DNA from: Patescibacteria group bacterium | Lineage (GTDB): Bacteria > Patescibacteriota > Patescibacteriia > UBA1558 > GWA2-36-10 | DNA length: 64,000 nt | Direction: 5' to 3' | Assembly (NCBI GenBank): GCA_041665545.1 | Contig: JBAYIQ010000003.1 | Span: 3,222-67,221, forward strand | The notes under the pieces: model-generated | What the model saw: only the letters and a program-made list of their open reading frames with translations | What the model was told of the DNA's origin: nothing | Database searches by the model: none | Position numbers and translations under genes: made by a program | Shown here: positions 1-64,000 of the stretch, piece by piece | Layout of the letters: each line of letters opens with the position of its first letter | Numbering within the stretch: the stretch's first letter is position 1

Positions 1-262
1 TCCCTAACTTATCGCTAAATCGCGCGCGATCTAGGGACGCTCTGGTGACATAAAAAATCACCCAGAGCATTAAATAACTGTTCCTTGACTAGAGAGAATT
101 GTGACTGCGTTTTAGGCCTATGGTCACTGTGATTAGAAAGGTCGATCGCCCTTTGGGCGGAGTCCTTTGATTCATAGTTTAGTCTTGCTTTGATCAAGCA
201 GGATGCCTACTACTTACGGCTTTTTTCAAAAGTTTTTGGGACATTATAATTAACAAAGAAAA

Positions 263-3200
263 ATGAATTTATTAAAAAAATTGTTCGTATACTCCGTGGT
301 AATTACCACTGTGTTATGGTCAGTTGGCGCATCTTTTGCACCTTTGGCCGCTAACGCTGCTGGTAGCTACCCAGCCGGCTCACTTTTGGCTATGAAAGGC
401 CAGAGTGGCGCTGCTGTATACTTGATCGGTGCTGATGCCAAGAAATATGTTTTTCCAAGTCAGAAAGAGTATTTCACTTGGTATCCAAACTTTGACAAAG
501 TTGTCAGAGTAACTGTTGCCGAGCTAGATATGTATCCAGACGGTGGTGCTGTGACTGTACGTCCAGGCACCAAATTAGTTACTCATATGAATACTGCCAA
601 GGTTTATGCTATTGAACCAGGCGGAATTTTGCACTGGATCCCAACCGATACCATTGCCAAAGCTTTATATGGTACTAATTGGACCTCACGTTTAGTTGAC
701 GTGATCCCAGGTTATTTCACTTCCTACAAAGCCACTGGCGCTGATGTTTCAGACAAATATGTCACTGGTACTGTAGTCAAGATGGGTACCACCTATTATT
801 ATATTGATGGTACTACCAAGAGAGCTTTTGCCTCTGACGCTGCTTTTACAGCCAATGGCTTGGTAGCCGCTGATGCTGTGGCCGTCACTACCCTTACCGG
901 CTATACTGATGGCACTTCTATCACTGGCGCTGAGACCGCTATCAAGGACTTCACTCCAAATGACACTACAGTTCCAGTAATTGCTGGTAATTTATCAGTT
1001 TCTTTGGCTAGTGACACTCCAGCTTCTGGCGTAGCATATATGAATGCTACCCACGTTGCTTTCACTAAAGTGAAATTGACTGCTGGCAGTAACCCAGTCA
1101 CTATCGATTCTATGGTAGTCAAGAGAACTGGCGTTCCAGCCAGTGATGGCGCTTTTACTGGCGTCAACATCTTGAAAGATGGCGCTATGTTGAGCTCTTC
1201 TTATAAAGCTCTTAACTCCACTCATGAAGCCAACTTCACTGAGGACGTAGTTGTTCCAGCCAATGGTACAGTTTACTTGACCTTGGTTGGTAAGATGGCT
1301 GATGTAACCACCTATGCTGGTGAGACACCAACTTTGTCTTTGACGGGTATTACCACTCTTTCCACTATTACCGGTTCTTTGCCAATCGTAGGCAACGCCA
1401 TGACCACCAATGGTACTATCAATATTGGTGATATAACTATTTCAGAATCCCCAGATTTAAGTACTTTAACTGAAGAAGTTGGTACAGAAAATGTGGAGTT
1501 CTTGAATGTCAAAATGGCTAATGACAGCGCCTCAGCTGATATCCGTGTTGACTCAATCAGATTCAACAATGTTGGTTCAGCTAATGATGCTGATGTTAAC
1601 AATTTAGAGTTAGTAGTTGACGGCAACGTCATTGCTACTGGCTCTATGGTTAGCAATTATGTCAAGTTTGACTTGAGCGCTTGTGGTACTTCTTGTTTGA
1701 TTCAAGATGGCAAGAACGAGACCTTTACCTTGCGCGGCGACATAGTCGGTGGTTCTGGTAGAACTTTGGATTTTGATGTCAAAAGAGCCGATGATATCAT
1801 GGCTTATGATACATTGAACATGACCTATGTTACTCCATCAGCCGCTATTGATGGCGGAAGAACTGTGACTATTAGCCGTGGTATTTTGACTGTCACTAAA
1901 TCCAATGTGGTTCTAGCTGGCAATGTGTCTGAAGCTACAACTGATTTGAATTTAGGTTCTTGGAACTTCAAGGTCCAAGGTGAATCAATAACTATCAGTA
2001 CTATCAAGTTTGATATTAATGTGGAGGGCACAGTCAGTTCCTCTGACTTTACTAATTTGAAATTAGTAAAAGGTGGCACTAGCTTGACAGGTGCTACTGA
2101 TGGCGCTGATGGTTCCACTTCATCCAAAGATGGTGCAGTGACCTTCTCTGACGCCTTTACTTTGCCAATAGGTGATAATGCTATTACTTTAGTTGGTACC
2201 TTGAGTTCTGATGCGGCCAATGCTGACACTGTTCAATTTGGTGTTGACTTTACAGCTGCTTCAACCAATAACTTGGATGCCACTGGTGATGTGACTGGTG
2301 ACGCCATTGCTTTGAGCGCTGTAGCAGCCACTAACTACGCCAATCCTTATGGTGTAGAAATTGATGCTAACTTGATTACTATTACCGACCTAGCCTTATC
2401 AGTGACTACTTTAGGAAGTCCAGCTGGTTCGACAGTGGCGGCCGGCACAGCTGCTCAAACGTTCTCAACCATTCGTTTTGACGCTTCTGCTTCGTCAGAA
2501 AATGTCAAAGTGACTGCCTTTGAGTTTCAATTGACTCCAGCGGCTGGTGGCTACGCCAACCAAATACAGAATATTACCTTCACAGTTAACGGCACTCCAT
2601 TGTCTATCACCAAGAGTGGTACCAGTGCTGTACTAAACACTGCTGAAGAAATTACTGTTTCTTTGTCAGGCGCTGATCAGTTTGTAATACCAAAGGGTAC
2701 AGCCGTGAACATGATTATCAAAGGTGATATATCAGCTAGCGCATCTGCTGCCGCTACATTCAAGATGGATATTACATCCACCAACTCCAATGTAGTGACT
2801 GCTTCTGGTGCTACCTCTGGCAACGATATAGCCGTTGCCGAAGGCACTGCTGTTGCTAATAATATGACCATTGGTACGTCCGGTGGTATTTTGGAAGTCA
2901 GCTTGGCTTCTAACAATCCAGACGCTGCTTTGTTGGCTGGTGGTACAACCGTGTCTTTAGCTAATTTCAAATTCTACGCTACTTCAACTGAAGATGTAGA
3001 GTTAGATTATCTATATCTGACACAAGTTTCCACCGATACTGCTTCTTCTTCATACCTGGATTATGATGAGATCTGGTTTGTGGACGAAGCTGGTACTGAA
3101 ATTGTCGGTACTCGTATGACTCCAACCAGCACCACACCATATATCAACTTTGCTGACAACGCTTTTGTTGTAAACTATTCAGATACTAATGGCGAAATTT

Positions 3201-3967
3201 TGACCTTGAAGGCCAAGCTAGCCACTATTGGTACAGGTTATAATGGTGCCTCTGATCATTATATTGGTTATAAGATCAATGCTACTGCCGATGTAGTGGC
3301 CAAAGGTGATATGACTGGCAATGCTACTGCTGAATATATAAGTACTACCGCTGCTCCAACTGGCAACACTTACTATGTGTACAAGAGTTACCCAATATTT
3401 GCTAGAGTCAATTTGACTGGTGCATTATCCAATGGCACAAAAGATTTGTACAAATGGACTGTAACTGCTGTCAACAATGACCTTGCTTTATACAAGTTCA
3501 TGTTTGATATCGTTACTACAACTGCTATAGTCACAAACTTTTATGTCTATGATGTCACTGGTACAGAAGTTGTCCTAGACGACGCAGCTACTCAAGCCGC
3601 AGGTCCTAGCAGTACTGGTATGACTATTACTACTATCGGTACTTCATGGGATGGTGCTTACCAAACACAAGATGAGGTTGTGGTTTCTAGCGGTACCACT
3701 CGTACCTTTGTGCTAAGAGGCGATGTCACTTTAGCTGCTGCTGGTACTTCCGTATCTGTCAGAATGGCTGGCGACGGAGCCCATGTAGTTGGTACAACTA
3801 CTTTGTTACATAGCGCTACTAACGTTGACGCTGATGCTGAAGATGACTTTATCTGGTCAGATATGAGCGCTTCTTCTCATAGCGATACAACTGTTGACTG
3901 GACCAATGGCTTCTTAGTCTCAGGTTTAGCTAGTCCTTCCACTTCTGCCCAAGTAACTGCTCTATAA
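263..3967 (+). CDS. large secreted Thr/Ser-rich surface protein (S-layer-like; candidate cell-surface glycoprotein)
   Basis: 1234-aa ORF. Signal peptide MNLLKKLFVYSVVITTVLWSVGASFAPLAANAAG. Three ~60-aa N-terminal repeats (G..V...G..AVY.I...K..F.S...F....). Long T/S/A/G/V-rich body with many N-x-T/S sequons. Hairpin terminator directly downstream. Confidence 0.6.
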   Translation: MNLLKKLFVYSVVITTVLWSVGASFAPLAANAAGSYPAGSLLAMKGQSGAAVYLIGADAKKYVFPSQKEYFTWYPNFDKVVRVTVAELDMYPDGGAVTVRPGTKLVTHMNTAKVYAIEPGGILHWIPTDTIAKALYGTNWTSRLVDVIPGYFTSYKATGADVSDKYVTGTVVKMGTTYYYIDGTTKRAFASDAAFTANGLVAADAVAVTTLTGYTDGTSITGAETAIKDFTPNDTTVPVIAGNLSVSLASDTPASGVAYMNATHVAFTKVKLTAGSNPVTIDSMVVKRTGVPASDGAFTGVNILKDGAMLSSSYKALNSTHEANFTEDVVVPANGTVYLTLVGKMADVTTYAGETPTLSLTGITTLSTITGSLPIVGNAMTTNGTINIGDITISESPDLSTLTEEVGTENVEFLNVKMANDSASADIRVDSIRFNNVGSANDADVNNLELVVDGNVIATGSMVSNYVKFDLSACGTSCLIQDGKNETFTLRGDIVGGSGRTLDFDVKRADDIMAYDTLNMTYVTPSAAIDGGRTVTISRGILTVTKSNVVLAGNVSEATTDLNLGSWNFKVQGESITISTIKFDINVEGTVSSSDFTNLKLVKGGTSLTGATDGADGSTSSKDGAVTFSDAFTLPIGDNAITLVGTLSSDAANADTVQFGVDFTAASTNNLDATGDVTGDAIALSAVAATNYANPYGVEIDANLITITDLALSVTTLGSPAGSTVAAGTAAQTFSTIRFDASASSENVKVTAFEFQLTPAAGGYANQIQNITFTVNGTPLSITKSGTSAVLNTAEEITVSLSGADQFVIPKGTAVNMIIKGDISASASAAATFKMDITSTNSNVVTASGATSGNDIAVAEGTAVANNMTIGTSGGILEVSLASNNPDAALLAGGTTVSLANFKFYATSTEDVELDYLYLTQVSTDTASSSYLDYDEIWFVDEAGTEIVGTRMTPTSTTPYINFADNAFVVNYSDTNGEILTLKAKLATIGTGYNGASDHYIGYKINATADVVAKGDMTGNATAEYISTTAAPTGNTYYVYKSYPIFARVNLTGALSNGTKDLYKWTVTAVNNDLALYKFMFDIVTTTAIVTNFYVYDVTGTEVVLDDAATQAAGPSSTGMTITTIGTSWDGAYQTQDEVVVSSGTTRTFVLRGDVTLAAAGTSVSVRMAGDGAHVVGTTTLLHSATNVDADAEDDFIWSDMSASSHSDTTVDWTNGFLVSGLASPSTSAQVTAL

Positions 3968-4010
3968 TTTTTATAAAGCAAGTTGTTTAGTTAAGCAGAT
4001 TTGAAATAGA

Positions 4011-4040
4011 AAAGACCCCACTGTGGGGTCTTTTCTATTT
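4011..4040 (+). terminator. rho-independent terminator
   Basis: Stem GACCCC (4014-4019) pairs with GGGGTC (4025-4030) around an ACTGT loop (A/T can extend the stem), followed by TTTTCTATTT. Sits immediately after the stop of the surface-protein gene. Confidence 0.7.
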
Positions 4041-4082
4041 GGGTTTTTTATGTTAAAGTAGAGGGGCATTTAGGCTATTTTA

Positions 4083-4787
4083 TTGGTAATTTATAAACAT
4101 ATTATGCAAAAAAGAAAAAAAATCTATTTATTGTTAGTCGTATTTTTATTAGTAATTGGTAGTCTTTTTGTTTGGTGGTATCAAAATCAACAAAGTAAAA
4201 TAAAAGTAGATTGGGATAGTCCGGACTATGTATTTGATATCAAGATACCAGACGATTTTGATCAGACAAAAAAAGACAGATTAGAGTTGAAATTGACCGA
4301 GGCTCGTAAAGCTTATGCCGAGAAAAAAGAAGATAACTATACTTGGGATATCATTGGCAATATGTATGAGTTTGTTAGAGATTATGATCGCGCTTTGGTG
4401 GCCTATCAGAAGTCAGTTGCCAAACAACCCAAGGACGTCATAGCCATTTTAAATATTGCTACTATCTATGAGGAGCAAAAAAAAGACTACCAAGAGGCAG
4501 AAAAATATTATTCACAAGCCGTTGTTATTTTTCCTCAAATGTCGGATCTCTATCAGCGTTTGGCCAATTTATATTGGCATAAAATGAATAAATTACAAGA
4601 AGCAGAAACAACCTATGTGCAGGGGATCGAGCAAACAAGTAATAAGCCAGAGTTGATTACTAGCTTGATAAATTTTTATGAGAAGACTGGACAAATTGAT
4701 AAACAAAAGGCATCTGCTAGGAAACTTTTGGAGCTATATCCAGATAATGAAGTTTACAAGAAGGATTATGGTTATTTAGTTAAGTAA
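4083..4787 (+). CDS. membrane-anchored TPR-repeat protein
   Basis: N-terminal TM helix (IYLLLVVFLLVIGSLFVWW) followed by TPR-like helical repeats (YEFVRDYDRALVAYQKSV, YEEQKKDYQEAEKYYSQAV, LANLYWHKMNKLQEAETTY). Confidence 0.5.
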   Translation: MVIYKHIMQKRKKIYLLLVVFLLVIGSLFVWWYQNQQSKIKVDWDSPDYVFDIKIPDDFDQTKKDRLELKLTEARKAYAEKKEDNYTWDIIGNMYEFVRDYDRALVAYQKSVAKQPKDVIAILNIATIYEEQKKDYQEAEKYYSQAVVIFPQMSDLYQRLANLYWHKMNKLQEAETTYVQGIEQTSNKPELITSLINFYEKTGQIDKQKASARKLLELYPDNEVYKKDYGYLVK

Positions 4788-4794
4788 AAATGTT

Positions 4795-7029
4795 ATGCAA
4801 AAAATTTTAGAAAAAATATTTATTTATGGATTGATAGCCATTTTATTTACGCCACTACTGATAGGCGATAGCCTGGTTTTTCCATTTATAACTACCAAGG
4901 CCTATTATTTTTATATTGTAGTAGATATTTTACTAGCAGCTTATTTATTGATTTTGACTAAAAAACCACTATACCCCAAGAAGAATAAATATTTTTTATT
5001 TTTTATTATTTTGACATTAGTTGGTTTTGTGTTTGATTTATTTGGGGTCAAGTTTTTAAATAGTTTTTGGGGGAATTATGAAAGAATGATGGGTATCTAT
5101 ACTTCCCTTCATTTTTTGGCCTATCTTTGGTTGTTGTTAAGCGTGTTTAATACTAAAGAAAAATATTTAAAACTTTTTAAAATAAGTCTAGTGATTAGTT
5201 TTTTGGTAGGTATTTATGCTATTTTGCAGAAAATGCAGGTTGTTTTTTATGGTATGTTGAATATAGATGAAAACCGTAGTTCGGCTACCTTTGGTAATCC
5301 AGCATATTTTGCTGGTTATTTGTTGATCTTCATTTTTATGGCGGCTTATATGCTATTGAGATCAAAACAGGATTTGGTTCTTGATCAGCAACTAACAAAA
5401 CAATCAACGATGATTGCCAAGAGTAAAAAATCTGATAAATATTGGTCTTATTTTTATGTTTTATCTATCTTGTTAAATACAGTAATTTTGTATTTTACAG
5501 CTACTCGTGGTGCTTTACTGGGTTTGGTTGGGGGCGCCATTGTTGGGATTATTTTGGTTATTATATTTCATCATAATCGCAAAATAAAAGTAATTGCCTT
5601 GACTTTATTGTTAGTAGTGGCTTTGGGTTTGTCCTCAATATTTATTTTTAAGCAGTCGTCATTTATAAAAAATAATCTTACCCTAGCTCGTATTAGCGAG
5701 ATTAGCATGAATGATGTCACCACTGCGTCTCGTATCAGACTTTGGAAAATGAGCGTCAAGGCAGTTCAAGATAGACCAATTTTTGGCTATGGCGCTAATA
5801 ACATGAGATTGCCACTTGATAAATATCATGATTATAATCTCTTTGAGGATTGGTTTGATAGCTCACATAACAAATTTTTTGACGAATTGTTGGCCCATGG
5901 CTATATTGGGCTAGGATTACAAATAGCTTTTTTTGTAGCACTGTTTATTTTAATTTTAAAAAAAATCAATGAGGATTTATTGGGCAATGCAACATTATTT
6001 GCCTTATTGGTAGCTTATGTTGTACAGGCGATGTTTATTTTCGATGTTTTTATTGTTAATTTATCATTTATACTTATCTTGGGATTTTTATTTTTAAATT
6101 TTACTGACAAAACCCAAACTAATATTCGACAAAAAAAGATTTCAGTTCATTTAGCTGTGCCAGTTATTATTATTATGGTTTTTGTTTTTTCGTATATTTA
6201 TAGCCACGCTATTAGGCCAGCACACAATATTATTTTAGCTGGTAATTTGACGAACAATGACATGAGTACAGCCATTGATATATATAAAAAAGTTGATAAT
6301 GATTTGTTTGCTAATTATGATATTTTTGCCTCAGCTATGGCAAAAACAGCTATGGAAGTTTTTAAAAATAATCAGCAATATACCGATGTTCAGATTCAGG
6401 GTTTTGTTACACAACTGACAAAAGTATACGAACGCGCCATAGAGGATTCCGGAGGGTATTCGTATTTTTATATCAATTTAGCCAAAATGTATCAGATTGC
6501 CTCAGTATCCCCACGTTTAGACTATCTTGATCAATCATTGACTTTGTTGAATACAGCGTTGGTCAAAGCTCCGAATCGTTTAGATATTTATTATGCTTTG
6601 GCGCAAGGATATTTTATGAAGGGCGATGTTGTAAACGCAGAAGATAATTTAAATAAAGCCCTGGCCTTGGGTGTCAGGCAAGGTGAGATATATTATAAAT
6701 TAGCAGAAATAAGGGCCAGAAAAGGTGACCCAGAATTAGCCATGTCAAATATCAATAAATCTATTGAATTTGGTAAAATTTTAACTTTTGAAGAATTAGA
6801 AAGTTTTGCTAAGTTATTTATTGACAGAGAAAGGTGGTCTGAAGCAGTGCAAATTTTTATCAAAATGGATGAAATGCAGCCAAATAGCGCTGATACTTAT
6901 GCCAACATTGCCTTGACTTATAGTAAGTTGGGTGACAAGCAAAAAGCCATTGAATGGATAAATAAAATTTCCGTTCTTGATCCCAGTAAGGCTGATCAGG
7001 TAAAGGAATTCATAAGAGGATTAAAATAA
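4795..7029 (+). CDS. O-antigen ligase (Wzy_C) family membrane protein with C-terminal TPR domain (candidate oligosaccharyltransferase/polymerase)
   Basis: About 12 predicted TM helices. Wzy_C-type motifs: ATRGALLGLVGG, then a large loop with SSHNKFFDELLAHGYIGLGL. Residues ~470-744 are soluble with TPR-like repeats (YYALAQGYFMKGDVVNAEDNLNKALAL, YYKLAEIRARKGDPELAMSNINKSI). Confidence 0.6.
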   Translation: MQKILEKIFIYGLIAILFTPLLIGDSLVFPFITTKAYYFYIVVDILLAAYLLILTKKPLYPKKNKYFLFFIILTLVGFVFDLFGVKFLNSFWGNYERMMGIYTSLHFLAYLWLLLSVFNTKEKYLKLFKISLVISFLVGIYAILQKMQVVFYGMLNIDENRSSATFGNPAYFAGYLLIFIFMAAYMLLRSKQDLVLDQQLTKQSTMIAKSKKSDKYWSYFYVLSILLNTVILYFTATRGALLGLVGGAIVGIILVIIFHHNRKIKVIALTLLLVVALGLSSIFIFKQSSFIKNNLTLARISEISMNDVTTASRIRLWKMSVKAVQDRPIFGYGANNMRLPLDKYHDYNLFEDWFDSSHNKFFDELLAHGYIGLGLQIAFFVALFILILKKINEDLLGNATLFALLVAYVVQAMFIFDVFIVNLSFILILGFLFLNFTDKTQTNIRQKKISVHLAVPVIIIMVFVFSYIYSHAIRPAHNIILAGNLTNNDMSTAIDIYKKVDNDLFANYDIFASAMAKTAMEVFKNNQQYTDVQIQGFVTQLTKVYERAIEDSGGYSYFYINLAKMYQIASVSPRLDYLDQSLTLLNTALVKAPNRLDIYYALAQGYFMKGDVVNAEDNLNKALALGVRQGEIYYKLAEIRARKGDPELAMSNINKSIEFGKILTFEELESFAKLFIDRERWSEAVQIFIKMDEMQPNSADTYANIALTYSKLGDKQKAIEWINKISVLDPSKADQVKEFIRGLK

Positions 7030-7043
7030 CATTCTAGAAATAA

Positions 7044-9050
7044 ATGCCAGATAAAAATTTAATAAATACTATAAAATTTTTCTTGTTTTTGGGGTTATTG
7101 GTGCCATTAATAGTTGAAGGCAATACTATTTTTCCTTTTATTTTTTCTAAAGTTATTTTTTTTAGAATAATTGTTGATATTGCGGTGCTACTATTTTTAT
7201 GGACACTATGGTCGAAAAAAAATAAGCGCCTTACATTCCATTGGCCGGATATATTATTGTTAGTTTTTGTGTTGTGGGCAATCATATCGGCATTTTGGGG
7301 TGTTGATTTGCAGTATAGCTGGTGGACTGGCCAAGAGAGAATGAGCGGTTTAGTATCATTACTTCATTTTGTAGCTTATTTGTATTTGTTAGTCAATGTG
7401 TTTTCAGCCAAGGATTGGCTTTATTTTTTTAGAGGAATTTTAGCAGTAGGAATTATTATTTTTTTGAAGTCAATAAATGAATTGAACATCGGCCAACAAC
7501 GCGCCTCGGGGCCATTGGGCAATCCTATTTATTTAGGAGAGTATTTTCTTTATTTATTTTGGTTTGCTGGCTTATTATTTTTTATTAATAAAAATAAAAT
7601 TGAACGCTGGATAATGGCTATTTTTTTGTTCTTGGGCATTGTTGGTATTTTTATTTCCGGTAGTCGTGGACCATTGATGTCTTTGGCAGTAGCCCTAGTG
7701 CTTTATTTACTGTGGAATATTCTTCATATAAAAAAATTAAGTATTAAATTAGCACTAGTTTTTTTCGGCATTTCTATTGCCACGGTGATTGGTATGGGAA
7801 TTTTTACACCACAAATTGGTTTTATAAAAAACACGCCGATATTAAATAATTTAGCAGAAGTTAAAAATTTTAGTGGGTCATTGGCCAATAGATTCATAGT
7901 TAGTGGTATTGCCTGGCAATCATCTTTAGAGCGTCCTTTTGGTTGGGGCTGGGAAAATTTTCCTACGGCTTTTAGCATCCACTATAAGCCAGAATTATTA
8001 AAACGCGGTTGGGGTGATAGTAACTTTGATTCAGCTCACAATTTATACTTGGATATTTTAGTTGGCGCCGGTTTTGTCGGTTTATTTTTATGGCTAGCTT
8101 TTTTTGCCTTTATTATTTTTTACATTGGGCGTTTGTATAAAAAATCGGCCAACGAAAAGAATAAATATATTTTACTGATGGCTTTTGTGCTTTCTATTTT
8201 AACCCAATTTTTTGTGGCCTTTTTGCATCCCAGTGGTTATTTGCTTTTATTTATATTGTTAGCTTACATAATTTTTTGTATTAGGCAATCAGACAGCAAG
8301 CAGTTTACAATTGATTCACCTAAAATTATAGTCAAAAGTTTAATTATTATTTTTACTTTGCTGACTTTAATTTTTGTTTATCAAAATTTTAAGGCCTATA
8401 GCGAAAATAAAAATCAGCAAAAAGCTTATCGCAACATTGCCTATCAAAATTATACAGAAGCAGAAAATATTATTAAGGCCAGTTGGGGCTCTTGGGGTCC
8501 CTATGAACGGGATATTTTGCGCAATTATACTGAATATATTGAAGGTATTGGCCTTGGTAATCTGCCGCTAGAACTGCGTAGTGCTTATATACAAATTGTT
8601 AAAGATATAGCCTTAGAAACAGAGAAAAATATTGATAAATACAACAAAAAAAGCCCCACAGAGTACGAGTCCATGTTACGTTCTTATGTTATGCTCTGGG
8701 GAGCTGGCGATAAAAATGAGAATAAAATTAACGAAACATACCAAAAATTATTGGCTATCAATGATAAAAATCAGGCAGTTAATTTTACTTACTTCAACTA
8801 TTTGGCTATCAGCGGACAATGGGACAAGGCCATAGTCCTATTGGATAAAGTGATTAGTGATGAACCAGATATTTATTATGCCTATTGGTACAAAGCCAAA
8901 ATTTATCTTTATTTGAAAGATTATCAAAAGGCCTATGATAATTATTTGTTGGCCAAAGACAGGGGTTTTGCGCCTGACGGACTTGCTGATCAAAATTTAG
9001 TTAAATTGTTTGAGCAGTTAAAAGCTAGCTCTACTAGTCAGCTAAAGTAA
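7044..9050 (+). CDS. O-antigen ligase (Wzy_C) family membrane protein with C-terminal TPR domain (paralog 2)
   Basis: Same architecture as 4795-7029: polytopic N-terminal domain with SGSRGPLMSLAVALV and DSAHNLYLDILVGAGFVGLFL motifs; C-terminal TPR-like region (YYAYWYKAKIYLYLKDYQKAYDNYLLA). Confidence 0.6.
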   Translation: MPDKNLINTIKFFLFLGLLVPLIVEGNTIFPFIFSKVIFFRIIVDIAVLLFLWTLWSKKNKRLTFHWPDILLLVFVLWAIISAFWGVDLQYSWWTGQERMSGLVSLLHFVAYLYLLVNVFSAKDWLYFFRGILAVGIIIFLKSINELNIGQQRASGPLGNPIYLGEYFLYLFWFAGLLFFINKNKIERWIMAIFLFLGIVGIFISGSRGPLMSLAVALVLYLLWNILHIKKLSIKLALVFFGISIATVIGMGIFTPQIGFIKNTPILNNLAEVKNFSGSLANRFIVSGIAWQSSLERPFGWGWENFPTAFSIHYKPELLKRGWGDSNFDSAHNLYLDILVGAGFVGLFLWLAFFAFIIFYIGRLYKKSANEKNKYILLMAFVLSILTQFFVAFLHPSGYLLLFILLAYIIFCIRQSDSKQFTIDSPKIIVKSLIIIFTLLTLIFVYQNFKAYSENKNQQKAYRNIAYQNYTEAENIIKASWGSWGPYERDILRNYTEYIEGIGLGNLPLELRSAYIQIVKDIALETEKNIDKYNKKSPTEYESMLRSYVMLWGAGDKNENKINETYQKLLAINDKNQAVNFTYFNYLAISGQWDKAIVLLDKVISDEPDIYYAYWYKAKIYLYLKDYQKAYDNYLLAKDRGFAPDGLADQNLVKLFEQLKASSTSQLK

Positions 9051-10232
9051 CCCTAGGTATACTTTTTCAGTCTGTTCAATAGTTTTAGCTAAAGAAAAGT
9101 TTTCTTTGATGTTAATATAATTATTTTCTGCTATAATTTGTGCCTGTTCGGCATTGTTAGTTAGTTCAAGTATTACATTTTTTAAAGATAGAGGATTGGC
9201 CGGTGGTACTAGATAGCCGGTTTCTTTATTTTTTAATATTTCTGGGATGCCGCCGACTTCAGTGCTGATCACTGGTATCTTGGCTAGGCCAGCTTCTAGT
9301 ATGGCATAAGGCAGACCCTCTTTGACTGATGGCAAGATAAAATAATCAAAGCCGAGCAAAAATTTCCAGTCTTCATCACTTGGTTTTATGATTTTTATAT
9401 AGTCAGTAAGATTGTTTTCGTTTAAGTATTTTTTTATATTTACTAATTCTGGGCCATCGCCAATGAAAACAAAACGGTTGTCTTTCAAAAATTCTGGCGA
9501 TTCATCGCGAATTATTTTAATGGCCTCGGTCAAATAGTTGTAACCCTTGGCTTTGTAAAAACTGCCAATAGTACCAAAATATTTATATTGTCCATCAAGC
9601 TTGAGCAAAACTTTGGCTTTTTCTTTAGCCAAAAAATTGTATTGTTCAGAATCAACTCCGTTATGAACTACAACAATTTTGTTGGGCAAGCAAATTTTGT
9701 TGCTAATAGCTGACTGCTTGTCGTAATCTGACACAGCGATAATTCTATTTTGCAGGCCAGCCGAGAATGTTTCGGATAATATGTAGGCCTTGCGAACAAA
9801 TTTGTTTAGTGGTTCATTGAAAACATAGCCGTGAGCCGTGTAAATTATGCGCGCCCTGACATTGAGTGGGTTGAAATTATAAAACATGCTGGCTAGAGCG
9901 CCGATAGCGCCGGCTTTGGAGCTATTGAGATGCAAAATATTATAATTACCCTTGTTTAGTAGTTTGGCAATTTCTTTGGTAGCCAAAAATTCATTACCCA
10001 TATCTATATTGCGAATGAGATATTTTATGGGTATAGTCTTGATGTTTAGCTTGTGGCAAGTATCCAAAAATTGCTGATTGGTATTACTGACTTCGCCATA
10101 GGCAATATGCACTTCGTTGTTTTTGGAGAAGTATTCAGCTAGTTCTAGGACATATTTTTGGGCACCACCCCATTTGGTTTGGGTGATGAGGTAGAGTATT
10201 TTCTTGCCAATAAGTTTTTTTTCTTCAGTCAT
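9042..10232 (-). CDS. glycosyltransferase family 4 (GT-B fold)
   Basis: 396 aa. C-terminal GT4 signature EGLPYAILEAGLAKIPVISTEVGGIPEIL. N-terminal Rossmann-like GT4 domain. Overlaps the convergent upstream gene by 9 nt. Confidence 0.65.
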   Translation of the reverse strand: MTEEKKLIGKKILYLITQTKWGGAQKYVLELAEYFSKNNEVHIAYGEVSNTNQQFLDTCHKLNIKTIPIKYLIRNIDMGNEFLATKEIAKLLNKGNYNILHLNSSKAGAIGALASMFYNFNPLNVRARIIYTAHGYVFNEPLNKFVRKAYILSETFSAGLQNRIIAVSDYDKQSAISNKICLPNKIVVVHNGVDSEQYNFLAKEKAKVLLKLDGQYKYFGTIGSFYKAKGYNYLTEAIKIIRDESPEFLKDNRFVFIGDGPELVNIKKYLNENNLTDYIKIIKPSDEDWKFLLGFDYFILPSVKEGLPYAILEAGLAKIPVISTEVGGIPEILKNKETGYLVPPANPLSLKNVILELTNNAEQAQIIAENNYINIKENFSLAKTIEQTEKVYLGLL

Positions 10233-10269
10233 ATATTGACATTAGGGCTAATTTTAGCCAATTTATATA

Positions 10270-10298
10270 TTGATTATTTCTTCCGATTCTGTTATAAT
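10270..10298 (+). promoter_or_regulatory. sigma70-type promoter (TTGATT-17-TATAAT) upstream of the GIY-YIG gene
   Basis: TTGATT at 10270-10275, 17-nt spacer, TATAAT at 10293-10298. About 60 nt upstream of the ATG at 10362. A 14-bp palindrome GGCTAATTTTAGCC (10243-10256) lies in the same divergent intergenic region. Confidence 0.45.
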
Positions 10299-10361
10299 TT
10301 TATAGAATTAATTGATTTAAAGCAAGTATTATTAGCTGAAATACTGATTAGAAAAGTGATT

Positions 10362-10652
10362 ATGTATGGCAAGCAATATTTTGTCTATATTTTGTCTAAT
10401 AAAAATAATACAGTTTTGTACATCGGTATTACTAGTAATTTGTTAGGCCGCATATTTCAACATAAAGATCAAGCAACCAAAGGTTTTACGAGTAGATACA
10501 ATGTAGATAAGTTAGTTTATTATGAAATTTATGAAGATGTTTATGAGGCTATTTCTAGAGAAAAGCAATTAAAGTCAGGGTCAAGACGGAAAAAGGTAGA
10601 TTTAGTAAATAATTTTAATAAACAGTGGGAAGATTTGTGTAATAAGCTATAA
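10362..10652 (+). CDS. GIY-YIG nuclease superfamily protein (UPF0213/YhbQ-like)
   Basis: Start moved to the internal ATG at 10362 (MYGKQYFVYILSNKNNTVLYIGITSNLLGRIFQHK...GFTSRY...LVYYEIYEDVYEAISREKQLKSGSRRKK). This is the canonical GIY-YIG single-domain pattern. The upstream part of the listed ORF has no coding character. Confidence 0.6.
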   Translation: MYGKQYFVYILSNKNNTVLYIGITSNLLGRIFQHKDQATKGFTSRYNVDKLVYYEIYEDVYEAISREKQLKSGSRRKKVDLVNNFNKQWEDLCNKL

Positions 10653-10659
10653 ATATTTT

Positions 10660-10751
10660 TGTCATTGCGAGCGATCCGCCGGTTGGCGGAGAGCGTGGCA
10701 ATCCCAATGAGATTGCCGCGTCGTTCATTGCATTCACTCCTCGCAATGACA
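10660..10751. other. GC-rich 92-bp element bounded by 12-bp perfect inverted repeats (candidate MITE or structured small RNA)
   Basis: TGTCATTGCGAG (10660-10671) and CTCGCAATGACA (10740-10751) are perfect reverse complements. Internal hairpins CCGCC-GGTT-GGCGG and GGCAATC-CCAATGA-GATTGCC. GC content far above the local genome. No convincing ORF. Lies between the GIY-YIG gene and the next GT gene. Confidence 0.4.
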
Positions 10752-10761
10752 TGTGTAAATT

Positions 10762-11880
10762 ATGAAAATACTAATTGCTACAGGCATATTTACTCCAGAG
10801 ATAGGCGGTCCAGCTACCTATGTGCCTCTTGTGGCCGAACAATTTTTGCATTTGGGTCATGAAGTGGCAGTGATAAGTTACTCTGATAAAACTAGTTATG
10901 AGCAGGATAAGACCTTGTCTTACCCTGTCACTCGAATAGTACGCAGTAATAAAATTAGTAATTATTGGCGTTATTTTAGAGCACTTTTTAAGTTGGCACC
11001 AAAATATGACCTGATTTATTGTTTTGATCATTTTAGTGCTGGATTGCCAGCAGCTACTGTTAGCCAAATATTTGGAAAACCTTTATATGTTAGAGTGGGC
11101 GGTGATTTTATCTGGGAAAGATATGTGGAGCACAATTCAGTCACCTTGGAGCAATACTATGAACATGGCTTGTATAAAAAAGATATCAATCGTTTCAAAC
11201 TGATAAATTGGGTGTTCCAAACTAGTCGAGCCATTATATTTACGACCGATTGGCAGAAAAATATTTTTTCCAAGTATTATAATTTGGGAAATAAAAAATT
11301 ATTTGTTATCAATAATCCCATTGATCAAAAATTAGATATTCGGCGTGATGAAAACAACATTTCTAATGACATTATTTTTGCTGGACGTTTTATTAATAAA
11401 AATAATATTTTTAATTTGATCAAAGCTTTTGTGGCTTGGTCGCAGGATAAGTATAAATTAGTCTTGATCGGTGAAGGGCCACTGAAAAATAAGTTGGAGA
11501 ATTTAATTATTGAGAATAATTATCAAAATATTATAATCTTAGATAAATTATCACGAGTGGAATTAGTAAAAAAAATGGCTCAAAGTTGGTTGGTGGTTTT
11601 CCCATCACTTAGTGACATCAGTCCCAACACCATGCTGGATTGTGTGCAAGCCAAGATTCCTTTTGTCAGTACGCAAGAAATGGGTTTTGATTGGTTAAAA
11701 AATAATATAAAATTATTTGATCCCACAAAGTCGGCCGAGATTACGGGCTGTTTGGAATATTTAGCCGATGAGAATAATTATAGTCGTTACACAAAAAATA
11801 TTTCGGAGTTAGTATATTCATATTTTTATAAACAGGCCGCTGAAGATACTATTAAAATTTTTGAAAATAAAAATCAGTAA
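10762..11880 (+). CDS. glycosyltransferase (GT4-like, GT-B fold)
   Basis: 372 aa. N-terminus MKILIATGIFTPEIGGPATYV is typical of GT4 N-terminal domains. C-terminal nucleotide-sugar binding half present. Confidence 0.55.
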   Translation: MKILIATGIFTPEIGGPATYVPLVAEQFLHLGHEVAVISYSDKTSYEQDKTLSYPVTRIVRSNKISNYWRYFRALFKLAPKYDLIYCFDHFSAGLPAATVSQIFGKPLYVRVGGDFIWERYVEHNSVTLEQYYEHGLYKKDINRFKLINWVFQTSRAIIFTTDWQKNIFSKYYNLGNKKLFVINNPIDQKLDIRRDENNISNDIIFAGRFINKNNIFNLIKAFVAWSQDKYKLVLIGEGPLKNKLENLIIENNYQNIIILDKLSRVELVKKMAQSWLVVFPSLSDISPNTMLDCVQAKIPFVSTQEMGFDWLKNNIKLFDPTKSAEITGCLEYLADENNYSRYTKNISELVYSYFYKQAAEDTIKIFENKNQ

Positions 11881-11885
11881 TATTT

Positions 11886-13325
11886 GTGATGAAAAAAATT
11901 ATATTAGCACAAATCAACTATTCTCAAGATCGTTCAGAAAAAATTCTGCCAATGGGAATTTTGTGCGTTGGTAGTACTTTAAAAAAAGCGGGTTATGATG
12001 TTGAGCTTGTCAATATCAATGAAAAGGAAATAGCTAAAACAGCTGATTATATAGTCCAACAAGACCCCCTGTATGTCGGCTTGTCAGTGATGACTGGTAT
12101 TCAGACCCAGCATAGCGCCGAGTTATCTAAAAAGATTAAGGCCAAGAAAAATATTCCAATTGTGTGGGGCGGCATTCATCCCTCGCTTTTGCCAGAGCAA
12201 TGTTTGGGTGAGGATTATATTGATTACATAGTAATTTCTGAAGGAGAAATCAGTATTGTGGAGTTGACGGAAAAAATTATTCACCAGGAAGAGCCAGAGG
12301 ATGTATTGGGTGTTGCTTATAAAATAGCCGGTCAAGTCAAAATAAATCCTAGCCGACCTTTTATTACCGATCTAGATGAATACCGAATAGATTTTTCTTT
12401 GATTGATATAGAAAAATTTATTTTTCCCCTAGATAAATATAAGCGGGTAATTGCTTATAAGGCCTCACGTGGCTGTCCTTTTAATTGCGCTTTTTGTTAT
12501 AACAATTTATTTAATAAAAATCGTTGGCGTGTCTGGTCAATTGATACTGTCGTGGAAGATATACAATTTTTAAAAGACAAATATCAGATCGATGCGGTCA
12601 AGTTTTATGACGATAATTTTTTTGTCAGTAAGAGTCGAGCTTTAGAGATTTTAGAAAAAATAAACTTACCCTCACATTTAGAGATTAGGATTGATTCTAT
12701 TAACGAAGAAACTGCCATTAAGCTCAAGGAATACAAAGTTTTTGATATGCTCATAGGAGTAGAATCAGGTAGCGATAGGTTGTTGCAAATGATTGATAAA
12801 AAGTTTACAGTTGAAAAAGTTATGGAGTCTGTGAAGTTATTAGCTAAATATGATTTGCCGGCCTCATACTCGGTAATAGTTGGTTTACCGACCGAAACTA
12901 GCGAAGAGTTTGAGTCTACCATTAATTTGCTTTACAAAATTTATAAAGTTCACTCTAAGGCCGTTTTTACCTTAGGTGCGTATTTGCCTTACCCAGGATC
13001 GCGGATGTATGATTTTGCCATTGCTAATGGTTTCAAGCCACCAGTTAAGACCGAAGGGTGGGGTGCCATTGATCGCTTTCGTAAGAACTTTGACTCGCCT
13101 TGGGTTAATGTCCAAAAAGTTTGGCGAATTAGAGAGTATTTTAAGTTTTTAAACTGGAAATTAGGACCATTGATCAAGTGGTTTGAGTGGCGAATCAAGC
13201 ATCGTTTTTTTAATTTTCCAATCGATATTTATTTAACTGAATATTTTGCTGGTCTAGCGATTGAGCAAAAAGGTTGGTTGGGAAAAAGTTTGCGCCAAGT
13301 TTATAATCTAGCCAAAAGAGTTTAA
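11886..13325 (+). CDS. B12-binding domain radical SAM protein
   Basis: 479 aa. N-terminal cobalamin-binding Rossmann-like domain (GILCVGSTLKKAGYDVELVNI...). Radical SAM cluster motif CPFNCAFC (CxxxCxxC) in ASRGCPFNCAFCYNN. Confidence 0.65.
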   Translation: MMKKIILAQINYSQDRSEKILPMGILCVGSTLKKAGYDVELVNINEKEIAKTADYIVQQDPLYVGLSVMTGIQTQHSAELSKKIKAKKNIPIVWGGIHPSLLPEQCLGEDYIDYIVISEGEISIVELTEKIIHQEEPEDVLGVAYKIAGQVKINPSRPFITDLDEYRIDFSLIDIEKFIFPLDKYKRVIAYKASRGCPFNCAFCYNNLFNKNRWRVWSIDTVVEDIQFLKDKYQIDAVKFYDDNFFVSKSRALEILEKINLPSHLEIRIDSINEETAIKLKEYKVFDMLIGVESGSDRLLQMIDKKFTVEKVMESVKLLAKYDLPASYSVIVGLPTETSEEFESTINLLYKIYKVHSKAVFTLGAYLPYPGSRMYDFAIANGFKPPVKTEGWGAIDRFRKNFDSPWVNVQKVWRIREYFKFLNWKLGPLIKWFEWRIKHRFFNFPIDIYLTEYFAGLAIEQKGWLGKSLRQVYNLAKRV

Positions 13326-13345
13326 ATCTAAATTGTTTTATAATA

Positions 13346-14443
13346 ATGAAAATATTAGGTATCAGCTTAGACCCCAGTATTTTGGACAAAGAATCAATAC
13401 CAGCCCAAAGGATTATTAAATTTGGACAAAATTTGGACAAATATTATTTATTAGTGCCAACTGATAAAGATCAAAAAAGTCAGCTAGCTGCTAATATATT
13501 TGTCGAATCATTGGGTTCTCATAACAAATTTTTCTTATTTTTCAAAATATACAAAAGAATAAGTGAAATAATAAAAAATGAAAAATTTGATCTACTGACT
13601 ACTCAGGATGCCTATTTTTTATCATTGATACTTATTTTTTTAAGTAGGAAACATGGAATAAAATTTGAAGTGCAGATTCATGGTTTTGAAAAATATCACG
13701 GTTTAAGAAAATTATTAGCTAATTATTCTTTGAGACAAGCGGATATCATCAGAACAGTTAGTATCAAAACCAAAGAATATTTAGTGGATAATTTTTCCAT
13801 ACCAGCCAAAAAGATTTATGTGTCTCCAGTGTTTGTAGATCGGCAAAAAATAGAAAATAGCAAAAATGAATTTAGTCTCCGAGATCTATATCAAAATGAT
13901 TTTATTTTTTTGACCGTCGGTAGATTGGTGCCAGTAAAAAATATTGTTCTGCAGATTAGGGCCATCAAGAAATTGAATTTAGATAAAGTGAAATTAGTTA
14001 TTGTTGGCGAGGGGCCAGACAAAGCCAATCTGCAAGCATTGGTTGCTCGCGAAAATCTAAATAAATCTATTATTTTTGTTGATGGCTATATAAAAAATTT
14101 AGCTGATTATTATAAAAGTGCTGATTGCCTATTGATAACCTCTAATATGGAGGGGTATTGTATGGTAGTGGCCGAAGCAGTATTGGCCGATCTACCGGTG
14201 ATTATGACCGATGTTGGCTGTGCCAATGATTTAGTGGAAAATAATATAAATGGTTTTGTTATTCCAATAAATAATTTAGATGTTTTAGTAGCTAAAATGA
14301 AAAAAGTAGTTGAAGATCAGAAATTATTAACAGAATTTAAAACAAGGCACACAGCCTATAAGGAAAAGATTTTGAGTCAGCAGGCTTTGTCTGATATTAT
14401 TATTGATAATTGGCAAAAAGTAATATACGGGCATGAAAAATAA
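13346..14443 (+). CDS. glycosyltransferase family 4
   Basis: 365 aa. C-terminal GT4 motif EGYCMVVAEAVLADLPVIMTDVGCANDLV. Confidence 0.6.
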   Translation: MKILGISLDPSILDKESIPAQRIIKFGQNLDKYYLLVPTDKDQKSQLAANIFVESLGSHNKFFLFFKIYKRISEIIKNEKFDLLTTQDAYFLSLILIFLSRKHGIKFEVQIHGFEKYHGLRKLLANYSLRQADIIRTVSIKTKEYLVDNFSIPAKKIYVSPVFVDRQKIENSKNEFSLRDLYQNDFIFLTVGRLVPVKNIVLQIRAIKKLNLDKVKLVIVGEGPDKANLQALVARENLNKSIIFVDGYIKNLADYYKSADCLLITSNMEGYCMVVAEAVLADLPVIMTDVGCANDLVENNINGFVIPINNLDVLVAKMKKVVEDQKLLTEFKTRHTAYKEKILSQQALSDIIIDNWQKVIYGHEK

Positions 14444-15470
14444 ATTGTTGATTATCACACAAAAGGTTGATAAAAATGACCCAGTGCTTGGCTTTTTTCA
14501 TGGCTGGCTTTTAGAGTTTGCAAAAAAATATGAAAAAATTACGGTAATTTGTTTAGTTAAGGCAGAATATAATTTACCAAGTAATATAAAAGTGTTGTCG
14601 TTGGGCAAGGAAAATAGAATTTCTCGTTTAAATTACGTTATTAATTTATATAAGTATATTTGGCAAGAGCGCGCTAATTATGATCAGGTGTTTGTGCACA
14701 TGAATCCGGAATATTTAGTTTTAGCTGGTTGTTTTTGGCGTTGCTGGGGCAAGCGCATAGGGTTCTGGTATAATCATGCCAAGGGTGGTATTAAGGCTAA
14801 ATTAGCCATTAAATTGGCCCACAAGGTATTTTATACTTCTTCTTACGCTTTTGCAGCTCGATATCAAAAATCACAGGTCATGCCAGTGGGTATTGCGACT
14901 GATATTTTTAAAATTAATAAATTGAAACAAGTATCTGAACCTTTCAGGTTGTTGAGCTTGGGCCGCATTTCACCAGTTAAAGATTTAGAAACACTGGTGG
15001 CAGCAGCTAAAATTTTGGCTAAAGAAAATTTTGATTTTTTGTTAGATATTTATGGTACGGCACCAGTTCAGGACGAGGATTATTATAAAAAAATAAGAGA
15101 GCAGGCAAAGACTTTGGAGGTAGATAATAAAATAATTTTTCATTCGTCTGTAGTTTATCAGCAAACGCCAGACATTTATAATAGTCATGATCTTTTTATT
15201 AATTTAACTCCCAGCGGTAGTTTTGATAAAACTATTTTAGAAGCCATGGCTTGTGGTACTTTAGTTTTGATTTGTAATAAGTCTTTACACGACGATTTGC
15301 CTGATAATTTTTTATTTAAAGAGCACGAGGCCATTGACTTGGCTAGGAAAATAAAGGCCATATCTTTAATTGATAAACAGAAATATCAAGAGAAATTTAG
15401 GCAGTATGTTTTAGAAAAACACAGTGTGGATATTTTAATTAGTCGTTTACAGCAAGTATTGGGTGAATAA
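14433..15470 (+). CDS. glycosyltransferase family 4
   Basis: 345 aa. GT4-type C-terminal motif DKTILEAMACGTLVLICN. Start overlaps the previous gene by 11 nt (translationally coupled). Confidence 0.55.
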   Translation: MKNKLLIITQKVDKNDPVLGFFHGWLLEFAKKYEKITVICLVKAEYNLPSNIKVLSLGKENRISRLNYVINLYKYIWQERANYDQVFVHMNPEYLVLAGCFWRCWGKRIGFWYNHAKGGIKAKLAIKLAHKVFYTSSYAFAARYQKSQVMPVGIATDIFKINKLKQVSEPFRLLSLGRISPVKDLETLVAAAKILAKENFDFLLDIYGTAPVQDEDYYKKIREQAKTLEVDNKIIFHSSVVYQQTPDIYNSHDLFINLTPSGSFDKTILEAMACGTLVLICNKSLHDDLPDNFLFKEHEAIDLARKIKAISLIDKQKYQEKFRQYVLEKHSVDILISRLQQVLGE

Positions 15471-15488
15471 TAAATAGAGCAACTTAAA

Positions 15489-16613
15489 ATGGATAAAAAA
15501 ATTAAAATTTTATTTGCTATTGATTATTTTGCTGTTGGTGGAGCTCCACTAGTGGTGTTAAATCAAATTAATGGTCTAAACAAAGGTTTATTTGATCCTT
15601 ATATTTTGGTTCTTTATAAGACAGAGAAACCAACATTTTTTGCTGAATTGAATTTTGGACCGGATAAGATTTTCCAGATGAATTTAAAAAATCGTCGCCT
15701 TTTTGATTATAAAACTTGGCGTATGATTTTTAAGATTTTAAAGCGAGAAAAATTTGATGTGGTTTATACTCACTTATTCTTGACCAATTTAATTGTCAGA
15801 TCACTGGCAATTTTAGTCAGAGTTCCAGTCATTATTTCTTTTGAGCATAGCTCTTACTCAGGTAAGCATTTGTGGCAAATTTTTATTGACAAAATCCTTT
15901 CTTTTTTTACCAATCGTATTATTGTCTCTACTAAATCTGTGGCTGAATTTACTGCTAGGCAAGAGAAAATTTCTATTAAAAAATTTGTGGTAATAGCTAA
16001 TCCAGTTATTTTGCCAAAAAAAAATGAGTTTGCTATTTCTGAATTAAGAAAAAAGTTGAATTTGCCATTAGGTTCTTTTGTGGTCATGACACTAGGAAGG
16101 TTTTCCGAAGAGAAGGGTTTGGAATACTTTTTGCAAGCAGCTAAAATAATTTCTCCACTCATAAAAAATGTTTATTTTTTGCTGGTAGGTTATGGTGGAC
16201 TTCAACAAAAGTTAAGGCAAAAGATATTGGAGTTAGAGCTAGAAGATAAATGTAGTCTAGTAATTGATCCTCAACACGCTAAAGAATATTTGTATATTAG
16301 CGATTTATTTGTTCTACCCTCTTTAAGGGAGGGGCAGTCAATAGTCACCTATGAAGCAATGACGGCAGGATTGCCCGTAATTGCTTCGCGTCTGGATAGC
16401 CTTACTGATATTATTGATGATGGTAGGAGCGGAGTTTTAGTAGAGCCAAAAGATAGTGATGCTATAGCTGAAAAAATAATTTATCTTTACCAAAATCCTG
16501 CTATCAGACAGAAATATAGTGAAGCTGGTAAAGAAAAAACTAAAGAATATAATCTTGAAAGAAATATAAAAGAATTTGAAATTTTAATTAAAAATTTAAT
16601 TCAAAAGCAATGA
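15489..16613 (+). CDS. glycosyltransferase family 4
   Basis: 374 aa. EGQSIVTYEAMTAGLPVIASRLDSLTDIIDDGRSGVLVEP (E-x7-E GT4 signature). Confidence 0.65.
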   Translation: MDKKIKILFAIDYFAVGGAPLVVLNQINGLNKGLFDPYILVLYKTEKPTFFAELNFGPDKIFQMNLKNRRLFDYKTWRMIFKILKREKFDVVYTHLFLTNLIVRSLAILVRVPVIISFEHSSYSGKHLWQIFIDKILSFFTNRIIVSTKSVAEFTARQEKISIKKFVVIANPVILPKKNEFAISELRKKLNLPLGSFVVMTLGRFSEEKGLEYFLQAAKIISPLIKNVYFLLVGYGGLQQKLRQKILELELEDKCSLVIDPQHAKEYLYISDLFVLPSLREGQSIVTYEAMTAGLPVIASRLDSLTDIIDDGRSGVLVEPKDSDAIAEKIIYLYQNPAIRQKYSEAGKEKTKEYNLERNIKEFEILIKNLIQKQ

Positions 16614-17923
16614 ATACTGATAAAATTATAAATTTTTCCGATAATATAATCGATAATAAGCTTATAGATTATCTGGCCGGAAGAGATGAGGTAGGGCAGA
16701 TAGTTATTGGCCAAGATTATCATTTGAAAAAGAATAAAATATATGACTTTGGCGATGGTTATATAATGCCAACTAGTATAGCCATTGTGTCAGAAAAACA
16801 TATTTTTCCCAGAATTAATTCTAATACTGGCTGTACCATGGCCACGATAGTTATAACTGATTTTTTTAAGCAGTTTCCTAATTTTGATAAGGCCGACTTT
16901 ATTAAATTGACTGAATATATAATTGGGGGGTTCTTTTATCATTTACAATTTAAACTAAATTATTTTTCGCCGTTAGTAGAAAGAAATAAGTTTGATATTA
17001 ATAGTGAGCAATATTTTAAAAATATATTACGTTACGGTGATCGAGCGGTGGTAGATAATTTTAGTTCAGAGATAAGATATTCAGAGGGACTAAAAGATGG
17101 TCACGAAAAACTTGAAATGGATGTTGAGGAATTGTTAAAATTAGTAAAAATAAAACTTGGCCGGGAATTTTATATTATGCCAAAAAAATATTTTGGTTCA
17201 TTTTTTGGTGGTAATCATTTTTTTGAGTTGCAAGTCGCAGACAATAATAAGGATGATTTATTTATAACTTTCCATACGGCGGGGGATAATTTATTAAGAA
17301 TTTTAGATAAGGAAAGCGATTTTTATAAATTTATTGTAGGTAATGGTTTAGAGCCAGTTAACATTGAAACCGGTCAAGCAAAAATGTTTTTAGAAATTGT
17401 AAAATTATTTATAAATTATAATCGAGCCTATATAGCCAACACCATGATCATGATTGAAAATTATTTTAATAAAATAAAACCAGGGTTGATTATTAAAATT
17501 TTAGCGATAGATCGACATGACGGTTTATTTAAAGAAAAAGTCAATGGTAAAGATTATTACATTTTCCGTCAAGGCAGTATTAGCTCGGTTCCTGGTCAAA
17601 CCCACATTCTTTCGGGCTATTACAATGCTAATTCATTTCTTTGGCAGGCCGGCGAAAACATTGGTGCTGCCTATAATACAATTGATCATGGTATGGCCAC
17701 AAGTATTAGTAGTCGTAGAAGGGAAAAGTTATCTGATAATAAAGTGACATTGGTTAGATTAAAAAAGTTAGTAAATTGGTGGCCACTTAGAACTATCAGT
17801 CAGGTAGAATTAATAGATTTAGAGAATGATTTTGTTCGACATCTTGAGAAAAAGAAATTAATTAAAATTGTGAGTAGGCTTAAGCCAATTTATAACATAA
17901 AAACAAATATTAATGGCGATTAA
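16610..17923 (+). CDS. divergent RtcB-like (RNA 3'-phosphate ligase fold) protein
   Basis: 437 aa. Matches to the metal/GTP-binding signature blocks of RtcB in the right order: NSNTGCTMA (cf. VDIGCGMNA), FGGNHFFELQV (cf. GTGNHFIEI), ITFHTAGDN (cf. MLHSGSRG), IDRHDG, NTIDHGMATSISSRRREK (cf. SCSHGAGRVMSRTKAKK). The first Asp of the DxGC block is replaced by Asn. Confidence 0.4.
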   Translation: MNTDKIINFSDNIIDNKLIDYLAGRDEVGQIVIGQDYHLKKNKIYDFGDGYIMPTSIAIVSEKHIFPRINSNTGCTMATIVITDFFKQFPNFDKADFIKLTEYIIGGFFYHLQFKLNYFSPLVERNKFDINSEQYFKNILRYGDRAVVDNFSSEIRYSEGLKDGHEKLEMDVEELLKLVKIKLGREFYIMPKKYFGSFFGGNHFFELQVADNNKDDLFITFHTAGDNLLRILDKESDFYKFIVGNGLEPVNIETGQAKMFLEIVKLFINYNRAYIANTMIMIENYFNKIKPGLIIKILAIDRHDGLFKEKVNGKDYYIFRQGSISSVPGQTHILSGYYNANSFLWQAGENIGAAYNTIDHGMATSISSRRREKLSDNKVTLVRLKKLVNWWPLRTISQVELIDLENDFVRHLEKKKLIKIVSRLKPIYNIKTNINGD

Positions 17924-18725
17924 AAATATGTCACATGGCTTTCTTAAAAATTTTTTATTAGTTAAAAAGACTAAAGATAATATTAAGAATGGAAATAAAA
18001 TTTTGTGCGGCTATCGTTTACCCAGTTTATTTTTTAAAAAGTATTGGTTATGGTTTTCCGATCCGATTGACATAAAGGGTGCAGACATGGTGAATTTTTT
18101 TTCTTATAATAAGATTGATCGAGATGAATTTTATTGCAAAGAGGGTATGACTACAGTAATTGATTTAAATCAGGGTATTGAGGCCATTTTTTCGAAAATG
18201 AGAAATAACTTTATTATTAAACAAATTAGAAAAGGGGAGAGAAATGGTATTGTTATTAAGCTGGATAAAAATTTTAGCGAGTTTAAAAATATATATTATG
18301 TGTTTAGGAAGAGTAAAAATTTGACGAAAGATAACCCCAATGTTTTAGCGGATAATGGTATTTTATTTTCGGCTTATTATAATAATAGTATGATTGCCGG
18401 CGGTATATTTATTTCAGATGGTGTAAACATAAGAGCTTGGGTATTGGCGTCGCTAAGAAAAGTAAGTGGTTCAAAGGATCGGGAAATAATTGGCCAAGCT
18501 AATAGAATGGTCATCACTGAAGCTATTAAGTATGCAAAGAATAGTGGCCACAAACAGTTTGATTTGGGTGGTATAAATCCATATTCTACCGATATTGGAG
18601 AAAAAAATTTGGCTGAGTTTAAAGAGAGTTTCGGTGGCGCGAGAATAAAATGTTATTATTACTATAAAGTCTATTCAAAATTGTTAAAACTTTTGATGAG
18701 ATTTAGGGGATTTAAAAAAGTATGA
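17913..18725 (+). CDS. FemAB-like / GNAT-fold (Acetyltransf_6-like) protein
   Basis: 270 aa. C-terminal ...GGINPYSTDIGEKNLAEFKESFGG resembles the F-K-x-x-F-G-G terminus of FemABX family proteins. Central beta-rich region GGIFISDGVNIRAWVLAS. Low-confidence family call. Confidence 0.3.
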   Translation: MAIKNMSHGFLKNFLLVKKTKDNIKNGNKILCGYRLPSLFFKKYWLWFSDPIDIKGADMVNFFSYNKIDRDEFYCKEGMTTVIDLNQGIEAIFSKMRNNFIIKQIRKGERNGIVIKLDKNFSEFKNIYYVFRKSKNLTKDNPNVLADNGILFSAYYNNSMIAGGIFISDGVNIRAWVLASLRKVSGSKDREIIGQANRMVITEAIKYAKNSGHKQFDLGGINPYSTDIGEKNLAEFKESFGGARIKCYYYYKVYSKLLKLLMRFRGFKKV

Positions 18726-19660
18726 AGTTTATTATTACTGTCGATACAGAAGGTGATAATCAGTGGTCTAAAGAAAAAAAAATTACCACGGAAAATTTAA
18801 AATTTTTGCCGCGCTTTCAGAGATTGTGCGAAAGATATGGTTTTATTCCGACTTATTTATTGTCTTATGAGGTAACCCAAGATGAAACAGCGGTTAAAAT
18901 ATTGTCCGATTGGCAAGGGCTTAAAAAGGCTGAAATTGGAGCACATTTGCATCCGTGGGTGATGTCAGATTATAAGGGTGAAGGGCAGGCTTACCCGAGC
19001 GAGTTGACTGATCATGATTTAAAGCAACAACTTGAAATGTTGACATGGGCAATTGAAGAAAAATTTAATAATCGTCCGACCAGTTATCGGGCCGGCCGTT
19101 GGGGTTTTAATGAAAGGCAGGCTAAAATTTTGAAAAATTTAGGATATTTGGTTGACTGTTCAATTACGCCGAAAATCAACTGGGCAAAAACTTTAGGGTT
19201 GATCGGAGGACAAGGCGGACCAGATTTTCGCTTTAGCCAAGTCATGCCTTATTATATTTTTGATGGTTTGCTGGAAATTCCGATGACAATTTTATTTACT
19301 GGCATATTAAAAAAAGAAAAAAATGCCTGTGCTAATTTTTTTCTAGGTTTAACAAATGGATTTTTGAAAAAAATATTAAATAAAATATTGTTTCGTCAAA
19401 AGTGGCTCAGAATTTTTCCTGGCAGCGGGGAGGGAGATTGGATTAATATTTATAAATCGGCTAAACTTAATAAATTACCATGTCTTGAGTTCATGATTCA
19501 TTCGTCAGAACTGATGCCGGGCGGCAGCCCTTACGCCAAGGATGAGGCGGCCGTGGAATTAATTTATGATCAATTGGAAAAAATGTTTAATTATTTTAAC
19601 AGCCAAGGTCTAGCCGGCGCGAGTTTAAGTGAATTCGCCAGAGATTATAAAAATTATTAA
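18722..19660 (+). CDS. putative polysaccharide deacetylase / carbohydrate-esterase-like protein
   Basis: 312 aa. N-terminal FIITVDTEGDN (cf. NodB/CE4 TFDDG motif) and GAHLHPW histidine motif. Cytoplasmic; no signal peptide seen. Confidence 0.3.
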   Translation: MKFIITVDTEGDNQWSKEKKITTENLKFLPRFQRLCERYGFIPTYLLSYEVTQDETAVKILSDWQGLKKAEIGAHLHPWVMSDYKGEGQAYPSELTDHDLKQQLEMLTWAIEEKFNNRPTSYRAGRWGFNERQAKILKNLGYLVDCSITPKINWAKTLGLIGGQGGPDFRFSQVMPYYIFDGLLEIPMTILFTGILKKEKNACANFFLGLTNGFLKKILNKILFRQKWLRIFPGSGEGDWINIYKSAKLNKLPCLEFMIHSSELMPGGSPYAKDEAAVELIYDQLEKMFNYFNSQGLAGASLSEFARDYKNY

Positions 19661-20456
19661 TAGATTTATGACTTTTTTAGAATTTAAAGAAAAATGCCTC
19701 AGGCCGAAATTAAACAAAATGTCAGGCGATAGAATCTATCGTTGGGAAAGAAATTTTTCCGTAAGGTTGTCATGGTTGCTTGTAAAAATATTCCCAAAAT
19801 TAAAAGCTAATCAAGTGACGGTAATTTCCTTGTTTTTATTATTAATAATTTTTTTAGCAAATTTTTTTAAAACAAATGCAGTAGAAAATTTTTATATCGC
19901 TTTAATACAGTTGATAACCCTATACTTTGTTGGCATATTGGATAAAATTGATGGAGAAGTTGCCAGATATAGAGATCAATATTCGCAAAGGGGTATCTAC
20001 TATGATAGGATGGTTCATTTTTTTTACCCCCTGGTTTTTTATTTTTCCATCGGACATTTTTATTATTTTATCAGCAACTATGCAGCTATATTTTTTCTTA
20101 CAATTTTATTAGCAGTATTTTCAATAAATTATGTATTTTTTACAGAGGCTATATGTTACATTGGCGTTAGAATGAAACAAGCAGATTATGTTTTCTATGA
20201 TCTAATACCCGAGGGTACTAAAAAAAAGTCAAAACGTTTGCCTATTTTTTTGCGACTACTTGATTATTTGACTTATATGATGTACACTTGGACGCTTTTT
20301 TATTATATTGCCGTCACAGTGGTAAGTTTGGGAAATTTTATGCTTAGTTATTATTTTTATATATTTCAAATTATATTATCATTGTTCGTTGTTGGTTATA
20401 AGATTTTTTATTTCTTACCAAGAGAAAAAATGTATGATGAAGCATTTTTAAAATGA
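19629..20456 (+). CDS. CDP-alcohol phosphatidyltransferase family membrane protein
   Basis: Polytopic membrane protein with DKIDGEVARYRDQYSQRGIYYDRMVH. This fits D-G-x2-A-R-x8-G-x3-D of the CDP-alcohol phosphotransferase signature (last D is H). Alternative non-overlapping start ATG at 19668. Confidence 0.55.
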   Translation: MNSPEIIKIINRFMTFLEFKEKCLRPKLNKMSGDRIYRWERNFSVRLSWLLVKIFPKLKANQVTVISLFLLLIIFLANFFKTNAVENFYIALIQLITLYFVGILDKIDGEVARYRDQYSQRGIYYDRMVHFFYPLVFYFSIGHFYYFISNYAAIFFLTILLAVFSINYVFFTEAICYIGVRMKQADYVFYDLIPEGTKKKSKRLPIFLRLLDYLTYMMYTWTLFYYIAVTVVSLGNFMLSYYFYIFQIILSLFVVGYKIFYFLPREKMYDEAFLK

Positions 20457-21613
20457 GCATGATTATGAAGATAATTTATATAGCTAATTCAAGAATACCA
20501 ACGGAAAAGGCTCATGGCCACCAGATTTGTCAGATGTGCTCTGAATTTTCGCGACTCGGTTACGAGACGGAATTATGGTTACCCACAAAAGATAATAATA
20601 TTAAACAAGATATTTTTACATATTATAAAATGGAAAAAACTTTCAAAATAAAAATTATTGAAAGTTATGATTTTATCCGTTTTGATAGATTTTTGTTTAA
20701 CAGGAGTTATTGGTTGCAGAGTTTAAATTTTTCTCTAAAGATAATGTTTGAAAAAATTCAACCGGGGGATTTAATTTATACTAGGGATATTTTAACCGCT
20801 TTTATGTTGAGCCTTAGGGGTGGGCAGGTGTCTTACGAATGTCACAGCCTGATAAAATACGCATGGTTGTTGAAATCATTAAGCCGGCCTATAAAAAAAA
20901 TAATTGTATTAACTCAAGGAATTAAAAATATTTTTGTAAGCTTGGGGTACAAAGAAGAAAATATAATAGTTGGTCCCGATGCGGTTGATATAGAAAAATT
21001 TGATCTGGATTTAACTATAGAAAAGGCTAGATCTAAATTGAGCTTACCGAGCGAAAAGAAAATTCTTGGGTTTACGGGTAGTTTTACCACCATGAATCAG
21101 GATAAAGGAATTAAAGATATTTTATTAGCGCTAAAAATTATATCGAAAAAAAAAGATATTTTATTTGTCGCGATCGGTGGCAATCAAAGTGATATAAATT
21201 TTTATCGACAGACAGCGGATGATCTCGGTGTAGGTGAGAGTGCTTTGTTTTTACCTAAAGTTGATCAGAATATTTTAGCGGTTTATCAGAAGGCTTTTGA
21301 TGTATTGTTGATGCCTTTTCCCAATACGACTCATTATGCTTTTTATATGTCGCCTTTAAAAATGTTTGAATACATGGCTTCTCAACGTCCGATTGTTTCC
21401 TCTGATTTAGTAACTATTAGGGAGGTTCTTAATGAAAATAATTGTCTTTTTTGTCGCTCAGATGATCCGGTTGATTTAGCTTTAAAAATAAAAATTATTT
21501 TGAAAAATCCATATTTAGCTAAAAAAATAAGTCAACAAGCCTATCAAGATGTACAGTCTTATACTTGGGAAAAGAGAGCAGAAAACATTATAAATTTTAT
21601 AAATAAAAATTAA
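20453..21613 (+). CDS. glycosyltransferase family 4
   Basis: 386 aa. C-terminal MSPLKMFEYMASQRPIVSSD (GT4/GT1 E-x7-E region). 4-nt overlap with the upstream gene. Confidence 0.55.
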   Translation: MSMIMKIIYIANSRIPTEKAHGHQICQMCSEFSRLGYETELWLPTKDNNIKQDIFTYYKMEKTFKIKIIESYDFIRFDRFLFNRSYWLQSLNFSLKIMFEKIQPGDLIYTRDILTAFMLSLRGGQVSYECHSLIKYAWLLKSLSRPIKKIIVLTQGIKNIFVSLGYKEENIIVGPDAVDIEKFDLDLTIEKARSKLSLPSEKKILGFTGSFTTMNQDKGIKDILLALKIISKKKDILFVAIGGNQSDINFYRQTADDLGVGESALFLPKVDQNILAVYQKAFDVLLMPFPNTTHYAFYMSPLKMFEYMASQRPIVSSDLVTIREVLNENNCLFCRSDDPVDLALKIKIILKNPYLAKKISQQAYQDVQSYTWEKRAENIINFINKN

Positions 21614-21679
21614 GAGGGATATTAAAAAATAGCCTGTTTTTCTATAAATTTATCTAAATTTGGTTTATAATGGTACTTA

Positions 21680-21708
21680 TTGACACCTTTTGATACTTTG
21701 GCTATAAT
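21680..21708 (+). promoter_or_regulatory. consensus sigma70 promoter (TTGACA-17-TATAAT)
   Basis: TTGACA at 21680-21685, 17-nt spacer, TATAAT at 21703-21708. ATG of the HTH gene is 10 nt downstream. Both hexamers perfect. Confidence 0.65.
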
Positions 21709-21717
21709 ACAGGTTAT

Positions 21718-21969
21718 ATGAATAACCAAGAAATAAAATCTAACGCAGTCTATACAACAAAGGAAACTCAGGAATTACTCAAAATTAGCAGTAGTACTAT
21801 TAAAAGGATGCTTAAAAATGGCCTAATTAAAGCCAATAAAGTTGGTGGTCAATACAGAATTTTAGGCAAAGAAATTCTGCGATTGGTATCGCCGAAAGTT
21901 GAGCAGGAAGCCATTCAATCTTATTTAAGTTTAAAGCAAAAAGTAGTAAATAAAATTAATAGATGGTAA
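21718..21969 (+). CDS. helix-turn-helix DNA-binding protein (excisionase/MerR-like HTH family)
   Basis: 83 aa. VYTTKETQELLKISSSTIKRMLKNGLIKANKVGGQYRI matches the excisionase-type HTH DNA-binding domain (TIGR01764-like). Confidence 0.55.
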   Translation: MNNQEIKSNAVYTTKETQELLKISSSTIKRMLKNGLIKANKVGGQYRILGKEILRLVSPKVEQEAIQSYLSLKQKVVNKINRW

Positions 21970-21996
21970 TTTAAGAAAAATAAGTATCTTTATTAT

Positions 21997-23787
21997 ATGA
22001 ATTTTTTTAAAAAAAATAAAATTTTTATTTTTTTGCAACTAATCTATCGCGGTTATAGAGAATATAAATGGCGGATAGTTATGTTGATTTTTCTCGGTTT
22101 TTTTGGTGGTTTATTGGAGGGCGTCGGTATAAATTCGATTATCCCCTTGTTTTCTTTTTTAGTAGGGAATGATCCAGCGGGGAGCAATTTTATTGCTCGT
22201 GCCATGGAAAAAATTTTTATATTTGCGGGGATTCAATTTAGTTTGCGCAACCTGCTTATTTTTATAATCTTTTTGTTTCTTTTTAGAGCGGTGGTTTTAC
22301 TTATTTCCAGTTATATTAAAATATCAACCTCTACTCGTTATGAGGAAAAAACTAGAAATAAATTATTTAGGTTGACGTTGAACGCATCATGGGCCTATCT
22401 CTTAAATCAAAAAATTGGACATCTTGAAAGTTTATTGATTACTAATATAAATTATAGCAGCGGTCTATTTAATCAGATTACTACGGCCATCACTCTTTTG
22501 GGTAGCTTGTTTATGTATATTCTAGTGGCGATCAACATCTCTTTTCCGATCACTTTGTTTACTATTGGTGTCGGCGCCATATCCTTAATAATTTTTCAGC
22601 CATTGGTTTTTAGATCAAGGCTCACTGCCCAGAAAAGAGAAATATTAAATCGAGAAATCGCTCACTTTATTAATGAAAATATTGTTGGCATGAAGACTTT
22701 AAAAGCTTCTTTTGCTAACTTGATTGTGGTAGAAATAGGTAAAAATTATTTTGCGCAGTTAAGGCTATTAGTTAGGAAAGCAACAATGCTCAAGATTTAT
22801 TCCGATGCTTTTATACAGCCGATTGGGGTTATATTTATTTGTGGTATTTTCACTTTTTCTTATAAATCGTCTAATTTTAATTTAGCAGCATTAGTGGCCG
22901 TTATCTATTTGATTCAAAAAATTTTTGTTTATGTGCAGCAGCTCCAGGGGACCTTGCACGAAGTTAATGAATTCACACCATATTTAAAAAGTATTTTGGC
23001 ATATGAGGACGCGGTCAGCCAATGCGAAGATGTTGATAATGGCAAACAAACTTTTATTTTTAAGGATAGTATAGAATTTAAGAATGTAGATTTTTATTAT
23101 AATCAGAACAAAAAAATATTTTCAAAAATTAATTTTAAAATAAAGAAGTCAGAAATGGTTGGGTTGATTGGTTCCTCGGGCGGAGGTAAGAGTACCTTGG
23201 CGGATTTAATTTTACGTTTTTTTGAGCCAACAGGCGGAGAAATTTTAATTGACGGTCAAAATATTAACGATTTTAAACTTAAAGAGCTGCGTCTTAATAT
23301 TGGTTATGTGTCTCAAGATGCTTTTATAAAAAATGACACCATAACTAATAATATAAAGTTTTATGACGAGACAATAACTGATGAGCAAGTTGAGAAAGCG
23401 GCTAAAATGGCTGATATTTATGATTTTATTATGAGCCTGCCTAAAAAATTTGAGACGGTAGTTGGTGAGCGAGGTGTATTATTTTCCGGCGGTCAGCGGC
23501 AAAGAATCGTCATTGCTCGGGTTTTAGTCAGAAGCCCACAAATTTTGATTTTAGACGAAGCCACTAGCGCCCTAGATAATGAATCGGAAATTCAAGTGCA
23601 AAAAGTTATTGAAAATTTAAAAAATAAAGTCACGGTTTTATTAATTGCTCATCGCCTGTCAACTGTGATGAATTGCGACAAACTGTTAGTTTTACAAAAC
23701 GGAGAAATAAAGGAGCAGGGTTCGCCGAAAAAATTATTATCTGACGAAGAATCTTATTTTTATAAAGTTTATAACTTGAAAAATTAA
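21997..23787 (+). CDS. ABC transporter permease/ATP-binding fusion (MsbA/PglK-like type I exporter; candidate lipid-linked oligosaccharide flippase)
   Basis: 596 aa. Six N-terminal TM helices, then Walker A GSSGGGKST, signature LFSGGQRQRI, Walker B ILILDEATSALD, H-loop LIAHRLS. Confidence 0.75.
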   Translation: MNFFKKNKIFIFLQLIYRGYREYKWRIVMLIFLGFFGGLLEGVGINSIIPLFSFLVGNDPAGSNFIARAMEKIFIFAGIQFSLRNLLIFIIFLFLFRAVVLLISSYIKISTSTRYEEKTRNKLFRLTLNASWAYLLNQKIGHLESLLITNINYSSGLFNQITTAITLLGSLFMYILVAINISFPITLFTIGVGAISLIIFQPLVFRSRLTAQKREILNREIAHFINENIVGMKTLKASFANLIVVEIGKNYFAQLRLLVRKATMLKIYSDAFIQPIGVIFICGIFTFSYKSSNFNLAALVAVIYLIQKIFVYVQQLQGTLHEVNEFTPYLKSILAYEDAVSQCEDVDNGKQTFIFKDSIEFKNVDFYYNQNKKIFSKINFKIKKSEMVGLIGSSGGGKSTLADLILRFFEPTGGEILIDGQNINDFKLKELRLNIGYVSQDAFIKNDTITNNIKFYDETITDEQVEKAAKMADIYDFIMSLPKKFETVVGERGVLFSGGQRQRIVIARVLVRSPQILILDEATSALDNESEIQVQKVIENLKNKVTVLLIAHRLSTVMNCDKLLVLQNGEIKEQGSPKKLLSDEESYFYKVYNLKN

Positions 23788-23797
23788 TCAAAGTTAT

Positions 23798-24910
23798 ATG
23801 AGGTATTGCAAAAAATGCATTCAGCCAGACACTCGTCCCAATGTTAAGTTTGATAGTAAGGGTATATGTTTAGCTTGTCGTTTTGCTGAGAAACAAAATA
23901 AAATTGATTGGGCTGCTCGGCGACGTGAATTAGATAAGATAGTTGAGTTTGGTAAAAAATATAATGTTTCGGGTTATGATTGTATTATTGGTGTCAGTGG
24001 TGGCAAGGACAGCACGCGACAAGCACTTTTTGTGAGGGATGAGCTTAAAATGAAACCATTGTTAGTTTCTTGTTCATATCCTCCAGAACAATTGACTGAG
24101 ATAGGGGCACATAATATTTCTAATTTAATTTCTTTGGGTTTCGATTGTATTAATGTTAGTCCAGATCCAGTCGTCTGGAAAATTTTAATGCGTGAAGGTT
24201 TTCTGCGTTTTGGTAATTGGTGTAAATCAACAGAGTTAGCCCTTTATGCTAGTGCTCCTAAAATTGCCATTGCTTATCATATTCCAATTATATTTCTTGG
24301 TGAGAATCCAGCTATTGCTTTTGGCGACCTGAGCGTCGGTTCAACGACCGGAGATGCCAATAAAATGAAATATTGTCATACTTTAAAAGGCGGGACAGAA
24401 GTTTTGGTGACTAATGAAATATCAGAAAAAGATCTTTTTTGGTATTACTATCCTTCGGATGAGGAAATGGAGTGGATAAAGATGCGCATTGTTTATTTGG
24501 GTTATTATGTGCATGATTTTACTAGATTTAAGAATGCGGAATTTGCCATGAAGCGAGGCTTACGTATACGTAAAGATTCACCCCAAGATACTGGGGATGT
24601 TTATGGATTTGAGGCACTAGATGATGATTTTGTTATTATTAATCAGATGTTTAAATATTTAAAATTTGGTTTTGGCAAATCCAATGATCAATTAAGCGAA
24701 GCTATTAGGTTAGGTTTAACAACCCGTAAAAAAGCAATCAGTTTAGCTAAAAAGTACGATGGAAAATGTGCTCCTCGTTTTATAAAAAAGTTTTGTAGCT
24801 ATATTGGTATTAGTGAAAAAAAGTTTTGGGAGATTGCGGAAAAATTTCGCAATAATGACATCTGGCAGAATATCGGAGGGGAATGGCATATAAAAACCGT
24901 ACTAGAATAA
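23798..24910 (+). CDS. N-acetyl sugar amidotransferase (PseA/WbuX-like PP-loop enzyme)
   Basis: N-terminal Cys pairs (CKKC...CLAC) and PP-loop GVSGGKDS. Sits directly upstream of HisH/HisF-like genes, as in WbuXYZ/PseA loci. Confidence 0.6.
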   Translation: MRYCKKCIQPDTRPNVKFDSKGICLACRFAEKQNKIDWAARRRELDKIVEFGKKYNVSGYDCIIGVSGGKDSTRQALFVRDELKMKPLLVSCSYPPEQLTEIGAHNISNLISLGFDCINVSPDPVVWKILMREGFLRFGNWCKSTELALYASAPKIAIAYHIPIIFLGENPAIAFGDLSVGSTTGDANKMKYCHTLKGGTEVLVTNEISEKDLFWYYYPSDEEMEWIKMRIVYLGYYVHDFTRFKNAEFAMKRGLRIRKDSPQDTGDVYGFEALDDDFVIINQMFKYLKFGFGKSNDQLSEAIRLGLTTRKKAISLAKKYDGKCAPRFIKKFCSYIGISEKKFWEIAEKFRNNDIWQNIGGEWHIKTVLE

Positions 24911-24919
24911 ATATAAATT

Positions 24920-25558
24920 ATGGGGACAAAAATTTTAATTATTGATTACAAAGTAGGTAATCATCAATCAATAGTTAATGCTCTGAATTTTTTAGGGTAT
25001 GATTTTATTGTTTCTAGCCGTAAATCAGATATTATCAAAGCGCAATCTTATATTTTACCAGGAGTGGGTGCTTTTGGAGAGGCGATGAAAAATTTTAATA
25101 AGTTAGATATTTTAGATTGCTTACAGGAGCAAGTGTTGATAAAGAAAAAGCCTATTTTGGGCATTTGTCTGGGTATGCAGATTTTGGCCAAAGATTCAGA
25201 AGAGAGTGGTTTTTGTCAGGGACTTGGCTGGATTGATGGTCATGTGGTTGCTCTTAATAAAGCAAAAGATCTAAGGATACCTCATGTGGGCTGGGATAAT
25301 ATTAAATTAATAAAAAAAGATCCACTTTTTTTACGGACTGACAATAAAGAATTGAATTATTATTTTGATCACAGTTATCATTTTGTTTGTGCTGATAAAT
25401 TTATTTCCGCCAGATGTTATTATGGGGAAGATTTTGCGGTAGCAGTGCAAAAGAATAATATTTTTGGTGTTCAATTTCATCCGGAGAAGAGTCAGCGTAA
25501 TGGTTTAAAATTATTGCGTTGTTTTTTGGATATATCATTAAAATATCATAGCGTTTAA
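24920..25558 (+). CDS. hisH: glutamine amidotransferase, HisH-like (WbuY-like)
   Basis: 212 aa. Class I GATase catalytic motif GICLGMQIL and FHPEKS His/Glu. Confidence 0.7.
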   Translation: MGTKILIIDYKVGNHQSIVNALNFLGYDFIVSSRKSDIIKAQSYILPGVGAFGEAMKNFNKLDILDCLQEQVLIKKKPILGICLGMQILAKDSEESGFCQGLGWIDGHVVALNKAKDLRIPHVGWDNIKLIKKDPLFLRTDNKELNYYFDHSYHFVCADKFISARCYYGEDFAVAVQKNNIFGVQFHPEKSQRNGLKLLRCFLDISLKYHSV

Positions 25559-25562
25559 AATA

Positions 25563-26429
25563 ATGTTAAAAAAAAGATTAATTGCAGTTTTAGTAATAAA
25601 AAATGGTCTAGTCGTGCAGAGCATTGGTTTTAGAAAATACTTGCCAATTGGAAAACCCGATATTGCTGTTGATTTTTTAAACTCCTGGGGTATTGATGAA
25701 ATTGTTGTTTTGGATATTGATGCTAGTACACAAAAAAGGGGTCCAGATTTTGCCATGATAGAGAAACTTTCTAGAAAAAATTTTACACCATTGTCGATTG
25801 GTGGAGGCATCTCCAGCGTAGCAGAAATGAAAAAAGTGATTCATTTTGGTGCAGAAAAAATTGTTATTAATAAAGCAGCTTTACAAAATCCAAATTTAAT
25901 TTCCCAGGCAGTTGATATTTTGGGTCGCCAATCTGTTATTGTTTCGGTTGATGTCAAAAAATTTGGTAATAAATATTTTGTTTTTTCTGATTCAGGGAGC
26001 AGAAAAACTTTACTTGAGGTGACGGAATGGGTTAAAAAAATAGAAGAATTGGGGGCTGGGGAAATATTTTTAAATTCAATAGATAGAGATGGAACAAAAA
26101 TGGGATACGACCTGGCTTTGATAAAATTAGTGTCACGTTCAGTTACTATTCCAGTTATTGCTTGCGGTGGAGCTGGTCAGCCTAAGCATTTTATTCAAGC
26201 CTTTGAAAATGGAGTTGTAGCGGTAGCTGCTGGTAATTTTTTCCATTTTACAGAGCATTCCCCAGTTGTTCTAAAGGCTTTTATGAAGAATATAGTTAGT
26301 AATGTTCGTATAGAAACTAATTATGATTATGATGGCTTTGGTTTTTTAGCAGACGGTCGAATTGCAAAAAAATCCGAAACATATTTAGATAAGATTAGAT
26401 TTGAATATCAAGCAAAAGAAATTATATGA
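25563..26429 (+). CDS. hisF: imidazole glycerol phosphate synthase cyclase subunit HisF-like (WbuZ-like)
   Basis: 288 aa. (beta/alpha)8 HisF-like motifs VVLDIDAS...LSIGGGISS...ACGGAGQPKHF. Confidence 0.6.
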   Translation: MLKKRLIAVLVIKNGLVVQSIGFRKYLPIGKPDIAVDFLNSWGIDEIVVLDIDASTQKRGPDFAMIEKLSRKNFTPLSIGGGISSVAEMKKVIHFGAEKIVINKAALQNPNLISQAVDILGRQSVIVSVDVKKFGNKYFVFSDSGSRKTLLEVTEWVKKIEELGAGEIFLNSIDRDGTKMGYDLALIKLVSRSVTIPVIACGGAGQPKHFIQAFENGVVAVAAGNFFHFTEHSPVVLKAFMKNIVSNVRIETNYDYDGFGFLADGRIAKKSETYLDKIRFEYQAKEII

Positions 26430-27685
26430 TGTATTGCCAGAGATGTCTTTATCCAGCTAATCATCCCTTAAATATTGTCTTTGATGACGAAGGTGTTTGC
26501 AGTGGCTGTCGCGTACATGAAGAAAAAGATCAACTTGATTGGGACGCCAAAGCTAAAGATTTAGAAAAGATATTAGTTCAATATAGAAGTAAGACAGGTA
26601 AAAGTTATGATTGTATAATTCCGGTTAGTGGGGCTAGGGATTCTTATTTTATTGTTTATACCATAAAAAATGTTTATAAAATGAATCCTTTATTGGTAAC
26701 TTATAATAAACAATATAATACCAGTACTGGTATTCGAAATTTGGCTTATCTTAAAACTTTGTTAGGTTGTGATGTACTCATGCTCACAGTTTCACCAGCT
26801 AAAGTAAAAAAGATTACCAGAGTAACAATTAAAAAATTAGGTAGTATTTATTGGCATTGTCTGGCTGGTCAAACAGTTTTTCCTGTTCAGACAGCTGTGC
26901 GCCTAAAAATACCCTTAATTATTTGGGGAGCTCATCAGGGCATGGAACAAGTGGGTATGTTTTCTCACTTGGATAAAGTTGAAATGACTCGTAAATATCG
27001 TAAGGAGCATGATTTAATGGGCCTTGAGGCAGAGGATTTAATTGGCGAAGAAGGAATCACGTCTGATGATATTTTACCCTTTATTTATCCACATGATAAA
27101 GAAATAGAGAGAGTTGGTGTTAGGGGAATTTATTTAAATAATTACATACGTTGGGATTCAAAACAACAGCATGAAAAAATGATTAAGCTTTATAATTACG
27201 AAACTACAAAACAGCAAAGGACTTTTGATACATATAATGATGTTGATTGTTTTAATTATTCAGATTTACACGATTATATTAAATTTTTAAAATGGGGTTA
27301 TGGTAAGGTGACTGACCATGCTTCTAGGGAAATCAGATTAAAAAGATTAACGCGGGAGGAGGGAATTGATTTGGTTAGACAATATCAAAATAAAAAATAT
27401 AACCCTCGTCATTTTAAAATGTTTCTTGCTTGGGTGGGAATGAAAGAGTTTGATTTTTGGCAGCATATTAATAAAAAGCGCGATTTAAATATTTGGGGTA
27501 AAGATAAAAATGGCAAATGGATTTTAATTGATTCGATTTTAAATCACGTTAAAGATGGGGGTGTTAAAAAGGTGAAGCTTGGTAAGATTGATAATTGCTA
27601 TTTTAAAGTTACACCTTCACGCAGTCATTCCAGCAGGGAAAATGATTATATTTTAATTGGACGTGGCTATGTTGATAAAAAATAA
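26426..27685 (+). CDS. N-acetyl sugar amidotransferase (second PseA/WbuX-like paralog)
   Basis: 419 aa. N-terminal CQRC...CSGC zinc-ribbon-like region and PP-loop IPVSGARDS. Paralog of 23798-24910. Confidence 0.55.
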   Translation: MMYCQRCLYPANHPLNIVFDDEGVCSGCRVHEEKDQLDWDAKAKDLEKILVQYRSKTGKSYDCIIPVSGARDSYFIVYTIKNVYKMNPLLVTYNKQYNTSTGIRNLAYLKTLLGCDVLMLTVSPAKVKKITRVTIKKLGSIYWHCLAGQTVFPVQTAVRLKIPLIIWGAHQGMEQVGMFSHLDKVEMTRKYRKEHDLMGLEAEDLIGEEGITSDDILPFIYPHDKEIERVGVRGIYLNNYIRWDSKQQHEKMIKLYNYETTKQQRTFDTYNDVDCFNYSDLHDYIKFLKWGYGKVTDHASREIRLKRLTREEGIDLVRQYQNKKYNPRHFKMFLAWVGMKEFDFWQHINKKRDLNIWGKDKNGKWILIDSILNHVKDGGVKKVKLGKIDNCYFKVTPSRSHSSRENDYILIGRGYVDKK

Positions 27686-27699
27686 ATAAGTATAAATTT

Positions 27700-28245
27700 A
27701 TGCAAGAAAAAAAAGGATACTTAATAAAGGGGCAAAACTTAGCTTTACGTAAACTATTATTAACTGATGTTAATAAGGTTTATTTATCTTGGCTGAATGA
27801 TAAAAGCATCCAAAAATATACGCGACGTCGAGGTCAGAAAATGACTATGCTTGGTTTAAAAAAGTTTGTAAAGAGTATTGAAAAATCAAAAGATTGGCAT
27901 TTTGCTATAATTATTAAAGATAGCAAAAAGCACATTGGTAATGTTTTTTTAAACTTAGTTGATGATCTAAATAAAAGTGCTGATTTATCGATTATGATAG
28001 GTGATAAAAATGAATGGGGCAAAGGATATGCTGGTGAAGTGATTAAACTGGCTACGCAGTTTGCTTTTAAGGAGTTAAAGCTGCATCGATTATCGGCTGG
28101 TTCTCCTAATCCAGCTTTTAACACTGTAGTGAAAAAATTAGGATGGACGCTTGAGGGGAAAAGGAGGGACGCTTTCTTTTTTGAAAGAAAATTTATTGAT
28201 ATATCGTGTTGGTCAATTTTAAAAAATGAGTGGAAAAATAAATAA
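27700..28245 (+). CDS. GNAT family N-acetyltransferase (PseH/RimL-like)
   Basis: 181 aa. GNAT fold motifs FAIIIKDSKKHIGNVFLNLVD...GKGYAGEVIKLATQFAFKELKLHRL. Confidence 0.6.
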   Translation: MQEKKGYLIKGQNLALRKLLLTDVNKVYLSWLNDKSIQKYTRRRGQKMTMLGLKKFVKSIEKSKDWHFAIIIKDSKKHIGNVFLNLVDDLNKSADLSIMIGDKNEWGKGYAGEVIKLATQFAFKELKLHRLSAGSPNPAFNTVVKKLGWTLEGKRRDAFFFERKFIDISCWSILKNEWKNK

Positions 28246-29272
28246 TATTAAAAATATGTTCAAAAAAAATTCAACATTTATTATTGCGGAAGCGGGTATA
28301 AATCACAACGGTGATTTTGCAACAGCTAAAAAATTGATTATTGAAGCAAAAAAATGCGGAGCTGATGCCATAAAGTTTCAGTCTTTTAAGGCCGATGAGC
28401 TTATTATCGAAAAAGCCCAGAAGGCTAAGCATGTTAAGGGTGAAAAAAGTTTTTTTGATATGTTAAAAAGTTGGGAATTAACCGCCAATGATTATGTAAA
28501 ATTAGCGGCTATTGCTAAAAAAGAGGGGATTATCTTTTTTGCTTCCGTTTTTGGAAGACAGTCTTTGGCTTTAATGAAAAAGGTTGGCGCACCACTTTTT
28601 AAAATTGCTTCTTGTGATTTAAATAATCATTTTTTACTTAAAGAAGTGGCTAAAACTAAAAAACCAGTGATTATTTCAACTGGCATGGGGAGTGCTGAAG
28701 AAATAAAGCAGGCCATAAAAATATTGGCCAAAGGCACACGAGAATTGGGTATTTTACACTGTATTTCGCTTTATCCACCACAAGCAGAAGAATTAAACCT
28801 CCAAAGAATTTCAATTTTAAAAAAGATGTTTCCCAAGCATGTTATTGGCTATTCTGACCATACTCTAGATATTTTTACTTCATCCGCTACTATTCTTTTG
28901 GGAGCTAAAATAATTGAAAAGCATTTTACCTTGGATAAGCATATGCCCGGCCCAGATCAGCCAAGTTCGGCCGATCCAAAAGAATTTAAAAAAATGGTAG
29001 AACAAATTAGATTTTTAGAAAAGGCCATTCAGGAAAAAGAAATAAAAATTAATCCTGGAGCTCGAGAAAAAGAAATGAAGAAGGCCTTTCGACGTAGTTT
29101 GGTAGCCAATGAATTTATTGCCAAAGGAACAGTGATAAGCGAAAAAATGTTAGCAGTAAAGCGACCAGGCACAGGTATTCCTTCTTCAGAGATGGGTAAA
29201 TTGTTGGGCAAAAAAGCTAAAAATAATTTAGAAAAAAATACCATAATTAGTTATTCAGACATAACTCGATGA
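28226..29272 (+). CDS. neuB: N-acetylneuraminate synthase family (NeuB/PseI/LegI-like nonulosonic acid synthase)
   Basis: 348 aa. N-terminus FIIAEAGINHNGDFATAKKLIIEAKKCGADAIKFQSF is the hallmark NeuB TIM-barrel start. C-terminal SAF/antifreeze-like domain present. Confidence 0.75.
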   Translation: MSGKINNIKNMFKKNSTFIIAEAGINHNGDFATAKKLIIEAKKCGADAIKFQSFKADELIIEKAQKAKHVKGEKSFFDMLKSWELTANDYVKLAAIAKKEGIIFFASVFGRQSLALMKKVGAPLFKIASCDLNNHFLLKEVAKTKKPVIISTGMGSAEEIKQAIKILAKGTRELGILHCISLYPPQAEELNLQRISILKKMFPKHVIGYSDHTLDIFTSSATILLGAKIIEKHFTLDKHMPGPDQPSSADPKEFKKMVEQIRFLEKAIQEKEIKINPGAREKEMKKAFRRSLVANEFIAKGTVISEKMLAVKRPGTGIPSSEMGKLLGKKAKNNLEKNTIISYSDITR

Positions 29273-30246
29273 TTAATATTATAGGAAAAATTAATAAAGA
29301 TAATTATCGCGAATTCACTAATTCAGATTTTTTCGGCTATGAGGTATTTTTAGCATCGGAAGAGGATTTTCATTATTTGCCAGACATGATATCAAAGTTG
29401 AATATTGTTTCTGTTCATCAGCCAAGTCGTAATTTTAATTTATGTAATGAGGGGCAGCAAGGAGAAGGCTCTTTCCGGTTATTAGAGCGGCTACTTTCAA
29501 TACTTGATAATAATAACTTCAAAGGGGTTCTCGTTGTACATGGAGCTTATTTTGATGAGCTTAGTTCGCAGCGAGATAAACATTTGGAGATTATGGCTAA
29601 GAGAATAGACATCTTGTCAGAGAATTTTGCTAATATTAAAATTTCTCTGGAGAATGACGTGTGGTTTTTAAACCAGATAAAAAAGCGTCGGGCACTTTTA
29701 GCTGAACCCAAAGACTTTTTTGATTTAAGAGAAAAAATGACTAGCCATCTTTACATTACTCTTGATTTTGAGCATATGTGGATTTCTTCTATTTTTTCAT
29801 CATTTTTTAAAGAAAATGAATCTTTTTGTGTGCAGGTCAATGACACAAGTGATTTGAATAAACCGGAAGTTATTTTAGCTAAAAAAACTTGGTTTACTTT
29901 TATTGAAAATAATAAAAATAATCTAGAGAAATTAGTGTCCAAAAATATCAAGGAATATCATGAATTGCAATCATCAATTGTTAATTTTCACCTTAATGGC
30001 TCAAATATGTTTAACTACTGGTTTGATGAAAAAATATTTATCCCTTATCTTGGTGAACATTTGTGTATTCAAGAAGAGGATGATAATATAAATTATAATC
30101 TTATTAGGGAAAATTTAGATAAATTAACCAAGCAGAAAGATATTAATATAGTTTTGGAAATTTGGCCACGGGAAAAATCTAGGTATGTAGTAGAATTGAA
30201 AAAATCTGGTAACTTGGCTCGAGAAATATTTAAAAACATTAAATAA
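29269..30246 (+). CDS. hypothetical protein, possibly xylose-isomerase-like TIM-barrel (sugar phosphate isomerase/epimerase)
   Basis: 325 aa. Scattered His/Glu/Asp motifs (VSVHQPS, VVHGAYFDE, LENDVW, TLDFEHMW, NFHLNG) are reminiscent of AP-endonuclease-2/xylose isomerase-like barrels. Weak. Confidence 0.25.
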   Translation: MINIIGKINKDNYREFTNSDFFGYEVFLASEEDFHYLPDMISKLNIVSVHQPSRNFNLCNEGQQGEGSFRLLERLLSILDNNNFKGVLVVHGAYFDELSSQRDKHLEIMAKRIDILSENFANIKISLENDVWFLNQIKKRRALLAEPKDFFDLREKMTSHLYITLDFEHMWISSIFSSFFKENESFCVQVNDTSDLNKPEVILAKKTWFTFIENNKNNLEKLVSKNIKEYHELQSSIVNFHLNGSNMFNYWFDEKIFIPYLGEHLCIQEEDDNINYNLIRENLDKLTKQKDINIVLEIWPREKSRYVVELKKSGNLAREIFKNIK

Positions 30247-30255
30247 ACTAAAAAA

Positions 30256-30939
30256 ATGAAAAATATTTGTATTATCCCAGCTCGGGGTGGATCCAAGAGA
30301 ATTCCCAAAAAAAATATAGTCGATTTTTATGGTAAGCCGATGTTGGCTTATACTATTGAGGCGGCTATTAAATCTGGTTTATTTGGTGAGAATATTTTTG
30401 TTAGTTCAGATTCAGAGGAGATCTTAGCAGTCGCCAATAACTATCCGGGCGTGCAGAGCATTTTGCGCCCAGCAGAAATTTCTGGAGACACAGCAACATT
30501 AGAGGAAGCAACCTTGCATTTGTTAAATAATGCTAGTGGTAATTTTGATTATTTGTGTATGCTTATGCCCAATTGTCCTTTACGCAACGAAGAGGATATA
30601 AAAATTTCTTTTGCTGAAATAACTAAAGCTGGTGCTACCTGTTCAATGAGTGTAGTTGATTATTATTGGCTCTACCCATTTTGGGCTTTACAAGAAAAAG
30701 AAACTGGCTTGGAATTATTTTTTGGTAAAGAATATCTGATTGATTCAAAAAAATTGCCCAAGGTTTATTGTCCTTCGGGGGCAGTTCGTTGGGTAAAGGT
30801 AGATAATTTCAAGGAGGAAAAAAAGTTTTATGGTAAGGGCTTGATGAAATATGTTATTCCTTTTGAAAGGAGTGTGGATATTGATAACTTTGAGGATTTA
30901 GAATTAGCTAAAAAGATTTATAAAATCGTAAATGCCTAG
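30256..30939 (+). CDS. neuA: acylneuraminate cytidylyltransferase family (CMP-nonulosonic acid synthetase, NeuA/PseF-like)
   Basis: 227 aa. N-terminus MKNICIIPARGGSKRIPKKNI is the canonical CMP-NeuAc/CMP-Kdo synthetase P-loop-like motif. Confidence 0.75.
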   Translation: MKNICIIPARGGSKRIPKKNIVDFYGKPMLAYTIEAAIKSGLFGENIFVSSDSEEILAVANNYPGVQSILRPAEISGDTATLEEATLHLLNNASGNFDYLCMLMPNCPLRNEEDIKISFAEITKAGATCSMSVVDYYWLYPFWALQEKETGLELFFGKEYLIDSKKLPKVYCPSGAVRWVKVDNFKEEKKFYGKGLMKYVIPFERSVDIDNFEDLELAKKIYKIVNA

Positions 30940-31741
30940 AAAAAAGAAAAACCTTAATATAATTTTTTTAGGGCGTAAAGTCGGAGCTGTTGAAGCAGTC
31001 CAGCATTTATTAAAATCCGGAGCCTCTGTAAAGTTAATCGTGGCTCCACGCGAAGAGGATTATAAGCCGACTTTAAGGGAATTAGCGCGCAAACATAAAA
31101 TCCCCTTTTTATATGATGACACAAAATTATATAATTTAATTAAAAATAGGAAGAGTTTGATTTTAGATACGGATTTAGTAATTTCTTATCTTTATTGGAG
31201 AAAAATAAAACAACCGTTATTTAATTTGCCAAAATTAGGTTGCATTAATTTTCATCCAGCACCTTTGCCAGACTACAAAGGACGAGCCGGTTATAATACG
31301 GCTATTTTGAATCAAAGTAAGTTTTTTGGAGCCTCGGCGCACTTTATTGATTCGGAAGAGTTTGATGTTGGTCCGATAATCAAAGTAAAAAGATTTCCAA
31401 TTAATTCTGAAAATGAAACCGCTTTTTCCCTAGAAGCTAAAACACAGACAGAATTATTGGCTCTTTTTAAAGAGGTGATGGCTGATTTCTTGGTTGGTAA
31501 AAAGATAAAAACTAAGCCAAATAAAGAAGGGATATACTGGAGTGGTAAATATTTAGAAGAAGCAAAAAAAATTAATCTAGATCAAGATTCGGTAGCTGAT
31601 ATTGATAGAAAAATTAGGGCTTTCTTTTTTCCGCCCTATAGCGGTGCTTGGGTAGAAATAGGTGGTAAGAAATTTACTCTTATAAATGATCAGATCTTAA
31701 ATTTAATTAAAAAAATAATTGATGATAGAAAAAATAAATAA
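30932..31741 (+). CDS. formyltransferase family protein (Fmt/PurN-like N-terminal domain)
   Basis: 269 aa. NFHPAPLPDYKGRAG matches the formyl-transferase H-x-S/A-x-L-P-x-x-R/K-G catalytic motif. Candidate sugar N-formyltransferase. Confidence 0.55.
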   Translation: MPRKKKNLNIIFLGRKVGAVEAVQHLLKSGASVKLIVAPREEDYKPTLRELARKHKIPFLYDDTKLYNLIKNRKSLILDTDLVISYLYWRKIKQPLFNLPKLGCINFHPAPLPDYKGRAGYNTAILNQSKFFGASAHFIDSEEFDVGPIIKVKRFPINSENETAFSLEAKTQTELLALFKEVMADFLVGKKIKTKPNKEGIYWSGKYLEEAKKINLDQDSVADIDRKIRAFFFPPYSGAWVEIGGKKFTLINDQILNLIKKIIDDRKNK

Positions 31742-32852
31742 GAAATACCCAATTGCTAAACCTTTTATTGGTATCGAGGAAAAACGGGAGGTTTTGAAGG
31801 TTTTAAATTCCGGTCATCTCAGTCTTGGTCCTTATTACAAAAAATTTGAGGCTAGTTTTGCTAAAAAAATTGGTGTCAAATATGCCTGCGCAGTTAATAG
31901 TGGCACAGCTGGTCTTCATTTAGCCATGCTTTGTGCTGGAATAAAGCCGGGTGATGAAGTAATTACTTCGCCGTTTTCTTTCGTGGCTTCGGCTAATTGT
32001 ATTTTATATGTTGGAGCAACACCTATTTTTGTTGATATTGATCCCATTACCTACAATATTGATCCTTTGGAAATTGAGAAAAAAATTACTCCAAAAACAA
32101 AAGCAATTTTGCCAGTGCATATTTTTGGACAATCCGCTAATATGACTGTGATTGTTAAAATTGCTAAAAAGTATAATTTAAAAATTATCGAAGATGCTTG
32201 TGAATCTTTGTTGGCAAGTCATAATGGTCAGCAAGTAGGTACTTTCGGCGAGTCAGCAGTTTTTGCCTTTTATCCAAATAAACAGATGACAACCGGTGAA
32301 GGTGGTATGCTGGTAACCAATAAAAAAGAAATATATGAGCTAGCTTGCAGTTTGCGTAATCAAGGTCGTGGTGAAAATATGCAGTGGCTTGATCATGAAA
32401 GACTTGGTTATAATTATCGCCTTGATGAAATGAGTGCAGCCATTGGCTTGGTGCAGCTTAAAAAAATCGATTGGTTAATAAAGGAAAGAAGAAAGATAGC
32501 TAATTTATATCAAAAATTTTTTTCTCCCCACCATGATTTAATTCAAATTCCGCAAATTAATAAAGGCAATACTCATACTTGGTTTGTTTACGCGCTAAAA
32601 ATAAAAGATAAAAAAATTAAGACAGATCAATTAATAGATAAATTAAGAAAAGAGGGTATTAGTTCAAAACCTTATTTGCCATCAATCCATTTATTTAAAT
32701 TTTATCAAGATAAATTTGGTTTTAAAGAGGGCGATTTTCCGATTTCAGAAGAAATCAGTCGATATTCTTTAGCTATGCCTTTCTACATTGGCTTAAAAGA
32801 AAAAGATGTTAAACATATTGTTAATAAATTGATTAAAATTTTAAAAAAATGA
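31719..32852 (+). CDS. DegT/DnrJ/EryC1/StrS family PLP-dependent sugar aminotransferase (PseC-like)
   Basis: 377 aa. DACESLLASHNGQQVGTFGESAVFAFYPNKQMTTGEGGMLVTN is typical of the DegT family. Confidence 0.7.
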   Translation: MMIEKINKKYPIAKPFIGIEEKREVLKVLNSGHLSLGPYYKKFEASFAKKIGVKYACAVNSGTAGLHLAMLCAGIKPGDEVITSPFSFVASANCILYVGATPIFVDIDPITYNIDPLEIEKKITPKTKAILPVHIFGQSANMTVIVKIAKKYNLKIIEDACESLLASHNGQQVGTFGESAVFAFYPNKQMTTGEGGMLVTNKKEIYELACSLRNQGRGENMQWLDHERLGYNYRLDEMSAAIGLVQLKKIDWLIKERRKIANLYQKFFSPHHDLIQIPQINKGNTHTWFVYALKIKDKKIKTDQLIDKLRKEGISSKPYLPSIHLFKFYQDKFGFKEGDFPISEEISRYSLAMPFYIGLKEKDVKHIVNKLIKILKK

Positions 32853-33838
32853 TCAAAGCTTTTAAGGGTAAAATTATTTTAGTAACTGGAGGAGCTGGTT
32901 CAATCGGCTCAGAATTAGTAGAGCAGCTTTTGCAGTATAAACCTAAACAAATTAGAGTACTTTCGCGTGATGAAAGTAAACAATATGAACTTTTAGAAAA
33001 ATTGAGTCATCCCAAAAATTTGCGCTTATTTATTGGTGATGTCAGGGATAAAGAGAGGCTTGATTTGGCTTTTAAAAATGTTGATATTGTAATTCACGCA
33101 GCAGCACTTAAACACGTACCTTTTTGTGAGTATAATCCATTTGAGACAATTAAAACCAATATTGTTGGCTCCCAAAACGTAATTGAGGCGGCTCTCAAAA
33201 ATAAAGTAAAAAAAGTTATTGCCATTTCCACCGATAAAGCGGCTAACCCAAATAATGTCATGGGAGTTTCAAAATTGATGATGGAAAAATTATTTGTTAA
33301 CGCTAATTATTATGGCTCAGCTGGGACTATATTTTCCTGCGTTAGATTTGGCAATGTTGCTTGGGCCAGGGGCTCAGTTTTACCTTTTTGGCAAAAACAA
33401 GCTGAGCGATTTAGTAAAATTAATGTCACTAATAGCGAGATGACTAGATTTTTGATGTCAAAAAAGGAAGCATGCAATTTGATTCTTAAAGCTATTGAGC
33501 TGGCTAGAGGTAAAGAGATTTTTGTTTTAAAAATGCCAGCTATTAAATTAGGTGATTTGGCTAATTTGTTTATTAAAAAATATTTTTTCAATAAAAACAT
33601 AAAAATTAAAAATGTCGGAAGTCGAGCAGGAGAAAAAATGCACGAGGAGTTGCTTAATGCCAGTGAGGATTTGAAAATTTTGTCTAACCACCGAATGTTT
33701 ATCATTTTACCAAAGGTAAAGATTTATGGTTTAGAAGAAAAGAAAATTAAAAATTATCCCGGCTTTAAAGAAGTAAAAGTTTGTACTTATTCTTCTAATC
33801 TCTATTTAGATAATAAAAAAATAAACGAAATAATTTAA
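32849..33838 (+). CDS. pseB: UDP-GlcNAc 4,6-dehydratase, short-form CapD/FlaA1/PseB-like
   Basis: 329 aa. KGKIILVTGGAGSIGSELVEQLL...IRVLSRDESKQ is the characteristic PseB/FlaA1 N-terminus (SDR Rossmann). Confidence 0.7.
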   Translation: MIKAFKGKIILVTGGAGSIGSELVEQLLQYKPKQIRVLSRDESKQYELLEKLSHPKNLRLFIGDVRDKERLDLAFKNVDIVIHAAALKHVPFCEYNPFETIKTNIVGSQNVIEAALKNKVKKVIAISTDKAANPNNVMGVSKLMMEKLFVNANYYGSAGTIFSCVRFGNVAWARGSVLPFWQKQAERFSKINVTNSEMTRFLMSKKEACNLILKAIELARGKEIFVLKMPAIKLGDLANLFIKKYFFNKNIKIKNVGSRAGEKMHEELLNASEDLKILSNHRMFIILPKVKIYGLEEKKIKNYPGFKEVKVCTYSSNLYLDNKKINEII

Positions 33839-33841
33839 TTT

Positions 33842-35146
33842 ATGAAAGAGCAGAAACTAGCACTGTTGGGAGGAGCTCCTATTTTAAAAAAACCTTTTGC
33901 TACTTATAATTCTTTGGGTGCGGAAGAAAAAAAAGCGGTGATAAAAGTTATGGACGAAAGAATTATTTCTGATTTTTTGGGTTCGGCTGGTGAAAAATTT
34001 TTGGGCGGGAAATATGTTAGAGAGTTTGAGGGTCGTATTTGTGATTTATTCAAGGTTAAACATGCGATAAGCTTTAATTCGGCTACCACGGCCCTACAAG
34101 GGGCAATGGGAGCTATTGGTATGGGCCCAGGAGACGAGGTTATTACCTCTCCTTATAGTATGTCGGCCACTCCATCGGCCATTTTATTAAACAATGCTAT
34201 TCCAGTTTTTGCCGATATTGATTGGAATAATTATTGTTTAGACCCAAAATCCATTGAAGCAAAAATTACCAAGAGAACAAAAGCCATTTTTTTGGTTAAT
34301 ATTTTTGGTGGTACAGGAAATTTTTCAAAAATATTAAGTTTGGCTAAAAAATATAAACTAAAAGTAGTGGAAGATAACGCCCAGGCAATTGGTGCTAAGT
34401 ATAAAAATAAGTTTTTAGGAACCATAGGAGATGCTGGGGTTTTTAGTTTTAATGTCCATAAAAATTTGCAGTGTGGTGAGGGTGGTGTACTAACGACCAA
34501 TAACGATAAAATAGCTTTTCGAGCACAACTTATTAGAAATCACGGAGAAGCAGTTTTAGACGATGATTATTATCGGAATAGAAAAATTTTTGAACCACTT
34601 ATTGGCAGTAACTATCGTTTAAGCGAGCTTCACGCGGCTGTAGCCATTGAGCAGTTAAAAAAAATTAAAGTTTTAAATGGTGCTCGAGTTAGTTTGGCTA
34701 ATTATTTGAACTCTCTTTTATCTAAGATAGATTGGCTAGAGCCAGTCAAGGTCACTACTCACAGTACTCATGTTTATTATTTTTATCCTTTTAAGATAAA
34801 TAATAAAGCAGGAATTAAAAGATCGACTTTTGTTAAAGCCATGGTTGCCGAGGGATTTTTAGTTAGAGAAGGCTACGTTAAGCCCCTTTATCTCCTACCA
34901 ATTTATCAAAAAAAGAAAATTTTTATTAATTCGCAATATCCTTTTGTTTCAAAAGATTTTAAAACAAACGTAAGTTATAATAAAGGAATTTGTCCTGTAG
35001 CTGAAAAATTATGGGAAGAAAATCTTTTAATAACTAGTATTTGCCATTACCCTAGAACAAAGAAAGATATTGATAATTTTTTTAAAGCTATATTAAAGAT
35101 TGATAAAAATCGTAAAGCCCTGGCCCTTTATGAAAAGCAGAAATAA
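33842..35146 (+). CDS. DegT/DnrJ/EryC1/StrS family aminotransferase (second paralog)
   Basis: 434 aa. DegT-family fold with N-terminal extension (GDEVITSPYSMSATPSAIL...). Exact activity (aminotransferase vs dehydratase) not resolvable by eye. Confidence 0.6.
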   Translation: MKEQKLALLGGAPILKKPFATYNSLGAEEKKAVIKVMDERIISDFLGSAGEKFLGGKYVREFEGRICDLFKVKHAISFNSATTALQGAMGAIGMGPGDEVITSPYSMSATPSAILLNNAIPVFADIDWNNYCLDPKSIEAKITKRTKAIFLVNIFGGTGNFSKILSLAKKYKLKVVEDNAQAIGAKYKNKFLGTIGDAGVFSFNVHKNLQCGEGGVLTTNNDKIAFRAQLIRNHGEAVLDDDYYRNRKIFEPLIGSNYRLSELHAAVAIEQLKKIKVLNGARVSLANYLNSLLSKIDWLEPVKVTTHSTHVYYFYPFKINNKAGIKRSTFVKAMVAEGFLVREGYVKPLYLLPIYQKKKIFINSQYPFVSKDFKTNVSYNKGICPVAEKLWEENLLITSICHYPRTKKDIDNFFKAILKIDKNRKALALYEKQK

Positions 35147-36038
35147 AAATTTATTGATAGTGGCGCATGACGCTGGAGGAGCTAATATTTTAGCGGCCTG
35201 GGTAGTCAAAAATTTTAAAAAATATAATTTTTTATTTTGTTTAGAAAATCCAGCTTTAAAAATTTTTCAGGATAAGAAAATAGTATTTAAAAATATTAAA
35301 TATAAAAATTTAAATTTCGTATGGGATAAAATTGATTTTATATTGACTGGTACAAGTTATCCGGCTGATTTAGAAAGATTGTTAATTGCTCAAGCAAAAA
35401 AGAAAAAGATTAAAAGTGCTTCTTTTATTGATCATTGGGTTAATTATCGTAAAAGATTTTTACCATTAGGCCATGAGGGGAAAGTACAAAATTTTCTTCC
35501 CGATGAAATTTGGGTAGGTGATAGATTTGCCTTAAAAATGGCTTTAGAAGAGGGCTTTACTAGAAATAAGCTTAAATTAATACCCAATCCTTATTTTCAG
35601 GAAGTAAGAAAAATTAAACAAAATATACAAAACAGTGGCAAAATTGCTCAAAGAAAAAAAATTCTTTTTCTGTCGTCAATTTTTTCGGAAAATAATTTTA
35701 ATGAGTTTGATTTTTTAGAGGAATTTTTAAAAATTTTAAAATCATCTGGTAAAAAAATAGAAATTACCATCAAGCTACACCCCAGTGAGAAAATTGGTAA
35801 ATATAATAAGTTGATTAAAAAATATCCAGAATTAAAGATAAATCAATCAAAAAGTCAAAATTTGGTCCAGGAAATAAATAAAGCGGATTTAGTTATTGGT
35901 CAAGAGACTATGGCACTAGTTGTGGCGATGTTATTGAGCAAGACGGCTCTAAATTATAAGCCCAACGGGCTTTCAGCCATTCCTTTTAGAAAGATAAAAA
36001 TAATAACTTCTTTAAGTAAAATAGAGAAATATTTATGA
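35100..36038 (+). CDS. hypothetical GT-B-like protein (possible PseG-like UDP-sugar hydrolase)
   Basis: 312 aa. Two Rossmann-like halves. N-terminal LLIVAHDAGGANILAAW sits where PseG/MurG-like proteins have a G-x-G-H motif. Its position in the nonulosonic acid pathway block suggests a PseG role. Weak. Confidence 0.25.
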   Translation: MIKIVKPWPFMKSRNKNLLIVAHDAGGANILAAWVVKNFKKYNFLFCLENPALKIFQDKKIVFKNIKYKNLNFVWDKIDFILTGTSYPADLERLLIAQAKKKKIKSASFIDHWVNYRKRFLPLGHEGKVQNFLPDEIWVGDRFALKMALEEGFTRNKLKLIPNPYFQEVRKIKQNIQNSGKIAQRKKILFLSSIFSENNFNEFDFLEEFLKILKSSGKKIEITIKLHPSEKIGKYNKLIKKYPELKINQSKSQNLVQEINKADLVIGQETMALVVAMLLSKTALNYKPNGLSAIPFRKIKIITSLSKIEKYL

Positions 36039-37033
36039 AAAAATTATACAAAGCAGCAGTTATTGGGTGCGGTAGAATTGGAGCATTGCCAGTTAGTTTA
36101 AAAAAAAGCAATCGTCCCAAAACTCACGCTGAGGCTTATCAGTTAAATAGTAAAATTCAACTGGCTGGTTTGGTTGATACCGATAAAAATAAATTAAAGT
36201 TGGTAAAAAAATTTTATCCGGGTGTGCCCATTTTTACCGATCCTATTGAGATGCTCGAAAAAATTAAACCAGACATTGTTTCTATTACTACTGCGCCAAA
36301 ATCTCATTCTAAGTTGATTTGTCTAGCAGCCAAAAGTGGTTGTCGACTTATTTTTTGTGAAAAGCCCATTTCTTTGTCAATAAATGAAGCGGAAGAGGCA
36401 GTTAAGTATTGTCAAAAGCGGGGTAGTAAATTATTAATTAATCATCATCGTCATTTTGATCCGCTTGTTAATAAATGGAAAAAGAAAATAGACGATGGTT
36501 TGATTGGGCCAATATATCAAGGAACCGCTTATTATCACAATGGTTTTTTTAACTATATGACCCATATGCTTGATTTAATGCGAATGGTTTTGGGTGAAGC
36601 TGATTCCGTTTGTGGTTGGTATAATAAAATTACTTCAAGTGAAGATAGTGATGTAAATATTGATGGTTGGATAAAATTTAAAAAAGGAACACTTGTTTCT
36701 ATTCATTCCTTGACTAAAGATTATGGTTTTTTTGACTTGGATTTATTGGGTGAAAAAGGCAGAGTAACTTTTAAGGCTTTTGGGTCGACAAAAATTGAAT
36801 ATCAGAAAAAGATAAAAAACAAATTTTATTCTGGCTATTATGATTTATCAGAACCCAAGAAAGAAGGAAAATTAAGAAGCCCAATTCAAATTTCAATAAA
36901 TCGGGCAGTTTCTGTTCTGGATGGAAAGTCAAAACAGATAAGCACGGGTCAGGATGCCATGGTAATTTTAAAAATTCTTTTAGCCTTTAAAAAAAGTGCG
37001 GATCTGGGAAATAAGGAGATTAAGTTAAAATAA
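36035..37033 (+). CDS. Gfo/Idh/MocA family NAD(P)-dependent oxidoreductase
   Basis: 332 aa. N-terminal Rossmann motif KAAVIGCGRIG and a GFO_IDH_MocA-type C-terminal domain. WbpB-like sugar 3-dehydrogenases belong to this family. Confidence 0.65.
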   Translation: MKKLYKAAVIGCGRIGALPVSLKKSNRPKTHAEAYQLNSKIQLAGLVDTDKNKLKLVKKFYPGVPIFTDPIEMLEKIKPDIVSITTAPKSHSKLICLAAKSGCRLIFCEKPISLSINEAEEAVKYCQKRGSKLLINHHRHFDPLVNKWKKKIDDGLIGPIYQGTAYYHNGFFNYMTHMLDLMRMVLGEADSVCGWYNKITSSEDSDVNIDGWIKFKKGTLVSIHSLTKDYGFFDLDLLGEKGRVTFKAFGSTKIEYQKKIKNKFYSGYYDLSEPKKEGKLRSPIQISINRAVSVLDGKSKQISTGQDAMVILKILLAFKKSADLGNKEIKLK

Positions 37034-37042
37034 TGTTTTTTT

Positions 37043-38587
37043 ATGAATAAAGATTTAAGAGGAAAAAAAGTTCTAATTTTACAGCAGCGGGGTTGGGCTA
37101 TTACTATTGGTCATAATCTGGCTAAAAAATTAAAGCAAGAGGGTTGCGAGCTTATTGCAGTGACGTTAAAACGCGATACTTATGATTTTATTGTTAATCA
37201 GAAGGACGTAAATTATGAAGCCATTGTTAGCATTGATGATATTATGGAGGATCCAGAGAAAGTCTTGGCGGGAGAGGATATTTCTTTGGAGAAAATATGT
37301 AGTGACTTGGGAATTGATACGATCTGGCCGTTTATTTATAGTAATCGACTTCTGGTTTATTCCTACCGGGAGAAATATTATTATAGTTATCGGCAGAACG
37401 TTTCAGATGAGTTCATGGTTAACTACGTTAAGGCATATTACAAAAGTCTACGTGATTTGTTTGAAAAATTTAAACCAGACGTTGTTTTTTTAGCTGCTTT
37501 TATTTCCGATATTCATGCCATTTTAAATCTACTAGCCAAGAAGTACGGCATACCCACAGTTTCTATCATTAATACTAGAATTGATGATTTTCATGTATTT
37601 ACCGGAAGTTGTTATAATGAATCTGGTGAGTTTTTTGATTATTTAAAAAGTTTAAATAATAGTAAAATAGAAGGTAAAAATAAAGATCGCGCTCGAAAGT
37701 ATATTGATGAATTTAGGGCAAATTTTAAAAAACCATGGGATTTAGTTGATCATCTAAAACAAGTTAACACCAAAAAAAGCTGGAAAAAAATAATTCGTCA
37801 TGAATTATCTCCATATTATCATTCTTTGATGTGGTATTTTCAAGATTCGTCCAAAAATTATATAAAAAGCATTGGCTCTACTCTTGACTATAGAACGCCA
37901 CGGGTTATTTTGAGGGATTTTTACGGCTATAAGCGATACAGGAAGGCGATGGAAAATTTTAAGTACTATCCTTTGGAAAAAATAGGTAAATGTGTTTATT
38001 TTCCTCTACAGTTTCAGCCAGAAGGAGCGATCGACTATATGGCGACATTTTTTAGCAACCAAATAGAGGTTGCCAGATTGATAGCCATGTCATTACCTGG
38101 GGACTATACTTTGATGGTAAAAGATCATCCGGGCATGCTTGGCTATCGCTCTCCTTCATATTTGGAAAAAATTTTTAGAACTCCTAATATTAAATTAATA
38201 GATTATCGAATACCAACAGAACTTATTTTGAAAAAAGCTGATTTAGTGTTGAGCCCCAATAGCACTACTCTTCTAGAAGCAGCTTTTTTGAATAAACCAG
38301 CCATTCAGTTTGGTAACATGGGTACAACTCTAGAGTTACCAAATGTTATTAAACACACCGATTTTACAACCCTATCTTCAAAAATCAAAGAAAGGCTTTC
38401 TTTAAATTTGATTAGCGATGATTATGAGAGAAAACTTGAAAATTACGTGACAGCAATTTTTGACACAGGTTTTGATATTAATTACAGTAGAATATGGGAA
38501 AAAGGAAAAAAAATGTCGGATGATTTTTTAATCGATAAACTAATTGGAAAAATAGCGGAGGTTATTAATAAATCCAAAAATGCCTAA
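37043..38587 (+). CDS. Capsule_synth (KpsC/KpsS/LpsZ-like) family glycosyltransferase, candidate CMP-(non)ulosonic acid transferase
   Basis: 514 aa. VYFPLQFQPEGAIDY and VKDHPGM motifs resemble the P-L-Q and H-P hallmark motifs of PF05159 beta-Kdo-transferase-like proteins. C-terminal ADLVLSPNSTTLLEAAFLNKPAI. Moderate-low confidence. Confidence 0.4.
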   Translation: MNKDLRGKKVLILQQRGWAITIGHNLAKKLKQEGCELIAVTLKRDTYDFIVNQKDVNYEAIVSIDDIMEDPEKVLAGEDISLEKICSDLGIDTIWPFIYSNRLLVYSYREKYYYSYRQNVSDEFMVNYVKAYYKSLRDLFEKFKPDVVFLAAFISDIHAILNLLAKKYGIPTVSIINTRIDDFHVFTGSCYNESGEFFDYLKSLNNSKIEGKNKDRARKYIDEFRANFKKPWDLVDHLKQVNTKKSWKKIIRHELSPYYHSLMWYFQDSSKNYIKSIGSTLDYRTPRVILRDFYGYKRYRKAMENFKYYPLEKIGKCVYFPLQFQPEGAIDYMATFFSNQIEVARLIAMSLPGDYTLMVKDHPGMLGYRSPSYLEKIFRTPNIKLIDYRIPTELILKKADLVLSPNSTTLLEAAFLNKPAIQFGNMGTTLELPNVIKHTDFTTLSSKIKERLSLNLISDDYERKLENYVTAIFDTGFDINYSRIWEKGKKMSDDFLIDKLIGKIAEVINKSKNA

Positions 38588-38614
38588 CTTATTTTATCTT
38601 TTCAAATAAAAAAC

Positions 38615-40084
38615 ATGATAGATTCTGTTTTATTAATCAGACCATGGGGTATTGGAAAAAAAGAATTTCCAGTTGGCTTGCTTTATGTTGGCACGGCTCT
38701 TGAAAAAAGTGGTTATAAGGTAAAAATAATTGATTTACAAGATGATCCTTCTGCTGAGAATAAAATTATTGATATTTTATCCAATTCGGAAAATACCATG
38801 CTTGGTATCAGTGCTTTGTCTTTACATTATCGCTGGTTAAAAAATTTTACACTTAGATTAAAAGAGGCCTCACCTAAAACCAAAATTTTAGTCGGCGGAC
38901 ATATTTCAGTTATTCATAATATTTTACTTAAAAAAACGGGTACTGACTTCGTTTGTTTGGGCGAGGGGGAGGAATTATTTCCCGAGCTGATTGAAAAAAT
39001 AAATAGAAGTGGATCACTTGACGATATTCTAGGGTTGGCTTACAAGGTAAATGAAAATATTATTAAAACTGGTCGTCGACAGTTTTTAAAAAATTTTTTA
39101 ATACCGAACTATGACCTCGTTGATGTTAATAGGTATGTTATTCACCCGAGTCAGGACAAATTTTTTCAAAGGTCAGCTGAGTATGGCTCTCATCAAAGGC
39201 CCGATGATAAATTAGGAGTAATAATGTTTTCTCGTGGTTGTGTGGGTGCTTGTACTTTTTGTTACCGTCATTTGCCAGGTTTTCGACAGGAATCAGTTGA
39301 GTGGAGCTGGAACCATCTACTACTTTTGCGCGAAAAGTATGGCATTAAATATTTTCGGATAGATGACGAACTTTTTACCAATAATCCGGTGTGGCTTGAT
39401 AATTTTTGTGAAAAATTAAAAGACTTGAAGGGTGATATTCTTTTTCGCGTTGGAGGATTACGAGTAGATTTAATAAATGGTGAACAATTAAAATCGCTTA
39501 AAGAGGTAGGTTGTATTGGTATTAATTACGGCATAGAATCTGGTTCACAAAAAATATTAGATAAAATGAATAAAAGAACCACCGTTGCTCAGAATTTATT
39601 TACTTTAAAACAGACACTTGATCACGGAATACAAACAATGGCTTATATGATGCTTGGTTATGAGGGGGAGGATAAAAAAACCTTGAGCGAGACCCTTTCT
39701 TTGATTTTAGACGCAGGTTTATCACCTGAGAGCGTGTCGCCAGCTTACACAATCGCTTTACCAGGAACTCGTATTTATGACAACTGTCTAAAGAGTGGAA
39801 AAATAAAAAATGAGGAAGAATATTTAGAAAATTGCGCCCCTTATATAGAGCAGGAAAAAGAATCATATGAGCGCTATATATTAAATTTATCAGATGTAAG
39901 TATAATTACCCTGAGAAGATGGGAGAAACTCCTTCCTATTTTCATTAAGTTAAATAAAAAATTAAAAAATCAACCCAAGTTATTCAAAATGATAAGAAGT
40001 ATTATTTTTTTCATACCAGCTAATCCAGTTATAATGTGGCTGGAGAGGCGAATTTGGAAATCATTGAGTTTTTTGAGAATATAA
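38615..40084 (+). CDS. B12-binding domain radical SAM protein (paralog 2)
   Basis: 489 aa. N-terminal B12-binding-like domain (GLLYVGTALEKSGYKVKIIDL). Radical SAM motif CVGACTFC in FSRGCVGACTFCYRH. Same architecture as 11886-13325. Confidence 0.65.
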   Translation: MIDSVLLIRPWGIGKKEFPVGLLYVGTALEKSGYKVKIIDLQDDPSAENKIIDILSNSENTMLGISALSLHYRWLKNFTLRLKEASPKTKILVGGHISVIHNILLKKTGTDFVCLGEGEELFPELIEKINRSGSLDDILGLAYKVNENIIKTGRRQFLKNFLIPNYDLVDVNRYVIHPSQDKFFQRSAEYGSHQRPDDKLGVIMFSRGCVGACTFCYRHLPGFRQESVEWSWNHLLLLREKYGIKYFRIDDELFTNNPVWLDNFCEKLKDLKGDILFRVGGLRVDLINGEQLKSLKEVGCIGINYGIESGSQKILDKMNKRTTVAQNLFTLKQTLDHGIQTMAYMMLGYEGEDKKTLSETLSLILDAGLSPESVSPAYTIALPGTRIYDNCLKSGKIKNEEEYLENCAPYIEQEKESYERYILNLSDVSIITLRRWEKLLPIFIKLNKKLKNQPKLFKMIRSIIFFIPANPVIMWLERRIWKSLSFLRI

Positions 40085-40100
40085 AATTATATTAATATTT

Positions 40101-40958
40101 ATGAACAAGATTAAAAAAATAGTTAAATATTTTCGTTATTTTAAAAATCCCCTAGTTGTTTTAATGTTTAAGCGAGGTTTTTTTCCTAAGGGTAGGAAAA
40201 TAAAAATTTTACCTAGATTGGGCCCGGCTTTTTGGGTGGCTCGTTCAGGTGATAATTGGTTGCTCGATAAAGTTTTAAATGGTAGTGAAGTTGAGGTGTC
40301 GGGTGAAGATTTTATCATTCAAGATAATATATATTTACGACAAGGAACTTCAGATACTTTTGTTTATAAAGAAATATTTATTGATAAGTCTTATGAAAAC
40401 TGTGTTGCGGCATTGTCCAAAGAAAGTACTGTAATTGATTTGGGTGCGCATATAGGCATGTTTTCGATTTATTGCGCTGGTCGTTGTCAGCAAGTATTTG
40501 CTTATGAAGCGCACAGGAAAAATTTTGATTTGGCCAAAAAAAATATAGTTAATCTTAATATTTCCAATGTGTCATTATTTAATTTAGCGGTTTGGTCAAA
40601 ATCTGATGAAATTGTTTATTTAGATGACACAGAAACAGCACAAACAGGTGAATATGCAATAAATAGAGATGGTAAAATGGAAGTTAAGACAATTTCTTTG
40701 GTTGATATTTTTAGTTTTAATAATATTAATTTTTGTGATTTATTAAAAATTGATATTGAAGGAGCTGAGTATGAAGTTTTAATGTCAGCGCCAATAGATA
40801 TTTTTCAGAAAATTAAAGTCATTTTTTTTGAATATCATCAAGATTTAACTAATCAGAAAACAGTGGTTGATTTGGAGGAGTTTTTAAAAAAAATAGGTTT
40901 TAAAATTGAAAAAACAGAATTTAATAGTCTAGCTGGTTTGATAAAAGCGGAAAAATAA
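40101..40958 (+). CDS. FkbM family methyltransferase
   Basis: 285 aa. SAM-binding VIDLGAHIGMFSIYCA and the characteristic C-terminal IDIEGAEYEVL of the FkbM domain. Confidence 0.65.
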   Translation: MNKIKKIVKYFRYFKNPLVVLMFKRGFFPKGRKIKILPRLGPAFWVARSGDNWLLDKVLNGSEVEVSGEDFIIQDNIYLRQGTSDTFVYKEIFIDKSYENCVAALSKESTVIDLGAHIGMFSIYCAGRCQQVFAYEAHRKNFDLAKKNIVNLNISNVSLFNLAVWSKSDEIVYLDDTETAQTGEYAINRDGKMEVKTISLVDIFSFNNINFCDLLKIDIEGAEYEVLMSAPIDIFQKIKVIFFEYHQDLTNQKTVVDLEEFLKKIGFKIEKTEFNSLAGLIKAEK

Positions 40959-40962
40959 TTTT

Positions 40963-41781
40963 ATGAAAATTAGCTGTATTATCCCAACTTGTGATCGCAG
41001 TAGTTATTTAATCAAAGCGCTAGAATCTGTTTTCAATCAAACAGTTTTGCCCTTTGAAATTATTGTTATTAATAATGGCCAGAAAAAATTGGAGTTACCA
41101 GAAGATATTTTTAAAAAAATTACCATAAGCAATACTCCGCCTTATATTGGGGCAGCTCAGGCTAGAAATCTAGGCGTTGAAATAGCTCGGGGAGATTTTC
41201 TGGCTTTTTTAGACGATGATGATGTTTGGGACAATAATTATTTAAAAAATGTGACAGTAGCTATTGCCAGGGGAGCTAAATTTATCGTCAGTCGAATGGA
41301 TATCTTGGAAAATGGTAAAGTAAAAATATTTAAAAATCCCAGCGGTCAGGTAAATTTAAAAAATCTTTTAGTGGAAAATCCAGGGGTTGGTGGTTCTAAT
41401 GTTGTTATCGCTAGAAAATTATTTTTAGAAATTGGCGGCTATGATAAAAACTTAATAACATCAGAAGACAAGTCGTTAGCCATTGAAACAATTAAAAAAA
41501 GAATACCAATAACAGTGTTGTCAGAAAATCGAGCGATAGTTGACGTTAGTTTGGGACTACCCGGACTACGTGATAATGATAAGATGGCCGAGGGCACCTA
41601 TCAATTTATTAAAAAATATAAAAGTATAATGACTCGGCAACAATACGCCTTTAATTGGTATAAAGTATTTCGTTATCGTTATAAATCAGGTAGAAAAATA
41701 ATGATTATTCCCTATTTCTTTCTTACTTTATTCTTCGCACCTAAAGATTTATTTAAGATTATTACAAAGAAGATATTTTAA
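40963..41781 (+). CDS. glycosyltransferase family 2
   Basis: 272 aa. MKISCIIPTCDRSSYLIKALESVFNQT...FLDDDDVWD (GT2 DxD region). Confidence 0.7.
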   Translation: MKISCIIPTCDRSSYLIKALESVFNQTVLPFEIIVINNGQKKLELPEDIFKKITISNTPPYIGAAQARNLGVEIARGDFLAFLDDDDVWDNNYLKNVTVAIARGAKFIVSRMDILENGKVKIFKNPSGQVNLKNLLVENPGVGGSNVVIARKLFLEIGGYDKNLITSEDKSLAIETIKKRIPITVLSENRAIVDVSLGLPGLRDNDKMAEGTYQFIKKYKSIMTRQQYAFNWYKVFRYRYKSGRKIMIIPYFFLTLFFAPKDLFKIITKKIF

Positions 41782-41794
41782 GTGAATAGATATT

Positions 41795-43159
41795 TTATCT
41801 TCCTAAAGCAATATTAAACATGGCGTTGATAGTTTTGAGGATAATAGAGACATCCAAGGCCACGGATTGATTTTTGATATAAAATAAATCGTATTGCAAT
41901 TTTTCTTTGGCGTCAGCCACAGATGCTCCGTAGGGGTAATTTATCTGTGCCCAGCCAGTGAGTCCCGGCTTGATCAAATGCCGTTCGTTATAAAATGGTA
42001 TTTCTTGTCTGAGTTGCTCCACAAACTCCGGTCTTTCGGGCCTAGGGCCCACAAAACTCATATTGCCAATAATAATATTAAGAAATTGTGGTATTTCATC
42101 CAAGCGAGTGCGTCGCAAAAGCTTGCCAATTCGAGTGATGCGGGCATCATTGATTGAGGCCCAGACAGCGCCGTTTTGCTCAGCATTTTCCTGCATAGTG
42201 CGGAATTTATATACTTTGAATTTTTTGTTGTTTAAGCCAACTCGTTCTTGTTGGTAAATTATTTTTCCTTTGGATTCTAGCTTTATAGCTATGGCGATAA
42301 AAGGAATCAAAATAAGCGATATCAAGCCAAAGAACCAGGCAAAAAATAAATCAATAAATCTTTTAGCAATTTCAAAACCATTTTTACTTCGGCTATTGAA
42401 GTTTTCCAAAAACCAATTTTTCTCCAAGAGCATCAAGGGGATTTTGCCAATTATTTTTTCATAAAAATTGGTTAGGTTGTAGTACTGGATTTTTAGATTG
42501 ATATTTTCAAATAAGTAGCGGGACACTTCGGCAGCATATTTAGGATTATTAACCACTACCACTGTTTGAATCTTGTGTTTCAAAAATTCATTTTTCAGAT
42601 CATTTAAGTTTTTACTGATCGGAATAATTTGGAATTTTTCCGGTACAGTGACAAAATCCGGGTTGATAATCAATTTTAATTGGTAGCCCAGTTGTGGTTT
42701 ATTAATTATTTCTTCGGCTAGGGCTAGCGATTCATCATTGAGGCCGATCAGCGCTAAATTACTACCCAAAGATCGGCTGGATATTAGTTTGTAAAAAGAT
42801 TTTCGCCAAACAAAAAATAAGCTTGCATAAACAGCCAGGAGAATTAAGAGTATGGTTTGTGGTCTCATCTGGCCAAAATCATCGGAAAAAATGTAGAAAA
42901 AAACAACAGCCAAAGCGGCGTTGATGCCAAGGTTTTGTAATAGGTTGCTGTAGAAACTAAAATCAACACGGACTTTTTTGAATTCGTACAGCCCGTTGAT
43001 AAAAAAGACAATCAGCCAGATAGCAAAAATAATGCTGAACGGCCATAAGTGCCTATTCCATAAATTCTGGTTAAGATAACCATAGCGTATCCAGAGAGTT
43101 AGGGCTAAGCTGAAATAGAGTACGAATATATCGCCTAGTAGTAATAGTCCTTTTTTCAT
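41795..43159 (-). CDS. polyprenyl-phosphate sugar phosphotransferase (bacterial sugar transferase, WbaP/PssY-like initiating enzyme)
   Basis: 454 aa. N-terminal TM helices, Rossmann-like middle, C-terminal catalytic domain KPGLTGWAQINYPYGASVADAKEKLQYDLFYIKNQSVALDVSIILKTI (Bac_transf). Confidence 0.75.
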   Translation of the reverse strand: MKKGLLLLGDIFVLYFSLALTLWIRYGYLNQNLWNRHLWPFSIIFAIWLIVFFINGLYEFKKVRVDFSFYSNLLQNLGINAALAVVFFYIFSDDFGQMRPQTILLILLAVYASLFFVWRKSFYKLISSRSLGSNLALIGLNDESLALAEEIINKPQLGYQLKLIINPDFVTVPEKFQIIPISKNLNDLKNEFLKHKIQTVVVVNNPKYAAEVSRYLFENINLKIQYYNLTNFYEKIIGKIPLMLLEKNWFLENFNSRSKNGFEIAKRFIDLFFAWFFGLISLILIPFIAIAIKLESKGKIIYQQERVGLNNKKFKVYKFRTMQENAEQNGAVWASINDARITRIGKLLRRTRLDEIPQFLNIIIGNMSFVGPRPERPEFVEQLRQEIPFYNERHLIKPGLTGWAQINYPYGASVADAKEKLQYDLFYIKNQSVALDVSIILKTINAMFNIALGR

Positions 43160-43243
43160 GAATTTGTATTTATACTTAGTTTATATTATAATAACAAATA
43201 CCCCTTTTTGTCAAATATTAATTCATTAGTTTTTAATTAAAAT

Positions 43244-45406
43244 ATGTTAAAATTTTCCAGTTATTTTTCTGAAAAAGATGCGATTTGGAAATTAATTATT
43301 CGTTTAGGTTTGGTGTTGGTACTTTTTGCACCGCTGGTTATTTATAATGGCTCTTATTTTCCTTTTATATTTCCGCGCAATATTTATTTTCGCCTGATTA
43401 TCGATATTATTTTTCCGCTTTATTTGTGGCTAGTAATTAAAAACACCTACCAGTGGCCAAAGTTTAATAAGGGTCTAATCTTCTTTGTCTTATTTATTTT
43501 GACGCTTACTATATCAAGTATTTTTGGCGGACATTTTCTTTTTAGTTTTTGGAGCACTTTTGAGAGAATGGATGGCCTGGTCAACTGGTATCACATTTTG
43601 ATGTATGTCATTGTTTTATTAGGTGTCAATCGCAGTGAAAAAGATTGGCATGTTTTGTTTAAGACCTCAATATTTGTGGCTTGGATTGTGGCTTTTTATG
43701 CTCTTGGTCAAGCCATGAATTTGAGCTTTGTAATGCCTTCGTCTGGTGGTCAGCGTTTGGCCAGCTTATTAGGCAATGCGGCCTATGTTGGCTCCTATTT
43801 ATTCTTGAATATCGTGATAGCCGTCTATTTGATAGTCAAGAAAATTCAAAATAAAGACTTTTTTTCTTGGGGAGTTTTTTATTACGCTTTAGGTATTATT
43901 TTGTTTGTGGCTATTTTGTTAGCCACCGAGACCAGGGGCGCTTTCTTAGGTTTATTTTTGTTTGTTTTTTTATTTTTGTTGGCTTATTTATATTATGAGC
44001 GGCGCAAAAGAAATATTTTTTATTATGTTGTTGTCGGGCTTATGGTCTTGGGGCTTATTTTTATCAGTTCTATTTTTACCCAAAAAAATAGTGCTTGGGT
44101 AAAATCAGTACCAACTTTTTCTCGTTTAGCCAACATATCTTTGACTGACACCACTACTCAATCGCGATTAATGATTTGGAAAAACAGTGTTTTGTATTCT
44201 TTTAAAGAAAAGCCATTGTTGGGCTGGGGTGAGGAAAATTTTGCCGATGCTTTTAATAAATATTTTCCTTCCGAGATTTTTGTGAGTATGGGCAGTGAGA
44301 TCTGGTATGACCGGCCACATAATATTTTGGTGCAACATCTAGTGCAGGGCGGCTTAGTGGGTTTTGGTCTTTATTTGGCAATTTTTATTTATTTGCTTTT
44401 ATATTTAAAAAAATTGATCAAGCAAAATAATAGCTGGCCGGTGCCAGTGCTGTGGGCGGCATTTTTGTTTGGCTTTTTGGCGCAAGATTTTTTTATTTTT
44501 GACAATCTTAATGTTAATGTTGTTTTTTACCTAATATTGGCCTATTTATTTTCATTGGTAGTGCCAGCCGGCCAATTTAATTCTCGATTTTATAACTGGT
44601 TTTTAGCTTGGCGAGATAAATTAAATCAAAGACGGACAAACTTACTTATCAGGGGAATACTACTAGTACTATTAAGTATTTCTTTGGTTTATTTTATGAT
44701 TTGGAAACCCTGGCAAAGTAACACAATTTTTGTAAAAACACTTTCTTCGGCTTCGCAAGCCAAGACAGCCGAAGATTTTGCCAAAGTAAAAAATGATTGG
44801 TTGCGCGCCTACTATACTGTACCCTTGGGTGATAAGGAAAAAATCGCTGGTTTGAATGATCTATTGGGCTTGATAATTGCTAATCCTTATGCTACTAACG
44901 ATGTCAGATTTGAATTTATTAATTTAACTGGGCAATATTTGGAAGCCAATTATGAAAAATATCCCATGGATATTCGGTCGGGCATGTTTCTGTCTAATTT
45001 TTATCAGTTTTTAGGCACTTTTGATAATTCCTTTATTGATCAAGATATTGTCTTACTGGAGCGCATGGCCAAGCTTGCGCCACAAAGATTAGAGATAAAA
45101 TTCGCTTTGGAAAATGATTATATAAAGAAAGGTGATTTAGTGAAAGCCAAAGAGCAAGTTTTGTTGGCCATAGATTTGGCGCCAAAGTCCAGAGATGTTT
45201 ATTGGAAGTTAGTGGAAATATATTGGCGGACTCAAGAATATCAAGAATTTGATGTGACTGTACAAAAAGTACGCGATTGGAATGGCGAAACAAACATGGG
45301 TAAATTTGACCAAACACAGAAATCTGATTTAAATAATTATTTACAGCAGGCCAAATCCGCCAAGCAAAAAGAATTAGTTGATATGCTAGAGGATTTTTTG
45401 CGGTAA
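43244..45406 (+). CDS. O-antigen ligase (Wzy_C) family membrane protein with C-terminal TPR domain (paralog 3)
   Basis: 720 aa. Polytopic N-terminal domain with TETRGAFLGLFLF and YDRPHNILVQHLVQGGLVGFGLYL motifs. C-terminal TPR-like repeats. Confidence 0.6.
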   Translation: MLKFSSYFSEKDAIWKLIIRLGLVLVLFAPLVIYNGSYFPFIFPRNIYFRLIIDIIFPLYLWLVIKNTYQWPKFNKGLIFFVLFILTLTISSIFGGHFLFSFWSTFERMDGLVNWYHILMYVIVLLGVNRSEKDWHVLFKTSIFVAWIVAFYALGQAMNLSFVMPSSGGQRLASLLGNAAYVGSYLFLNIVIAVYLIVKKIQNKDFFSWGVFYYALGIILFVAILLATETRGAFLGLFLFVFLFLLAYLYYERRKRNIFYYVVVGLMVLGLIFISSIFTQKNSAWVKSVPTFSRLANISLTDTTTQSRLMIWKNSVLYSFKEKPLLGWGEENFADAFNKYFPSEIFVSMGSEIWYDRPHNILVQHLVQGGLVGFGLYLAIFIYLLLYLKKLIKQNNSWPVPVLWAAFLFGFLAQDFFIFDNLNVNVVFYLILAYLFSLVVPAGQFNSRFYNWFLAWRDKLNQRRTNLLIRGILLVLLSISLVYFMIWKPWQSNTIFVKTLSSASQAKTAEDFAKVKNDWLRAYYTVPLGDKEKIAGLNDLLGLIIANPYATNDVRFEFINLTGQYLEANYEKYPMDIRSGMFLSNFYQFLGTFDNSFIDQDIVLLERMAKLAPQRLEIKFALENDYIKKGDLVKAKEQVLLAIDLAPKSRDVYWKLVEIYWRTQEYQEFDVTVQKVRDWNGETNMGKFDQTQKSDLNNYLQQAKSAKQKELVDMLEDFLR

Positions 45407-45433
45407 TAAAGCCAGGTTTTTATAATGAACACT

Positions 45434-45470
45434 AGAGAGCTTTATGCACACAAAGCTCTCTTTGTTTTTG
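45434..45470 (+). terminator. rho-independent terminator
   Basis: AGAGAGCTTT (45434-45443) pairs with AAAGCTCTCT (45452-45461) around an 8-nt loop, followed by TTGTTTTTG. Confidence 0.65.
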
Positions 45471-45489
45471 AGTCAAAATATGTTATAAT
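45462..45489 (+). promoter_or_regulatory. putative promoter with extended -10 (TTGTTT-16-TGTTATAAT)
   Basis: TATAAT at 45484-45489 preceded by TGT (extended -10). Weak -35 TTGTTT overlaps the terminator T-tract. About 20 nt upstream of the MCP-like gene. Confidence 0.35.
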
Positions 45490-45510
45490 TTAATCAACAA
45501 AAATAAAAAA

Positions 45511-46653
45511 GTGAAGTTAGTAGAAACAAAAATATACCTCAAGTTTATTCTCTGGTTTTTGGCTGTGGCTCTTTTGCCACTAGCAGTTTTATTAGGTGCT
45601 TTTTCTATTTCTGAGCAGTACCGCGGTTTTTTCCAAATGGGCAATTTACCAGCTAATGTTTTGATTGGTATCTTTGTTTCTTTGGCTATGGTTTTGGGAC
45701 TTTCTATGATGGCCACTAGGCGTTTGAGTAAAAGTATTACAGCACCAGTCCAAAGCTCGGTCAAAGAATTAAGTAAAGTGGTGAATTTGCTTCTTAATTC
45801 AATTCAGGGCTTATCAGATATTAGCCAAACCAATAATCAGATTTCTCAGTTTTTAACAACTTCCTCTCAACAACAACAAAGTGGCTTGAAATCAGGCAGT
45901 CAGTCATTATCCAAAATGGTGCGCTCTTTAGTAGAGATTACTCATAAGACCGGAGCAGCAACTACTAGCGTGAACAAGGCCAATAAGTTGGCTGAAGAGG
46001 GCAAGGCGCAGTCGGAGAATGCTTTGGCTAGCTTGGTGGCTGTGAAAAATCTTTTGACTGATACCCAAAAGTTGAGCCAAGCCCTTGATCAGTATGCCCA
46101 ACAAGTAGCCGAGATTGCCAAAAGAGTTGAGGCCGTAGCTGAAACAACCAAGTTCTTTAGCTTGAATATGTCTATAGAGGCCAAAAAAGCCCCATACAGC
46201 GAGGAATTTACCGGTCTGGTGGCTCAGATAAGAGATCTTAACAATATTAGCGAACAAGCGGCTAGTAGCATCCAAACACTGGCTCAAGATATGCATCGTC
46301 AAATTGATCAGTCCAAAAAGTCAGCCGTTTATGAATGGCAGGAAACCAACAAAAGCATCAATGTCGTTAGTCAAACCTTGAGTTTTTTAACAAAAATTAT
46401 CAGTAATATTTCAAGCATTGCTCACGATATTCAAGTGGTAAATACTGAAACTACCAAAACATCTCAAGATGCTGATCAGGTCAATAAAGTCATTTCTAAT
46501 ATTTCCCAACAGTCAAAATTGCTAGTCAAGCAGACGGACGATATTACCAAAGTCATACAGGAACAGTTGGTGGTCACGAGATCGCTTAATAAATCCTCGG
46601 TGGCTTTAAATAAAGTGACTGATACCTTGAATGATTTAGTGGGAAAGAATTGA
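45511..46653 (+). CDS. methyl-accepting chemotaxis protein-like transducer (divergent, no periplasmic sensor domain)
   Basis: 380 aa. Two N-terminal TM helices separated by only ~15 residues. Long Q/S-rich coiled coil. Core TTKFFSLNMSIEAKKAPYSEEFTGLVAQIRDLNNISEQAASSI parallels the MCP signalling-domain core ([32 protein letters not shown]). Confidence 0.45.
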   Translation: MKLVETKIYLKFILWFLAVALLPLAVLLGAFSISEQYRGFFQMGNLPANVLIGIFVSLAMVLGLSMMATRRLSKSITAPVQSSVKELSKVVNLLLNSIQGLSDISQTNNQISQFLTTSSQQQQSGLKSGSQSLSKMVRSLVEITHKTGAATTSVNKANKLAEEGKAQSENALASLVAVKNLLTDTQKLSQALDQYAQQVAEIAKRVEAVAETTKFFSLNMSIEAKKAPYSEEFTGLVAQIRDLNNISEQAASSIQTLAQDMHRQIDQSKKSAVYEWQETNKSINVVSQTLSFLTKIISNISSIAHDIQVVNTETTKTSQDADQVNKVISNISQQSKLLVKQTDDITKVIQEQLVVTRSLNKSSVALNKVTDTLNDLVGKN

Positions 46654-46654
46654 T

Positions 46655-47071
46655 ATGCCGGTCAAAAAACAACAATTTATTACTTTCAAGATAGCCGGAC
46701 AGATTTTGGCCGCTCCTTTGAATAAAGACAGTCAATTTTTTAGTTGTGAATATTTGTTGCCACTGCCTATAAATAATAAATATTTAGCCGGGATTTCTTA
46801 TCTCAATGGTCAATTAGTGACAATCTTACGAACAGATAAATTTTTTGGCTTAAATTGGAAGATGCCTAGCAATCCGCAGTGTTTGCATTTTAGTTACCGT
46901 GAGGATTTTTATGGTTTGGCAGTTGATCAGGGCTTGGACACTATTTCGGTCACTCAAATTTTTCAAGAAAAAAGCAGAAATATTTTTAATAAATATATAA
47001 AAATAAATAAGCAAAAAGTTTATATTGTGGATGTAGAGAAGATATTTTCTGAATTAAAAATCTATGTTTAG
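46655..47071 (+). CDS. cheW: CheW-like coupling protein
   Basis: 138 aa. QFITFKIAGQILAAPLNKDSQFFSCEYLLPLPINNKYLAGISYLNGQLVTILRTDKFFGL fits the CheW domain pattern. 8-nt overlap with the downstream cheA-like gene. Confidence 0.55.
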   Translation: MPVKKQQFITFKIAGQILAAPLNKDSQFFSCEYLLPLPINNKYLAGISYLNGQLVTILRTDKFFGLNWKMPSNPQCLHFSYREDFYGLAVDQGLDTISVTQIFQEKSRNIFNKYIKINKQKVYIVDVEKIFSELKIYV

Positions 47072-48614
47072 CGAAAAGTACAAAGATTTGTATTTGTCCA
47101 CTACCCAAGCCAAGCTCAAAGAAATGGCCGATGTTTTGCTTTTGTTAGAAAAAAATCCTAAAAATCAAGAGTATTTAAAAACTTTATTTATCAGTTTGCA
47201 TGCCATGAAGGGCTCGGCGGCCACCATGGGTTACAAAGGCACTATTGTTTATTTACATCAGGTAGAGTCCGTGATTCAAGCTATGATTAATGGCACTTTG
47301 CCAGTTGGCAAAGATAATTTGGATCTTATTTTTAGAGCTTGTGATACCTTGCAGGCCAATTTGCAAAACATAAATCATCATAGCCAAGAACTTGATTTTC
47401 AGACATTTATTGCTGAACTAGAAAAAATATTAAAATCTCCTGTAAAAATAAAAAAAACAGATAAGACTGTAAGCAAGCAAGAGCCAGTTGATTTGGTGGC
47501 TCCCCATGAAAACACAGAGATGATTGTGGCTGCCAAACAGCTTGATAAGATACAAAATATACTCGATGATTTGTTGGTAAATATCATGGGTATCAAGGGG
47601 GCGGCTGTCAAAAGTGGCCAGAGCCAAATTTTGTCCAGCACCATGACGGCGGATACCTTGGCCAACAACTTACGGCGCGAACTAGAAAGGATGCGCATCG
47701 TGCCTTTGGAGCAGGTGTTTTCCAATCTGCCTTATTTGGTGCGCTCTATAGCTCATGATGAGCGCAAAAATGTCAATTTAGTCATTGAACACAATAATAT
47801 ATCGCTTGATAAATCAATTTTGGATGAGTTGGTAGAAATTATCGTGCAGTTGATCAAGAATTCGGTTGTTCATGGTATCAAATCCAAGCCATCAGCCGGG
47901 CAAATATTATTGAGCGCCAATATAGAATCTGATGAGCTAGTGGTGACGGTCAGTGATAATGGCCGAGGCATTGATTGGTCAAAAGTTCTGGCTCTAGCTG
48001 TCAATAAACGCGTCATCAGTGTCGAGGAAAGTCGTAAAATAAAATTGTCTGATATTCCTAGCCTGCTTTTTCATACTGGCATGTCCAGCAAAAAAAACAT
48101 GGATATTCATGCTGGCCGAGGAGTGGGTTTGAGCGTGGTCAAAGATCGCTTGAAAAAATTAAACGGCCAGGTGGAAGTAGTCAGCGCCCTAAACAAAGGC
48201 ACCAAGTTTATTTTGCATTTGCCTTTACCTTTATCAATTTTTCGCAGTATTGCCTGGCAAGTAGGCGATTGGCCAATGGCTATACCACTGTCTTATGTTG
48301 AGCGGGTGATCAAACTGCCGGAAGTAAAGGATGTCAGCAATGATAAATATTTTGTTTATAATAAAAAAAAGATAAAATTGCTAAACTTAAGATCAATATT
48401 GCCGCTAGATATCAAAGCGCCAGCTAAATATATTTTATTTTTGAATATCCAAAAAAATATTTTTGCTTTACCAATATCCAGTAATATCAAAGAAAGTGAA
48501 TTAGTAATGAAAAAAAATCCTTCTATTATGAAGCTCTTGCCAAAATTTAGGGGCCTAGCAATTTCTTCTTCTGGTAAAGTCAACTTGATTTTAGATATTA
48601 ATAATTTGCTATAG
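47064..48614 (+). CDS. cheA: CheA-like histidine kinase
   Basis: 516 aa. HPt domain with phospho-His motif LHAMKGSAATMGYKG (His codon 47199-47201), dimerisation helix, HATPase_c (VVTVSDNGRGIDWSKV; GRGVGLSVVKDRLKKLNGQVEVVS) and C-terminal CheW-like domain. Confidence 0.7.
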   Translation: MFSEKYKDLYLSTTQAKLKEMADVLLLLEKNPKNQEYLKTLFISLHAMKGSAATMGYKGTIVYLHQVESVIQAMINGTLPVGKDNLDLIFRACDTLQANLQNINHHSQELDFQTFIAELEKILKSPVKIKKTDKTVSKQEPVDLVAPHENTEMIVAAKQLDKIQNILDDLLVNIMGIKGAAVKSGQSQILSSTMTADTLANNLRRELERMRIVPLEQVFSNLPYLVRSIAHDERKNVNLVIEHNNISLDKSILDELVEIIVQLIKNSVVHGIKSKPSAGQILLSANIESDELVVTVSDNGRGIDWSKVLALAVNKRVISVEESRKIKLSDIPSLLFHTGMSSKKNMDIHAGRGVGLSVVKDRLKKLNGQVEVVSALNKGTKFILHLPLPLSIFRSIAWQVGDWPMAIPLSYVERVIKLPEVKDVSNDKYFVYNKKKIKLLNLRSILPLDIKAPAKYILFLNIQKNIFALPISSNIKESELVMKKNPSIMKLLPKFRGLAISSSGKVNLILDINNLL

Positions 48615-48616
48615 CT

Positions 48617-49033
48617 ATGCCAAATCCAAAGATACTATTTGTGGATGATGACAATTTTTTGCGCAAGGTCTATGAAGCCGAATTGAAGGAAAAGAATTTT
48701 GAGGTTGTTCTAGCGTCTGATGGCGAAGAGGGTTTGGAAAAAGCCCAACTGGAAGATCCCGATTTGATAATTTTGGACATGATCATGCCCAAGAAAAGCG
48801 GTTTTGAAGTGTTGACCGAATTACAACGCAATCCAAAAACCAGAAACATTCCGGTGATTATTTTATCCAATCTTGGTCAGGAAGACGACAAGAAAAAGGG
48901 AATTGATTTGGGGGCAGTTGATTATTTGATTAAGGACAATATAACTCTCGGCATACTGGTTGATAAAATAAATCAGTATTTAAACTCGCGTACGCAGAGC
49001 AAACAAGCCAAAATTAATTCAGTAAAAATATAA
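48617..49033 (+). CDS. cheY: CheY-like single-domain response regulator
   Basis: 138 aa. KILFVDDDNFLRKVYE...DLIILDMIMPKKSGFEVL...LSNLGQEDDKKKGIDLGAVDYLIK. Acidic pocket, phospho-acceptor Asp and conserved Lys present. No output domain. Confidence 0.7.
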   Translation: MPNPKILFVDDDNFLRKVYEAELKEKNFEVVLASDGEEGLEKAQLEDPDLIILDMIMPKKSGFEVLTELQRNPKTRNIPVIILSNLGQEDDKKKGIDLGAVDYLIKDNITLGILVDKINQYLNSRTQSKQAKINSVKI

Positions 49034-49036
49034 GCC

Positions 49037-50722
49037 ATGGCCATAGTTACTGATGAAAAAGTTTATCAAATTATTAATAAATACGGTTTGATTAAGCCTG
49101 ATGTTTTGGATACGGCCTTAAAAACCGCTCAGGCCCAAAAATTGGATTTTGTTAGTTTTTTGATTGATCAGGAATTGATAAAAGCCCTGGAAATTGGCCA
49201 GCTGATTGCTAATAATTTACACGTCAAATATGTAAATTTGGCTAAGGAAAATATAAAAGCCGAAATTCTGACGCAATTGCCAGAAATTGTGGCTCGTAAG
49301 CAGAAGATGCTTATTTTTAAGCGTGATGCTGAAGGCACTCATGTAGCCATGGCCGATCCTTTTGACTACCCAATGGTCAAGGCCTTGGAGAAAAAATTGG
49401 GTGACAAAGTAATTCCTTATTATTCTACGGAGCATGAGCTAGAAGAAGGATTACGTTTGTACAAAAAAAGTATACAGACTGAATATGTCAGTAATATCCA
49501 AAAAAATGCCATCAAGGCCCAAGGGGCTTCCAAGGAGGATGTTTCGGTCATTAGATTGGTTGATGATATTATCAATTACGGTTTTATGAATCATGCTTCG
49601 GATATTCATATTGAACCAACAGAAAAAGAAATTGTGATTAGATTCCGAATTGATGGCTTGCTTTATGACATCATGAATTTGCCAAAAAACATTTTGGACA
49701 TGATTGTCACTAGAGTCAAGATTTTGGCCAAGTTGCGCACTGATGAAACCAGAGCTTCGCAAGATGGAAAAATAATGACGGAGGTAGAGGGCAGTAAGCT
49801 AGATGTCAGAGTTTCAGTTTTGCCCATCGTGCATGGTGAAAAAATAGTTATGCGTCTTTTGTCTTCCCAGGGAAAATATTTTACTTTGGAAGAATTAGGT
49901 ATGAATGAAAAGGATTTAACAGCGATCAATGAAGCAATTAGTAAGCCCTATGGCATGGTCTTGTCCACTGGTCCGACTGGTTCTGGTAAAACTACCACCT
50001 TATATTCACTAATAAAAATACTTAACAAACGCGATATAAACATCTGTACTATTGAGGATCCAGTAGAGTATAGTTTGGATGGTGTCAATCAAGTGCAGGT
50101 CAATCCCGCCACTAATTTGACTTTTGCGGCTGGCTTGCGTTCCTTGCTTAGACAAGATCCAGACATTATAATGGTTGGTGAAATTCGCGACAATGAAACA
50201 GCTGGTATTGCCATCAACTCGGCCATGACCGGTCATTTGGTTTTGTCTACCTTACACACCAATGACGCCGCCACAGCCCTACCCAGGTTCCTTGATATGC
50301 AGATTGAGCCATTTTTGGTGGCCTCGACTGTTAATATTATCATTGGGCAAAGATTGATCAGGAAAATTTGTATGAAATGCATTTATAGCTATACACTTTC
50401 AGCTCAAGAAATTGCCGATATAAAAAGAGAAATCAATATTGATAAATTTGTCAACACTGCCCAAGTCAAAGAAATTCGTCTGTATCGCGGCAAAGGATGT
50501 GATGCCTGCAACCACACCGGCTATACTGGTCGTATTGGTATTTTTGAAGTTTTAAAAATTGAAGAAAATATCAGAGAGTTGATTGTAGCCAGAGCTGATT
50601 CTGATCAACTAAGTAAAGTAGCCATTAGCAATGGCATGACTACCATGCTGGAAGACGGTTTCACCAAAGCTTTTTCTGGCAAAACAACTATTGAGGAAAT
50701 ATTTAGAGTGACCAAACAATAA
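49037..50722 (+). CDS. pilB: type IV pilus assembly ATPase PilB/GspE family
   Basis: 561 aa. N-terminal T2SSE_N-like domain. Walker A GPTGSGKTT. MVGEIRD Asp box. Tetracysteine CMKC...CDACNHTGYTGRIGIFE. Confidence 0.8.
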   Translation: MAIVTDEKVYQIINKYGLIKPDVLDTALKTAQAQKLDFVSFLIDQELIKALEIGQLIANNLHVKYVNLAKENIKAEILTQLPEIVARKQKMLIFKRDAEGTHVAMADPFDYPMVKALEKKLGDKVIPYYSTEHELEEGLRLYKKSIQTEYVSNIQKNAIKAQGASKEDVSVIRLVDDIINYGFMNHASDIHIEPTEKEIVIRFRIDGLLYDIMNLPKNILDMIVTRVKILAKLRTDETRASQDGKIMTEVEGSKLDVRVSVLPIVHGEKIVMRLLSSQGKYFTLEELGMNEKDLTAINEAISKPYGMVLSTGPTGSGKTTTLYSLIKILNKRDINICTIEDPVEYSLDGVNQVQVNPATNLTFAAGLRSLLRQDPDIIMVGEIRDNETAGIAINSAMTGHLVLSTLHTNDAATALPRFLDMQIEPFLVASTVNIIIGQRLIRKICMKCIYSYTLSAQEIADIKREINIDKFVNTAQVKEIRLYRGKGCDACNHTGYTGRIGIFEVLKIEENIRELIVARADSDQLSKVAISNGMTTMLEDGFTKAFSGKTTIEEIFRVTKQ

Positions 50723-50724
50723 AT

Positions 50725-51939
50725 ATGCAGTTTAATTATAAATTAACTGATAACAAAGGAAAAATTAGCAAAGGCAAATTAGAAGCTGCTAATATTCAGG
50801 AAGCTCGCAATCGCTTGGCTTTGCAAGAGGGGACTTTGGTTTCTTTGGAACAGCGCGGTCAAGAAAAAGAAGGTGCTTTAAAGAAGCAGTTTATTATTGG
50901 CAATATGCGCTTGGTAGATCGAGTCATGATGTCCAAGCATTTGTCAGTCATGATAAAATCTGGCATGTCTATTGATAGTGCTTTGGAAGTCTTAGGCGAT
51001 GGTTCTTCGCCCCTGATTCGTGATCGTATGATTGGCCTACTCAATGAAGTGCGCAAGGGTAATTCTTTTGCTAATGCTTTAAAAAAATATCCCAAAGATT
51101 TTAATAAATTGTTTGTCAACATGGTGGCGGTCGGGGAGTCATCAGGCACTTTGGCCAAAAATTTGGAAATTTTGGCTGTTCAGCAACACAAAACTTATGA
51201 GTTGCGCAGTAAGATAAAAGCCGCTTCAATTTATCCCATAATAGTTTTGATTGCGGTCTTGGGCTTGATGACCATGGTGTCCACGCTGGTTTTGCCAAAA
51301 CTCAAAACTTTTTTTACGGCCTTAGGTGATAATATGCCGCCCTTAACTAGATTTTTGCAGGCGGCTTCTAGTTTCTTAAGTAGCTATTGGTGGCTAATTA
51401 TTGCCTGTGTTGTTGGTATCACTGTGCTAGCCCAAGTGCTAGAGCGTTTTTATAACACTCGTCTTTGGCTACACTATTTTTATTTAAAAATACCAATAGT
51501 CGGGCACATTATTCGTCAAATGAATCTAGCTTTGTATTGTCGGACCATGGCTTCATTATTGAATAGTGGCATCACGATTGACCAGTCGTTAAAAATTGTT
51601 TCTGATACTTTGACCAACGCCGTTTATCGCGAACAATTACTCATTGTTTATCACAATATTTTGAAAGGTAATGCTCTGTCTGATGCCATGGCTAATCGCC
51701 ATTATTTTCCGCCAATGCTTTTTCGTATGATCAAAGTTGGAGAAAATTCTGGCAACTTAAGCGAAGTGCTGGACTACTTGGCTGATTTTTATGAGGAAGG
51801 TGTTGACAATGCTGCTAAAAATTTTTCAAGCACCTTAGAGCCGGTATTGTTGATTATGATTGGTTTGACAGTTGGTGTGGTGGCTCTTGGTATTATCCAA
51901 CCAATATTTAAGTTAATGGAATTGTCTGGGGGTCAATAA
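50725..51939 (+). CDS. pilC: type IV pilus platform protein PilC/GspF family
   Basis: 404 aa. Two T2SSF repeats, three TM segments, typical GspF-family layout (…LLNSGITIDQSLKIVSDT…). Confidence 0.75.
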   Translation: MQFNYKLTDNKGKISKGKLEAANIQEARNRLALQEGTLVSLEQRGQEKEGALKKQFIIGNMRLVDRVMMSKHLSVMIKSGMSIDSALEVLGDGSSPLIRDRMIGLLNEVRKGNSFANALKKYPKDFNKLFVNMVAVGESSGTLAKNLEILAVQQHKTYELRSKIKAASIYPIIVLIAVLGLMTMVSTLVLPKLKTFFTALGDNMPPLTRFLQAASSFLSSYWWLIIACVVGITVLAQVLERFYNTRLWLHYFYLKIPIVGHIIRQMNLALYCRTMASLLNSGITIDQSLKIVSDTLTNAVYREQLLIVYHNILKGNALSDAMANRHYFPPMLFRMIKVGENSGNLSEVLDYLADFYEEGVDNAAKNFSSTLEPVLLIMIGLTVGVVALGIIQPIFKLMELSGGQ

Positions 51940-51973
51940 TATTTCAAAAAAATAATTTACCCCATTAGAGAAG

Positions 51974-52549
51974 TTGATTAATTTTAATTTGAATTTTCCA
52001 GTGAACAAAAGTATAAAAAAATTATTTATTGTTGAAAATAACGACTTTGATTTTTCTAGGGCTGGTTTTACTTTGCTTGAGGTTTTGTTGGTTATAGCAA
52101 TTATGCTGATTTTATTATCCTCAAGTGCCTCACTCTTGGGTAGTCGTACTCAAGAAAAGGGTTTGGATGCTAGCGCCCGAGCAGTAGTGGAACATATTAG
52201 TAAAGCTAGGAATTACGCGGCTACTGGTTATTTTTCTGATGCTTGGGGTGTAAAAATACTGGACAACAATTCAGCCTGTTTCAATAGCGGAGATTGCGTG
52301 GTAGTTTTTAAGGGTAAAAATTATACTACCCGTGATAGCGTTTATGATAGTATTTTTGATTTAAAAAATGGCGTTTCGTTATCTAGCAATCAACAAAACG
52401 AATTTTATTTTTCCCAAGTAGCTGGTTGGCTGAGTACTACGACAGTTGCTTATGAAATGACCGAACAGCGAATAATTTTGGTCAATACGGTTAGTCAACA
52501 AAAAATAGTCAGCACCACACCGGCTGGCTTAGTTTATTATGGCGATTAA
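51974..52549 (+). CDS. prepilin-type N-terminal cleavage/methylation domain protein (minor pilin/pseudopilin)
   Basis: 191 aa. Class III signal ...SRAG|FTLLEVLLVIAIMLIL (Gly -1, Phe +1, Glu +5) preceded by an unusually long 32-aa leader. True start may be an internal non-ATG codon. Confidence 0.6.
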   Translation: MINFNLNFPVNKSIKKLFIVENNDFDFSRAGFTLLEVLLVIAIMLILLSSSASLLGSRTQEKGLDASARAVVEHISKARNYAATGYFSDAWGVKILDNNSACFNSGDCVVVFKGKNYTTRDSVYDSIFDLKNGVSLSSNQQNEFYFSQVAGWLSTTTVAYEMTEQRIILVNTVSQQKIVSTTPAGLVYYGD

Positions 52550-52552
52550 GTT

Positions 52553-55500
52553 ATGCCAAAAAGAATTAAAATAAAAATTTTAAAAAAATTGTCGGGCTTT
52601 TCTCTGGTAGAATTAATAGTGGCTATTGGCATTTTTTCTATTTTAGCTTCGGGCGTGGTTTATGTTTTTGTCACCTCTTACAAAAATTTTTTTGGTGTTG
52701 GCGATAAACAAGTCGTAGTCCAGTTTGCCCAAGAAGGTATGGAAGCGGCGCGTAGCATCAGAGATAATGGCTGGCAAACTATAGTAGAAAATGCCGATGG
52801 TGATCCCAAGGGCGTGCAAAAAACCAATGGCCTTTGGCAGTTTAGTGGCGTTGATAATACTTTAGGTGATTTGACTAGAGTGATAGTAGTCAGCGCTGTC
52901 GAGCGCAATAGTACTGGTTCTATCGTAGATTCAGGTGGTACTGATGACCCAGATACAAAAAAAGTTACGGTCACTGTATCTGGCACAGGCATAGCCGATT
53001 ATGTTTTGGTTACTTATTTTACCAATTGGTCAGCCAAAACTTGGGAGCAGTCTGACTGGTCTGGCACTGGCTCAAATGAGTTCTGGGCGAGTATGATTAC
53101 GGCTTCATCTTCCTATAGTGATATAAGCACCACTACTGCTGGTCAACTGACTCTTACTTCGCGATCTGGCACTTCTATGAGTTGGAATGCTTGGGCTGAT
53201 CTAGAGCCAGACACAACCACCAACTATATTGCTTATCGTGATGCCTATGATATTCATATGTCAAGCGACAACAACAGCATGTATGTTGTGGGCACAACAA
53301 ATCATCAATTATTAAAATATGATATTTCTAAGGCCTATGCTGGTATTGTGTCCATCCAATTAAAAAAAGTATTGCCTTGGCACATGAGTCAAATGGTTTT
53401 AAATCCCAATGGTAATTATGCCTACCTTGGTCGTAGGGCGCATGCTTATGGTGTTGGCGCGGTTTGTGTGGCCGATTTGACCAATACTAATACTATTGTC
53501 TCGGGAGATTGTGTGAATGTTACATCGGCTTACACAGGTGTTTTTATTATGGATATGGTGGTTACGGCGGCTGGTGATTGGTTATACATGTTTGATAATC
53601 AGGGCTATGCTTATTCTTTTGCTATATCAAATGGAGGTGCCACCTTGACTCTGGTTAATGATGCTCAGCTTATAGCGTCAGCTGGAGGTAATAGTATCAA
53701 TGGTGTTTATTTGGATGAATCGGGGGCTAGTCCATATATTTATATAGTGAGTGATGATAATTCTGGGGAATTTAGGAAAATGGGGGTCAATGTTGGCTTT
53801 TATTTTAGTTCTACTTCTACCTCCGCTTATGTTGATAGCACCTATACTACTGATATTACTAGCCTAAAATTTTTAGAAGCAGTGTCTAGTAAGAATAGAT
53901 TTATTTTTGGCACAGAAAATTCTTCAGCTGAATTATTGATAGTCGAAGATCAGGGGAGCTCTTTGACACAATTGGGTAGCTATAATTTATCAACTAGTCA
54001 AAGTTCGGCGGTAGTTGATTATGACGGAGCTAATACGGCTTTTATTTATTATTATAGTCCGGCTGGGTTGTATACGGTAGATATAACCAATAGATCCAAT
54101 CCAATTGACGGCGGTTTAGTAAAAAGTTTTGCTCGCCGAGCAAATGACTATCCTTATTCTGGCTTGGCTTATAGTTCAACAGCGCATGGTTTGTTTTTAT
54201 TGGAACACAATACTACCGATAATACGGTTAATTTATATTATGTAGGAAAACCACTGACCAGAGCTACAGGCGGTACTTATAATTATAAACGAAAGATTAC
54301 TTTGGGTCTTACTGATAAAGTTTCTGCTGGGCCACACACTGATTTTCCAGTAGTGATTTCGGAAACTCAAGATTATCTAAAGTCAGTGGCCAATGGGGGC
54401 AAAGTGGAAAGCGCTAATGGCTATGATATTATTTTTACTTCTGATGTGGATGGCAACACGCTCCTGGATCACGAAGTAGAGTATTATGATCCGGTTACTG
54501 GTGAATTTACGGCCTGGGTAAAAATTCCTTCACTAGCCAGCAACACAGAAATTTATATGTTTTATGGCAATACCAGCGTTACTGCTAGTCAGGAAGATGT
54601 GTCTGGTGTTTGGAGTAATAGCTATCAAATTGTCAATCACATGGTTGATGATTCAACAACTGGCACAAAAACAAGTATTTATGGGGGCAATTCGGCCTAT
54701 AAGAATGGCGTCAACTCTCCTATTCAGTCCACTGGTAAAATTGGACGCGGTCAAGCTTTTGATGGCGACAAGATCACTACGCCCTATGATTGGATTACTA
54801 TAGATAATTCGCCAAATAAGATACAAGGTACCAGTGATTTTACAGTAGAGTTTTGGATCAATCCATCTTCTACTTATACTATTGCCAATGAAGCACCGGT
54901 TTATTTTGGTTGTGGAGATCTGGGTAAGCAAGATGGTTGGATGTTTGCTTATGATCCTGCTAGCACTAAAAGACTGCGTTTTGCCATGGGCGACAATAAT
55001 GTTACTAATTTAAGTGGTTTATATACGACCGCTTTGACTAGTGATATTTGGACCCATGTGGCCTTGACTGTAGATAGAGATCTTGGTTATCAAGCGTATA
55101 TAAATAGCAATACAGATAGTAGTTGTTTAGTTGCTCCGTGTAATGATACTATTGCTTATTCAATTGGAGAAGTATATTCCGGATATCTTGGTAGATGGTG
55201 GTCAGCTACGGATTATTTTTTTAAGGGTGATTTGGATGAGTTTAGAGTATCTTTGACCAAGCGTGCTCAGGGCTGGATTACCACTGGCTATAATAACATG
55301 AATGCCACTTCTACTTTTTATAGTATTGACACAGAGAGCATAGCCAACGGCTATGAGCCCTCGGGTTATATTTATTCTTCCATTTATGATCTTGGTTCTA
55401 CTGACAAAGTATTGACTAGTTTGAATGTTAATCAAAATGTGCCAAGTGGTTGCTCACTGTCAGTAACTTTGGAAGGATCCAATGATGCTTCATTTGCTAC

Positions 55501-55666
55501 TTATACCAGCAAAGAAGTGACTGATAATAGTGTAGCTAATTTTACCACTAGCACTCCGGCTACTCTGAATAATTTTAGATATGTAAGATATCGCTTGGCT
55601 CTTACATCCTGCAATAATAATACGCAAACTTCCACTTTATATTCTTTGCGTTTAAATTTTCGTTAA
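52553..55666 (+). CDS. giant prepilin-type protein with DUF2341 and concanavalin-A-like (LamG) domains (candidate pilus-tip adhesin)
   Basis: 1037 aa. N-terminal LSG|FSLVELIVAIGIFSILASGVV prepilin motif. Central YKRKITLGL...DFPVVISE...DIIFTSDVDGNTLLDHEVEYYDPVTGEFTAWVKIPSL...IYMFYGN matches the DUF2341 pattern. C-terminal LamG-type motif GDLDEFRVSLTKRAQGW. Confidence 0.6.
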   Translation: MPKRIKIKILKKLSGFSLVELIVAIGIFSILASGVVYVFVTSYKNFFGVGDKQVVVQFAQEGMEAARSIRDNGWQTIVENADGDPKGVQKTNGLWQFSGVDNTLGDLTRVIVVSAVERNSTGSIVDSGGTDDPDTKKVTVTVSGTGIADYVLVTYFTNWSAKTWEQSDWSGTGSNEFWASMITASSSYSDISTTTAGQLTLTSRSGTSMSWNAWADLEPDTTTNYIAYRDAYDIHMSSDNNSMYVVGTTNHQLLKYDISKAYAGIVSIQLKKVLPWHMSQMVLNPNGNYAYLGRRAHAYGVGAVCVADLTNTNTIVSGDCVNVTSAYTGVFIMDMVVTAAGDWLYMFDNQGYAYSFAISNGGATLTLVNDAQLIASAGGNSINGVYLDESGASPYIYIVSDDNSGEFRKMGVNVGFYFSSTSTSAYVDSTYTTDITSLKFLEAVSSKNRFIFGTENSSAELLIVEDQGSSLTQLGSYNLSTSQSSAVVDYDGANTAFIYYYSPAGLYTVDITNRSNPIDGGLVKSFARRANDYPYSGLAYSSTAHGLFLLEHNTTDNTVNLYYVGKPLTRATGGTYNYKRKITLGLTDKVSAGPHTDFPVVISETQDYLKSVANGGKVESANGYDIIFTSDVDGNTLLDHEVEYYDPVTGEFTAWVKIPSLASNTEIYMFYGNTSVTASQEDVSGVWSNSYQIVNHMVDDSTTGTKTSIYGGNSAYKNGVNSPIQSTGKIGRGQAFDGDKITTPYDWITIDNSPNKIQGTSDFTVEFWINPSSTYTIANEAPVYFGCGDLGKQDGWMFAYDPASTKRLRFAMGDNNVTNLSGLYTTALTSDIWTHVALTVDRDLGYQAYINSNTDSSCLVAPCNDTIAYSIGEVYSGYLGRWWSATDYFFKGDLDEFRVSLTKRAQGWITTGYNNMNATSTFYSIDTESIANGYEPSGYIYSSIYDLGSTDKVLTSLNVNQNVPSGCSLSVTLEGSNDASFATYTSKEVTDNSVANFTTSTPATLNNFRYVRYRLALTSCNNNTQTSTLYSLRLNFR

Positions 55667-57067
55667 ATGAAATTTGTTAAATCAAAATCAGCTGCCGGGT
55701 TTACCAAGTTAGAGAAATTAGTTAATTTTAATTTTTATTTAAAAGTGGAAAAATTTAGCAAAAAAATATTTAATTTTAAAAATAAGAATTTAGGTGTTTC
55801 TCTAACTGGGTTCACTCTATTGGAGGCTATAATTTATCTAGCTATAGTTGGCATTATCATCTCAGCGGTAGTTGATTTTGCAATTACTATGGGCAACACC
55901 ACGGCCAAGATGAGTGCCAATATTGATGCTTCGCGCAATCGTCGCTTTGCTTTGACCACGGTCAATTATTTGATTAGAAATGCTGATGGACTATTGAAAG
56001 ATGTTAATGGTGATTGTTCCAATTTGAGTGTCAATCCGCCAATACTAGCTTTGTATTTTGATAATGATAATTATCTGCCGGGTACCTGTGTCGAAAAAGG
56101 CGGAGGAGTAAAAATTACAGTTGTTAATAACAGGTTGAAGCTGACTTGTTACCCCAACATTACTAACAACGGCCAATATAACGCTTGCGCGGCTACGGCT
56201 GATGCCACTTATTTTTTGACTGGTCCGGAAGTGCTAGTCACTAATAATAATTTAGACTTTACAACTAGCACAGCTTCTACAACAGCCAATAGCTATAGCA
56301 CAGTCACCACGCACCTGAAAGCTACCTTGCCCTCGGCTGACCAAATAAGCTTACGCGCTAGCTCGGAAGCAACCAGTACGGCTGTGATGCGCAATGAACA
56401 ACCCAATGGTCTTATTTCTTGGTACAAATTTGATGATTTAGTTACCACGGCATCAGTAGACAATGTCAATGGCAATACCCTGACTTGCGATGGTTCGCCA
56501 GCTATTGGACCAGTTACACCGGGCCTAGTTACTGGTTCTACGGGATCCTTTGATTTTGAATTCAGTAATAGCAATTCATGTTATACTAGTTCTGATCCAG
56601 CTAATCTGAATTTTAACAATGCCTTTACTTTGGCGGCTTGGATCAAGCCAGAATCTCTGGGCGACAATTATCGAATTATTGACAAAGGTGACGGGGCTAG
56701 TAATTATAAGGGCTATGAAATGTGGGTTAATGCTGATGGCACATTGAATTGCCGCGTCTACAATGGCACGACCGATCAGACCATCAGCTCAGTTTCCGGC
56801 GATATAGTGGCTGGCAATACCTATCACGTAGCTTGCGTTTATGATAGAGTGGCTGGTATTTTCCAAGTTCATGTTTATAAAAAAGCCGTTGGTGGAGTGT
56901 CAACTTCCACCTCACCCACAACAGTAAATTATTTAGTAAATTTTAGTCAGGTTTTTCAAGTTAGTAAAAATGCTTATTTTGATGGGGTTATTGATGAACT
57001 AAGAGCATATAATCGTGCTTTATCAAATTCAGAGGTTTGGGCTCTACAATCCCAAGGAGCAAATTAA
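55667..57067 (+). CDS. prepilin-type protein with C-terminal LamG/concanavalin-A-like lectin domain
   Basis: 466 aa. LTG|FTLLEAIIYLAIVGIIISAVV prepilin motif after a long leader (an earlier degenerate GFTKLE motif also present). C-terminal GVIDELRAYNRALSNSEVWALQS is a classic LamG_3 signature. Confidence 0.6.
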   Translation: MKFVKSKSAAGFTKLEKLVNFNFYLKVEKFSKKIFNFKNKNLGVSLTGFTLLEAIIYLAIVGIIISAVVDFAITMGNTTAKMSANIDASRNRRFALTTVNYLIRNADGLLKDVNGDCSNLSVNPPILALYFDNDNYLPGTCVEKGGGVKITVVNNRLKLTCYPNITNNGQYNACAATADATYFLTGPEVLVTNNNLDFTTSTASTTANSYSTVTTHLKATLPSADQISLRASSEATSTAVMRNEQPNGLISWYKFDDLVTTASVDNVNGNTLTCDGSPAIGPVTPGLVTGSTGSFDFEFSNSNSCYTSSDPANLNFNNAFTLAAWIKPESLGDNYRIIDKGDGASNYKGYEMWVNADGTLNCRVYNGTTDQTISSVSGDIVAGNTYHVACVYDRVAGIFQVHVYKKAVGGVSTSTSPTTVNYLVNFSQVFQVSKNAYFDGVIDELRAYNRALSNSEVWALQSQGAN

Positions 57068-57068
57068 T

Positions 57069-57962
57069 ATGTTGAGTAAAACAAAAAAATTAAATTCTGG
57101 TTTTGTGGCTCTGATATTTGTGATCATGGTTACGTCGCTTTTTATTGTTTCTAGTGTTATTATCGCTATGGTCAATACTTCCAACAACATGGCCAATTAT
57201 CACGTGGCAGAATCAGACGATGTCATGTATAATATTGATGCTTGCCTGAGCGATGCCATGTGGCAGATTGCTTCTAGCACTAGTGCTTCAGGCGATTATT
57301 CTATCAGTAATGTCGGGGGCATAACTTGCGTTTATCAGATTTCTGCTACGGCCTCTGGTTTAAAAACAGTCACTTCCACAGCTACTACTACCTCTGATGT
57401 TGGCTCTTGGAATCGTTCGGTAGTAATGAGAGTCAATGTTTCTAGCTCGCCGTTTTTTATTCAATCGCACAAGGATTATTTGGCCGGAACGTGTTTGAAC
57501 AATTCCTGTTGTGATGATGGCGTCTGCAATGCTACGGAAACTTGTAGCACCTGCTCGGCTGATTGTGGGACTTGTCCGGTCTGTGGCAATGGCACCCCAG
57601 AAACAGGAGAGGACTGCGACGATGGCAATGCCATCAACACCGATGATTGCCTTGATACTTGTGTTAGCCCTTCTTGTGGTGATACTTTTACTTGGGCTGG
57701 ACATGAAGCTTGTGATGATGGTAATGCGATCAATACAGATGATTGCCTTAACACTTGTGTTAGCCCCTCTTGTGGCGATACCTTTATTTGGGCTGGTCAT
57801 GAAACTTGTGAATTTACGGATGAATCTTATTATTGCGAGCCACGAGCTGAGGATTGGTGTGGAAACTGCGTGGATAGTCCAGTGGTTTGTCCTAGCAGAG
57901 AAGACAGTGCTTATTTTTGTCACCAGTGTGTATCCAATAGATTCCTCTGCACAGGTTGTTAA
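57069..57962 (+). CDS. PilX_N-like minor pilin with tandem Myxococcus-type cysteine-rich repeats
   Basis: Start moved to ATG 57069 (the listed ORF begins inside the previous gene). N-terminus KLNSGFVALIFVIMVTSLFIV resembles the PilX N-terminal domain. C-terminal half has two 32-aa Cys-rich repeats (CDDGNAINTDDCL.TCVSPSCGDTF.WAGHE) plus further Cys pairs. Confidence 0.5.
   Translation: MLSKTKKLNSGFVALIFVIMVTSLFIVSSVIIAMVNTSNNMANYHVAESDDVMYNIDACLSDAMWQIASSTSASGDYSISNVGGITCVYQISATASGLKTVTSTATTTSDVGSWNRSVVMRVNVSSSPFFIQSHKDYLAGTCLNNSCCDDGVCNATETCSTCSADCGTCPVCGNGTPETGEDCDDGNAINTDDCLDTCVSPSCGDTFTWAGHEACDDGNAINTDDCLNTCVSPSCGDTFIWAGHETCEFTDESYYCEPRAEDWCGNCVDSPVVCPSREDSAYFCHQCVSNRFLCTGC
57612..57803 (+). 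repeat. 96-bp tandem duplication (2 copies) inside the Cys-rich pilin-like gene
   Basis: Copy 1 ~57612-57707, copy 2 ~57708-57803. Nucleotide differences are mostly third-codon-position (GGC/GGT, GCC/GCG, ACC/ACA); protein repeats are near-identical. Confidence 0.6.
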
Positions 57963-58003
57963 CAAGATATAACGCAAAATAAATTTATTAATTTTATATT
58001 AAA

Positions 58004-59758
58004 ATGGCCAAAGATATTATAGGTCTAGATATGTCAGATGCCTCGATAGAGGTCATAGTACTGAATAAACGCGGTACTGGTTTTAGCGTAACTAGCTATT
58101 CCAGGTACAAAATTTCCCCAGACATTATAGAAGCTGGGCGCATTATCAAAGAGGACCGCTTGAAAGAAGCTCTTTTGGGTATGTTCAAAAATGGTCAGCC
58201 AAAGCCCATCAATCCCGATAAAGTATATTTTTCTATTCCCGAGTCTAGGGCTTTTATCCGCAATATCAGCGTTCCTAAAGTTTTGAAGTCTAAGGAAATA
58301 CCGGAAGCCATACAGCATCAAGCTGAAGAGACCATACCCGAAGCTTTTGATAATTTATTGACGGCTTATCAAGAATTGTCGGTCAATAATAATCACCGGG
58401 AATTTACTTATATTGCCGCTCAAGCTGATATAGTCAGATCATATTTAAAATTATTCAAGGATTTGGGTATAGAAGTGGCTGGTATTACCACGGAGTCAAT
58501 TGCCGCCATTGCGGGCTTGAATGATAAATTTAAAAAAAATACCACCTTACTTTTGGACTTGGGCTCCAAGGTGACTATTGCCAGCATTTATGATTCGCGC
58601 GGGATCAAAGCTTCAATCAATATTGACATTGGTGGCAACGCTATGCTGGTGGCTGTCCAAGAAAGATTCAATATCAGCTACGCTGATGCCGAAAACAGAT
58701 TGCGCGATGTTGGCCTGACCTCGGCTCCCGGTGATGGTGAAGTGATGCTGTTGTTGCAAGGACAGCTCCAGCCGCTGACGGATGAAATAAAACACTTTGT
58801 AGCTTATTGGCAAGAGATGGCTAATATTAAAATTGAACAAGTGGTGCTGGTTGGTGGCTTGACTCAGATGCGTGGTTTGGTGGATTATTTTAGCGCCAAT
58901 TTAGCCGTGCCAGTTTTTATTGGTGAAAGTTTTTTAGTTGATCATCAAGACAAAGATCAAGTGGTATTTACCAAATACATTAATGCTTTGGGTTTGGCCA
59001 GATTAGCCAGTACCAGAAATGAGCTAAATTTTTATAACGACAAAAATAAAGATAAGCTGGGTGTGGTCTCCGACCAGTCAGCGTTTAAAATCCAAGAAGA
59101 CGCTAAATCAGGAAATATTTCAGATCAGGACGAGGTGCTTAAGAAGCCCGTTTGGAAAAAAATATTAACCAACGTTTATTTTATTATTGCTATTATTTTG
59201 GTGGGCTTGGCTGGCGCTGTTTGGTTTTTACGCGCGCCTATCAAAGCACTGCTTAATCCCAAAGTAAGTTTTGATTTTACTAACAAAGCAGTGATAGTCG
59301 GCGTGGCCAATAAGAGCGGGGTTAAAGATTTTGTTTATGCTCAACTAGCGCCTTTTACTTTGACTCAACAGCGTGACTACAAAGACCTAAACTACGATCA
59401 GGTCAAAAGTAATATTTTGGCTGATATGAGCAAACAACTGATTGATGGCTTGAACAAGGAATATACCAAAGGAGCTTTTTACCTTATACCAGCCGTGGTC
59501 AGCACTACTATTGACAGCATACAGCCCAGTCAAGAAAGTTTTGTGCTTGGCCAAGCCATGACTATCAAGGCCACTTTTCAGGTTTTGGCTATCAATCAGT
59601 TTGATATCAAAAACGTTTTGGTTAATCAATTAGAAGCTAGCGATAAATCAAAAGCCGCTAATTTAGATATTAAAGCTTTTAATTATAATATTCAGAGCAT
59701 TGACGCCAATAGCCAAACTGCCAATTTGCAGGTAAATATGACAATTTCTAATAAATAG
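58004..59758 (+). CDS. pilM: type IV pilus assembly PilM-PilN fusion protein
   Basis: 584 aa. N-terminal actin-like ATPase fold with IIGLDMSDASIEVIVL (PilM/FtsA-like). A single TM helix at ~residue 385-407 (ILTNVYFIIAIILVGLAGAVWFL) is followed by a periplasmic domain, consistent with a fused PilN/PilO part. Confidence 0.6.
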   Translation: MAKDIIGLDMSDASIEVIVLNKRGTGFSVTSYSRYKISPDIIEAGRIIKEDRLKEALLGMFKNGQPKPINPDKVYFSIPESRAFIRNISVPKVLKSKEIPEAIQHQAEETIPEAFDNLLTAYQELSVNNNHREFTYIAAQADIVRSYLKLFKDLGIEVAGITTESIAAIAGLNDKFKKNTTLLLDLGSKVTIASIYDSRGIKASINIDIGGNAMLVAVQERFNISYADAENRLRDVGLTSAPGDGEVMLLLQGQLQPLTDEIKHFVAYWQEMANIKIEQVVLVGGLTQMRGLVDYFSANLAVPVFIGESFLVDHQDKDQVVFTKYINALGLARLASTRNELNFYNDKNKDKLGVVSDQSAFKIQEDAKSGNISDQDEVLKKPVWKKILTNVYFIIAIILVGLAGAVWFLRAPIKALLNPKVSFDFTNKAVIVGVANKSGVKDFVYAQLAPFTLTQQRDYKDLNYDQVKSNILADMSKQLIDGLNKEYTKGAFYLIPAVVSTTIDSIQPSQESFVLGQAMTIKATFQVLAINQFDIKNVLVNQLEASDKSKAANLDIKAFNYNIQSIDANSQTANLQVNMTISNK

Positions 59759-59780
59759 AGCTTGTGGATAAGTTAAAAAT

Positions 59781-59809
59781 TTTCAAAAAAAGTCAAAAAG
59801 TGCTATAAT
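59781..59809 (+). promoter_or_regulatory. putative pilin promoter with extended -10 (TGCTATAAT)
   Basis: TATAAT at 59804-59809 preceded by TGC. Weak -35 TTTCAA at 59781-59786 with a 17-nt spacer. About 65 nt upstream of the pilin ATG. Confidence 0.4.
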
Positions 59810-59874
59810 ATAGTTTAAGTTAAATAGTGGGTAGGTAAAATAAAAATATAAGTAATAATTTTAATAATAAAAAT

Positions 59875-60378
59875 ATGCTAAAAAAATTAATTAAAGGTTT
59901 TACTTTAATTGAGTTAATAATCGTGATTGCCGTTATTGCCTTGCTGGCAGCCGCGACCTTTGTGGCTATCAATCCAGCCAAAAGAGTAGGTGATGCCAAC
60001 AATGCCAAGCGTTGGTCTGACATTACGGCTATTGCCGATGCTTATAATGCTTATTTGGCTGATAATTCTGGTACCAACCCCACCACTACTCCAGCACCAA
60101 CAGCGGGTGTCACCTATTCGATAGCTTCTACCACTGGTGGTCTTGTTTTTGCTACTTGTGAGGCAGTTGCCAATGGTAATCCCACGACTACCACAGCTTT
60201 GATTGACTTATCAGCTTTAGTGACAGCTGGCTATATTGGCCAAATTCCAACTGACCCTAGTTATGTTGTTGGTGATTTGTATAATACTGGTTATTATTTT
60301 TATAGAGAATCCACTGGCAAAATGATAGTGGGAGCCTGCGATACTTACAACACTACAAACATTGAGGTGGTTAGGTAG
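59875..60378 (+). CDS. pilA: type IV major pilin (PilA-like)
   Basis: 167 aa. Textbook prepilin N-terminus MLKKLIKG|FTLIELIIVIAVIALLAAATFVAI (short leader, Gly-1, Phe+1, Glu+5). Thr/Pro-rich region NPTTTPAPTAG. C-terminal Cys pair (C...C) for a disulfide loop. Confidence 0.8.
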   Translation: MLKKLIKGFTLIELIIVIAVIALLAAATFVAINPAKRVGDANNAKRWSDITAIADAYNAYLADNSGTNPTTTPAPTAGVTYSIASTTGGLVFATCEAVANGNPTTTTALIDLSALVTAGYIGQIPTDPSYVVGDLYNTGYYFYRESTGKMIVGACDTYNTTNIEVVR

Positions 60379-60576
60379 TTGTAGTTTATTGGTAAATTCG
60401 TTTATTTAGTAGTTTTGTGGTTTATCTGGCGGGGTATTATTATGTTGACCCTCCTTCCCCTAAACCGATCACTTACGCTCTGGTTTATGGTTCGGATGGC
60501 AAGATATGGTGCTTGATTATCTTTGGGGGGCAATGAATAAAAGTTTAGTGTTTATTATAGGGGTACATCAATTAAA

Positions 60577-60605
60577 TTGACAAAAAATAATTAGCACTCT
60601 ATAAT
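60577..60605 (+). promoter_or_regulatory. consensus sigma70 promoter (TTGACA-17-TATAAT) with -10 inside a hairpin/operator-like inverted repeat
   Basis: TTGACA at 60577-60582 and TATAAT at 60600-60605. The -10 lies in the loop of AGCACTC (60593-60599) / GAGTGCT (60609-60615). About 150 nt upstream of the HlyD-family gene. Confidence 0.55.
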
Positions 60606-60755
60606 ATGGAGTGCTAATATGTTATATTAAACTTTACAAATATTTATGAATCCGGTTAGAAATTCAACGTATAATGTTTAGTAATATGTGTATAAATTAT
60701 TTAGCAAAATTTTACTTTAGTAATCAAATATTTAATTATTTAAATTTCTAACCTG

Positions 60756-62432
60756 ATGAAAACATTCTTTTTACAGCTCAAGAAAAAAAGATATTGGATC
60801 CCTCTAGTTATTGTTGGCCTTATTGTGGCTTCGCTTGTTTGGGGGGCTATCAATAAAAATAAAGTGGTTTACACCACTGAAGACGCAGTGCTCAAAAATC
60901 TCAAACAAACCGTAGAAGTGACTGGCACTGTCGAGTCGGCCGATGATATTAATCTTAATTTTGCGGCCAGCGGACGGGTCGGGGCTACACTAGTCAAGAT
61001 TGGTGACCAAGTCAAAGCCAATCAAATACTAGCCAGATTGTCAGCCGGGGATGTGGCTTCACAGGTAGCTGATGCTCAAGCTGCCCTTGATGTGGCCAAA
61101 AGCAATTTAGCGCAACTAATGGCCGGTGCCAGTTCTGAGGATATAAACGTCACACAGAGAGAGTTGGAAAATGCTAAAACCACTTATCAAACAGCTCTTG
61201 ATTCTCTGGCCAATTTACAACAGACCAGCGACGAAGAAATGACCAATTATCGCACTGTGGGTATCAATACTCTGAGCGATAAATTATTTACTATTTCGTA
61301 TGCTTTGGATATTGTGGAAGATGCTATCATGGATAATGACGCTGATACCTATTTGTTTGTCACCAATGTTCAGTTGTTGAATAATAGTAAAGATTTATAT
61401 ACTCAGGTGCTTAAACAAAACACTACTTTAGCGCCCTATATAGAAAAAGCTAAAACTACTAAAGATCAGGCAGATATTTTGACAGCATTGGATGTGTTAA
61501 AACAAACTTTAGAAATGACCTCAAATTTGGTTTCAGATACTTATGACTTGATGCTGGTGACCGTGACCACTGATGTTTATACTCCGACCATAGTCAATTC
61601 TTTCAAATCCAGTCTCAACACTCAAAGTTCTACTTTGAATACAGCGATTACTTCGGTGCAAACTGCGGCTAGTAACATTACAAATAAAGAAACATATTAT
61701 CAGGGACAAATAACGGCCGCTAATAACAGCGTAACATCTGCTTTGAATAGCTTGAATTTAGCGCAAGCGCGTCTTGATTTAAAAAAAGCGCCAGCCAGAT
61801 CATTTGAAATTGACGTAGCTCAAGCCAATATTAGACGAGCGCAAGCCACGGTGGCCAGGTATTACAGCATGATGTCTGACACCATGATCAAAGCGCCAGT
61901 TGATGGCATTGTAACCAAAATCAATGTGGATGTAGGTGAACAATCTAGCGCTTCACAAGCGGCTATTTCTATGATTGGTCTGAGTAATACTCAGATAAAA
62001 GTAGATGTGCCTGAATCAGATATTACCAAAATTAAAGTTGGCAATACGGTTGATATTACCTTGGATGCTTTTGGTAATGATCAGGTATTCAATGGTACGG
62101 TGACATTTATTGATCCAGCATCTACTGTAATTAGCGAAGTAATATATTATAAAGTGACAGTTGGTTTTAATGTTAAAGATGAAAAAATAAAATCAGGCAT
62201 GACTGCCAATTTGACTATCCTGACCAACAATAAAGACAATGTATTGGTAGTGCCTTCTAGGGCTGTATCAGCCAGAGGCGATACTAGATATGTTCAGGTT
62301 TTGATTGATGACAAAGCAGTAGAAAAAGAAGTTCAGGTTGGCTTAAAAGGCGATGATGGTCTGTGGGAAATCACTTCTGGCCTCAATGCCGGTGAAAAAG
62401 TAATTATTTCCACCAAAAACGGTAAAAAATAA
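60756..62432 (+). CDS. HlyD/MacA family periplasmic adaptor (efflux transporter membrane-fusion protein)
   Basis: 558 aa. N-terminal TM anchor, biotinyl/lipoyl-like half-motifs flanking a very long coiled-coil hairpin, C-terminal beta-barrel region (…VQVGLKGDDGLWEITSGLNAGEKVII). Confidence 0.65.
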   Translation: MKTFFLQLKKKRYWIPLVIVGLIVASLVWGAINKNKVVYTTEDAVLKNLKQTVEVTGTVESADDINLNFAASGRVGATLVKIGDQVKANQILARLSAGDVASQVADAQAALDVAKSNLAQLMAGASSEDINVTQRELENAKTTYQTALDSLANLQQTSDEEMTNYRTVGINTLSDKLFTISYALDIVEDAIMDNDADTYLFVTNVQLLNNSKDLYTQVLKQNTTLAPYIEKAKTTKDQADILTALDVLKQTLEMTSNLVSDTYDLMLVTVTTDVYTPTIVNSFKSSLNTQSSTLNTAITSVQTAASNITNKETYYQGQITAANNSVTSALNSLNLAQARLDLKKAPARSFEIDVAQANIRRAQATVARYYSMMSDTMIKAPVDGIVTKINVDVGEQSSASQAAISMIGLSNTQIKVDVPESDITKIKVGNTVDITLDAFGNDQVFNGTVTFIDPASTVISEVIYYKVTVGFNVKDEKIKSGMTANLTILTNNKDNVLVVPSRAVSARGDTRYVQVLIDDKAVEKEVQVGLKGDDGLWEITSGLNAGEKVIISTKNGKK

Positions 62433-62435
62433 AAG

Positions 62436-63140
62436 ATGATAGAACTTATTAATCTTAACAAAGATTATACTAACGAAGAAGTAGTTACACCTGTTTTGCA
62501 TGATATTAATTTGAAGATTGCCAAAGGAGATTTTTTGGCTATCATGGGTCCTTCTGGTTCTGGCAAGTCAACCCTTATGCATATCTTGGGTTTTTTAGAC
62601 ACCTTGACCACTGGTAAATATATTTTTCAAGACAAAGATGTTTCATCTTTGGACGATGATACTTTGGCTGTCTATCGCAACCAAAAAGTTGGTTTTGTTT
62701 TTCAAAGTTTTAACTTGTTACCCAAAACATCAGTCTGGGAAAATGTGCGTTTGCCCTTGCTTTATGCGCAAGATGCTGATGAAAAAAAAGTTGACCAAGC
62801 CATTGCTAGTGTTGAGCTTACTCATCGTTCCAAATATTTATCCAATCAATTGTCTGGTGGCGAAAAACAAAGAGTGGCTATTGCGCGCGCCTTGGTCAAC
62901 AATCCAGATATTATTTTTGCTGATGAACCGACTGGAAATTTAGATTCCAGATCCGGTACGCAGATTATGGCAATTTTACAGAAGCTAAATGCCGAGGGGC
63001 ATACTATTATTTTGGTCACTCACGAAACTAATACCGCCAAGCACGCCAAGCGTATTGTCCGTATCAGAGATGGTGAGATTGTCAGTGATGAGAAAAATGA
63101 TGATCAAATAATTGCTGAAAAAACGGAGTTAGTAAAATGA
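62436..63140 (+). CDS. ABC transporter ATP-binding protein (MacB/LolD-type)
   Basis: 234 aa. Walker [10 protein letters not shown], signature [15 protein letters not shown], Walker [14 protein letters not shown]-loop VTHE. Confidence 0.8.
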
Positions 63141-63216
63141 CGAAGTCATCCCGCGCCCTTCAGTCCCGAGACTTCAGGGTCGAGGGAAAAGCAGGGATCC
63201 ATTAATTTCTAACAGT

Positions 63217-64000
63217 ATGTATTTTGATTGGCATCCAGTAATCACTACTTGGCAGATGATCAAGCGTAATAAGATGCGCTCTTTTTTGACTTCCTTGGGT
63301 ATTATTATTGGTATTTCTTCGGTCATTATTATTATTTCTTTGGGTGCTGGTGCTCAGAGTTTGATAGTCAATCAAATCAAGGGTATGGGTTCTGATTTAA
63401 TTGGGGTATTACCGGGCGCCAGTGAGGCCGATGGTCCGCCAGCTTCAGTGATGGGTATAAATATTACTACTCTCAAATACTCCGATGGAGAGGCAGTTAT
63501 GTCTCAGGTGCCGGCTTTGGAGGATTTTACGGCCTATGTAAGTGGTGCGGCTACTGTCAGTTGGCAAAATAAGACCAAAGACACTAGCTTTGCTGGAGTC
63601 AATCATAGCTATATATTTGTCGAAGCTGCTGATGTAGAAAAAGGTCATTTTTTTACCGAAGAAGAAGAGAATTCATCCGCTAGAGTGGTAGTGCTTGGCA
63701 GTGAGGTGGCTGAAGCTTTGTTCGGAAGCAGTGACCCACTCAATGCTCGGGTCAAGATTAATAAGGAAAATTTTGAAGTCATTGGAGTAATGAAAGTTCG
63801 GGGTAGCACTTTTTTTCAAAGTCAGGATAATCAAGTTTTTATTCCACTAAACACCGCCCAGAAAATAATGTTGGGTATTAATTATGTTAATTTATTGCGT
63901 TTTAAGATGGCACCTGGCGCTGATTTGGATTTTACTATTGAAAACATAAAAAGTGTTATTAGGGATAGGCACGGTGTATCTGATCCAGAGCAGGATGATT
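63217..64000 (+). CDS. ABC transporter permease, MacB/FtsX-like (3' end truncated by window edge)
   Basis: ORF from ATG 63217 runs to the window end without a stop. N-terminal TM helix (SFLTSLGIIIGISSVIIIISLGAGAQ) then a MacB-type periplasmic domain start (VNQIKGMGSDLIGVLPG...). Missing from the ORF track because no in-window stop. Confidence 0.6.
   Translation, partial: MYFDWHPVITTWQMIKRNKMRSFLTSLGIIIGISSVIIIISLGAGAQSLIVNQIKGMGSDLIGVLPGASEADGPPASVMGINITTLKYSDGEAVMSQVPALEDFTAYVSGAATVSWQNKTKDTSFAGVNHSYIFVEAADVEKGHFFTEEEENSSARVVVLGSEVAEALFGSSDPLNARVKINKENFEVIGVMKVRGSTFFQSQDNQVFIPLNTAQKIMLGINYVNLLRFKMAPGADLDFTIENIKSVIRDRHGVSDPEQDD

What the first reader, a model, noticed from the sequence alone, without database searches (positions are those of the whole stretch)
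27700..36038. Complete pseudaminic/legionaminic-type nonulosonic acid pathway with extra N-formyl and acetamidino tailoring
The block encodes, in one co-directional run, the six activities of the Pse pathway plus tailoring enzymes. These are a PseB-like inverting 4,6-dehydratase (32849), two DegT aminotransferases (31719 and 33842), a PseH-like GNAT (27700), a PseG-like GT-B hydrolase candidate (35100), a NeuB-family synthase (28226) and a CMP-transferase (30256). The extras are a formyltransferase (30932) and a Gfo/Idh/MocA oxidoreductase (36035). The likely product is a CMP-activated 5,7-diamino-3,5,7,9-tetradeoxy-nonulosonate carrying unusual N-acyl groups (formyl and/or acetamidino). Sialic-acid-like sugars on a CPR-type cell surface or pilus would be notable for host interaction and immune mimicry.
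Basis: partly seen in the sequence, partly recalled or inferred. Interest (0 to 1): 0.65.

Follow-up and report, generated by a model that had tools for sequence, protein, structure and literature searches.

The report
Non-canonical sialic-acid-like sugar gene cluster
A Patescibacteria (CPR) genome carries a real gene cluster for a sialic-acid-like nine-carbon surface sugar, but it is not the textbook pseudaminic acid pathway: it lacks the usual sugar-release enzyme and has a rare, uncharacterised enzyme coupled to the synthase.

Summary

- No enzyme reaches a curated Pse or Leg equivalog cut-off.
- The synthase is NeuB/LegI-like, not PseI-like: 354.6 against 268.9 bits. Genuine PseI proteins score 469-505 against 308-325.
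- The dehydratase has Met in place of the catalytic Tyr.
- The "PseH" GNAT and the "PseG" candidate belong instead to a module Gfo/Idh/MocA, 434-aa DegT, GNAT and a 300-aa GT-B protein. This module recurs in 72-74 of 80 genomes and usually coexists with a true PseG.
- By analogy with ElaA, a C8 oxidase of CMP-legionaminic acid, the module probably adds a third N-acylated amino group. This is inferred.
- The acetamidino genes (WbuX-HisH-HisF-WbuX) lie upstream, outside the stated range.
Its family is rare: 54 representatives among 1.84 billion proteins. It follows NeuB in 10 of 10 related CPR-type loci and is fused to NeuB in two proteins.
- No PseG or NeuC is found in the window or in those loci.

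Most likely product: a CMP-activated 7-N-formyl, acetamidino-bearing di- or tri-amino nonulosonate of unresolved stereochemistry.

The parts
21997..23787 (+). ABC exporter with fused membrane and ATPase domains; candidate flippase or exporter of the glycan
   Evidence: Pfam ABC_tran 112 bits and ABC_membrane 30 bits. Homologues at 44-48% identity sit in related CPR clusters.
23798..24910 (+). N-acetyl sugar amidotransferase, copy 1 (WbuX family); acetamidino formation
   Evidence: TIGR03573 320.2 bits against a cut-off of 203.2.
24920..25558 (+). HisH-type glutaminase subunit for the amidotransferases
   Evidence: TIGR01855 215.6 bits; Pfam GATase.
25563..26429 (+). HisF2/WbuZ-type cyclase-like subunit for acetamidino modification
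   Evidence: TIGR03572 WbuZ 262.3 bits and NF038364 AglZ/HisF2 245.3 bits, both below their cut-offs of 299.7 and 310. Pfam His_biosynth 194 bits.
26426..27685 (+). N-acetyl sugar amidotransferase, copy 2 (WbuX family)
   Evidence: TIGR03573 330.1 bits against a cut-off of 203.2. The same WbuX-HisH-HisF-WbuX order occurs in Leptospira, Chlorobiaceae and other loci, with 50-69% identity for this copy.
27700..28245 (+). GNAT N-acetyltransferase; not PseH, probably the acetyltransferase of the Gfo-DegT2 module
   Evidence: Acetyltransf_3 66 bits. PseH model 20.5 bits against a cut-off of 93.1. Homologues lie between DegT2 and ORF9 in many loci; GNAT is present in 45 of 80. It is 52% identical to a GNAT lying about 0.7 kb upstream of Gfo-DegT2 in a Magasanikbacteria locus (L012).
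28226..29272 (+). Nonulosonic acid synthase (NeuB+SAF), NeuB/LegI-like and not PseI-like
   Evidence: Pfam NeuB 263 and SAF 47.5 bits. NeuB_NnaB 354.6 against PseI 268.9 bits. Genuine PseI controls score 505/469 against 325/308. Best PDB hit is N. meningitidis NeuB at 190 bits.
29269..30246 (+).
   Evidence: AP_endonuc_2 31.5 bits against a cut-off of 31.1. AF2 pLDDT 86.8. Foldseek finds D-tagatose 3-epimerase-like and Endo IV structures at E about 1e-8. It lies immediately downstream of NeuB in 10 of 10 related loci. TIM-NeuB fusion proteins P0136 and P0137 exist. The family has 54 representatives among 1.84e9 proteins.
30256..30939 (+). CMP-nonulosonate cytidylyltransferase
   Evidence: CTP_transf_3 86 bits. 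PseF model 168.7 bits against a cut-off of 205.7; a genuine PseF scores 339.6.
30932..31741 (+). Sugar N-formyltransferase; probably formylates the 4-amino group, which becomes N7 of the nonulosonate
   Evidence: Formyl_trans_N 58.6 bits. Best PDB hits are the GDP-perosamine N-formyltransferase 5vys and the formyltransferase 4nv1. N106/H108/D145 motif present. In sister loci an NeuD/PglD-type acetyltransferase lies within the same NeuB-TIM-CMPT-DegT stretch.
31719..32852 (+). DegT-family sugar 4-aminotransferase (DegT1)
   Evidence: DegT 404 bits. PseC 322.1 and LegC 288.5 bits, both below cut-off. Best PDB hit is perosamine synthetase at 253 bits. PLP lysine K188 present.
32849..33838 (+). 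UDP-GlcNAc 4,6-dehydratase of the short PseB/CapD type, Met variant of the triad
   Evidence: Polysacc_synt_2 336 bits. PseB model 331.8 bits against a cut-off of 407.75. PDB hits: Pen 260 and FlaA1/PseB 252 bits. The motif is STDKAANPNNVMGVSK, whereas 33 of 33 PseB homologues in other loci carry Y.
33842..35146 (+). Second DegT aminotransferase (DegT2, 434 aa), core of the conserved accessory module
   Evidence: DegT 294 bits. Best PDB hit is the 8-amino-Kdo transaminase KdnA at 180 bits. K207 present. Co-occurs with ORF9 in 74 of 80 loci at 38-49% identity.
35100..36038 (+). ORF9: 300-aa GT-B-fold protein of an uncharacterised family (NCBI start 35130); not PseG
   Evidence: No PseG hit. Weak hits only: polyST PF07388 22.9, TIGR04396 29.4 and BFO_1060 GT 26 bits. 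677 homologues. AF2 pLDDT 93.8. Foldseek finds UDP-GlcNAc 2-epimerases at E 1e-9 and a polysialyltransferase at 2e-8. Coexists with PseG in 46-49 of 80 loci.
36035..37033 (+). Gfo/Idh/MocA NAD(P)-dependent sugar oxidoreductase, partner of DegT2
   Evidence: GFO_IDH_MocA 67.4 bits. Best PDB hit is 3ezy at 52 bits, the same nearest structure reported for the CMP-Leg C8 oxidase ElaA (PMC13656337). Directly adjacent to DegT2 in 58 of 71 loci.
37043..38587 (+). 514-aa GT-B glycosyltransferase; candidate nonulosonate transferase
   Evidence: Capsule_synth 24.8 bits. BFO_1060 family GT 41.7 bits. BFO_1060 is the homologue, in another T. forsythia strain, of the transferases genetically shown to add Pse/Leg derivatives (PMC5420450). 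Homologues occur in all related CPR clusters.
38615..41781 (+). B12-radical SAM enzyme, FkbM methyltransferase and GT2 glycosyltransferase (tailoring and assembly genes of the same operon)
   Evidence: Pfam B12-binding plus Radical_SAM, Methyltransf_21 and Glycos_transf_2. The same trio is seen at 48-51% identity in Patescibacteria locus L036.
41795..43159 (-). Initiating phosphoglycosyltransferase (Bac_transf, PglC/WbaP-like)
   Evidence: Bac_transf 222.7 bits.

Best explanation
The block is the precursor-synthesis half of a ~38 kb low-GC surface-glycan island in a Patescibacteria genome. It makes a CMP-activated nonulosonic acid by a non-canonical route assembled from three sub-systems.

(A) A CPR-type core. 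A Met-variant UDP-GlcNAc 4,6-dehydratase (32849) makes the 4-keto-6-deoxy sugar. DegT1 (31719) aminates C4. The formyltransferase (30932) formylates that amine, which will become N7. The sugar is then freed or epimerised by a step with no known enzyme here. A NeuB/LegI-like synthase (28226) condenses it with PEP, and the cytidylyltransferase (30256) activates it. The NeuB-coupled TIM barrel (29269) is the best candidate for supplying the aldose substrate to the synthase.

(B) A widely conserved accessory module: Gfo oxidoreductase (36035), DegT2 (33842), GNAT (27700) and the GT-B protein ORF9 (35100). By analogy with ElaA, which oxidises C8 of CMP-legionaminic acid, this module most likely oxidises a hydroxyl of the (CMP-)nonulosonate, transaminates it and N-acetylates it, giving a triamino sugar. 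ORF9 is a CMP-sugar-binding partner or transferase.

(C) The upstream WbuX-HisH-HisF-WbuX cassette (23798-27685) converts one or two N-acetyl groups to acetamidino groups.

Shown: gene content, family assignments, intact catalytic motifs, failure of the Pse/Leg equivalog tests, and the conservation and fusion data. Inferred: substrate order, the position of formylation, the C8 amination, the role of the TIM barrel and the stereochemistry.
For: Family assignments and intact motifs.

Calibration of the synthase, CMP-transferase and dehydratase models against genuine Pse enzymes.

DegT1 and the formyltransferase resemble the perosamine synthase and perosamine N-formyltransferase pair.

Sister CPR operons carry the same genes, with an NeuD/PglD-type acetyltransferase and no formyltransferase in the same NeuB-TIM-CMPT-DegT stretch.

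TIM barrel:
- NeuB-TIM adjacency in 10 of 10 loci.
- TIM-NeuB fusion proteins.
- A TIM fusion to an LmbE-type N-acetyl-sugar deacetylase.
- No PseG or NeuC in the window or in those loci.
- Invariant H50, H91, E128, D166, H169, H241 and E297 across 22 members.

Accessory module:
- Co-occurrence with ORF9 is 74/80 for DegT2, 72/80 for Gfo, 61/80 for NeuB and 45/80 for GNAT.
- Gfo-DegT2 are adjacent in 58 of 71 loci, and a CMP-transferase lies directly upstream of Gfo in 33 of 72.
- A methyltransferase or a FemAB-like gene replaces the GNAT in some loci.
- ElaA precedent: PMC13656337. A natural 8-amino nonulosonate exists: PMC3210612.
- ORF9 shows weak similarity to the CMP-binding domain of nonulosonate transferases (PMC5420450).

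Both WbuX copies pass the curated cut-off.
Against: - No biochemical data exist for any of these proteins.
- A distant TIM homologue (27% identity, L098) lies next to an Epimerase_2 (NeuC-family) gene in an otherwise complete Leg-like cluster. The TIM family is therefore not simply a NeuC replacement everywhere.
- Fold search cannot separate sugar-epimerase-like from Endo IV-like chemistry. The profile comparison with Endo IV was not significant.
- ORF9's best structural matches are UDP-GlcNAc 2-epimerases, so it could itself be the hydrolysing 2-epimerase.
- The Gfo oxidoreductase also gives a weak hit to archaeal UDP-GlcNAc 3-dehydrogenase, 66 bits against a cut-off of 450. This fits a separate 2,3-diamino sugar pathway.
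- Met- and Tyr-type dehydratases both occur with NeuB-TIM, so the stereochemistry is unresolved.
- ElaA itself could not be compared directly.
Confidence: 0.55

Rival explanations
1. One reading: a canonical PseB-PseC-PseH-PseG-PseI-PseF pseudaminic acid pathway, with formyl and acetamidino tailoring plus an extra oxidoreductase.
For: The best-scoring curated models for the dehydratase, DegT1 and the CMP-transferase are PseB, PseC and PseF. H. pylori PseB is the second-best PDB hit of the dehydratase. ORF9 has a GT-B fold, as PseG does.
Against: All six Pse models are below cut-off, while genuine Pse enzymes from comparison loci pass them. The synthase scores 86 bits higher on NeuB_NnaB than on PseI, the reverse of genuine PseI. 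There is no PseG similarity by HMM or tblastn. ORF9 coexists with real PseG in 46-49 of 80 loci. The GNAT scores 20.5 bits on PseH. The dehydratase has Met where all 33 PseB homologues have Tyr.
Confidence: 0.08
2. Two separate sugars are made. The core genes make a 5,7-diamino nonulosonate. Gfo, DegT2, GNAT and ORF9, plus one WbuX, form a WbpB-WbpE-WbpD-WbpI(-WbpG)-like pathway. That pathway converts UDP-GlcNAc into a 2,3-diacetamido (or 3-acetamidino) 2,3-dideoxy-manno sugar that is a second residue of the glycan.
For: ORF9's top structural matches are UDP-sugar 2-epimerases, including the UDP-2,3-diacetamido-2,3-dideoxyglucuronate 2-epimerase 8sxv. Gfo hits archaeal UDP-GlcNAc 3-dehydrogenase at 66 bits. 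DegT2 matches WbpE at 140 bits. WbuX, HisH and HisF are the same families used for the acetamidino group of ManNAc3NAmA in P. aeruginosa O5 (my knowledge of that pathway, not tested here).
Against: The module sits immediately after the NulO synthase in most of 80 genomes, often in flagellin-glycosylation islands whose only sugar pathway is Pse. A CMP-transferase, not a UDP-sugar enzyme, lies directly upstream of Gfo in 33 of 72 loci. ORF9 gives no Epimerase_2 hit, and its sequence similarity is to CMP-binding sialyltransferase-like domains. The 3-dehydrogenase hit is far below its cut-off of 450. There is no UDP-GlcNAc 6-dehydrogenase in the block.
Confidence: 0.2
3. A legionaminic-type pathway in which ORF9 is the missing hydrolysing 2-epimerase (a divergent LegG/NeuC). 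The TIM barrel would then be an accessory epimerase that changes the configuration of the precursor or has an unrelated role.
For: Foldseek places ORF9 closest to UDP-GlcNAc 2-epimerases, including the N. meningitidis enzyme 6vlb/6vlc. The synthase is NeuB/LegI-like. Sister loci use an NeuD/PglD-type acetyltransferase, as Leg and bacillosamine pathways do. A distant TIM homologue coexists with a NeuC-family gene.
Against: ORF9 is absent within 10 kb of NeuB-TIM in six of ten related loci (L086-L091), which also lack NeuC and PseG. In other phyla ORF9 is tied to Gfo and DegT2 and coexists with PseG. Identity to 2-epimerases is only 11-15%, and by my reading the catalytic acid residues of that family are not obviously conserved.
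Confidence: 0.15

Closest known systems
UDP-linked legionaminic acid pathway (PglF/SpsM, PglE/SpsC, PglD/SpsD, LegG/SpsG, LegI/SpsE, LegF/SpsF; B. subtilis sps genes, PMC7439481)
   Same: It starts from a short or PglF-like UDP-GlcNAc 4,6-dehydratase with a T-x9-M-x3-K triad, followed by a DegT 4-aminotransferase. The synthase is NeuB/LegI-like and is followed by a CMP-transferase. Sister CPR loci use an NeuD/PglD-type N-acetyltransferase.
   Different: There is no NeuC/LegG or SpsG/PseG-type hydrolase. A formyltransferase is present where sister loci have the acetyltransferase. A TIM-barrel gene is translationally coupled to the synthase. All curated Leg models are below cut-off (LegB 81/475, LegC 288/420, NeuB_NnaB 355/400). 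The stereochemistry is unknown.
Pseudaminic acid pathway PseBCHGIF (H. pylori / C. jejuni)
   Same: Same reaction logic and the same protein superfamilies for dehydratase, aminotransferase, synthase and cytidylyltransferase. PseB, PseC and PseF are the top-scoring curated models for three of the enzymes.
   Different: None of the six equivalog cut-offs is met. There is no PseG. The GNAT is not PseH. The synthase is not PseI-like. The dehydratase has Met where PseB has Tyr141.
ElaB-ElaA-ElaC 8-epimerisation cassette of A. baumannii KL49 / V. vulnificus (PMC13656337)
   Same: A CMP-transferase gene is followed by a ~320-330 aa Gfo/Idh/MocA oxidoreductase inside a NulO cluster. ElaA is proposed to oxidise C8-OH of CMP-Leg5,7Ac2. 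ElaA and the window's Gfo share the same nearest solved structure (3ezy).
   Different: Here the oxidoreductase is followed by a PLP aminotransferase and an N-acyl or N-methyl transferase instead of an SDR reductase. This implies amination rather than epimerisation. Direct sequence comparison with ElaA was not possible.
WbuX/PseA/PtmG-type amidotransferases with HisH2/HisF2 (acetamidino sugars such as Leg5Am7Ac, Pse5Ac7Am, ManNAc3NAmA)
   Same: Both WbuX copies pass TIGR03573. HisH and HisF2/WbuZ homologues lie between them.
   Different: Two amidotransferases share one HisH/HisF pair in a fixed four-gene cassette. Which N-acetyl groups they convert is unknown.
Tannerella forsythia Pse/Leg-derivative transferases (Tanf_01245 / TFUB4_00887 / BFO_1060; PMC5420450)
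   Same: The 514-aa GT (41.7 bits) and ORF9 (26 bits) match the conserved C-terminal region of this family, which those authors propose binds CMP. ORF9 has an invariant H-P dipeptide (H217, P218).
   Different: Scores are far below the family cut-off of 200. ORF9 is only 300 aa and lacks the N-terminal acceptor domain of those enzymes.
Xylose-isomerase-like TIM barrels (D-tagatose 3-epimerase family) and endonuclease IV
   Same: Predicted fold (Foldseek E 4e-9 and 9e-9). Invariant Glu, Asp and His residues lie at or next to the C-terminal ends of the predicted beta-strands, as in the metal sites of both groups.
   Different: There is no significant sequence similarity to any solved member. Three extra invariant histidines go beyond the E-D-H-E set of the epimerases. 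The family is found next to or fused with NulO synthases, a context not described for this fold in the papers I could search.

Membership tests
Pseudaminic acid pathway | PseB: inverting UDP-GlcNAc 4,6-dehydratase (TIGR03589 equivalog, cut-off 407.75; catalytic Tyr141 in FlaA1) | tested here: not met
   Score is 331.8 bits. The motif has Met at the Tyr position. Genuine PseB homologues from L086 and L094 score 449 and 416.6.
Pseudaminic acid pathway | PseC aminotransferase (TIGR03588, cut-off 423.5) | tested here: not met
   DegT1 scores 322.1 bits and DegT2 212 bits. H. pylori PseC (2fn6) is only a mid-ranking PDB hit at 176 bits.
Pseudaminic acid pathway | PseH GNAT N-acetyltransferase (TIGR03585, cut-off 93.1) | tested here: not met
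   Score is 20.5 bits. A PseH from canonical locus L029 is not detected by BLAST with the window's GNAT.
Pseudaminic acid pathway | PseG UDP-sugar hydrolase (GT28-like, Glyco_tran_28_C) | tested here: not met
   No Pfam or NCBIfam hit on any ORF of at least 100 aa in the window that was scanned. tblastn with three PseG sequences finds nothing. No PseG appears among the 50 best listed structural matches of ORF9.
Pseudaminic acid pathway | PseI synthase (TIGR03586, cut-off 340.25; PseI score above NeuB score) | tested here: not met
   PseI 268.9 against NeuB_NnaB 354.6 bits. Controls score 505/325 and 469/308.
Pseudaminic acid pathway | PseF cytidylyltransferase (TIGR03584, cut-off 205.7) | tested here: not met
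   Score is 168.7 bits. The control PseF scores 339.6.
Legionaminic acid pathway | LegB/PglF-type retaining 4,6-dehydratase | tested here: inconclusive
   LegB model 81 bits against a cut-off of 475. PglF PDB hit at 168 bits. The triad is the Met variant shared by PglF, SpsM and CapE (PMC7439481). Retention or inversion cannot be read from the sequence.
Legionaminic acid pathway | LegG/NeuC hydrolysing UDP-sugar 2-epimerase (Epimerase_2) | tested here: not met
   No Epimerase_2 hit in the window. ORF9 resembles the fold only distantly: TM about 0.65 and 11-15% identity.
Legionaminic acid pathway | LegI/NeuB synthase (TIGR03569, cut-off 399.65) | tested here: not met
   Score is 354.6 bits, the best model but below cut-off.
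NeuB family nonulosonate synthases (Pfam PF03102 plus SAF) | NeuB TIM-barrel domain plus C-terminal SAF domain; metal-binding histidines | tested here: met
   NeuB 263.2 bits and SAF 47.5 bits. H212 and H233 lie in the DH and KH motifs. DAHP synthase models score only about 26 bits.
WbuX N-acetyl sugar amidotransferases (TIGR03573) | Score above the curated cut-off of 203.2; adjacent HisH/HisF2 partners | tested here: met
   Scores are 320.2 and 330.1 bits. HisH scores 215.6 bits. WbuZ scores 262.3 bits, below its own cut-off of 299.7.
Sugar N-formyltransferases (Formyl_trans_N) | N-terminal formyltransferase domain with the Asn-His-Asp catalytic triad | tested here: met
   PF00551 58.6 bits. 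N106, H108 and D145 lie in INFHPAPLP...DVGPII. The nearest solved structures are 4-amino-4,6-dideoxyhexose N-formyltransferases. Substrate not tested.
Ela-type CMP-nonulosonate C8 oxidoreductase (ElaA) | Gfo/Idh/MocA fold, about 323 aa, next to a NulO CMP-transferase, acts on CMP-Leg C8-OH | tested here: inconclusive
   Fold, size and nearest structure (3ezy) agree (PMC13656337). CMP-transferase adjacency is seen in 33 of 72 related loci but not in the window itself.
Xylose-isomerase-like TIM barrel (AP_endonuc_2) | Pfam gathering score of 31.1; (beta/alpha)8 fold with metal ligands at strand ends | tested here: met
   Score is 31.5 bits. The AF2 model and Foldseek matches agree. Invariant H/E/D set. 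Which subgroup it belongs to (epimerase, isomerase or phosphoesterase) is not resolved.

The most novel reading that the evidence does not exclude
The NeuB-coupled TIM barrel (29269-30246) is a new, non-homologous enzyme for the step that delivers the free manno-type 2-acetamido sugar to nonulosonate synthases. It would release the sugar from its nucleotide and/or epimerise it at C2, replacing NeuC/LegG/PseG in CPR bacteria. Together with the Gfo-DegT2-GNAT module, the cluster would then make a previously unassigned 5,7,8-triamino nonulosonate carrying formyl and acetamidino groups.
Probability: 0.35. Interest if true: 0.78.

Novelty: new variant of a known kind. Interest (0 to 1): 0.62.

Why it matters
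Nonulosonic acids are the bacterial counterparts of sialic acids and decorate flagella, pili, S-layers and capsules. Their pathways are thought to be well understood: six enzymes, with a NeuC- or PseG-type enzyme to free the sugar.

This cluster shows three things.

1. A CPR bacterium with a reduced genome invests about 38 kb in such a glycan, right next to its type IV pilus genes. I found no paper in the searched library that links nonulosonic acids with CPR bacteria.
2. A rare enzyme family is genetically welded to the synthase, by adjacency in 10 of 10 loci and by natural fusions, in clusters that lack the canonical release enzyme. This makes a missing-enzyme question directly testable in vitro.
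3. A four-gene module found in at least 72 genomes of many phyla is a strong candidate for the unknown route to amino-substituted nonulosonates, such as the 8-amino sugar of Tenacibaculum maritimum.

Both leads are cheap to test with recombinant proteins.

Tried and rejected
- Sequence searches of ORF9 and the TIM barrel against PDB chains gave nothing. This held for the single sequences and for the TIM profile.
It did line up H91/E128/D166/H169 with H109/E145/D179/H182. I treat this as a lead only.
- I first thought that the Met-type dehydratase tracks the NeuB-TIM clusters and would indicate a retaining, Leg-type route. Loci L094 and L095 pair NeuB-TIM with a genuine Tyr-type PseB, so I dropped this as a discriminator.
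- I considered that Gfo plus the TIM barrel act together as an oxidise-then-eliminate system, like YcjS/YcjR, DgpA/DgpBC or LgdA/LgdB, to release the sugar from UDP. I rejected this on co-occurrence. TIM is absent from all 80 ORF9/Gfo loci, and Gfo is absent from six of ten TIM loci.
- I considered a dehydratase-free route (Gfo-DegT2-GNAT-ORF9-NeuB) to a 9-hydroxy 5,7-diacetamido nonulosonate. The single synthase in canonical loci is a genuine PseI, which argues against it.
- I considered the TIM barrel as a NulO-9-phosphate phosphatase. This is incompatible with a 6-deoxy precursor in this window.
- The ElaA supplement with sequences is not held.
- Literature searches linking CPR with nonulosonic acids, or xylose-isomerase-like proteins with nonulosonic acid clusters, found nothing relevant.

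Full report
**1. What is in the sequence**

The window comes from a JGI metagenome contig (3300037810, Ga0376277_0001130, 116 kb). NCBI names two of the window's own proteins 'Patescibacteria group bacterium' (WCV69_02430 and WCV69_02460).

A low-GC island (about 30-35% GC, flanks 36-43%) spans roughly 4000-43200. From 10158 to 41781 every major ORF (the 100-aa ORFs not nested inside a longer one) is on the + strand. Genes overlap by 4-47 nt or are separated by 3-9 nt, which is typical of one operon.

Pfam confirms each superfamily:
- GNAT (27700)
- NeuB+SAF (28226)
- CTP_transf_3 (30256)
- Formyl_trans_N (30932)
- DegT (31719 and 33842)
- Polysacc_synt_2 SDR (32849)
- GFO_IDH_MocA (36035)

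Catalytic motifs are intact by my reading: formyltransferase N106/H108/D145, PLP lysines K188 and K207, synthase H212/H233, and the oxidoreductase EKP motif.

- An ORF at 29269-30246, between the synthase and the CMP-transferase, was not mentioned. It is a xylose-isomerase-like TIM barrel (AP_endonuc_2, 31.5 bits).
- The acetamidino genes are upstream, at 23798-27685: WbuX, HisH, HisF2/WbuZ, WbuX. Both WbuX copies are well above the curated cut-off.
- Nothing resembling PseG or NeuC exists among the scanned ORFs of the window (nearly all ORFs of 100 aa or more), nor by tblastn.

**2. It is a nonulosonate pathway, but not the Pse pathway**

With NCBIfam, every Pse or Leg equivalog model scores below its curated cut-off:

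| Model | Score (bits) | Cut-off |
|---|---|---|
| PseB | 331.8 | 407.75 |
| PseC | 322.1 | 423.5 |
| PseH | 20.5 | 93.1 |
| PseI | 268.9 | 340.25 |
| PseF | 168.7 | 205.7 |
| LegB | 81 | 475 |
| LegC | 288.5 | 420 |
| NeuB_NnaB | 354.6 | 399.65 |

I calibrated these numbers on genuine Pse enzymes from operons that contain PseG and PseH.
- PseI proteins score 505 and 469 on PseI against 325 and 308 on NeuB_NnaB.
- A genuine PseF scores 339.6.
- Tyr-type PseB proteins score 449 and 416.6.

The window's synthase shows the opposite preference, by 86 bits. The same holds for the synthases of all related CPR loci tested: 354.3/268.1, 357.6/276.7 and 362.6/270.0.

The dehydratase is closest to B. 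thuringiensis Pen and H. pylori PseB among solved structures (260 and 252 bits). Its triad reads STDKAANPNNVMGVSK, that is T-x9-M-x3-K. All 33 PseB homologues collected from other genomes have Tyr at that position.

The Met variant is known and functional in CapE, WbjB, PglF and B. subtilis SpsM. SpsM is complemented by the retaining dehydratase PglF but not by pseB, and it starts a UDP-linked legionaminic acid pathway (PMC7439481). The enzyme is nevertheless not an orthodox PseB.

I could not settle retention versus inversion. Related CPR operons pair the same NeuB-TIM unit either with a Met-type dehydratase (L086, L088) or with a genuine Tyr-type PseB (L094, L095).

**3. N-acyl chemistry**

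DegT1's best solved relatives are GDP-perosamine synthases (253 bits). The formyltransferase's best relatives are the GDP-perosamine N-formyltransferase 5vys and the formyltransferase 4nv1. These are enzymes that aminate and formylate C4 of 4,6-dideoxyhexoses.

In sister CPR operons the window's formyltransferase is absent and an NeuD/PglD-family acetyltransferase sits in the same NeuB-TIM-CMPT-DegT stretch (195.6 and 184.3 bits, above the cut-off of 160.8). I therefore infer that the formyl group goes onto the 4-amino group. That group becomes N7 of the nonulosonate.

N-formyl nonulosonates are known, for example the CMP-linked formylated NulO and its formyltransferase-containing cluster in Ca. 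Kuenenia (bioRxiv 10.64898/2026.04.20.719630).

The WbuX-HisH-HisF-WbuX cassette recurs in the same order in Leptospira, Chlorobiaceae and other loci (L013, L040, L049). Two amidotransferases suggest two acetamidino groups, or two different substrates. This is inference.

**4. The 'PseG candidate' and the 'extras' are one conserved module**

ORF9 (35100/35130-36038) has 677 homologues of about 300 aa. Those that carry a source name are called hypothetical, or in one case 'polysialyltransferase family glycosyltransferase'. I fetched 80 genomic loci from many phyla and annotated them with the window's proteins.

Co-occurrence with the ORF9 homologue within 10 kb:

| Partner | Loci out of 80 |
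|---|---|
| DegT2-type aminotransferase | 74 |
| Gfo-type oxidoreductase | 72 |
| NulO synthase | 61 |
| GNAT | 45 |

Gfo and DegT2 are directly adjacent in 58 of 71 loci. The usual order in Proteobacteria is PseB, PseC, PseF, PseG, PseH, PseI, Gfo, DegT2, (GNAT or a methyltransferase), ORF9.

A recognisable PseG is present in 46-49 of the 80 loci. ORF9 is therefore not a PseG substitute in those genomes.

The window's GNAT detects the module GNATs at 20-52% identity but not the PseH of a canonical operon.

An AlphaFold model of ORF9 (pLDDT 93.8) is a GT-B-type two-Rossmann fold.
- Foldseek ranks UDP-GlcNAc 2-epimerases first (E 1e-9, TM about 0.65, 11-15% identity).
- A polysialyltransferase (E 2e-8) and TagF follow. 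No PseG is in the top 50.

At sequence level the only hits are weak ones: polysialyltransferase (PF07388, 22.9 bits), TIGR04396, and the BFO_1060 family (26 bits). BFO_1060 is the homologue, in another T. forsythia strain, of the transferases genetically shown to add Pse and Leg derivatives. The conserved C-terminal region of that family carries D/E-D/E-G and HP motifs proposed to bind CMP (PMC5420450). The ORF9 family has invariant H217-P218 and an HDAGGA motif.

**5. What the module probably does**

In A. baumannii KL49 and V. vulnificus, ElaB is a CMP-transferase. ElaA is a 323-aa Gfo/Idh/MocA enzyme proposed to oxidise C8-OH of CMP-Leg5,7Ac2. ElaC is an SDR that reduces the ketone to give the 8-epimer (PMC13656337).

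Several observations parallel this.
- ElaA's nearest solved structure, TM_0414 (3ezy), is also the top PDB hit of the window's Gfo.
- In 33 of 72 loci a CMP-transferase gene lies directly upstream of Gfo.
- The gene after Gfo is a PLP aminotransferase rather than a reductase.
- The gene after that is an N-acetyltransferase, a methyltransferase, or in some CPR loci a nearby FemAB-like gene.
- DegT2's best solved relative is KdnA, which aminates the oxidised C8 of Kdo. The margin over perosamine synthase is small, however.

The simplest reading is oxidation of a hydroxyl of the (CMP-)nonulosonate, then transamination, then N-acylation. An 8-amino-3,5,7,8,9-pentadeoxynonulosonic acid is known from the O-polysaccharide of Flexibacter (Tenacibaculum) maritimus (PMC3210612). 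I know of no assigned genes for it.

This step is inferred. The main rival is a WbpB/WbpE/WbpD/WbpI-like route to a 2,3-diacetamido sugar. That rival is supported by ORF9's 2-epimerase-like fold and by a 66-bit hit of Gfo to archaeal UDP-GlcNAc 3-dehydrogenase. It fits poorly with the CMP-transferase adjacency and with the module's position in flagellin islands that encode only Pse.

**6. The overlooked TIM barrel**

The family is rare.
- The word-indexed search found 7 proteins with the single sequence and 13 with the profile.
- The exhaustive HMMER search of 1.84 billion representatives found 54 at E up to 1e-3 and 16 at E up to 1e-30.

In all ten related loci with context, the TIM gene directly follows the synthase, usually overlapping it, and a CMP-transferase follows within one or two genes wherever the contig extends that far (L086-L091, L094, L095; L092 and L093 are short).

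Three architectures occur:
- a minimal NeuB-TIM-CMPT trio without dehydratase or aminotransferase (L087, L089-L091);
- NeuB-TIM-acetyltransferase-CMPT-methyltransferase-DegT-dehydratase (L086, L088);
- the full set with Gfo, DegT2 and ORF9, as in the window (L094, L095).

None of the eight longer loci (L086-L091, L094, L095) has a Glyco_tran_28_C or Epimerase_2 gene among the genes within 10 kb that gave a Pfam hit. Some ORFs there had no Pfam hit at all.

Two cluster representatives are natural fusions of the TIM domain to a NeuB+SAF synthase.
- P0136 residues 2-316 match the window's TIM at 30% identity (E 4e-35).
- P0136 residues 373-715 match the window's synthase at 33% identity (E 5e-57).
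- Precomputed Pfam agrees.

A third protein, P0144, fuses the TIM domain to an LmbE/PIG-L-type N-acetyl-sugar deacetylase.

The AlphaFold model (pLDDT 86.8) matches D-tagatose 3-epimerase-like proteins (E 4e-9) and endonuclease IV (E 9e-9) about equally. Across 22 members, down to 21% identity, the invariant residues are K7, E25, H50, H91, E128, D166, H169, H241, G262, L265 and E297. Seven of these (H50, H91, E128, D166, H169, H241, E297) are candidate metal ligands.

By their strand-end positions these correspond to the E-D-H-E metal site common to the superfamily plus three extra histidines. Those histidines recall the additional metal sites of Endo IV or xylose isomerase. This is my mapping. 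The profile comparison with Endo IV was not significant.

The trio NeuB-TIM-CMPT mirrors NeuB-NeuC-NeuA. The six-gene version mirrors the Leg pathway, with TIM where LegG would be. I therefore think the TIM protein most likely supplies the free aldose substrate to the synthase, by nucleotide release and/or C2 epimerisation.

There is a counter-example. A 27%-identical homologue sits beside an Epimerase_2 gene in an otherwise complete Leg-like cluster (L098). The family may therefore be an accessory epimerase elsewhere. I put this hypothesis at about 0.35.

**7. Surroundings**

Downstream of the block are:
- a 514-aa GT with similarity to nonulosonate transferases;
- a B12-radical SAM enzyme, an FkbM methyltransferase and a GT2;
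- a PglC-like initiating transferase (minus strand) and a Wzy_C/TPR protein.

Upstream are GT4 glycosyltransferases, a second B12-radical SAM enzyme, two more Wzy_C/TPR proteins and the ABC exporter.

Immediately after the island come che-like genes and a type IV pilus locus: PilB, PilC, pilins and PilM. The Wzy_C domain is shared by PglL/PilO-type O-oligosaccharyltransferases (my knowledge). Pilin or other protein O-glycosylation is therefore a reasonable target, but this is untested.

**8. Verdict**

It is wrong about the pathway identity and about three gene assignments, and it missed the most unusual gene.

I file this as a new variant of a known kind. Interest is moderate to high because two uncharacterised, well-delimited enzyme sets become directly testable. 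No paper in the searchable library links CPR bacteria with nonulosonic acids, or this TIM fold with nonulosonate clusters. That is absence of evidence within that library only.

Noticed in passing
window 4000-43200: The whole glycan island has about 30-35% GC, against 43% upstream and 36-42% downstream. GC skew is positive throughout. This suggests a horizontally acquired or compositionally distinct surface-glycan island.
   Followed up: partly
window 4795-7029, 7044-9050, 43244-45406: Three large Wzy_C (O-antigen ligase/PglL-like) membrane proteins flank the island, two with C-terminal TPR repeats. In an organism without LPS these could be protein O-oligosaccharyltransferases or polymerases. 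The same Wzy_C/TPR gene ends related CPR clusters L094 and L095.
   Followed up: partly
window 45511-59758: Directly downstream of the island lies a che-like set (MCP, CheW, CheA-like), followed by a type IV pilus locus. The pilus locus has PilB, PilC, three N-methyl pilin-like genes (one of them a 1037-aa Laminin_G_3 pilin) and PilM. This is a possible glycosylation target.
   Followed up: no
window 16610-17923: A 437-aa ORF with a weak RtcB (RNA ligase) hit of 35 bits sits inside the glycosyltransferase run. It is followed by two ORFs (17913-18725, 18722-19660) with no Pfam or NCBIfam hit and by a CDP-alcohol phosphatidyltransferase-like gene. This is odd content for a glycan operon.
   Followed up: no
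window 11886-13325 and 38615-40084: Two B12-binding radical SAM enzymes lie in the island. Related CPR clusters also carry one to three of them. They may C-methylate or otherwise modify the sugars.
   Followed up: no
window 263-3967: A 1234-aa ORF in the higher-GC flank has no Pfam hit at all.
   Followed up: no
window 9042-10232 (-) and 10158-10652 (+): A GIY-YIG nuclease-domain ORF overlaps the end of the only minus-strand GT4 gene in the upstream part of the island. It may be a mobile-element remnant at a recombination junction.
   Followed up: no
L003 1-1635, L060 1579-3606, L098 1-1757: Fusion proteins of about 675 aa recur, joining a CMP-transferase to a class-III aminotransferase. In L060 the fusion lies next to an aldo/keto reductase, and in L003 and L060 next to PseG. 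This may be another uncharacterised nonulosonate-modifying system, reminiscent of the EpaA CTP-transferase/aldo-keto reductase fusion (PMC12053666).
   Followed up: no
L097 10001-12196: The TIM-NeuB fusion gene P0137 lies on a 485 kb contig. Its neighbours include an S_layer_C protein, UbiA, a Glycos_transf_4 and a CBS-containing dehydratase, a context that looks archaeal. The family may therefore cross domains.
   Followed up: partly
L098 10001-12564: A distant TIM homologue (P0138) is convergent with an unusually long (522-aa) Epimerase_2 gene in a Leg-like cluster. This is the one case where the TIM family coexists with a NeuC-type gene.
   Followed up: partly
L087/L089/L090/L091, about 5400-7100 (minus strand): The minimal NeuB-TIM-CMPT loci carry a conserved pair: a 302-aa radical SAM protein and a 203-210-aa SDR that lacks the N-terminal Rossmann part. 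This pair could be an alternative route to a deoxy or epimerised sugar.
   Followed up: no
L013, L040, L049 (WbuX2 homologues): The second amidotransferase is 50-69% identical between this CPR genome and Leptospira, Chlorobiaceae and Gammaproteobacteria loci. That is much higher than for neighbouring genes and suggests recent horizontal transfer of the four-gene acetamidino cassette.
   Followed up: no

Follow-up and report, generated by a model that had tools for sequence, protein, structure and literature searches.

Among the described chemosensory (Che) systems, the Pil-Chp system of Pseudomonas aeruginosa, of the Tfp class of Wuichet and Zhulin, resembles the locus reported here in being a Che-type pathway, with PilJ as the MCP, PilI as CheW, ChpA as CheA and PilG/PilH as CheY-like proteins, and in its proposed input, which is related to the pilus, with no classical ligand; its output is the type IV pilus, the putative output here. 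The system comprises two receivers as well as CheR (PilK) and CheB (ChpB). Fusion of these genes to pilBC is not known. The kinase, ChpA, has a receiver at its C-terminus besides numerous Hpt domains (PMC10782961), and phosphorylated PilG promotes the polarization of the extension ATPase, PilB (PMC11181946). [quoted passage not shown] The F1 class comprises the Che systems of Firmicutes, Thermotoga and archaea, the last with CheF/ArlCDE. One account of the archaeal F1 system describes it as controlling the archaellum, a type IV filament motor whose ATPase is a relative of PilB (PMC7534055). Finally, some Patescibacteria have fuller Che-pilus loci, represented here by L035 and L034, in which pilB, pilC, pilin genes and pilM lie directly 3′ of the che genes, as they do in the locus described below.

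We analyzed a 64,000-nt stretch of the genome of a Patescibacteria group bacterium (assembly GCA_041665545.1, contig JBAYIQ010000003.1, positions 3,222 to 67,221), hereafter the window. The initial annotation had described four Che ORFs as lying head-to-tail just upstream of pilB/pilC, and the coordinates were exactly as described. The features of the locus are as follows:

41795-43159, minus strand: polyprenyl glycosylphosphotransferase (Bac_transf; TIGR03025, 374 bits)
43244-45406, plus strand: Wzy_C/O-antigen-ligase-like protein, 720 aa (Pfam Wzy_C, 78 bits)
45434..45461, no strand: terminator-like inverted repeat with a 10-12 bp stem, then a T-run, TTGTTTTT
45511-46653, plus strand: MCP-type transducer, 380 aa
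46655-47071, plus strand: CheW, 138 aa
47064-48614, plus strand: CheA, 516 aa
48617-49033, plus strand: single-domain receiver (REC), 138 aa
49037-50722, plus strand: pilB, 561 aa
50725-51939, plus strand: pilC, 404 aa
51974-52549, plus strand: pilin-like gene 1, with a prepilin N-methylation motif (Pfam N_methyl)
52553-55666, plus strand: pilin-like gene 2, 1037 aa, with N_methyl, DUF2341 and LamG (Laminin_G_3)
55667-57067, plus strand: pilin-like gene 3, with N_methyl and LamG
57015-57962, plus strand: conserved ORF without an assigned function, its order kept at related loci
58004-59758, plus strand: PilM-like assembly protein, 584 aa (Pfam PilM_2, 79.8 bits), its order kept at related loci
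59875..60378, plus strand: short pilin, 167 aa (Pfam N_methyl, 30.8 bits)

From the MCP gene through those of CheW, CheA, REC and PilB to that of PilC, the successive junctions are a 1-nt gap, an 8-nt overlap, and gaps of 2, 3 and 2 nt. The regulator gene was said to adjoin pilB at 3 nt, and indeed the two meet at 49033/49037. Over 29 related loci, the median CheA-REC spacing was 2 nt and the median REC-PilB spacing 6 nt. No terminator-like hairpin occurs at the REC gene/pilB junction in the window sequence. The hairpin at 45434..45461 sits within the 104-nt spacer separating the Wzy_C gene from the receptor gene and probably marks where a che-pil transcription unit of its own begins; we infer that the che-pil genes are co-transcribed. 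A TGTTATAAT motif (extended -10-like) at ~45492-45500, 3′ of the repeat, was read by eye and is a candidate only.

The type IV pilus set in the window consists of a PilB-type ATPase, PilC, PilM and four N_methyl proteins. PilB matched Pfam T2SSE (429 bits) and the MshEN N-domain (41 bits) above the cut-offs and scored 532 bits against TIGR02538 PilB, which is under the equivalog cut-off of 676. PilC matched Pfam T2SSF at 200 bits, with two repeats, as well as NCBIfam GspF/PilC. The three pilin-like genes between 51974 and 57067, whose order is preserved at related loci, probably encode minor or adhesive pilins. The short pilin is a candidate major pilin; a promoter-like site with a TG before its -10 hexamer lies ahead of it (59780-59809), and a pilin gene 3′ of pilM is also present in L004, L014, L020, L027 and L030. 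On the other side of the operon, the Bac_transf and Wzy_C genes precede the receptor gene at most related loci, and these glycan proteins may act on the pilins.

Gene absences were evaluated using a Pfam scan of all window ORFs of at least 100 aa together with 10 kb beyond each end (~84 kb in total). CheR and CheB_methylest had no match in these ORFs or in the 10-kb flanks, and flagellar families had none across the 84 kb, such that the absence of CheR, CheB and flagellar genes first noted for the window extends to its flanks. Patescibacteria have been reported to be without flagella (PMC7137472). CheC, CheD and CheZ were without a Pfam match among the window ORFs of at least 100 aa and in the 10-kb flanks, and neither a CheF/ArlCDE-type adaptor nor a CheV gene was seen at the window locus. 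CheR and CheB were likewise absent from the Pfam gene tables of three metagenome contigs and an outgroup, and no CheB-like REC was matched within 10 kb at related loci. PilT, the retraction ATPase that classical twitching requires, was sought as a second T2SSE and found neither in the 84 kb nor within 10 kb of the operon at related loci; twitching is therefore a putative output at most. Genes for CheR, CheB, additional receptors or other targets of the receiver may be located outside these ~84 kb.

These absences bear on whether the pilus is mainly a DNA-uptake/competence machine or a static adhesion fiber, with the Che proteins gating uptake or attachment and no taxis. The missing PilT is consistent with such a role, CPR pili are often assigned to DNA uptake in the literature (PMC11809585; PMC7143001), and the missing CheR and CheB speak against gradient sensing by temporal comparison. 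Nevertheless, we consider this reading unlikely: the big LamG-bearing pilins (1037 aa) suggest adhesion and not DNA uptake alone, a fast phosphorelay would be an unusual control for a constitutive uptake machine, and PilT may sit elsewhere in the genome, beyond the ~84 kb inspected.

The transducer, CheW, CheA and CheY ORFs of the initial annotation all matched chemotaxis domain models above the Pfam cut-offs. Each part of that annotation open to a computational test was borne out, with the corrections on class and receiver identity given below. The CheW protein aligned to positions 1-136 of the 138-position model at 35 bits, and its gene was found in 28 of the 28 related loci that extend to its position. 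CheA has the domain order P1(Hpt)-P3-P4-P5, without P2. The Pfam scores, 26.6 bits for Hpt, 62.2 for HATPase_c and 27.9 for CheW, bear out the HPt, kinase and CheW-like domains assigned to it. The P3 dimerization region has no Pfam match but is covered by a profile alignment to T. maritima CheA. More specifically, the profile scored about 231-232 bits against P3-P5 of the T. maritima protein (1B3Q), starting at position 153, and 192 bits against the corresponding stretch of the E. coli protein, with P1 and P3-P5 aligned to both references. A core CheA has four domains, Hpt, dimerization, HATPase_c and CheW-like (PMC10782961), and all four are present in the window CheA. Twenty-five sequences all share the phospho-acceptor, His46, together with the N, G1, F and G2 boxes; the invariant residues are H46, N266, H270, G271, D298-N299-G300, G302, F336, G351-R352-G353 and G355. 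Within the clade, CheA is 511-524 aa long and its architecture is constant.

CheA scored 259 bits against NCBIfam CheA_Halo versus 138 bits against the E. coli-type model. Its nearest relatives outside the Patescibacteria are Firmicutes, Thermotoga and haloarchaeal (F1-type) proteins, with the Firmicutes CheAs coming first. A neighbor-joining tree without support values grouped the clade with CheAs of other Patescibacteria, separately from Firmicutes. These sequence comparisons favor an F1-like, Patescibacteria-specific ancestry of the system. A Tfp-class (Pil-Chp) homolog was considered and rejected on architecture: in contrast to ChpA, the 516-aa CheA has one Hpt domain and no receiver, an arrangement constant in the clade, and the window has one receiver and no adaptation enzymes. 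Thus, the Pil-Chp/Frz-like logic originally proposed stands as a functional resemblance but not as a class assignment, the architecture and nearest relatives being F1-like. Besides the CheA core, a probable resemblance to the F1 class lies in the receptor hairpin, which is as long as its counterparts from B. subtilis and T. maritima, and sister Patescibacteria loci hold CheB, CheC and CheD, an F1-type set. Unlike F1 systems, the window locus is without P2, CheB, CheR, CheC, CheD, CheV, a receptor sensor domain and HAMP, and its output would be a bacterial type IV pilus in place of a flagellum or archaellum. It also differs from the L035/L034-type loci, which encode a 4HB-sensor MCP of ~600 aa, a second CheY, a HAMP protein, CheB, CheC, CheD and a CheA that has a recognizable H-kinase_dim domain and is 26-31% identical to the window CheA.

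The receptor matched Pfam MCPsignal at 48.3 bits (E 1.4e-12; cut-off 34.6) and belongs to a family of 79 proteins, mostly of 379-401 aa. Starting from a conserved peptide at the N-terminus, it comprises TM1, a variable loop of ~15 aa on the outside and TM2, which continues without a break as a hairpin roughly 44 heptads long. Neither a sensor domain nor HAMP was found in the 380 residues using Pfam and an AF2 model. The model predicts helices at 2-36, 46-226 and 231-377 and a turn at 227-230, which would give hairpin arms of ~157 and 147 residues. The profile match in the PDB was T. maritima TM1143. Using Foldseek, the predicted structure best matched B. subtilis McpB/YvaQ and TM1143 over 309-313 columns, and the alignment covered the entire TM1143 cytoplasmic domain. 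The receptors from B. subtilis and T. maritima that have this hairpin length are of the 44H class. The tip deviates from the near-universal consensus and is one residue shorter; coupling of the receptor to CheA/CheW is therefore an assumption.

On the sensory side of the receptor, conservation peaks in the cytoplasmic peptide at the N-terminus and in the TM helices. It is highest in the peptide, with no variation at K2, E5, T6, K7, I8 or Y9 among 46 sequences, versus a mean top-residue frequency of 0.36 in the outside loop. The receptor of an outgroup, L088, keeps an extracellular domain of ~260 aa, indicating that the sensor was lost in the window's clade. As the receptor has no ligand-binding domain, classical chemosensing of host compounds is not the obvious input. 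The short, variable loop and the conservation of the peptide and TM helices make it more likely that the input is a membrane- or machine-borne cue, such as the pilin pool, pilus load or membrane state, than a soluble ligand.

These features also raise the possibility that the module provides the pilus machine with feedback on itself, in a mechanosensing or pilin-pool loop as proposed for Pil-Chp, and does not serve chemotaxis. What the receptor would monitor is how pilins, PilC or PilM stand in the membrane, with extension tuned by the receiver in response; relative to the best explanation, the input differs and the output is the same. We regard this reading as tentative and less likely than not. 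The ~15-aa variable loop, the conserved cytoplasmic peptide, the loss of the sensor domain, the lack of HAMP and the adaptation enzymes not found in the window are all consistent with it. However, sensor-less receptors can also answer membrane potential, temperature or pH, and the idea draws entirely on conservation patterns.

The receiver matched Pfam Response_reg at 87.6 bits. It has an acidic pocket (D10-D12), the phospho-acceptor D54, S84, Y102, K105 and a C-terminal tail of ~25 aa; the clade alignment shows no variation at D10-12, D54, S84 and K105 and almost none at Y102. The designation "CheY" held in that the protein is a single-domain receiver but not in its identity, which is that of a generic stand-alone REC nearer to PhoB/PleD receivers than to CheY equivalogs. 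Assignment as a CheY, PilG or PilH equivalog was rejected, as the sequence models gave generic REC instead. Its identity is 47% to the L035 receiver encoded next to pilB and 37% to the CheY of the L035 che cluster, and on sequence grounds it is the ortholog of the former in that fuller Patescibacteria system. Receivers of basal clade members and the outgroup bear a C-terminal zinc ribbon. By analogy, Tax1/Pix offers the best mechanistic precedent for a REC-to-PilB step. Nevertheless, contact in that system is made by the PATAN output domain of PixG, whereas the window receiver is bare (with a zinc ribbon in some relatives). Moreover, PixL has a C-terminal receiver, and the Tax1/Pix photoreceptor has sensor domains while the window receptor has none.

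The MCP-CheW-CheA-REC-PilB-PilC order was kept at all 24 complete loci among 29 species-level Patescibacteria genomes, 24 being the number of loci long enough for all six genes. At related loci, the order extends past PilC to the pilins and PilM. CheA identity among these loci ranged from 91% down to 34%. The same order was found in three independently sampled metagenome contigs, retrieved through the receiver, and in the outgroup at 30% CheA identity. Recurrence in 29 species-level genomes places the arrangement far beyond chance, and conservation of gene order over deep divergence strengthens the claim of an operonic fusion to the pilus motor genes. Exact and close homologs came only from Patescibacteria/Parcubacteria/Komeilibacteria MAGs, confirming the CPR origin initially suggested. 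REC and PilB are the most conserved operon proteins (55-95% and 63-95% identity, respectively, versus 35-91% for CheA). Based on the invariant operonic linkage to pilB/pilC, the type IV pilus is the probable output.

If adjacency to pilB reflected co-expression only, the Che proteins might control another target in an ACF-type system, such as the neighboring glycan/pilin-glycosylation genes or an effector farther away. The receiver, a generic REC, carries no output domain, the zinc ribbon of the basal members and outgroup could bind another partner, the Bac_transf and Wzy_C genes are conserved neighbors, and in other Patescibacteria (L037, L041 and L043) a related che cluster lies away from pilB. 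We nonetheless find this improbable: within the clade, che is never parted from pilB/pilC, at 24/24 complete loci and four further loci, the upstream glycan genes probably form a separate transcription unit behind the terminator-like hairpin, and the highest conservation is common to REC and PilB. It is very improbable that the module is what decay has left of a chemotaxis system once more complete and has lost signaling. The sensor domain, HAMP, P2, CheB, CheC and CheD of sister Patescibacteria systems are lost, the tip of the receptor diverges, and the MCP and CheW Pfam scores are weak. However, the catalytic and phospho-acceptor residues are all invariant down to 34% identity, lengths are nearly fixed (379-401 aa for most receptors and 511-524 for CheA), and the 29 loci are without frameshifts or truncations except for a split receptor gene in L029.

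Overall, we favor, with a probability of roughly 0.6, a minimal, adaptation-free Che phosphorelay dedicated to the type IV pilus, in which the phosphorylated receiver acts on the extension motor. The sensor-less membrane receptor and CheW would set the rate of CheA autophosphorylation at His46, and the phosphoryl group would pass from CheA to Asp54 of the stand-alone receiver. The phosphorylated receiver would then act on PilB and/or the PilC platform, altering the frequency of pilus extension, and the behavioral outputs may be attachment, twitching or host-cell contact. We infer the phosphotransfer, the contact of the receiver with PilB/PilC and the nature of the input, and likewise the direct control of PilB and host sensing by the module. 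With a four-gene reduced Che pathway directly ahead of the pilus motor genes in a small group within the Patescibacteria/CPR, the locus suggests that these ultra-small cells switch their pili on and off upon a signal.

The initial annotation had described four genes of a minimal Che pathway set head to tail with pilB and pilC, and six plus-strand open reading frames were indeed found at exactly the positions it claimed.

Core genes of the che-pil operon in the window
45511-46653, + strand, MCP-like receptor, 380 aa
46655-47071, + strand, CheW, 138 aa
47064-48614, + strand, CheA, 516 aa
48617-49033, + strand, receiver (REC), 138 aa
49037-50722, + strand, PilB, 561 aa
50725-51939, + strand, PilC, 404 aa

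From the receptor gene to pilC, successive genes are spaced by 1 nt, an 8-nt overlap, 2 nt, 3 nt, and 2 nt. All four Che proteins matched chemotaxis domain models above the curated Pfam cut-offs: the receptor matched MCPsignal (48.3 bits), CheW the CheW domain (35 bits), CheA the Hpt, HATPase_c, and CheW domains (26.6, 62.2, and 27.9 bits, respectively), and the receiver Response_reg (87.6 bits). Similarly, PilB matched T2SSE (429 bits) and MshEN (41 bits), and PilC matched T2SSF (200 bits), again above the cut-offs. Examined by eye, the N-terminus of PilB fit the MshEN c-di-GMP motif only partially. Downstream of pilC lie three pilin-like genes with N-methylation motifs, one of which encodes a 1037-aa protein with DUF2341 and LamG domains, followed by a conserved ORF of unknown function, a PilM-like gene, and a short pilin gene. 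A terminator-like hairpin with a T-run between the upstream Wzy_C gene and the operon (45434-45461) is a weak indication that the two are set apart, and no terminator-like structure was seen between the receiver gene and pilB; totals from the promoter and terminator scan of the window did not exceed those of shuffled sequences. No Rfam or tRNA match was obtained anywhere in the window.

The Pfam scan covered every window ORF of at least 100 aa, and the flanks, 10 kb beyond each end, were taken from public contigs carrying identical genes, for a total of 84 kb inspected. No CheR, CheB, CheC/D/Z, or flagellar family was matched among these ORFs or in the flanks. Thus, the lack of CheR, CheB, and flagellar genes originally noted for the window held and extends 10 kb to either side. 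Over the 84 kb inspected, the pathway comes down to a core CheA plus single copies of the receptor, CheW, and the receiver, and adaptation enzymes are absent. PilT, the second secretion ATPase, was also not found in these 84 kb; the output may be twitching, attachment, or DNA uptake.

The operon is deeply conserved. Proteins identical to those of the window occur on contigs from JGI, ENA, and Logan metagenomes. In a scan of one genome per species, in which ORFs were called for each locus and searched with HMMs built from the window proteins, we retrieved 29 loci whose CheAs ranged from 91% down to 34% identity to that of the window. Every sufficiently long locus had the order Bac_transf (minus strand), then MCP, CheW, CheA, REC, PilB, PilC, pilin, large pilin, pilin, unknown, and PilM, usually with a Wzy_C gene just 5' of the MCP gene; all six core genes were present in 24 of the 29. 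Median gaps across the loci were −8 nt for CheW-CheA, 2 nt for CheA-REC, 6 nt for REC-PilB (maximum 56), and 4 nt for PilB-PilC. Receiver-pilB pairs without che genes were not encountered in a separate protein search: the three receiver homologues sampled, at 68-71% identity among listed homologues reaching down to 63%, all lay in the same full operon on unrelated metagenome contigs. The outgroup locus, whose CheA (P0045) is 30% identical, again had the order MCP-CheW-CheA-REC-PilB-PilC-pilins. The operonic joining of che genes to pilB and pilC proposed in the initial annotation is therefore strengthened by the gene order in the 29 loci, the three metagenome contigs, and the outgroup.

The close homologues of CheA, the receiver, and the receptor all carry the names Patescibacteria, Parcubacteria, Komeilibacteria, or Nomurabacteria. 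Ten loci (L005-L007, L009, L010, L022, L027, L029, L030, and L032) come from MAG records titled 'uncultured Gammaproteobacteria bacterium'. As these records hold the same operon, with CheAs 35-84% identical to that of the window, the titles are probably unreliable and look like placeholders or mislabels. Among 1.84 billion cluster representatives, the clade CheA profile scored above 600 bits with only six proteins, of 513-523 aa. The next single-match proteins reached at most 368 bits, and totals of up to 494 bits came from longer multi-domain or repeat proteins in which several matches add up; approximately 22,000 representatives matched at E ≤ 1e-30. The CheA family is thus small and sharply bounded. 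The receptor search yielded 79 relatives, mostly of 379-401 aa with a few fragments or longer gene calls, and none of the 79 fell outside the family.

The system had been likened to Pil-Chp/Frz. Its linkage to the pilus agrees with that comparison, but its architecture does not: membership in the Tfp class is rejected on the single Hpt domain and the lack of a C-terminal receiver on CheA, together with the single receiver protein and the lack of CheR and CheB (PilK/ChpB) in the 84 kb inspected. The nearest relatives of CheA beyond Patescibacteria are Firmicutes CheAs, at approximately 30% identity. Against the clade profile, the kinase core of Thermotoga maritima CheA scored 232 bits versus 192 bits for the same region of Escherichia coli CheA, and the window CheA scored 259 bits with a haloarchaeal CheA model versus 138 bits with an E. 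coli-type model. The CheA core thus ranks closest to the Firmicutes, T. maritima, and haloarchaeal references, which belong to the F1 class, and by ancestry the system appears F1-like rather than Pil-Chp-like.

Patescibacteria loci at a greater distance, most of them under the label Saccharibacteria or 'Patescibacteria group', encode CheAs of 26-31% identity and a fuller che set. In L035 (4088-16082), this set comprises a 4HB-sensor MCP, CheW, an unknown ORF, CheY, a HAMP protein, CheB, CheA, CheC, CheD, and a second receiver, followed by PilB, PilC, pilins, and PilM. L035 and L034 both have a full F1-like che set directly upstream of pilB-pilC-pilins-pilM, as compared to four che genes in the window. 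In three further loci (L037, L041, and L043), the fuller Patescibacteria cluster does not adjoin pilB. The window receiver is 47% identical to the pilB-adjacent receiver of L035 but only 37% to its che-cluster CheY, and the two PilB proteins are 51% identical. A midpoint-rooted neighbor-joining tree calculated without support values, which we treat as a hint only, placed the window clade and P0045 beside other Patescibacteria CheAs and apart from those of Firmicutes and Asgard. The simplest reading is that a Patescibacteria F1-like Che lineage became linked to a pilus operon and was then, in the clade of the window, cut to four core genes, retaining the pilB-adjacent receiver.

The reduced module retains its catalytic residues. 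In an alignment of 25 clade CheAs, the phospho-acceptor His46 (HxMKG), the N box (N266, H270, G271), the G1 box (D298-N299-G300, G302), F336, and the G2 box (G351-R352-G353, G355) were all invariant. Pfam called no dimerisation domain in CheA; from position 153, the clade profile aligned continuously to P3-P4-P5 of T. maritima CheA (1B3Q, 231 bits), and it also aligned with P1 and P3-P5 of E. coli CheA. The protein lacks P2, and its P1-P3 linker is only approximately 40 residues. P1-P3-P4-P5 constitutes the minimal core of all CheAs, more than half of which lack P2 (PMC10782961). In the receiver, the acidic pocket (D10-D12), D54, S84, and K105 were invariant across the clade, and Y102 was kept in all but one sequence. 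Identity to the window proteins across the clade was 55-95% for REC and 63-95% for PilB, as compared to 35-91% for CheA, 27-92% for CheW, and 33-90% for the receptor; based on these ranges, the receiver and the motor ATPase appear to be the most constrained pair of the operon. That so small a che module is a decaying remnant is very unlikely given the invariant or nearly invariant active sites of CheA and the receiver and the tight constraint on REC and PilB.

The receiver had been annotated as CheY. It is a single-domain receiver adjoining pilB at 3 nt, as described, but its identity as CheY, PilG, or PilH was not upheld by NCBIfam and PDB searches, in which PhoB/PleD-type receivers scored best; we refer to it as a generic REC. 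In basal members and the outgroup (L024:11568-12230, L028-L031, and L088:8827-9429), the pilB-adjacent receiver is extended at its C-terminus by 60-90 aa, with a CxxC...CxxC zinc ribbon (Pfam Zn_Ribbon_1/DZR) at the end, versus a tail of only approximately 25 aa in the lineage of the window. The zinc ribbon may be an ancestral output or anchoring element.

An AlphaFold2 model of the receptor, based on a 46-sequence alignment (mean pLDDT 78.8), comprised a helix at residues 2-36 (N-terminal peptide and TM1), a disordered loop at 37-45, an unbroken helix at 46-226 in which TM2 continues directly as the N-arm, a turn at 227-230, and a helix at 231-377. The model contained neither a HAMP nor an extracellular domain, and orthologues were nearly uniform in length. 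The top Foldseek matches in the PDB were models of Bacillus subtilis McpB/YvaQ and the cytoplasmic domain of T. maritima TM1143, the latter aligned over its whole length (309-313 columns). TM1143 and the B. subtilis proteins are 44-heptad receptors, and the modelled arms, of approximately 157 and 147 residues, are compatible with that class. The hairpin tip, SIEAKKAPYSEEFTGLVAQIR, is one residue under the canonical tip, and the canonical 13-residue consensus is absent.

Conservation of the receptor was lowest in the outside loop (mean top-residue frequency 0.36) and highest in the first 11 residues (0.84), above even the tip (0.75). These residues (window 45511-45546) read MKLVETKIYLK, of which K2, E5, T6, K7, I8, and Y9 were invariant in the 46 sequences; this pattern suggests a putative cytoplasmic docking peptide. 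The outgroup receptor (L088:4948-6837, 629 aa) has an extracellular domain of approximately 260 aa, with no Pfam match, between two TM helices, and the same HAMP-less junction after them as in the window receptor. This domain corresponds to a loop of approximately 15 aa in the clade receptors. As the outgroup keeps it, a sensor domain seems to have been lost in the clade of the window.

Upstream of the operon lies a glycan-biosynthesis island of approximately 40 kb (4083-45406), almost entirely on the plus strand. It encodes three Wzy_C proteins (two with TPR or ARM-like tails), many GT4/GT2 glycosyltransferases, two B12-radical-SAM enzymes, and nonulosonic-acid genes: a GATase and His_biosynth pair, GNAT, NeuB, CMP-sugar cytidylyltransferase, formyltransferase, two DegT aminotransferases, and a Polysacc_synt_2 dehydratase. 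In most related loci, Bac_transf and a 720-aa Wzy_C gene lie directly upstream of the receptor gene. Together, the island and this retained pair raise the idea of PglL/TfpO-like O-glycosylation of the pilins, possibly with a pseudaminic- or legionaminic-type sugar. Within the island are also a GIY-YIG nuclease-domain ORF (10158-10652) and a weak RtcB-like ORF (16610-17923, 35 bits). The first 4000 nt of the window are 43% G+C, versus 30-35% over the next 38 kb, and include a 1234-aa ORF without a Pfam match (263-3967). Just upstream of the window (L087:1-10000) are an IS1595-family transposase, an HTH protein, a sigma-70 factor, and a DUF5667 protein. Over 42000-64000, G+C climbs from approximately 0.31-0.34 within the glycan island to 0.36-0.42 once the Wzy_C/che-pil region is reached, a compositional boundary close to the operon start. 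Finally, a perfect sigma-70 consensus (TTGACA, 17 nt, TATAAT) overlapping a 13-bp inverted repeat at 60577-60618, just upstream of an HlyD-like/ABC/MacB-FtsX transporter operon, looks like a promoter with an operator-like palindrome.

In the mechanism we propose, a receptor-CheW complex would control CheA, CheA-P would pass its phosphate to D54 of REC, and REC-P would bind PilB and/or PilC to alter how pili are extended. For the final step there are direct precedents: in Synechocystis, PilB1 and PilC's N-terminus interact with PixG only in its phosphorylatable form, and in Pseudomonas aeruginosa, PilB is polarised by PilG-P (PMC11181946). With no CheR or CheB, the signal from such a pathway would follow the receptor's state from moment to moment, without adaptation. 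The input is probably not a classical chemoeffector. Because the receptor is sensor-less and bears an invariant N-terminal peptide, we speculate from these conservation patterns that the cue comes from the membrane or the pilus machine rather than from a soluble ligand. Overall, the initial observation is real and its interpretation supported, with corrections to ancestry, receiver type, and input. We give roughly one chance in four to the full combined reading: that, independently of other cases, a lineage confined to Patescibacteria put an F1-type pathway to use for the type IV pilus and later cut it to four genes, that the sensor-less receptor monitors the pilus machine or membrane by means of its invariant N-terminal peptide and TM helices, and that the bare receiver gates PilB directly.

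Patescibacteria are usually described as lacking chemotaxis, motility, and flagella (PMC7137472). A full-text literature search found no description of the che-pil operon; che genes and twitching were mentioned only briefly, for Peribacteria and a rhizosphere Saccharibacterium. Because of these mentions, the general idea is not new; the literature searched appears to contain no account of the conserved minimal operon, its F1-like ancestry, or the sensor-less receptor. The system is predicted to be of the kind in which Che proteins control a type IV filament, a functional link to the pilus that we infer for these uncultivated organisms.

The operon bears on how tiny, host-dependent Patescibacteria locate and attach to their partners. 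With a deeply conserved pathway connected to the pilus motor, at least one lineage would be able to regulate its pili rapidly, on the time scale of behaviour. If the combined reading is true, the operon would be a self-contained touch-and-extend circuit with which an ultra-small episymbiont finds or holds on to its host. Because its gene set is unusually small, the operon is also an appealing minimal system in which Che control of a type IV filament motor could be reconstituted in vitro. Finally, our results suggest more than one origin of Che control over type IV filaments: to the known cases, the Tfp class of Proteobacteria and Cyanobacteria and the F1 systems of archaea, the F1-like line of Patescibacteria would add another.
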